NCBI GenBank assembly: GCA_008632985.1
Contig: QPGO01000298.1
Location: forward strand, 48,434-68,433
DNA from: Psammoneis japonica
Taxonomy: Eukaryota
DNA: 20,000 nucleotides
Direction of reading: 5' to 3'
This document shows, piece after piece, positions 1 to 20,000 of this stretch. Below the pieces are notes generated by a model. The model made no database searches and was not told the origin of the DNA. It saw only the letters and a list, made by a program, of their open reading frames with translations. How positions within the stretch are numbered: the stretch's first letter is position 1; every line of letters begins with the position of its first letter. A program made the translations under genes and the position numbers.

Positions 1-65
1 TCTTCTTGTTTGTCATGTTTGATGGAGAATCTGCTGTGCTGATTCTGTTTGTTTGTTTGAGAGCA

Positions 66-81
66 AGAGAGAGAGAGAGAG
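66..81. repeat. (AG)8 microsatellite
   Basis: agagagagagagagag read directly. Confidence 0.85.
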
Positions 82-2754
82 TCAGGCAATGCATGGACAT
101 GCTCCAGCTTCTCTTTTTGAAGTTCACTCATTGCTTGCCAAGCAGAAAAAATGCATTGTGGTGCTCATGTCCAAGATTGTCTCTCTTGTCCATGGTGCCA
201 CCACACAAGGCTGCAACATGACCAAACAGCACAGAGAAGCAAGAAGTGCCCATTGTGATGATAAAATGACTGCCCCTTTCCAATCAGCAGTGTCAAATTT
301 CTTCATTGGTAGAACTGCAATGTCTGGTTTGGCACATGTGGGCATTTTTCCATTTTGTTCAGCAAAAACAGCCCGACTTGTGGGTGATTTCAGCAACGTG
401 TTTATCAAGTGTGCAAAATTCTTGCACATCCTCATCATGGGCTTGTTTTGTCCTGTCGGTCAACATGCAAGTTGCACCACTAAATTTGCCACACTCCAAT
501 TGGTCTGTGTGGTTGTTGGCGCACCATGCAAAGAGGTGGACCCAGTTTGGGCACTGACTTTGTGTGGGTCATCAAGACAAAAACTCATTGAAATGCAACA
601 GCCCCATTTGGCAAAAAGTTCAAGAGATTTTGCCATTTTCTTTGTGGCACACACTGCACCTGCTTTGCATTGTTGGTTGGTGGTGTGACTTCTGCACACA
701 GCTGCAAAGCTGAAAAAGAAATTGTCAAAAACAAAAGCACTTTGCCATGACAACTGTTGTGCAAAATTCCCATGTCACCCAACACAAAATTTTGTTCACA
801 GACAAATGTTTGAAAACGTTCCTCATTTGTGTTTCTGTGGGCATGAGCATTTTTGTTGCTGATGTCCAAAAGTCAAAAGCACTCTTTGTGCAATGCAACA
901 ATCATGCTTTTAAATTGATGACACAACAAACTCTCAACAAACAATTGCTTGCACAACTGAAGAAGTCTTTGTTGGCTCACTGACACATGAGAACAAACAA
1001 AACTTGGCAACAATTGTGTGTTTTGGGTTGGGGTTGAAGCTCCTTCTTTGGGAGTGCTGCTCTCTCCAACACAAAGAGAAGAGGGTCTTGCTCCTCTGTG
1101 CCAGAGCACATTTGCACTTGTGCAATGATCAATTTTGGCCAACGGAGGAGATCTGGTTGGGGAGTGTGCACAAAATTGTGCACAACAAAATGACCATTTT
1201 GGGGCACTTTCGTTTCACACTTCTTGCTGTGACAGGTCTGTGAGGGGCAGTTTCTTCTTTGGCTTCATTGACGAGCATGGGCTGTTTGAGCAAAAGATCA
1301 TGTTGAACCCACAGAGAGGCAGTCGTGAAAGCAAAGAAGGAGCTCCAATTCAAATTTGCTTGACCTTTGAGCCAACAACAAGAATGAGATCATCAAAAAG
1401 CTGGAACTGTGTTGCTTTGTTGCAAATTTTGTCAGTTGCTGGCCCGCCATTCTGTTTTCATGTGAGCCCCAACAACCCTGTTGGCACATGGCAGATTTGT
1501 GATCCAGCTGCATTTTTGGATGATTTCATTGTCTCAGCATTGCCAGCCCACCAGATTTTGGGCTGCACTGCTGGAAGTTGTTGAGTGTTTGGAGAGGTGC
1601 TGTTTGTTCTCTGAGTGTCATTGTGCTTTGTGACAAGCAGGCACACAAGCACTGGGACCTGGGCACACACACAGAGAGTTGCCACAGTGTGAAGCACCTC
1701 CCGCTGGCAGCACCTTGGGATGAAGCAGCAGTTGATTTGAACAACCCTTGGACAAGAAAAGCAAGACAAGATCCAGGATTAGAAAGTGCAGTTTAATGCT
1801 CTGCAACTTGTGTTTGTGTTGTGACAAATTTGGCTGAGAAACATCAAACAGTGTCTGACTTCTTTGAAAGGGCACTCCACTTTTGGAAAAGTGTCACAGA
1901 GAATTCTTTGGCCATCATGAGACTTCCATCTCATTGACCTTTGAATTGATTGTTGCACTGTTTGAATCACACTTGCAACATGATTGAAAATTTAGAGGGA
2001 CAAGATTCTGTGTGTGGGCATGTTTCTGCAATGGCCATCATGAGGGTCATGAGGGGAAGCCCACCTGACAGCCATGTTCAGGGTCGTTTCTTGTCACTGA
2101 CTTGTGTGCTGCTGGAAGACAGTGCTGGTGCTTTTCCATTGCCTTGAATGACATCCTGCCAACATCATGGTTGAATTTTATGTCTTGTGACCTCAACAGA
2201 ATTTTCAAAGGCTGATGGCAAAGGGAGGAAAAAATCATGGTGATGCTCTGGCGGAACACACGCAGCAGCGCATCCAGTGGTGGAGAGTGGCGAAAGCTGT
2301 TGCACATGATCTTTGCCAGCAGATGCAGCAACACAAAGCCAGTTCTCAACCAGTGCTTGCACAAGACATCAAACAGGCATGATGCCTTTGGTGGGATGGT
2401 GGACAACATTGCTTTCAAAATGGTGCATCGTCCACTCAATTTGACGTGAGCATGTCACTCCCTTTTGTCCGAGCACTCCTGTCAGCAAACCTTCTTCTCT
2501 CCCCAGACAGACAGCAAATCATGCCAAAGCAACAAGGCAGGTGTCACTTCAGCTTTGAATGAGTAAAAAAGCAAGGCAGAAATTGTGTGACATCTGTGTT
2601 CAAAAGTGCACAAGCACTGTCGATGCCCATCCGTCACTTGCTTCAAACGCAACAAGCCTGTTTGCAGAGGTGCAAAAACAAGAAACAAAATTCAATGCCT
2701 TTGTCACCAACCTGCCCCAAAAAGCTCAATGCACATCAAACATTTGTGGTTGCC

Positions 2755-3330
2755 TCAGAATGCTGCAAGCAGCACTGAGCAGAGAATGAAGACTCTTGTT
2801 GCAGGGTTGCTGTGAATTGACTTTGCTCGCCGCTGGACACATCAGGCGACGGACTGGTGACTTGCAGCTGTTGCTGAGTGTGGCTTTGTTTGGGAGGGCT
2901 GGTCAGAGTTTTCAAAGCTGGGTGAAAAAAGTCCGGGAAGAATCAGATGATGAAGTTTGTGATGGCTGCACTCAAAGCCGAGTGAATCAATGCAGTTGCT
3001 GCATGAGCTGGTTGTTTTGGGTGTGTCGTGGCCCGTTTTCACATGCACGAGTGGAGGCTTTGTGCAGATTCTGCAACCTGCAGTGTCTTGGTTTCATCAG
3101 GGGTCCCCATCATGGTTTCAAGCTGCTGGGCATTGGAAATGTTGAAACTGTTGGACCACATGTGGTGCGTTCTGTGGCGCCATTTGCCGGAGTGCTTTCG
3201 CCTCGATGCTCTGGCCAGGACACCGAGAGAACATGCAGTTTTGCTCAGCAGTGCTCTGACTTCTCATGGCAATCAGAGCACTGTCAAATGACACATGTCA
3301 CCACCAGTCCACATTTCTTTCAGGAGCTCA
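2755..3330 (-). pseudogene. 5'-truncated, frameshifted paralog of the C-terminal part of the neighbouring beta-propeller surface-protein gene
   Basis: Minus strand reads ELLKEMWTGGDM/SFDSALIAMRSQSTAEQNCMFSRCPGQSIE...HMWSNSFNISNAQQLETMMGTPDETKTLQVAES/KPPLVHVKTGHDTP. The intact gene reads ALLSERWTGGDMSFDGTLIIMRSQSTKRNYMFSRCPGQSVE...YVWSNSFNVPNARQLETMMWTPDGNETLQVAESKKPPLMYTKMNYENP. It ends in a hydrophobic tail PATRVFILCSVLLAAF* at 2755. Confidence 0.9.
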
Positions 3331-3409
3331 TGGTGCTTCGTTCGAAGGTTTTCGAAAATTTTTGGGAAGTTCTAACGTTCACTGTTTTGTGACGATGTTG
3401 TGTGCAGGG

Positions 3410-3426
3410 GTGCGTGCGTGCGTGCG
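3410..3426. repeat. (GTGC)4 short tandem repeat at the domain boundary
   Basis: gtgcgtgcgtgcgtgcg read directly. Confidence 0.75.
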
Positions 3427-3880
3427 TTGCGTTTCCCACACAGCATGTACTACATTCATACTGTACCGTACTGTACATAGACTACAATGACATGCTGAAT
3501 ACGCACCCTTTTCGGATGAACGTCATCATTCAGTATCGGTTTTGTGTGTCATGTACACGACATAACAAATGGTTGGCGCTCGTCCATTGACGAATTACAT
3601 TACGAAGTATTTAACAAATAATGATTATGTTTCTATGCATTCATATTAGACACAATTATGTGTCCACTATGACATTTATTTGATGTCGCAAGAGTATCGG
3701 AAAGTAACAAAACAAGTAGTACTTTCTGTGCGATACTCAACTGAAATCCCGCTTTTGGACTCCTTTGAGTCACAAGATCACAAGTGCATTGAATTGACGA
3801 CTCAAACTTGCTTCAACCGTACATACAGTAGAGAGGTACATACCGACTGTTTTCCACTCTTTATCCGTCATCCAGCTGAA

Positions 3881-5223
3881 TCATAAAATACAATTCGTCT
3901 GAAAAATGGTGTGAAGCATCGCGCAGAAGAATACAGTTTTTGAGGCCATCACGAGCTTCCAACTGCTGGAGGAGTCGAGTGACGACGGACTTGCAGTCGG
4001 AAGTGGTTGACTGGGTTTCGGTGATCCTGGACTTGTAGAAGGCGCGTCAGAGTTAAGCGCATTGGAGTCTGGTACATCAGAGAAGGTGGGTGAAACTGAG
4101 GGTGCCGGTGTTGGAGCTGATGAGGGCTCGTCAGACTCTTCGAGTGCAGCATCATAGTAGTCCTCGCAAGTGTTTATTAGAGCAGGATTTTCGTAGTTCA
4201 TTTTGGTGTACATCAGTGGTGGCTTTTTAGATTCGGCAACCTGCAGTGTCTCGTTTCCATCAGGGGTCCACATCATGGTTTCAAGCTGTCGGGCGTTGGG
4301 AACATTGAAACTGTTGGACCATACGTAGCAAGCGGTGGCGCCACTCGTTAGTGCGCTTTCGACGCTCTGACCAGGACACCTTGAGAACATGTAGTTTCGC
4401 TTAGTACTCTGACTTCGCATAATAATTAGAGTGCCGTCGAATGACATGTCGCCGCCGGTCCACCTTTCGCTCAGGAGCGCATCACTAGTGTTGTACGAGC
4501 CGACGGCTTCCACGGTATAACGAGTGGTTCGATTTTGCCAAGCTGATACCGGAATGCGGTACAAGCGAGTCTTGTCAAAGTCTTGATTACTTTTGCTGAC
4601 AACGTAGAGATCACCAATCTCATTTCCCTCTCCCCAACCTGTGTGATCCATGAAAACTGTCTCGGCGTTAACGGACGATGTCGGAGAAGAAGGGTGCTTG
4701 TAGTCGTAGTTAAGGTAGTCAACATCAGTCAGCGGTACCTCATCGTTGTCACGAAGGCTTTCGATCCTGGGCTCTCGAATCCTGATAATGCGATATGTGT
4801 TGCGACGTTTACGGTTGTCGCCGATATCTGCAATATAAATACAAGTCTCGCCAGGGTAAGACGCACCGCATGTTCCAGTGGTCATGTCCTCCCAATCCCC
4901 ATGTTCTGGGACACTGTCTAGTTTGAAGTGCGAAGACGCTCGCCCGTTGAAGAATCAAAGACAGCAAGACGTCTGTTCCCGCCGTCGTTTATCGCAAACA
5001 ACAAAAGAGCACCTGTGTCTGGATTACGTTGAGTTTGTGAAATACCGATACCGGAAATCTCTTTGAAACTGGGGCCGTTTGGATCATCTATCGTGAGAAG
5101 AGTGCTAGTGTCTGCTTCACCAATTTGAGGACAAATCACATTAGCAGATTGAACACTTCCAAACGACATTAACGTCAGATGGAAGAGAATTACTAAGCTA
5201 CGGCAGCAACAGACCACCCTCAT
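3881..5223 (-). CDS. Secreted/cell-surface beta-propeller-like protein (EISG...NDGG...DWEDM...YIADIGDN motifs) with Ser/Pro stalk and hydrophobic C-tail (possible GPI anchor); apparent 1-bp deletion near 4926
   Basis: ORF 4918-5265 (ATG at 5223, signal-like MRVVCCCRSLVILFHLTLMSFGSVQSA) joins ORF 3881-4885 if one T is restored in cgc act t(t)c aaa cta gac. This gives RTFKLDSVPEHGDWEDMTTGTC, and the motif order matches a family I recall mainly from bacterial secreted hypothetical proteins. Confidence 0.8.
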
Positions 5224-5404
5224 GGTACCGTAAAAAAATGCTGTCGTAATTTGCAACAAGTTCAAAAATTTTGCGCAGAACTTTTTGGCTGTGGCTCACT
5301 TTTCCGGCATACGAATTTCAATCGATTCCACATGAACGTAGAAACTGATCCTTCTGCCCGCCAAAATTCCCACCACGAAAAGTCTCGGGTTATGATGTGG
5401 CACA

Positions 5405-5444
5405 TGACGTCAGGGTCAAGGTTGCCAATGGACGGATGTGACGT
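5405..5444. promoter_or_regulatory. Two TGACGT (bZIP/aureochrome-type) boxes upstream of the propeller gene
   Basis: TGACGTCA at 5405-5412 and TGACGT at 5439-5444, about 180-220 bp upstream of the ATG at 5223. Confidence 0.3.
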
Positions 5445-5969
5445 CGTCCAGTCTTGGTCCAGTCTACCGTCTACCGTTACAGCCCTACTTCTCAACTCTG
5501 TGTACTGAAGTCGTAGCTCTAGAGTTACACTCTCTAGGGCCCTCTTTCTCTCTCTAGAGATGGAGTATTCATAGCTAGTACTTTAGAGATAGTGGTGTGG
5601 CACCTCTGCGACAACTACGTACCGTTAGGACCGCTGCAGTATGGGGGAGTAGGGCTAGGTTACGGTATGGTAGAGAGCATCGATCGTCGCACCGATTTTT
5701 TTTACGACAACACAACGGTGCGTCGTACTTTATCCGTGTAAACAGTCTCGTCTAGTCGTCGACGGAGGAGGTCGAATGCGATGACGAGGGTGAGGTCATC
5801 GACGACATGCGGTGAGAATTCGACAATTGCTTTCCATACGTAATCGGGACGGACAAGCTACTAACTAGCCACGATTGGTGAAGCAGAGCAAAACTTTGCC
5901 CTAACCCAACCTGGTAAACACACCATCTCTATCGTCTTTTCTTCCTATTGTTCTTCTACTATTTTTAGT

Positions 5970-6820
5970 TTAGGCGTACGGATTACCACCGGAATAGACT
6001 GTTTGATAAAACTCAATTGTTTCAAAAATGGTCTTGTGATTCACTAGCTCTTGAGCACACATACCAGCCCATCCCAACATGGCCAACCGTCCATGAGAGA
6101 GCTCTTTGGTTTGCATTCGTTGAAACGCGTAATTTTCTGTGGGCTTCAATCCCAAAGGATCAAAACCCAAATCGCCCGGGTAGTAGGAGTCCCTAAGAGT
6201 CCATAGCGTCTTGGAACCAATGCGAAACGTGGGTTCGACCCATCCCTTTTTCGCGCGATACAATTCAGCTGCCGCAATTACAGTTGTCAATAAAGCAAAT
6301 GCAGGAGCTGGAACTTGTTGTAGTTGATCGTTGGCGGGTCCAAGAATGTGAAATGGTCCACTGACCGCCTCTCCAGCCAAGTACCCACAACGGCAACCAT
6401 GGCTACTCGACCGTGCTGAACTTCAGCCTCACGCAGTCGCTTTGCGTCATTCAGTGGCAGTCCTTGTCGGGCAAAGCCAAGAGGATCAAAGAATCCAGTG
6501 GGAGCAATTGCGCCTGGAAGTCCCCATAGAGCGTAGTCTTCTTTCGGAACCCAGCCGTTGATAGGTGCAATGTCAATAGCAACGGCGGAATTAGTGGCCA
6601 CTACGGCATCAATCATTTGCGTTTCTTCTGGAGGAGACTCGTCGCTTAGAATCTCGTAGTATACGTCATCTTCGGTATCCTTTGCTGGTTCTTGTTCCGA
6701 GGGAGAGGACGAAAGGATGCTCGACGACAGATGCGCATGCTTTGGTTGTTGAGACGACACAAAGCCCGAGGCTTGAGCCGTCAAAAATGCAGATACGGCG
6801 AAGAATAAAGAACGGTTCAT
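5970..6820 (-). CDS. Lhcx: Light-harvesting complex protein, Lhcx/LI818 (LHCSR-like) family, plastid-targeted; apparent 1-bp deletion at 6384-6386
   Basis: Signal peptide plus ASGF motif (MNRSLFFAVSAFLTAQASGF), LPGAIAPTGFFDPLGF, helix 1 REAEVQHGRVAM, GWVEP, YYPGDLGFDPLGLKP and helix 3 MQTKELSHGRLAML. The two ORFs join as VVGYLAGEAV if one G is added to the GGG run. Confidence 0.9.
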
Positions 6821-7068
6821 TGTGCGTTTCAAATGTAACTTTGTGAGGTCGTTCTGTTGTTGCGTTCATGGTGGCGAGGCATCACCACCTCACAAGTCGT
6901 CATCGCTTGCCGATTTGGTCCGATTTTGTGAGTCAGGTCAGTCGTCGGAGGTCGGAGGGAGTTTTCAGATAAAAAACATATGAGTTAGCCGGGGTAGGGC
7001 TAGTTGGTCGCGCACGTTTGGGTTCGATGTGATGAGCAACTAGCCATACCCTGCAGGAAGAGCTGTTG

Positions 7069-7186
7069 CTGGCGCGCGAGCAGAAGCAACAAAGCAAAGA
7101 ACACGGCGTGGGTCAAAACGTTGTAAAATGACGCAACAACAAGCAACGAGAAGAAACCCAACTTGACCCATGAATACAGCGCATAC
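7069..7186 (-). other. Possible spliceosomal intron (GTATGC...TTGAC...pyrimidine-rich...CAG, 118 bp) in a small unidentified transcript starting near the ATG at 7263
   Basis: Donor, branch-like and acceptor motifs with plausible spacing; the ATG follows AACAACACC. The spliced product (~70 aa) is not recognisable. Confidence 0.3.
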
Positions 7187-7700
7187 ATATTGTCCAACCA
7201 CTTCAATAGTATCTCGTATTCCCAACTTGTAGATGAGGGGACGGCGTTCGCGTTTCTCGCCATGGTGTTGTTGTGCGTTATCGTGTTGTTTGCGCGCGAA
7301 GAACACGGGATCTATTTATCCGATAGTGACTCTGTTTTGGTAATAGTAGATTTTTTACTATATTCAATACAGATTCTAAAATGTGTTTCGGGGTGTTCCT
7401 CACTTTTTTGAATTTGGGTATGTATATTTTAAAGACCTAAGAAATGTTAATGATATGTAAAACCCTAAGAGACCTACATAAATTTATGTTCCATGTAGAC
7501 CGCGTAGATTGTGTACCGGCGGAAAATCCACCGCCTGTCAACTCATCAGTAGTAATTCTACGTATATTCTACTTACACCTCACACACGCACACACGCCTA
7601 CACAGTCTAATAACCGCGCACACGTGCGCGAGATAAGGCTATGGACATACTATTTCGTTTTTACTCCTTAATGTTTATACGTGACCGAAGAATAATATTG

Positions 7701-7731
7701 AAAAATCAAAAAATCAAAAAATCAAAAAATT
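7701..7731. repeat. (AAAAAATC)~4 tandem repeat at the left edge of hypermutated domain 2
   Basis: aaaaatc aaaaaatc aaaaaatc aaaaaatt read directly. Confidence 0.8.
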
Positions 7732-7885
7732 CGGGATTCGCAATCCCCTTGCTGCGATGACGATGACTGGCGAAACGAGAAGCCTCCTGCTGTCACACGA
7801 CATGAGCCACTCAACGCAACAATTTATCAAACAACGACCTTCGATCAATGGAACAAAGGTCGAACCTCCTCCAACTACAAAAGGG

Positions 7886-9722
7886 ATGATCGCAAAAGTG
7901 AGAATGAAAAAGACCAGCAACTCCTTTCCATTGCGACTGGAACTGCAGTTGATTGTCGCCGTTGCAGCTCCACCCCGCATGAGAGCAGAGTGCAATTTGT
8001 GCCCACCAGAATCCTTGTTATTTGCAGATCGGATTGTTCCATTGTCCGGCTACAACACGCCTCCACCCCCTCAAACTTGTCAAGAAGCCTCACACAAGCC
8101 TTGCTTTTTGACAAAACCACTGCTGATTGCACAGAGTTTGTCTCGGTCCATCAACTTTTCTGCTGCAGCAATGTGCAACCACCAGGCTGCTTGCTTTGCC
8201 CCAACAGAGACACTCCACTTCTTCTGGACCACATTGATGTTGTGGTTGATGATTTGTCAACGAAGTTGGTGGAGGAGGGGGGTTGGACAATTGCGGCCAG
8301 CACTGGCATGGCTTTGCCGTCAAGTTTGAAAAAGAAGTGCGACAAGTTCAATGACCTGCTGGGACAACTCTCAACAAGAGCATGGGATGACTTTGTCTTC
8401 CAAAAGCTCTGAGCCTTCTGGGTAGAGTTGACAGTTCCCAAATCCCATCGGTGGCACTGCCCCATTGCAGCCACACCAAAACGGAGCAGGTGAAGTCACC
8501 ACACGTGGAACCACCGGAAGGCCATGGAGAATGTTCCCTTTGCCCCAAAGGCTCAACGCTTTTGAACACTGGCTTGATGCCAGATTTTTATGGCTTGTGC
8601 AATTTGGAATCTTCTGCTCTTCGTGTTGGCAACGAAGAGTGTGGGAATTTCCGAGCAGCTCACGGAATTGGCCAAGTCATGTGTTGCAAAGATGTCGAAC
8701 CACCAGGATGTTTTCTGTGTCCAGATCAAGGCGAGTTCAAAAGGCACTTTAATTTTCCCATTGCTCTTTCTGCTGGGGCATCTTGCAACTCTTGCATGGA
8801 TCTTTTCAGGGACGCGCTGGCCAATTGTGACGAGGCTCAATGCACGGACTTGGAAAGCTCTGGTGCCTCATTTCTTTGTGGCTGCGAAGGAGCAACCGAT
8901 CCTGCCTCTAGGACATGGCAACTGTGGCCCACATCTTTGTCCAGAGGGAGTGGAGCTCTGGAGTGACTGTTTTCAGTTTGGTGGAAATCCATTTGTGAAC
9001 TCATGTGGTGATGCCGAGGCCGAATTAGCGCGCGTTTCCGATGATGAATGTGAGAGTTTTTCAGACCGCTTTCGGCCGTTTTGTTGCCGAGGCTTTGAAC
9101 CCAGAGGCTGTTTCCTTTGTCCCAGTGGAAACTGTTCCATTGTCACTTGCATTGATGGAGGGATGTCCATCACAATTGGGAATTTTACAACTTCCAGCTG
9201 CCAAGAGTTAGATCAGAAAGCAGCCTCATCCTTCATGGCTGAACAATGTCAAGAACTCGCGTCCTCAGATGCTGCTTGGCAATGTGGCTGTTGGGAGAGT
9301 GTCACTTTGGTGACTCCTTCACTGGCAATGCCCACTCCATCTGCTTCCAAGCCAACAACTGCGTCACCTTCTGTGCTCAAGTTCCAACAACCCCCATCCC
9401 GACCACTCTCTCGCCAACGTCGTGCGCTCCAACTGCTGTCACGCCAGCAACTGTGCTCCCCTCTGCCCCAGTTCCAGCAACACCCATCCCATCCACCCTC
9501 TCCCCAACAACCCCCGAACCGACTGCCACTTTTCAGCCAGCAGTGACTGAGCCCCCTTCACCCTCTGCTCAAGCAGCAAATGCAACGGATTCTCCTGCCA
9601 CGACAGCGACTCCGCCTTCCGCCACTCTGTCACCGACGACTTCTCATGCTCTTGTTGTTTCATCCATGATGGAGATTCAGTCAATCCTTGTTCCTTGTTG
9701 GGTGGTGCAAATTTCCATGTAG
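7886..9722 (+). pseudogene. Frameshifted Cys-rich cell-surface protein gene: three CxLCP...CC-x3-(E/Q)P(P/R)GCxLCP modules, a Pro/Thr/Ser mucin-like stalk and a hydrophobic C-tail
   Basis: Pieces in successive + frames: AECNLCPPES; FCCSNVQPPGCLLCP; ECSLCPKG...MCCKDVEPPGCFLCP...FLCGC; HLCPEG...FCCRGFEPRGCFLCP...WQCGC; VPTTPIPTTLSPT...VPATPIPSTLSPT; LVVSSMMEIQSILVPCWVVQISM*. Confidence 0.8.
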
Positions 9723-9749
9723 AAAGTTCACTGTCTCTAACATGGGGTT

Positions 9750-10950
9750 GTGACCAAGTTTGTCTGGCTCCAACAAGTGCAAATGTTGGAATTCCTGGCC
9801 ATTGTTCCTTTTAATTTGATCAATTCAAATGTCATCGGACTGTCATCCACTCCATGGATGATCTGCATCTCCAAATGCCTCAGCATCGTCAGGGTCTGGG
9901 ATTGGGAAAATCACAACATTCACTCCATCCGGAGTGGCAGGATGGAGGCCGCCACACTGATGGGTGCACCTCCGTGGGATTGCACCTGCAAATCGCAAGT
10001 GCCCACCGCTGCTTTGTGCACACAGACCCACTTGTTGTCCGCCACACTGATGGCACGACAGTGTTCCATTGGACCACCTGGACATTGCATCTGTGCCAAG
10101 GACAAGTGTCTCATCTAAGGTCTTGCTCCTCCCTGCCCTGGAGCTGTCCTGTTGCCAGAGCTCGACGACAGAGCTGCGCTCCCTCGCGATTCTCTCCCAA
10201 CAAACAGTGGGCCGCCGCAGCCTGCATGATGTGACTGGCATTCTCTGGATCACATTCCATCAATGCCATGGCGGCCCGGCGATGAACCTCGAGCCTTGGT
10301 CCATCACCCGAATCAACATCAATGGCTTCAGCACGGGCATGTCTGCACACTCCCACTGAGGCTTCAATTGACAATTCCCGGTGTTGCGGCGTGTCCGCAC
10401 TAATTTGGAGTGCCCACTTGAGCGCTTCCCCTGGATTTCCTCCTGCCATGCAGCACGTGCAACACGTGTCACACCTTGACTCATTGATCCTTGGACAATT
10501 GTCCAGGAGCATTGGCGCGACTTTTTGCACAATGGACCATGCTTCCTTGGGTCGCTTTCCAACCTCACGCAACAAATTGGCACAGGTTGAGCTCATTTTA
10601 GTGTCCTCCGGCCATCGCTCGCAGTTCTGCGGCATGACGCTGTGCTGTGTTCTTGTGCAAGTCACATTTCTGGTTCGACTTCTTTCGCAAGTTTTCACCC
10701 TTGATGCAACGCGTCAAGGGTGGATTGACCAAATGAGCCTGTGGCGACAAACTTTCGTCTTCAGCACTCGCCTCTGGTTTGTGACAAGCAGTGCATGGAT
10801 GAGCACCGGGTGTCGTTGTACATTGTTTGAGTCTGGCGACGGACTGTTGAGAATCACACCAGACCCTCCATTCAGTGCCTTTCCTTGCTCACTCTCAAGT
10901 CCTGTGATTGTCACAAGCGTGGATGTGGCGATGACGTCTTCGTTCTCCAT
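9750..10950 (-). pseudogene. Decayed gene with an N-terminal VxIxGLxSxxGxxLNGxxGxI...R(Y)PV module followed by TPR-like helical repeats
   Basis: MENEDVIATSTLVTITGLESEQGKALNGGSGVIL...QRHPVLI, then in another frame STCANLLREVGKRPKEAW...ECDPENASHIMQAAAAHCLLGENREGAQLCRRALA. This looks TPR-like when C/H are read as former Y. Several frameshifts; the 3' end is approximate. Confidence 0.6.
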
Positions 10951-11101
10951 TGCTGTTCTAAAGAGGAGGAGGCACACAATCTCTCTGGTAGAAGCATCAT
11001 ACAAAAGCTGTGTGATTGGCCTCTGGTGATCAGCAGTGATCCACTCCCGGCTTGGGAGGTGGTGGCAGTGATCCGATTTTGAGAGATCTGTCATGACGAA
11101 A

Positions 11102-12556
11102 GTTGTGAAAACCGATTCTCAAGAATCCGGGTGCCGATTCTTAAGAATCTGATTTCCGTTGAACGCAAAATTCGAGCTCGATGTGCGTGCTCAACGGACG
11201 ATTCACAAGTTCCGCCGTCCTGTTTTCTTGGGGGGGTCATCCCCGCGTTTGTCCCAAAATTGCCGCTGCATTTGAATGAGGTTTTTTGTGGTGTTTATTT
11301 TTGAATGCAAGAATTGTTCACAGTCACACCTGATCGCGCACGAAAACGAGAACCATCACCACCGCGACCGAAGCACGACGATGATGACAATCATCGACAT
11401 TTCTCAAAAACGCAGTTTGCCGTCTACCAACTTTTCATGCATGTGCAATCTTTGACACATGACAAACATAAAATGAATGAGAGTTGGCAGACGGACCACC
11501 TCCGTCACAGACTTGTGGCTTGTTGTTTTCACCGCGGTGAAGCACGGTGAAATTCAGGAAAAATCATGCAAAATGCGAGCTGTTCGGCCGAATTCGAGCT
11601 AAAACAAGTGGCAACCGACCACCCTTAAGAATCGAAGTTCGATTCTTGAGAATGGCTGTCACTGATTCTTGTGAAAACTCCTGACACATCATTCATTCAC
11701 CAATTTAAAATTGTGGCGTCACGTGCATTTAACCCCAAAAGAATGGATGTGAATGTAAAGCGATTTTCGTAAAGACTTCAAAGCTGTGAACGACAATGGC
11801 GGCTTTGATGCAAGAAGCGACACCATTCAAGACATTGCGATGAACACTTCAACCTCATTTGACAGTGCTCAGTTTGTGACACTTGTGAGAGTCTTGCTGT
11901 GCTTTGAAAGCCGCTCTGGAGTCGAAAAAACCGTCGAAACACTCATGCGCCGATGTTGTTGTCATGCTCTCTCGACCGAAAAAGCAATGAAGAAGTCAAT
12001 TCTTCTCAGATTTTTCGATTCATTAACATGCAAGCTGTCAAGATGCAACACATGGTTGATTGTTGGGACTGTTGATTGACTTCTCGTTGACAATGATCGC
12101 CATTTTGACTTTGGATTCATGTGACAGATTTTTCACAAGAGTTCCCTTTTCACAAGATTCCAATTCGTGGCACGAGCTCCGATTCTCAAGAATCGATTTT
12201 CACAACAATGGCAATCTTTCGCGCTGTAGAGTCATTGCGTAGAAATCATGTGGGACAGTGCCAAGTCAAGTCTGTCTGTCTGTCCTTAGTGAATTTTAAC
12301 TTTGCGAAAAATGGATTTGACTGTTTTCTGATCAGGCGCATTTTTCTTCAACACATTTGCAAAAACACGCCTGACCCGACAACAGTCAAGTCCATTTTTG
12401 CACAAATTGTGTGAACATGACAGTTTCAGTGCAAAAATGTGTGGATTCTACAGGCGTCCTTAATTAATTTGTGGGTCACACGTCACGGGTCATTTTCAAA
12501 AGATTCCCATTGATTCGGTCTCCGATTCTTCAAGAATCGTCGATTCTCAAGAATCG
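11102..12556. repeat. Clustered palindromic motif (C)GATTCTTAAGAATC(G) and variants; possible termini or sub-termini of a non-autonomous DNA element
   Basis: Copies at 11114-11127, 11136-11149, 11624-11634 (partial), 11641-11653, 12181-12194, 12524-12538 (+1 nt) and 12542-12555. 11102-11127 and 12181-12206 form a 26-bp inverted repeat with 3 mismatches. Confidence 0.75.
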
Positions 12557-13123
12557 TCGTAACAGATCCAATGGATCCACAAGTCGTCGTGTGTCGTGCG
12601 TGTGTGTGTGTTGTTCGTGGGTGCATGTCCGTCCTTCGTCTCAGGCGAGGAAGGCCTGTGCACCCGCGTCGCACCCCGTCCCCTCAGGTGCTGTTGTCAA
12701 GGTTTTTTCCGCACTTTGGGTGCAATTGTGACACTCAACTATGGCCACAATTCTTGTTTCGCAATCATGACGAGAGAAGCTTGATTGTCACTTGCTTCAT
12801 TGTGCCAGTTTGTTCTTTGTTTTTCTTGTGTCTTTTTGGGAGACTCTCCTTGCAAGGAGTGGCACAGCTGGCGAGAGATGTGATCGAGAGACATTCACAC
12901 ATGGGGCAAAGCTGCAAGAAATGTTTTGGGAAATGTGCAGAGAAAGTGCTTCACCCGATGCAACCAAACAGTTCAAAGAGAATGCAAGAAACATGATGAT
13001 GCCATGCACCACTCTCGGGGAGCGCCACTCTCGGGGAGAGACGACTTTCTTGTGTGTGTGCTGCTGGGCAAAAGTTGCCACTGGCAGCACACACATTTGA
13101 ACCTCGCTGTTGTGCTGCTTGCA

Positions 13124-13139
13124 CTCTCTCTCTCTCTCT
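13124..13139. repeat. (CT)8 microsatellite
   Basis: ctctctctctctctct read directly. Confidence 0.85.
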
Positions 13140-14278
13140 GTCCTGCTTTGATGGTGTGCTGCAGGGGTGAACAAAAAGCAACAGTGTGCTCTGCCACAAG
13201 CCATTTGGACCTGCTCCTGCCTTCGTTGGGCATGCTGCTGTGCTGCTCCCATGCTGCTCCTCCTGCTGAGGACAATCTTCCTTTGCCCAGTGGCACTTCC
13301 AAATGGGGTTGCAGATGGAAACCCTGATCAAGTGTCCTGCTTTTGTGTGTGGTGGTGGCACGTCATCTCTCTGTCTTCTTCTTCTTGGAGTGCTCTTGCG
13401 CAGCTGTGATGATGGCATGCACACACACAAACACCAGACACACCAGCCACTCTGCTTTTCAGAGGCTCAGATGACAGCTCCACACTCTCTGCAGCAGAGC
13501 CACTCTCCATTGTGAGTCCATGCGTTGACCGACATGCGTGCTCGCCACGAACACCAGGTCACCTCACAGACTCTCAGAGAATTCAGACAGATGGTGTGTT
13601 CTTGTGCCCTCTGGCATGTGTTGTGTAGAAGTCTGTGCACAAACTTTTTTGTGCTTGTAAAAATGTGACACATCCACAAGAGCACCGGAACACATTGACT
13701 GCTGCATGTGACCCCAGCGCACAGTTTGTCTGCATTCTCCTCTGAGAGTCTGGTGTGAGGTGACCCGGGTGTGTGAAGTGCACTTGCATCAGTTTTTATG
13801 CTCAGACTCATGATGGAATGTACTGCAGAGCAGCAACAAGAGCAAGCAAGAGGTGTGAATCCTGACCATGTTGCAAAGGTCACCTGCAGGCAGCCACAGG
13901 CTGCTCTGCCAGTTTTTGGAGAAAATTTGCCAAAGAAGACACTGCTGCTGTGTTTCGACGATTTCGAACCCCCCCCCAACTCTGCATCATCAAAACCCTT
14001 TATGAGCCTGGTTTCCCATGCCCTCTAAGCCAAAGCCAATGAAAATAAGAAAACTGTTCAACATGGAGAATCAAAAAGGTGGCTTCTCCTGTGGAACCGT
14101 GTGCGATGCGGGCAATGCAAGACGAGCGCGACAGACGGACATACAGAAAAAATCGAAAAAGCCGCGACGACAACATCCAGAAGCCAGGAGCGATGGCCAT
14201 GAACCGGCAGCGGCGGCACTTTGTTGAACCCACACAACATCTTTCGACCTACTAGTACCCTCCACTTACTGTTCCATC

Positions 14279-16855
14279 ATGACTGATTCCAACAAGGACG
14301 ATTCATTGTCGTCGTATCAACGCCCGTCGCCGCTGTTGGAACGCTTGATGCAACCCCAGAAGAATCCGTCTCTGACTCTTTCGTCCAACCAACAATGGAT
14401 CGCCTTTGCCGACGAGCCACCACTGCCGTCCATTTCGGATCTAGCACAGCCAGAAGAAAAATTGGCGGGTCTTCGGTTTCATCCTGAGCTCTTGACACGG
14501 TCCCGTTTGGAATGGGCGACGGGTCTCACTCTGCAACACTTGGAAACGGGCCACCGCATAGACGTGCCAATGCCCGAAAATGCAGAGGGGATTCGGTATA
14601 TTCGATTCAATCCAAAGTATTATCAGACGACCGACGATAGTGACATTCAGCAAGAATTTGTTCTTGTTTGCAAAGTCAAGGACGAAAAATCGTCGACTCC
14701 GAGATTGGAATTGCATCGCGGTCAACTTACCGGACGCGATGCAGGTTCTTGGCGGTGGAGCATGACTTGTATGGATTCTCTATTGCCATTCAAATTAAAT
14801 TTGATTCAAGGATGCCCTTTTCAGTTTACCAGTGATGGGAATTATCTATTGGTGGACGTGGTTCCTCAAGACCACCCGTCAGAGCCACCGCCCACGCCTC
14901 TTTCGGTGGGTCCGGCCATTCAACAAGTACGAAAGGGTGCTCGCAAGGCACCCGGGCGCACCTATCAAGATTTGCTGCAGAATCAACACGATCAAGACAA
15001 ATTAAAGTATTACGTGACGACTGAAGTTGTGAAAGTGCCTTTGGAAAAGGACGCTGGTGATTCCGTGCAAGTTCTGCCGCAATCGGTGGGTGGTTGCCTG
15101 TTTCAGAGTTTCTCGTGCAGTCCAAACGGACGCTTTCTCTTGGTTCAGCGTGTCAATCCCGAGTTGTTGTCCTACTCGGTCCCGTACAGTCGATTCGGCA
15201 AGATTGTAGAGCTCTGGGATTTGCATTGTTCTCAAAGCATCACGGTGGCCTCCTTGCCCGTGGACGATGAAATCCCATTGAGTTACGATGCCTGTTCTCG
15301 TCATGTTCGGCGATTTCGGTTTCATCCCCTTGATGATTCGACCATTCTTTATGCACATGCCTTGGATGGCGGAGATCCGGCACGTGAGGTTGAGGAGGGA
15401 AACTTTCGGGATGCCTTGTACACGCGCAACTTGCAAGTAGACGACGACGACGACGACAGCACGATGGCGTTGGGTGATCCGATTCAACTGGTGGGTCTCG
15501 AGTGGCGTTATGACGATGTCGAATTTACCGAATCGGGTTTGATTGTTGTGGATGAATATCGTTGGAAGGATCGCATGGAGCGCAAATGGAAAGTCGCAAG
15601 TGATGGAAACAAGACTTTGGTGTGGGAACGATCGTGGGAGGATCGTTACACGTCCCCGGGGGCACCCGTCACTCGACTGGGTCCACGGGGCCAATCGTTC
15701 ATTGTGGAACCAGAACCTCGTGTCATTTTCCTCAAGGGAGCCGGAGCATCTCCTTTGGGTGATCGTCCCTTTTTGGATCGACGGCGTTTGGATACGGGTG
15801 CGTCCGAACGCCTTTGGCGATGCAAGGCTCCAAAAGAAGGAGACATTCCCGACCTTTCCTTGGAAGTGGGTGGTGTTGCACCAACGGACCGTGACGATGT
15901 GTTTGAATCGGTCGTCATTTTACTACCGGATAACGAACGTGTGCTCATGAGTCGTGAAAGCAAAACGACGCCAAGAAACTACTATCTCACGTCGCTCAAG
16001 GATCTCAGCGACCAAGTAACTGTAACTACCTTTCCGCATCCCCAAGTTGACTTGCTGGGTGTGACTAAAGAATTGGTCACGTATGAACGCAACGATGGTG
16101 TCACGCTGACAGCTAATCTGTATTTGCCCAAGGACTATGACGGCACACCACGACCAACGCTCTTTTGGGCGTATCCTCGAGAGTTCAAAAATTCAAAGGC
16201 TGCCGGACAAGTCAAGGGGAGCAAACACAGGTTTGTATCGGCCTCGTGGGCATCACCGGTTCATTGGGCAGCCAAGGGATGGGTCATTATGGATGACTTT
16301 GCGCTTCCAGTTATTGGAGAGGGTGACGCACAACCCAACGATAACTTTGTAGATCAAATTGTGTCGGGCGCCACAGCTGCCGTGGAGTATGTAACCAAGC
16401 GTGGTGTTTGCGATCCAGCGAAATGTGCAGTGGGTGGTCATTCTTATGGGAGCTTCATGACGTCCCATTTGCTGTCGCACACGAGTCTATTTGCGGCTGG
16501 CATTGGTCGCAGCGGTGCCTTCAATCGGACCTTGACTCCGATGTCCTTTCAATCCGAAGACCGCAGCATGTGGGAAGCACCCGACACATACATCAACATG
16601 TCGCCCTTGATGCACGTCGAAAAGTATTCCAAACAAGACCGTGTGGGAAAACTCTTGTTGATTCACGGGAAGAACGATGAGAACAGTGGAACGCATCCAA
16701 TGCAGTCTGAGAGATACTTCTCCGCCTTGAAGGCTTTTGGAATTGAATCGCGACTCTGCATGTTGCCGCACGAGCGACACTCCTATCGGGCCAAGGAATC
16801 TATTTTGCACATGGCGTGGGAACAAGAAACATGGCTGGCGAGTTTGGAAGAATAA
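14279..16855 (+). CDS. Prolyl oligopeptidase family S9 serine peptidase, glutamyl endopeptidase (cGEP/S9D)-like, 858 aa
   Basis: Intact intronless ORF; YQRPS start motif, EEKLAGLRF, RTYQDLL, YERNDGVTLTANLYLP, WAYPREF, nucleophile GGHSYG, LLIHGKNDENSGT (Asp) and LPHERHSY (His). Confidence 0.93.
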   Translation: MTDSNKDDSLSSYQRPSPLLERLMQPQKNPSLTLSSNQQWIAFADEPPLPSISDLAQPEEKLAGLRFHPELLTRSRLEWATGLTLQHLETGHRIDVPMPENAEGIRYIRFNPKYYQTTDDSDIQQEFVLVCKVKDEKSSTPRLELHRGQLTGRDAGSWRWSMTCMDSLLPFKLNLIQGCPFQFTSDGNYLLVDVVPQDHPSEPPPTPLSVGPAIQQVRKGARKAPGRTYQDLLQNQHDQDKLKYYVTTEVVKVPLEKDAGDSVQVLPQSVGGCLFQSFSCSPNGRFLLVQRVNPELLSYSVPYSRFGKIVELWDLHCSQSITVASLPVDDEIPLSYDACSRHVRRFRFHPLDDSTILYAHALDGGDPAREVEEGNFRDALYTRNLQVDDDDDDSTMALGDPIQLVGLEWRYDDVEFTESGLIVVDEYRWKDRMERKWKVASDGNKTLVWERSWEDRYTSPGAPVTRLGPRGQSFIVEPEPRVIFLKGAGASPLGDRPFLDRRRLDTGASERLWRCKAPKEGDIPDLSLEVGGVAPTDRDDVFESVVILLPDNERVLMSRESKTTPRNYYLTSLKDLSDQVTVTTFPHPQVDLLGVTKELVTYERNDGVTLTANLYLPKDYDGTPRPTLFWAYPREFKNSKAAGQVKGSKHRFVSASWASPVHWAAKGWVIMDDFALPVIGEGDAQPNDNFVDQIVSGATAAVEYVTKRGVCDPAKCAVGGHSYGSFMTSHLLSHTSLFAAGIGRSGAFNRTLTPMSFQSEDRSMWEAPDTYINMSPLMHVEKYSKQDRVGKLLLIHGKNDENSGTHPMQSERYFSALKAFGIESRLCMLPHERHSYRAKESILHMAWEQETWLASLEE

Positions 16856-17151
16856 ACGTCCTACTAGACTACACCACCTCTCTAGAGAGGATTCTGATAT
16901 CCAATATTACAGAGTGCATCTCTTAGATTTTCTTTGTGTTTATGATGGCAGGGTATAAGATGTTTTTACGAAGTATGTATGAAATTATAATAGCGTGTCC
17001 GTGTTCCATGTGACGGAGGATGCGCGAAAAAGCTGACGATGCCGCATAACAAATATTTTGACACGTGACAACAAAATCTGGGACACTTCACTATCATCAC
17101 ACAGATGACAAAGATGTAGCATGGCGGCTTTCGTAACGATGTAAATGAACA

Positions 17152-17853
17152 ATGCTTTGCTGGAGGATCGTTTTGATAGTTTGGGTAGCGTGGCTTATGC
17201 CCTGCTTGATTGTTCCGGTTGCTGCAATGACGCGGCGACAGGCTCTGCAAGAACTGGGCCTCGAAAATGGCTCTTTCACGCAGCAAGAGCTCAAGAAAGC
17301 CTACCGTGCACGAAGCCTCCAGACACATCCAGACAAGGGCGGCTCACACGAAGCCTTTATTCGAGTTGCCCAAGCTTATGAATTACTCTCTGGTTCTGGT
17401 ACTCACAAATTCCATAGCAACGAGCGTGATCACGATCGTAGAAGTCGAGGTCGTGAAAATCAAGAGCAACAAAGAGAACGACAAGAGGAGCAACAACGCC
17501 AACAGCAAGAGCATGATAATGAGGAAAAGACACGTCAACAGGAAATGTTCGAAGAAGCAGAAGACATGCTCTTTGACATGTTTGAAGACTTCTTTTCCGG
17601 AAACTATGCCGACGTTGTCCTGGACAAGATCTTTCCACAAAAAAACTTGACGCGAAACCAAGGGTTTGCCAAATACTGTCTTCGCTGGGCTGTTGATCGC
17701 CTTACAGACAAGGCTTTGTGTCTGTTGGAAGAAAGCGAATTGACCATTCACATTGACGGCCATACCTACTTTTCAGCATCTAGTTTTAGAGAGTGGCGAG
17801 ACCGCGTTCGTCAGAGGAGACAGAAAAAGCAACAGCATCATTCTGAATTCTAG
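17152..17853 (+). CDS. DnaJ (J-domain) protein with signal peptide and C-terminal HSEF (HDEL-like ER retrieval), 233 aa
   Basis: Hydrophobic N-terminus, ELKKAYRARSLQTHPDKGGSHEAFIRVAQAYELL J-domain with HPD, Q/E-rich linker, ends HHSEF*. Confidence 0.88.
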   Translation: MLCWRIVLIVWVAWLMPCLIVPVAAMTRRQALQELGLENGSFTQQELKKAYRARSLQTHPDKGGSHEAFIRVAQAYELLSGSGTHKFHSNERDHDRRSRGRENQEQQRERQEEQQRQQQEHDNEEKTRQQEMFEEAEDMLFDMFEDFFSGNYADVVLDKIFPQKNLTRNQGFAKYCLRWAVDRLTDKALCLLEESELTIHIDGHTYFSASSFREWRDRVRQRRQKKQQHHSEF

Positions 17854-18690
17854 AATAATGCTACAACATTGTCAGCAAACGACGAAGAGTGCATGCGCCC
17901 CGCCATGATGGCCCGCATTATCGTTTCTCCAATGTTTGTACAGTTGAAAAGCTAGCTTCAATGTAGCGTTTATCGAGAGAGTACCTGGCGAACTTCCATT
18001 TGTCGACTAGTTGTCTGGTTTGCGATGGACAGCCGGAAAGCCAGTAACAGGGTGAATGAGTTATAAGTAGCAAGGCCAAACTAGTCACCCATGTGTTTCG
18101 AAACGGGGAGTACTCACGCTTCAAAAACAAAGCGGTAGCCTAATCCTGTATTCAGGGATAACACGGATGCAGCATCTTCGTTGACCTTGGTGTGGAGTAA
18201 GGATTGTCCTAAGCATATGTTGGCAGACCAATTTCGAAAGGGAACTGTTGACTGAACAACGACAATCTCGCCGTATCGTACACTGGAAAAAATAGAGGTC
18301 AAACTTACTACGTGCAACCATTTGCTGTAAATAGTACTCCGAGTAGAACTCACTTCCTTGACTGGAGAATGCATTTAGACCAACAGGATTGACGAAACGA
18401 ACAAACGACACAACCACTCGAAGAATTGTTGTCGATTGACTATTGACTGACGAAGCCGACTAGGAATGGGGACAGAGGGATTTGCATGTGATGGATGGAT
18501 ACAGTCGAGCAAATAAAGTAGCAAACGGAAAGACGATTCAAAACAAAGTTTTCGTGCGAAATGGTAACTTGTGGCAGCTTGGCAAACAGTAAAATACATT
18601 CAGCACTAGTAACAATGAACATCTAGAGTAAATATGTTGTCATACAATCAAAGTTTACTGTTTTTGAAAAACGAAGCTACAGCAACTATT

Positions 18691-19602
18691 TCATATCCCT
18701 GGAACAAATCGATCAGGTCGCTTTCTTTTTCTTCCTGTGTTCCTGTAGCTAAACAGATCTGGCTTTTCACAAAGCAAGGAGTAAACAGTGCCCACTCTGG
18801 ACATGTCTGTACTACGCTCCCCCACTTTGGCCAAGACATATGCCCAGAGAGCTGGATGAACACTGTCCTGTTTCAAAAGTTGTCGCCCATGCGCTTCGAT
18901 CAACACCGAGACTACGGCTTGATGACCCTCATCGACAGCGGCGTCCAACGGTGTTTCTCCATCCACATCTTTGGCGTCCATGTCAGCTCCGCGTTCCAGC
19001 AGGAGTCTCGCCACGCTTTCGCTACCTGACGTGCCTGCTGCATAATGCAAAGGCGTAAGCCCATCCTTGTCTATCTCGTTGACTCGCGCCCCTCCATCCT
19101 CCAAGAGAACTCGCGCTGTGTTTTCCCTTCCGGCACTTGAAGCAAAATGAAGAGCTGTTTCACCCAATCTAGTTGACTTCAAATCTACGTCGGCACCATT
19201 TCGCAGCAGAAACAAGCACATATCATCATGACCATAATACGAAGCTGCGTGCAAGGGCGTGAAACCATTGCGGTCAGTTCTGTCATTGACCGCCGCGCCG
19301 TGCGACACGAGCATACGAGCAATGGATACACGCCCGTGAAGGCACGCCGAGTGCAAGAGTGTTACTCCACGTGACCGATCCATCACACGTGCTCCAGCAT
19401 CCAGCAAGAGCTGCACTTTTGCATCGCGATCGGTTATGACATTCAGAATAACCACCTGAAAAAGGATCTGGATTGGACCACCATCATTCATGCGGTTCAC
19501 AGGCATGTTCGGATTGGCGCCGCGCAAAAGTGCACGTCGAACTTCATCCGTGCTGCCGCTTTCACGCAAAAGGTTTGATTCTAGGATTTGATCCAAATTC
19601 AT
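18691..19602 (-). CDS. Ankyrin-repeat protein with C-terminal basic NLS-like RKRKRP, ~303 aa
   Basis: Repeats GVTLLHSAC, GFTPLHAAS, GETALHFAS, GLTPLHYAA and GETPLDAAV. First ATG at 19602 (MNLDQILES); the listed ORF start is GTG. Confidence 0.9.
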   Translation of the reverse strand: MNLDQILESNLLRESGSTDEVRRALLRGANPNMPVNRMNDGGPIQILFQVVILNVITDRDAKVQLLLDAGARVMDRSRGVTLLHSACLHGRVSIARMLVSHGAAVNDRTDRNGFTPLHAASYYGHDDMCLFLLRNGADVDLKSTRLGETALHFASSAGRENTARVLLEDGGARVNEIDKDGLTPLHYAAGTSGSESVARLLLERGADMDAKDVDGETPLDAAVDEGHQAVVSVLIEAHGRQLLKQDSVHPALWAYVLAKVGERSTDMSRVGTVYSLLCEKPDLFSYRNTGRKRKRPDRFVPGI

Positions 19603-19719
19603 GGCTAAACTGACACGTTGTGATGAGAAGTGAATGGAATGGAGCCGCCGCGTCGACCCAGTGCTGCTCTGTTGCTCGCTCACATCACGCACGGCTGACG
19701 CCTAGTAGAGAGCACTAGC

Positions 19720-20000
19720 GCCTCTGTCAAATTGCGCTTCAAACCTGGAGCCCCCCATGTCCGTCAGCGCGCCGGGTGCACCCTGCCCGACCATGGTGTC
19801 TTGCCAATGACTCAGATGATGAAGATAACAAGGAAGAAAATGATCAGCATGTCTGCATGGAAAATTCTTGCAAAGAGTCGGTTGCCGCCATCGACAATGA
19901 TGACATCATCCCCTTCTTGCGGGGAGAAGGTGTCTTGACACGATGACTCAGACGACGAAGATGACGAGAAAGAAAATGGTCAGCGTGTCTGCGTGGAAAG
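19720..20000. other. Start of a third TpA-depleted domain (runs off the right edge)
   Basis: Only one TpA (gataac) in the last ~280 bp. Confidence 0.6.
19795..20000 (+). repeat. ~134-bp direct tandem repeat (second copy cut by the window end), encoding acidic DSDDED-like peptides
   Basis: ggtgtcttgccaatgactcagatgatgaagataacaaggaagaaaatgatcagcatgtctgcatggaaa (19795) vs ggtgtcttgacacgatgactcagacgacgaagatgacgagaaagaaaatggtcagcgtgtctgcgtggaaa (19929). Confidence 0.85.

Follow-up and report, generated by a model that had tools for sequence, protein, structure and literature searches.

Two domains in a 20,000-base stretch of the genome of the diatom Psammoneis japonica (the window) are depleted of TpA dinucleotides, and this regional loss is real. 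We consider it likely that both domains were hypermutated from TpA to TpG or CpA by A:T to G:C transitions, which were confined to these regions and proceeded until TpA was nearly spent. The change leads away from TpA, is restricted to this dinucleotide, consists of transitions only, affects both strands, stops at sharp limits and is independent of CpG. A first-pass annotation of the window had proposed that a second process beside CpG decay turns T:A into C:G at TpA, a claim that is borne out by a paralogous gene fragment, by repeat copies, by a palindrome and by the mass balance of the dinucleotides.

Composition and limits of the TpA-poor domains

Positions 1-3447 had been described in that annotation as poor in TpA, low in CpG and rich in CA and TG, and this description was exact. 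In total, 11 TpA were counted against 248.5 expected from base composition (observed/expected, o/e, 0.04), together with 47 CpG (o/e 0.26), 367 CpA (o/e 1.92) and 417 TpG (o/e 1.75). The stretch has an A+T content of 54%, and AA and TT are enriched (o/e 1.32 and 1.28). At the density of the local baseline, which was taken from the unaffected parts of the window (3450-7700 and 14100-20000; TpA o/e 0.61), 141.6 TpA would be expected instead of 11 (binomial P = 3e-47). The longest TpA-free runs within 1-3447 measure 869 and 809 bases. The right edge of domain 1 is sharp, as 250-base bins contain 0-4 TpA up to position 3250 and then 9, 20, 9 and 10; the true edge lies at about 3360-3440. Domain 1 continues past the left end of the window.

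Domain 2, which is larger than domain 1, had been overlooked in the first-pass annotation. It contains 45 TpA in 6250 bases, compared with 256.7 expected at the local rate (P = 2e-61). Its left edge (~7740) comes after a run of (AAAAATC)n (~7700-7735), and its right edge (~14000) is some 250 bases upstream of the start codon of the S9 peptidase gene. The three edges are located to within ~100 bases, and neither terminal inverted or direct repeats nor target duplications were found at them. Domains 1 and 2 show no similarity to each other by blastn and tblastx. Across both domains the o/e of AA and TT is 1.2-1.3, and the GC content is not raised (0.46 vs 0.47-0.51 elsewhere). Mild avoidance of TpA is seen window-wide (o/e 0.39-0.76).

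CpG and TpA are depleted together in domain 1, in 7751-10700 and in 12561-14000; in the older stretches of domain 2, CpG o/e amounts to 0.39-0.54. The insert zone at 11100-12560 is younger than the rest of this domain. TpA loss does not depend on CpG loss, because this zone combines a TpA o/e of 0.15 with a CpG o/e of 1.13; here TpA was exhausted ahead of CpG decay, which is an argument on relative rates only. The older parts of the domains have also undergone CpG decay, a second process that is slower and presumably reflects deamination of 5-methylcytosine (5mC). Relative to the local baseline, 139 TpA and 149 CpG are missing from domain 1 (sum 288), which has a surplus of 271 CpA and TpG, while domain 2 lacks 196 TpA and 172 CpG (sum 368) and has a surplus of 303. 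The earlier suggestion that CpG and TpA both drain into CpA and TpG is thus supported in both domains.

Domain 1 looks non-coding, because its period-3 signal does not exceed 2.2, and within both domains coding periodicity was detected only around 9301-10200. Long ORFs are open in many frames of both domains, and they overlap in several frames because TAA and TAG were lost. When the six read-through frames of domain 1 and of domain 2 were compared with Pfam, no family was found, and a Pfam search with 23 ORFs of the window gave no family inside either domain. Viral or transposon protein domains were not recognisable in domains 1 and 2, and neither reverse transcriptase nor LTR was found there by Pfam searches of the frames and a terminal-repeat search. 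ORF 8578-9543 had 0 matches among 1.84 billion representative sequences, and a search for relatives of ORF 10286-11026 returned none. Viral contigs were scanned twice for relatives of the domains with no match, and two protein-atlas look-ups for domain ORFs were uninformative (scores 0.77-0.82, low recognition).

Features of the window with their coordinates and strand (o/e, observed/expected)
Feature	Position	Strand	Details
TpA-void domain 1	1..3360	.	TpA o/e 0.04, CpG 0.23, CpA 1.91, TpG 1.76
Decayed partial copy of the adjacent gene, inside domain 1	2983..3331	-	residues about 160-269 of ORF 3884-4954
Right edge of domain 1	3361..3450	.	GCGT-type simple repeat at ~3410-3432; TpA back to normal from ~3437
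Lineage-restricted gene, intact, normal composition	3884..5250	-	apparent two exons, 3884-4906 and 4927-5250
Chlorophyll a/b-binding (FCP/LHC) gene, normal composition, between the domains	5973..6865	-	PF00504, E 1e-19 and 2e-12, two exon ORFs
High-copy repeat, TpA not depleted, directly left of domain 2	6981..7640	.	internal control
TpA-poor domain 2	7751..14000	.	TpA o/e 0.11, CpG 0.62, CpA 1.52, TpG 1.61
High-copy MITE-like insert zone in domain 2	11100..12560	.	CpG o/e 1.13, TpA 0.15; depth 1150-7900
14-nt palindrome GATTCTTAAGAATC, five copies	11114, 11136, 11641, 12181, 12542 (span 11114..12555)	.	5 vs 0.06 expected
S9 prolyl-oligopeptidase-family gene flanking domain 2	14279..16855	+	PF00326; CpG 1.09, TpA 0.39

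Direction of the change

Polarising substitutions in a paralogue alignment had been proposed as a check along with the first-pass annotation, and the fragment of the neighbouring gene inside domain 1 allowed this. Positions 3050-3331 are 77% identical to 4215-4482 (blastn; tblastn E 5e-12), and the intact copy at 4215-4482 keeps an open frame. Over 272 aligned columns there are 53 differences, comprising 10 TA>CA/TG, 13 CG>TG/CA and 30 others. The intact copy contains 11 TpA and the domain copy 0; all 10 aligned TpA were lost via A>G or T>C with no transversion, and the 11th lies at a gap. Half of the TpA bases (10/20) were changed by transition, compared with 7/111 of the other A/T bases (Fisher P = 7e-6), which is the excess over other A/T contexts that the proposed process predicts. 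The outcomes, 6 CA and 4 TG, are interleaved within 280 bases. Outside TpA and CpG, AT>GC and GC>AT transitions are equally frequent (7 and 7). CpG bases were also affected, as 13/40 were changed by transition vs 7/101 of the other G/C bases (P = 2e-4).

In 11262-11716 of the insert zone, 14 of the 18 listed variant sites read TG or CA in the window and TA in other genomic copies; these sites come from a list of the 40 differences with the best support, out of 1433. The listed site 11001 runs in the opposite direction, with TA in the window and TG in another copy. The palindrome GATTCTTAAGAATC also occurs in this zone, and none of 200 shuffles reached 5 matches (0/200). As the palindrome is symmetric, its ancestral centre would be TA; the central TA is kept in 1 of 5 copies, while 3 copies have CA and 1 has TG. 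Judged by sequence comparison, the paralogue, the repeat copies and the palindrome all indicate a change from TA to CA/TG, with small samples for polarity (one paralogue of 280 bases and 18 sites in repeats).

In the domains CpA and TpG are about equally frequent, and a runs test and block overdispersion gave the same picture as in normal regions. Processive single-strand deamination would yield clusters of either CA or TG that are coordinated by strand, but none were found beyond background. The surviving TpA lie mostly in TTA and TAA contexts.

Flanking genes and an unaffected repeat

The genes that adjoin the TpA-poor DNA have normal composition and the edges are sharp, and the restriction to domains claimed in the first-pass annotation therefore holds. 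The gene at 3884-5250 (period-3 signal 4.6-4.9) has three distant homologues, which belong to no Pfam family and whose tblastn matches cover 4010-5250. The best relatives of the S9 peptidase are 60-66% identical and come from the diatoms Cylindrotheca, Skeletonema, Pseudo-nitzschia and Thalassiosira, which places the host among the diatoms; a metagenome scan with this protein gave 4 contigs of 1.7-3.7 kb, which leave no room for genomic context.

Domain 1 is about single copy in sequencing run X1 (depth about 73-128); among the runs listed as containing the stretch there is no RNA run. The repeat directly left of domain 2 reaches a summed contig depth of 2500-5200, compared with about 75-130 for unique DNA, and its 250-base bins contain 11, 25 and 22 TpA. 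Of its 11 listed variant sites, 0 pair TG or CA in the window with TA in other copies.

Alternative explanations for the TpA deficit

There is only a very slight chance that the deficit is technical, with a base modification at TpA that was miscalled throughout or a mispolished assembly. Region-specific DNA modifications do exist in protists, and X1, the sole run that contains this sequence, possibly derives from the sample used for the assembly. Contigs of this run (k-mer depth about 73) match 1-3137, 3110-3924 and 13501-14248 with 0 differences, and a contig over 12541-13530 shows 2. A base-calling artefact is unlikely because contigs from accurate reads reproduce 1-3137; an error-free, unitig-based contig of 3.3 kb requires accurate and self-consistent reads. 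Further, mixed TG, CA and TA calls would be expected from a modified pair or from an I:T pair left unresolved, and none is listed in 1-3447; the matching CpG loss and the secondary shifts of GC and AT dinucleotides are as for real substitutions. The read check suggested with the first-pass annotation thus agrees with the TpA-poor sequence of domain 1; since X1 is possibly the assembly's sample, assembly error is excluded, but an independent isolate is not provided. The same annotation had put forward gap filling in methyl-C repair by a Pol-eta-like, error-prone polymerase recruited to T:G mismatches from 5mC deamination. The WA hotspot of somatic hypermutation takes in TA as one of its two motifs, and the joint depletion of CpG and TpA in domain 1, in 7751-10700 and in 12561-14000 speaks for such a coupling. 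The coupling is disfavoured, however, because TpA was lost in the insert zone despite intact CpG, because AA and TT, which make up the rest of the WA hotspot, are enriched, and because each of the 10 aligned TpA in the paralogue disappeared through a transition, whereas Pol eta also yields A>T and A>C. In addition, the strands were hit equally, and we regard this proposal as very unlikely.

Selection or constraint against TpA, exerted by a TA-cutting nuclease or transposon target, by nucleosome binding or DNA flexibility, or by stop-poor coding, would agree with the mild avoidance of TpA window-wide and with the long ORFs in many domain frames. These multi-frame ORFs are simply a result of the loss of TAA and TAG, and apart from the region around 9301-10200 there is no coding periodicity, protein family or homologue that would point to constraint. 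As the gene fragment and the inserted repeats were converted after arrival and CpG decay points to neutral, silenced DNA, selection appears highly improbable. Somewhat less remote, and still improbable, is an arrival of the DNA in an already edited state, either by ADAR-like A-to-I hyperediting of an RNA intermediate followed by reverse transcription or as an intrinsically TpA-free viral genome; a related idea is GC-biased gene conversion in a recombination hotspot. ADAR prefers a 5' U and foreign DNA is the target in Bigelowiella natans, both according to the accessible text of a recent preprint (bioRxiv 10.64898/2026.01.13.699255), and the sharp edges of the domains resemble insertion junctions. 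One RNA strand would nevertheless give one outcome, whereas CA and TG are mixed within 280 bases of the paralogue and across the domains, and a host gene fragment and host repeats were converted as well. The edges lack terminal repeats and target duplications, Pfam searches revealed neither a reverse transcriptase nor a viral domain, and AA is not depleted, which argues against ADAR hyperediting, as ADAR accepts a 5' A besides a 5' U. Gene conversion is at odds with AA, TT and AT being still abundant and with the unchanged GC content.

A candidate mechanism

Because AA and TT are not depleted, only transitions occurred and the loss does not depend on CpG, strand-symmetric deamination of adenine at 5'-TA fits the hypermutation of the domains. 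The agent would be an enzyme acting on DNA at this motif, where it would convert adenine to hypoxanthine by deamination. By analogy, a TadA/ADAT-like DNA adenine deaminase fits as candidate agent, and a TadA/ADAT2-type enzyme is a natural candidate since in its tRNA substrate A34 follows the invariant U33, i.e. 5'-UA. Such an agent may disfavour TAA, and it may be targeted to transcriptionally silent or 'non-self' chromatin and not to repeats as such. The likely outcome would be an irreversible inactivation of the domain content, either as genome defence or as a heterochromatin by-product.

A wider reading, which we put forward tentatively as a real possibility, is that diatoms possess an active, chromatin-domain-directed deamination of DNA adenine at 5'-TA, which would act on both strands without dependence on cytosine methylation or repeat status and drive silenced or foreign DNA to TpA exhaustion. 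It would represent an ancient SAR-wide defence, because the signature is common to a diatom and a chlorarachniophyte, and would be a mirror of fungal repeat-induced point mutation (RIP) and a natural adenine base editor of double-stranded DNA.

If enzymatic and targeted, the process would be a second kind of eukaryotic hypermutation defence besides RIP and APOBEC, one based on adenine, and the enzyme behind it would be of direct interest as a TA-specific adenine editor that occurs naturally and works on chromatin. There are also practical consequences. TpA-void, CA/TG-rich blocks misguide gene finders through the overlapping ORFs that appear once TAA and TAG are lost, converted repeats and viral insertions escape similarity searches, and estimates of mutation spectrum and GC equilibrium would be biased.

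Comparison with known systems

Fungal RIP resembles the process described here in being regional, saturating and based on dinucleotide-specific transitions that inactivate DNA, with a bimodal dinucleotide composition beside normal genes. Its direction is opposite, since RIP turns CpA into TpA and yields AT-rich DNA, whereas here TpA was lost, CpA and TpG were gained and GC remained unchanged. RIP also requires duplication and mutates both copies, while here the copy at 4215-4482 keeps its 11 TpA, unique DNA was affected and the adjoining high-copy repeat was spared. Fungal RIP was ruled out by the reverse direction and the intact duplicate copy. Deamination of 5mC at CpG shares the CpG deficit (o/e 0.23 in domain 1 and 0.39-0.54 in older domain 2) with a gain of TpG and CpA, and it covers the CpG deficit and about half of the CA/TG surplus. 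It cannot remove TpA, and in 11100-12560 TpA was lost without loss of CpG.

Enzymes of the TadA/ADAT2-ADAT3 type, among them the engineered ABE editors and amphioxus BjADAT2, share the 5'-UA context, the A>G change and a reported activity on DNA, which for BjADAT2 is cited in the available part of the B. natans preprint (bioRxiv 10.64898/2026.01.13.699255). It would be a novelty for this family to act on double-stranded domains that are defined by chromatin. The accessible text of a survey of deaminases describes the stramenopile deaminase-SAM-tudor proteins and the LmjF36.5940-like deaminases as lineage-specific (Iyer et al., 2011, PMC3239186). The tudor arrays of the former could read chromatin or RNP marks. 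According to the same portion of the survey, both groups belong to the CDD/CDA (cytidine-type) clade and some members are inactive (PMC3239186), and any link of these proteins to the TpA signature is pure speculation.

The closest precedent was recently described in the chlorarachniophyte B. natans, where regional TpA>TpG/CpA hypermutation was detected by mutation accumulation (Mettrop et al., bioRxiv 10.64898/2026.01.13.699255). In the text of the preprint at hand, the de novo rate comes to about 6e-7 per site per generation in two viral regions that are integrated and silent, and the authors propose an adenine deaminase and name an ADAT2-like candidate. The signature was thus already described, and in this respect the first-pass annotation, which took it to be undescribed, has been overtaken; a full-text literature search returned the B. 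natans preprint only and no diatom report of TpA hypermutation. Diatoms are not mentioned in the accessible part of the preprint, whose supplements may list further species, and TpA hotspots are not mentioned in the available portions of mutation-accumulation papers on Prasinoderma and Phaeodactylum.

As far as the accessible text of the preprint goes, B. natans shares almost exclusive A>G and T>C changes, the restriction to TpA, TpG and CpA outcomes on either strand, the confinement to regions and long-term clusters in which TpA is scarce and CpA+TpG is raised. Both diatom domains fall within the thresholds given there for such clusters (Rho TpA at most 0.43, Rho CpA+TpG at least 1.52). The hosts differ, with a stramenopile here and a rhizarian there, and the diatom case would take the phenomenon from a single preprint on a rhizarian alga to major marine primary producers, which would argue for a wide and possibly ancient spread. 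Unlike in B. natans, again as described in the accessible text, the targets in the window contain no recognisable viral or transposon gene; they comprise a host gene fragment and MITE-like repeats, with CpG decay on top, and the process is known here from sequence and not from a de novo rate. Depletion is near saturation (o/e 0.04-0.11), compared with 0.45 in the NCLDV region of B. natans. The diatom domains therefore go beyond the precedent in three points, namely the saturation, the uncoupling from CpG decay and the conversion of host-derived DNA.

Two TpA-depleted domains in the window

The first 3447 bases of the window are complex sequence rather than a simple repeat, and in them TpA occurs 11 times against 248.5 predicted from base composition (o/e 0.04), exactly as counted in the first-pass annotation. 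The stretch is 54% A+T; CpG is low (47, o/e 0.26), CpA (367, o/e 1.92) and TpG (417, o/e 1.75) are in excess, and AA (o/e 1.32) and TT (o/e 1.28) are enriched. In the normal parts of the window (3450-7700 and 14100-20000), which served as local baseline, TpA o/e is 0.61, CpG 1.06, and CpA and TpG 1.18 each. At the TpA density of these parts 141.6 TpA would be expected in 1-3447 (binomial P = 3e-47). The longest TpA-free runs measure 869 and 809 bases, and the right edge is abrupt, with 0-4 TpA per 250-base bin until 3250 and then 9, 20, 9 and 10. The depletion noted in the first-pass annotation was thus confirmed for this domain (domain 1), but a second and larger one of the same kind (domain 2) had been overlooked. 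It holds 45 TpA against 256.7 expected (P = 2e-61), with o/e values of 0.11 for TpA, 1.52 for CpA and 1.61 for TpG. Together both domains make up ~48% of the window, and the neighbouring genes have normal composition.

Coordinates of the features in the window
Feature	Coordinates	Remarks
Domain 1	1-~3360	edge ~3360-3440
Duplicated gene segment	3050-3331	in domain 1; 77% identical to 4215-4482
GCGT-type simple repeat	3410-3432	exactly at right edge of domain 1
Lineage-restricted gene	3884-5250 (-)	intact, homologue-supported
Intact paralogous segment	4215-4482	within 3884-5250 (-)
Upstream repeat	6981-7640	directly upstream of LHC/FCP gene; adjoins domain 2; TpA normal
(AAAAATC)n simple repeat	7700-7735	exactly at left edge of domain 2
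Domain 2	~7751-14000	TpA-poor
First ORF of domain 2	8578-9543	
Part with coding-like signal	9243-10231	includes Pro/Thr/Ser-rich open frame without recognisable relatives
Second ORF of domain 2	10286-11026	
High-copy segment	11100-12560	in domain 2
Palindrome copies (five)	11114-12555	GATTCTTAAGAATC
S9 peptidase gene	14279-16855	composition normal
LHC/FCP, DnaJ protein and ankyrin protein genes		with S9 peptidase, between and beside domains; composition normal

The sequence itself was compared with reads. A public sequencing run (X1) contains 91% of the words sampled from 1-10000, and its k-mer contigs (depth ~73) show no difference to 1-3137, 3110-3924 and 13501-14248, and two to 12541-13530. 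Contigs of such length are error-free only if the reads are accurate and internally consistent. X1 may be the sample from which the assembly was made; it thus excludes errors of assembly or polishing, but is no independent isolate. Mixed calls, such as a modified base that persists or an I:T pair would produce, are not listed in 1-3447.

The direction of change is from TpA to CpA/TpG

Three comparisons within the window bear on the direction of change. The duplicated gene segment in domain 1 was aligned with its intact paralogue over 272 columns, of which 53 differ. TpA number 11 in the intact copy and 0 in the domain 1 copy, CpG 20 and 6. The differences comprise 10 TA>CA/TG (6 TA>CA, 4 TA>TG), 13 CG>TG/CA and 30 others. 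Changes A>G or T>C affected 10/20 TpA bases versus 7/111 other A/T bases (Fisher P = 7e-6), and 13/40 CpG bases were changed versus 7/101 other G/C bases (P = 2e-4). At sites outside TpA and CpG, transitions were balanced (AT>GC 7, GC>AT 7).

The second comparison concerns repeat copies, since bins 10673-12673 reach a summed X1 contig depth of 1150-7900 versus 75-160 in unique DNA. Among the best-supported 40 of 1433 differences, 18 fall in 11262-11716, and at 14 of these the window has TG/CA where other copies have TA; of the other four, one (11575) is ambiguous and the remaining three are differences of another type. The opposite direction was seen among the same 40 at one site, 11001, outside this interval. 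The equally high-copy, TpA-normal upstream repeat, used as control, showed the TG/CA-versus-TA pattern at 0/11 listed sites. Thirdly, five copies of the 14-nt perfect palindrome GATTCTTAAGAATC are present where 0.06 are expected (five were reached in 0/200 shuffles); at the centre, TA is kept in one copy, whereas three have CA and one has TG. These copies are probably ends or cores of MITE-like elements.

By sequence comparison, in small samples from one window, the difference is polarised by the paralogue, the repeat family and the palindrome symmetry. These comparisons support the core proposal of the first-pass annotation, a TpA-specific T:A>C:G process beside CpG decay.

TpA conversion and CpG decay are separable

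Relative to the local baseline, 139 TpA and 149 CpG (sum 288) are missing from domain 1, which has a CpA+TpG surplus of 271; for domain 2 the deficits are 196 and 172 (sum 368) and the surplus is 303. Secondary shifts, GC up and AT down, are as expected from GTA>GCA, TAC>TGC, ATA>ACA and TAT>TGT. The high-copy segment, which is evidently younger than its flanks, has a CpG o/e of 1.13 and a TpA o/e of 0.15; in the older flanks the values are 0.39-0.54 and 0.06-0.10. As TpA was lost here while CpG is intact, TpA conversion is much faster than CpG decay and independent of it. These are two separable processes, not one.

Content of the domains and neighbouring genes

No Pfam family was found among 23 ORFs or 12 read-through frames of the domains, and neither viral-contig scans nor protein-atlas look-ups gave a match. 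For the first ORF of domain 2, a search of 1.84 billion representatives gave no relative, and relatives sought for the second were not found either. Many overlapping long ORFs in the domains exist because TAA and TAG were lost. The period-3 signal is at background (<=2.4) except in 9301-10200 (5.1), compared with 4-7 in the flanking genes. The Pro/Thr/Ser-rich open frame included in 9243-10231, the sole depleted part with a coding-like signal, is possibly the relic of a gene for a secreted or cell-surface protein.

The domains show no mutual similarity and their edges no terminal repeats. According to X1 depth, most of both domains is approximately single copy, so the process is not confined to repeats; the untouched upstream repeat (summed contig depth 2500-5200) indicates that repeat status alone is not sufficient either. 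Either this repeat was inserted very recently, or its site is not part of the targeted chromatin. In X1 contigs, 7501 is joined directly to 12328, so that 4826 bases are skipped, and 13596 is joined back to 6981. These joins suggest that the repeats framing domain 2 also exist in different genomic arrangements, or as tandem or circular forms. In the simplest reading the targeted unit would be a chromatin domain, and the gene fragment and MITE-like inserts lying or landing there would have been converted.

The closest relatives of the S9 peptidase (60-66% identity) are from Cylindrotheca, Skeletonema, Pseudo-nitzschia, Thalassiosira and Fragilariopsis. As all are diatoms, the host is a diatom, without close relative in the protein collection. 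The next-best, non-diatom relatives are bacterial (38-40% identity, full length; named ones include Krumholzibacteriia and Eisenbacteria), which hints at an old bacterial origin of the diatom gene. For the lineage-restricted gene, one internal segment of which was duplicated into domain 1, no more than three homologues, all distant, were found among 5.8 billion proteins. It matches no Pfam family, and its product has a C-terminal region rich in Ser and Pro, and a hydrophobic tail. A second X1 contig, probably the other haplotype, differs in this gene at four listed sites over 4046-4433, two of them TA/CA or TG/TA, and by one inserted base at 4926.

Mechanism

The changes are A:T>G:C transitions at TpA only, on both strands at fine scale, near saturation and with sharp limits. 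Domain 1 has 361 CpA and 403 TpG, domain 2 has 583 and 637, and strand clustering above that of normal regions was revealed neither by a runs test nor by block overdispersion. The 55 surviving TpA are preceded by T in 26 and by A in 3 cases (85 and 107 of 417 in normal DNA, P = 3e-5) and followed by A in 25 (82/417, P = 1e-4). Read on either strand, this bias makes TAA the refractory and TAT the most susceptible context, with TAC and TAG predicted to lie in between.

Error-prone synthesis by a Pol-eta-like polymerase, put forward in the first-pass annotation, does not account for these data: AA and TT are enriched in the domains, only transitions are found, and TpA was lost even with CpG intact. 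GC-biased gene conversion likewise fails, as GC content shows no rise and AA, TT and AT are retained. ADAR-like RNA editing followed by retrotransposition is contradicted by CA and TG outcomes interleaved within 280 bases and by host sequences converted in situ.

We consider it very probable that a mutational process targeted at TpA and restricted to domains has been at work here. Chances are about even that it consists of DNA adenine deamination, in which adenine at 5'-TA would be enzymatically converted to hypoxanthine. TadA and ADAT2 act on tRNA A34, which is preceded by the invariant U33, and this substrate would be a natural source of TA specificity. An ADAT2-like enzyme was proposed for Bigelowiella natans in a preprint (Mettrop et al., bioRxiv 10.64898/2026.01.13.699255), and Iyer et al. 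(2011, PMC3239186) mention deaminases whose role is unknown, stramenopile-specific deaminase-SAM-tudor and LmjF36.5940-like ones. All of these are no more than leads. That the process is an active, targeted defence system is a tentative reading, to which we give somewhat less than even chances.

Comparison with known systems

In a full-text literature search, no report of the TpA>CpA/TpG signature in diatoms was found, and the accessible part of a Phaeodactylum mutation-accumulation paper mentions no hotspots. Fungal RIP is the functional counterpart, but works by the opposite chemistry and requires duplication, unlike the process described here. The first-pass annotation's view that there was no prior description no longer holds, given a single recent preprint on a different lineage, B. 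natans (10.64898/2026.01.13.699255), which in its accessible part mentions neither diatoms nor stramenopiles. As stated there, 231/302 de novo nuclear mutations lay within two integrated viral regions, where, with one exception, every change was A>G/T>C, these all at TpA, at ~6e-7 per site per generation. The genome has 124 clusters of TpA-poor, CpA+TpG-rich 1-kb windows (cut-offs: Rho TpA <= 0.43 as well as Rho CpA+TpG >= 1.52), and both domains clear these published values by a wide margin. The host there is a rhizarian, whereas here it is a stramenopile; TpA o/e is 0.45 in its giant-virus region, in contrast to 0.04-0.11, near saturation, in our domains. The domains also differ in having no recognisable viral or transposon genes, in the conversion of host-derived sequence and in the superimposed CpG decay. 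With these differences, we file the process under the newly described B. natans kind of hypermutation.

Follow-up and report, generated by a model that had tools for sequence, protein, structure and literature searches.

A block of DNA at the left end of a 20 000 nt stretch from the diatom Psammoneis japonica (the window, to which all positions refer) is almost devoid of the dinucleotide TpA, and a truncated gene copy inside the block lacks every TpA of the corresponding segment of its intact neighbour. These data suggest that silent DNA is subject here to a region-limited, strand-symmetric hypermutation of TpA to TpG or CpA, accompanied by CpG decay and independent of duplicate pairing, an explanation to which a probability of approximately 0.78 was assigned. 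As part of the same explanation, the copy (3036–3335) is interpreted as a promoterless, truncated pseudogene of the neighbouring gene, now lying in the silent block.

A decayed copy and its intact partner

Self-BLAST of the window identified one paralogous pair, 3050–3331 and 4215–4482, with 77% identity over 282 columns; other repeats in the window include a 70 nt tandem repeat at 19795–19999. In a global alignment the core of the copy was 81% identical to the intact gene over 268 aligned bases, and the 51 mismatches comprised 36 transitions and 15 transversions. The copy lies on the minus strand at 3036–3335 (core 3050–3331) and corresponds to residues ∼160–251 of a 357 amino acid ORF, within the 3′ part of the gene at 3881–5295 (minus strand), the 5′ 60% of the gene being absent. 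Frameshifts were present, and five family-invariant residues (G174, T175, C209, W229 and G233) had been lost. The 5′ truncation, the frame-breaking indels and these replacements agree with an earlier note on this DNA, in which the copy was taken to be the decayed member of the pair. The same note had placed the start of the copy region at 2755. Homology was confirmed for 3036–3335 but was weak further to the left, where blastn found no homology to the intact gene and a possible remnant of the copy's Ser/Pro-rich C-terminal tail (2875–3035, minus strand) was weakly discernible at the protein level only, from one tblastn alignment (residues 170–311, 34% identity).

The partner gene (3881–5295, minus strand) appears functional and belongs to a rare, unnamed family, of which three homologs, with 33–39% identity to the query, were found in 5.8 billion sequences. 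The predicted protein begins with a signal-like N-terminus, continues as a stalk rich in Ser and Pro and ends in a hydrophobic C-terminus. It matched no Pfam family at E ≤ 0.01 and no PDB entry, and a Pfam search at E ≤ 1 over four aligned family members returned a single chance-level match (PD40, E 0.087, in one of the four). The gene is represented in the window by two overlapping ORFs, which form a single frame with an extra base behind 4926 that is present in sequencing run X1. The claim that this partner is untouched was upheld by its composition, with observed/expected ratios (o/e) of 0.63 for TpA and 1.06 for CpG, but has to be qualified by a probable TpA to TpG change at 4433 and by the extra base that the reading frame requires.

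The segment of the gene that aligns to the copy (4201–4485, minus strand) contains 20 CpG and 11 TpA, the latter at 4209, 4228, 4322, 4326, 4349, 4392, 4402, 4405, 4420, 4423 and 4427. Exact counting and alignment confirmed that all 11 are absent from the copy, in which the number of TpA is zero. Read on the plus strand, six have become CA, three TG and one CG, and the remaining one is split by a 2 nt indel; the previous tally of six CA, four TG and one CG was correct for CA and CG, while its fourth TG is this indel-split site and depends on the alignment. Seven CpG are present in the copy. Seventeen of the 19 aligned CpG have been lost and two kept, 12 having changed to TG or CA, as had been stated for most CpG, and five to AG (coding strand). 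All three sequence examples quoted in the earlier note were located in the pair, as were the replacements of tyrosine by cysteine or histidine (Y188C, Y210H and Y249H).

Comparison of TA to CA/TG changes with other transitions showed that the rates were unequal. At A/T positions transitions were found at 10 of 20 TpA bases and at 7 of 108 other bases (Fisher, p = 9e-6), and at G/C positions at 12 of 40 CpG bases and at 7 of 100 elsewhere (p = 8e-4). When the 51 mismatches were placed at random, all 10 aligned TpA were hit in 30 of 2 000 000 trials. None of the 39 TG or CA dinucleotides of the intact segment reads TA in the copy.

Extent and border of the TpA-erased domain

The copy is contained in a TpA-erased domain, D1 (1–3372), which continues beyond the left end of the window. 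Ten TpA were observed in D1, compared with 245 expected from base composition or ∼182 from the neighbouring frequency; the o/e values were 0.04 for TpA, 0.22 for CpG, 1.75 for TG and 1.91 for CA. The adjacent region (3373–7700) had values of 0.77 for TpA and 1.11 for CpG. The fraction of pyrimidine-purine steps was constant, at 0.24–0.256, in every block, just as a redistribution by transitions predicts. The GC content was likewise unchanged between blocks (0.461 vs. 0.468). GC-biased gene conversion does not fit the constancy of GC or the scarcity of A/T transitions outside TpA (only the 7 of 108 given above).

Both strands were affected, since CA and TG were each found as outcomes in the pair and TpG and CpA are each enriched in D1. 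Runs tests on the strand order of TG and CA gave z values between −0.7 and −2.3, the same as in normal DNA, and no strand-coordinated mutation bursts were seen in these tests. The TpA that survive are skewed towards TTA/TAA.

D1 is single-copy by read depth (bins 73–120), and only ∼300 of its 3372 nt are duplicated, so that 90% of the domain has no duplicate. An action of the RIP type on both duplicates does not fit these observations, because the partner is normal, the loss of TpA extends over the whole domain and the domain is single-copy. The distinction from RIP that had been drawn earlier is therefore retained, as is the proposal that targeting does not follow the pairing of duplicates, TpA loss spanning 3.4 kb of single-copy DNA. 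The second half of that proposal, targeting by chromatin domain, is conditional: D1 may represent transcriptionally silent, methylated chromatin, CpG decay serving only as a proxy.

The border of D1 is sharp and is reached no more than ∼100 nt from where the neighbouring gene unit ends. Within the border zone (3336–3447) CpG reappears at 3339, and the density of TpA is restored at 3448; a (GTGC)n run is located at ∼3400–3430. Homology between copy and gene stops at 3331–3335, and because this break nearly coincides with the border in composition (3339–3448), the border may mark a junction at which a rearrangement joined old to younger DNA, and not a chromatin boundary.

A second domain and a MITE-like repeat

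A second TpA-depleted domain, D2, occupies 7701–14000 and contains 45 TpA (o/e 0.11). Its right border lies 230–400 nt from an S9 peptidase ORF with 60–66% identity to diatom proteins, and on the left it is abutted by a high-copy, TpA-rich repeat (∼7000–7700) that is unmutated. D2 includes a cluster of MITE-like repeats with 26 nt inverted ends (11102–12206), present in high copy (summed depth 1000–7700). The copy of this cluster in the window has a TpA o/e of 0.15 and a CpG o/e of 1.04, and other genomic copies of the repeat have TA where the window copy reads TG or CA. Twenty of the 40 best-supported of 1031 read differences, all within 11262–11736, were classed as being of this kind, and at position 11475 TA in other copies accounted for 7490 of 9254 depth units. 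The loss of TpA does not depend on copy number and has affected both a fragment of a host gene and an inserted MITE. TpA loss and CpG decay are separable processes, as 11001–12750 is depleted of TpA with normal CpG, and TpA loss is probably the faster of the two, since the MITE cluster has lost TpA and not CpG.

Two joints in run X1, 7634→13671 and 13596→6981, had sides of 25–41 letters. A metagenome scan for similar blocks beside orthologs of the S9 peptidase yielded four short contigs (1.7–3.7 kb) with no usable flanks.

An unlikely, though not negligible, alternative is that D1 and D2 are old mobile or foreign insertions, for example viral, one of which captured or interrupted a gene fragment, and that the hypermutation is aimed at such elements, by small RNAs for instance. 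The MITE-like repeats within D2 and the coincidence of the homology break with the composition border of D1 are in keeping with insertions, and the hypermutable regions of the alga Bigelowiella natans are integrated viruses, according to the preprint cited below. The domains also gave little sign of known proteins. None of the 28 scanned ORFs of D1 and none of the 81 scanned ORFs of D1 and D2 together reached the curated Pfam cut-off, five matches among the 81 being at chance level (E 0.0016–0.02), and a HMMER search with ORF 8578–9543 against 1.84 billion representative proteins returned no hits, as would be expected of degraded foreign DNA. However, the mutated copy derives from a host gene, D1 is single-copy, and TpA is retained in many other members of this MITE family and in the repeat at 7000–7700. 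An Atlas search with a further D2 ORF (8962–9330) also pointed away from a foreign source, its nearest clusters being diatom hypothetical proteins (score 0.87, a lead only).

Age alone is an improbable explanation. A high rate of TpA to TpG/CpA change throughout the genome, with selection keeping TpA in genes and regulatory DNA, would leave D1 and D2 as old neutral sequence, and TpA is indeed under-represented in the genes of the window as well (o/e 0.41–0.63), one inferred TpA to TpG change (4433) lying within the intact gene itself. Such a process is difficult to reconcile with borders of ∼100 nt, with TpA o/e values of 0.8–1.5 in intergenic stretches such as 3448–3880, 5501–5750 and 7251–7700, with the TpA maintained in the high-copy repeat adjoining D2, or with the synonymous TpA that persist in the intact gene (CTA at L176 and L202, GTA at V211).

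Direction of change

The direction of change was established for only part of the sites. Protein outgroups resolved two TpA codons, Y188 (Phe, Tyr and Tyr in the outgroups; TAC to TGC in the copy) and L202 (Leu, Ile and Leu; CTA to CCG), while conservation across the three outgroups is lacking at Y210, V211 and Y249. A variant contig derived from the reads of run X1 has the base of the copy at 4417, 4427 and 4433 and polarises three sites, one of them against the direction previously proposed. As the variant carries the base of the copy at 4427, the TpA at this position is probably a gain in the gene of the window rather than a loss in the copy; the same contig identifies an ancestral TpA at 4432–4433 that has been lost from both the gene and the copy. 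The proposed direction was thus supported by outgroups at two codons and contradicted at 4427.

The reverse polarity, an ancestral TG or CA state from which TpA arose in the intact gene and in the other copies of the repeat through a RIP-like change of CpA to TpA, is very improbable. The comparison of repeat copies is formally compatible with either direction, and position 4427 resembles such a gain. However, it is D1 that is aberrant in composition, the gene matching other genes (TpA 0.63, CpG 1.06), and the outgroups have Tyr or Phe at 188 and Leu or Ile at 202. Furthermore, all the family-invariant residues are retained by the TpA-bearing partner, and RIP would have mutated both duplicates and lowered GC, which is equal between the blocks.

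Modified bases can give context-specific miscalls, and no library type is recorded for run X1, yet an artefact of base calling or assembly that wrote TA and CG as TG or CA has almost nothing to recommend it: contigs built from read k-mers of X1 reproduced 1–3137 (depth 73) and 3110–3924 with no differences from the window and at a depth of 59–73, like that of their neighbours, the pair also differs by indels, transversions and transitions outside either context, and both states occur among the copies of the repeat. Run X1 may be the sample from which the window was assembled; two further runs, X2 and X3, contained little or nothing of the region.

Comparison with known systems

The closest counterpart is in the chlorarachniophyte (rhizarian) alga B. 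natans, where mutation-accumulation lines, according to a preprint, showed de novo TpA to TpG/CpA mutation in two silent viral insertions, at a rate of ∼6e-7 per site per generation, the hypermutable virus-derived region being transcriptionally silent and single-copy (bioRxiv 10.64898/2026.01.13.699255). The two systems share changes that are almost only A to G or T to C at TpA, on either strand, giving TpG or CpA; they also share confinement to regions on the kb scale, with the rest of the genome normal in B. natans, a depletion of TpA coupled to enrichment of CpA and TpG, and clusters that are mostly unannotatable. They differ in the host, here a diatom, and in the degree of erasure, which is near total here (o/e 0.04–0.11), whereas the NCLDV region of B. 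natans has a Rho of 0.45. CpG decay accompanies TpA loss in the diatom, and the word ‘CpG’ does not occur in the text available for B. natans. In the diatom a host-gene fragment and a MITE have been hit, with no recognisable virus, and the sequences described for B. natans are integrated viral DNA; furthermore, a long-term footprint only is seen here, while the preprint reports de novo mutations in real time.

The footprint shares with RIP of ascomycete fungi a hypermutation by transitions in a fixed sequence context, the ruin of selfish or non-functional DNA and a resulting signature in the dinucleotides. It runs the other way, as RIP turns CpA into TpA where TpA is destroyed here. In addition, RIP requires and mutates both duplicates, whereas one partner is spared in this pair, and it lowers GC, which is unchanged here. 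The decay of 5-methylcytosine would account for the change of CpG to TpG or CpA (12 of 19 aligned CpG, and a CpG o/e of 0.22 in D1) but cannot account for the loss of TpA. A-to-I hyperediting of the ADAR type, with its 5′-U preference and an RNA intermediate, is similar in that an A following U or T becomes G. It differs in that hits on the two strands are interleaved in this DNA, and in that the domain includes non-repeat, single-copy DNA and has sharp genomic borders. The bias of the surviving TpA towards TTA/TAA does not match the known neighbour rule of ADAR.

Proposed process and significance

Under the favoured explanation, hypermutation of silent DNA, two processes would act on the block. 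The first would convert TpA to TpG or CpA by replacing A:T with G:C where an A follows T on either strand, and the second would be a decay of CpG to TpG or CpA, as expected of methylated cytosine. Both would be near completion, with all pyrimidine-purine steps funnelled into TG and CA, and both would end within ∼100 nt of the neighbouring gene unit, leaving untouched the intact paralog with its flanks and the gene that follows. The TpA step would be enzymatic, most plausibly an adenine deamination in a 5′-T context on DNA, as is also proposed for B. natans in the preprint.

A broader and more tentative possibility is that diatoms possess an enzymatic DNA editing linked to genome defence or heterochromatin, which changes A to G at TpA on both strands, is aimed by the state of the chromatin and not by sequence homology, and is shared with chlorarachniophytes as an ancient, SAR-wide trait. 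If this were so, a ‘reverse RIP’ would operate to saturation alongside cytosine methylation, erasing TAA and TAG stops, tyrosine codons and TATA-like motifs block by block.

To our knowledge, cytosine is the only base for which hypermutation in a specific context is well established as a genome defence, as in fungal RIP and APOBEC editing. A counterpart directed at adenine, or TpA, appears to have been reported once before, in the 2026 preprint on the rhizarian alga; in a search of titles and abstracts no report of the signature in diatoms was found, and only that preprint describes it. A saturated footprint in a diatom brings the signature into a major group that is dominant ecologically and for which genetic tools exist, and host-derived DNA and MITEs are affected, not viruses alone. 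For annotation, TpA-erased blocks, in which TGA is the only stop left, yield spurious ORFs of great length and Cys/His-rich pseudo-proteins. The natural ‘before and after’ pair and the sharp borders provide a test bed for the rules of targeting and for candidate deaminases.

A decayed gene fragment lacks every TpA of its intact relative

Self-BLAST of the window returned one paralogous pair, 3050–3331 against 4215–4482. The second segment belongs to an intact gene (3881–5295, minus strand) and the first to a decayed, 5'-truncated copy (3036–3335, minus strand), which, judged from the alignment, is a fragment of the intact gene. No match to the 5' 60% of the gene was found anywhere in the window, and the tail of the copy left of 3036 is recognisable faintly at best. 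Indels break the reading frame of the copy, which has also lost family-invariant residues (G174S, T175A, C209H, W229G and G233E).

The earlier note had reported that all TpA of the intact segment are absent from the copy; this observation on the pair was confirmed, far beyond chance, with 11 TpA in 4201–4485 and 0 in 3036–3335. On the plus strand six of the 11 read CA in the copy, three TG and one CG, and one is split by a 2-nt indel, so the CA and CG counts of the note stand but its four TG become three. None of the 39 TG/CA steps of the intact segment reads TA in the copy. The core alignment on the coding (minus) strand comprises 268 aligned bases with 51 mismatches (36 transitions and 15 transversions); when 51 mismatches were placed at random, all 10 aligned TpA were struck in 30 of 2,000,000 trials. 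The case of equal transition rates at non-TA sites had been raised, and the rates differ: A/T transitions affected 10 of 20 TpA bases versus 7 of 108 other A/T bases (p=9e-6). G/C transitions were found at 12 of 40 CpG bases versus 7 of 100 elsewhere (p=8e-4), and transitions at sites outside TpA and CpG were low and symmetric (7 A/T and 7 G/C). Most CpG were said to have become TG or CA, as is true of 12 of the 19 aligned, with 2 kept and 5 reading AG (coding strand). The example changes quoted, and those of Tyr to Cys or His, were all located in the window.

The intact gene represents a rare unnamed family, with three homologs of 33–39% identity among 5.8 billion proteins. Neither a Pfam family at E≤0.01 nor a PDB match was found for its protein, and the sole Pfam row for four aligned family members was PD40, at a chance-level E of 0.087 in one of the four. 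Read from its sequence, the protein would have a conserved domain and a Ser/Pro-rich stalk between a signal-like N-terminus and a hydrophobic C-terminus. As written in the window the gene forms two overlapping ORFs (4918–5295 and 3881–4954). A single contig from X1, a public sequencing run, has one extra G behind 4926 in the stretch 4918–4954, which joins both ORFs in one frame fitting the homologs (GERL...DWEDM); what separates them in the window is accordingly a 1-nt frameshift (assembly error or allele), not an intron.

TpA-depleted blocks and their content

The copy does not stand alone: it makes up the last 300 nt of a TpA-depleted block (block 1, 1–3372). This block contains 10 TpA, where 245 are expected from base composition and ∼182 at the frequency of adjacent DNA (Poisson p about 1e-63), and its observed/expected (o/e) ratios are 0.22 for CpG, 1.75 for TG and 1.91 for CA. 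It is single-copy by read depth. Contigs built from X1, possibly the very sample behind the window and with no library type on record, showed 0 differences to 1–3137 and 3110–3924 at a depth of 59–73, as in neighbouring genes; the TpA-poor state is therefore present in reads and not in the assembly alone.

The window comes from the nuclear genome of a photosynthetic eukaryote whose genes are compact. The 4.3 kb between the depleted blocks (3373–7700; TpA o/e 0.77, CpG o/e 1.11) hold the intact paralog and a chlorophyll a/b-binding gene of LHC/FCP type (5970–6865, minus strand). Block 2 (7701–14000; TpA o/e 0.11) ends 230–400 nt before the ORF of an S9 peptidase (14228–16855, plus strand), and genes for a DnaJ protein (17149–17853, plus strand) and an ankyrin protein (18691–19701, minus strand) follow. 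The S9 peptidase is 60–66% identical to proteins of Cylindrotheca, Skeletonema, Pseudo-nitzschia, Fragilariopsis and Thalassiosira, matches which point to a diatom for which the searched protein collection includes no very close sequenced relative.

In both blocks TAA and TAG are gone, and long spurious ORFs abound in every frame. None of 81 ORFs in the two blocks reached the Pfam cut-off, and ORF 8578–9543 had 0 matches among 1.84 billion representative proteins. An Atlas search of the block 2 region gave diatom hypotheticals (score 0.87), as a lead only. Within 7700–9700, three 50-nt Cys-rich modules, 60–70% alike with a CC..PPGC.LCP-like motif, lie in three different frames (8152–8201, 8673–8722 and 9073–9122) and are followed by a Ser/Thr/Pro-rich stretch (9380–9660). 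The region resembles what is left of a mucin-like, Cys-rich surface-protein gene; Tyr is nearly absent from it, as TAY to TGY/CAY would predict. At the right end of the window the final 280 nt hold a single TpA with normal CpG, and may be the start of another depleted block. A short tandem duplicate there (19795–19863 and 19929–19999, 84.5% alike) differs mostly by CG versus TG/CA.

At the border of block 1 CpG returns at 3339 and TpA at 3448, while homology to the intact gene ends at 3331–3335. Given this near coincidence, the border may be a junction where younger DNA meets older, or may mark where an old inserted element ends. Between the depleted block and normal DNA there is a CpG-rich, (GTGC)n-like microsatellite (3400–3430). 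The data do not fit a bias acting genome-wide with selection as the filter, as intergenic TpA o/e in the normal block is 0.8–1.5, synonymous TpA is retained and block borders are sharp.

Direction of change

At Tyr188 (TAC in the intact gene, TGC in the copy) the outgroup proteins read F, Y and Y, and at Leu202 (CTA, CCG in the copy) they read L, I and L. The TpA codons Y210, V211 and Y249 fall at positions unconserved in the outgroups, and L176 is synonymous. In X1, a variant contig of the intact gene disagrees with the window at 4417, 4427 and 4433, within 17 nt, each time with the base of the copy; by parsimony these differences would have arisen on the lineage of the window's gene. The TpA at 4427 would then probably be a CpA to TpA gain in that gene, and an ancestral TA at 4432–33 would have turned into TG in that gene and into CA in the copy. 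So corrected, the tally would still be 11 ancestral TpA, each lost in the copy. A simple conversion tract at 4417–4433 was rejected, since the differences of the copy at 4421–4423 and 4432 are missing from the X1 contig. Position 4046 was noted along with these three sites; the same run has 0 differences over 1–3137.

Repeats in block 2 were also informative. Bins 10673–12673 are high-copy repeat, with a summed depth of 1000–7700 against about 75 for single-copy DNA, and include a MITE-like cluster (11102–12206) with 26-nt inverted ends (88% complementary). Its end motif, GATTCTCAAGAATC, recurs, with further copies at 11136 and 12542. Among the 40 best-supported of 1031 read differences, 27 lie within 11262–11736, and 20 of these were classed as cases in which TA in other genomic copies corresponds to TG or CA in the window; one more is CG in other copies and TG in the window. 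Position 11475 is TA in 7490 of 9254 depth units. Sub-block 11001–12750 is TpA-poor (o/e 0.15) but CpG-normal (o/e 1.04), so the two processes, TpA loss and CpG decay, can be separated; the former appears to be faster, and to have still been running after MITE insertion.

The mutation direction proposed in the earlier note is thus supported by outgroups, repeat copies and composition, with 4427 probably reversed and most sites polarised only indirectly. The reverse polarity, in which TpA was gained elsewhere by a process like the repeat-induced point mutation (RIP) of ascomycete fungi, is a formal alternative contradicted by the outgroup proteins at Tyr188 and Leu202 and by composition, which is normal in the partner that bears the TpA and extreme in the blocks.

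Targeting and mechanism

The sparing of the intact copy had been taken to argue, unlike RIP, against pairing of duplicates, and independence from pairing is supported: 90% of block 1 is single-copy with no partner within the window, the partner gene of the copy is normal, many MITE-family copies elsewhere retain TpA, and a TpA-rich high-copy repeat between the LHC gene and block 2 (∼6981–7700; o/e about 1.0, summed depth 2400–5000) adjoins block 2 unmutated. Some copies of this repeat elsewhere in the genome read CA at 7448 and 7502, against TA or CG in the window, so mutated members of the family may exist elsewhere. Diatoms methylate silent repeats, and the CpG decay suggests long-term cytosine methylation of the blocks; a chromatin domain is plausible as the unit of targeting.

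Pyrimidine-purine steps add up to a constant fraction throughout (0.24–0.256) and GC is unchanged between blocks (0.461 vs 0.468), which fits redistribution by transitions within such steps and does not fit GC-biased conversion. TG and CA outcomes are interleaved without strand runs (runs tests z −0.7 to −2.3, normal DNA the same), which speaks against an RNA intermediate and against processive editing of one strand. Compared with normal DNA, the 55 TpA surviving in both blocks are strongly biased to TTA/TAA and seldom occur as ATA/TAT; flank counts in depleted and normal blocks are TTA 51/170, ATA 11/210, GTA 22/259 and CTA 26/203 (chi-square p=4e-9). The bias would point to a preference for certain neighbours, or to TTA/TAA being regenerated. 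Chemically, the simplest route would be deamination on DNA of adenine in a 5'-T context, then read as G at replication.

Comparison with known systems

The pattern is the mirror image of fungal RIP, whose defining features it lacks. In the literature searched, the only published description of the TpA-loss signature found was a 2026 preprint on Bigelowiella natans (bioRxiv 10.64898/2026.01.13.699255). There, de novo mutations fall almost exclusively at TpA, giving TpG or CpA, at about 6e-7 per site per generation in integrated giant-virus and virophage regions, and its authors made the same adenine-deamination proposal, naming an ADAT2-like candidate; its text makes no mention of diatoms or CpG (bioRxiv 10.64898/2026.01.13.699255). 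The two systems share chemistry, strand symmetry, regional confinement and unannotatable content. They differ in host lineage, the window being from a diatom, and in the near-total erasure of TpA, the accompanying CpG decay and the targets, which demonstrably include a host-gene fragment as well as a MITE; the window is known from the footprint in its sequence, B. natans from real-time mutations. On this comparison, the window is a diatom instance of a signature otherwise described in one preprint.
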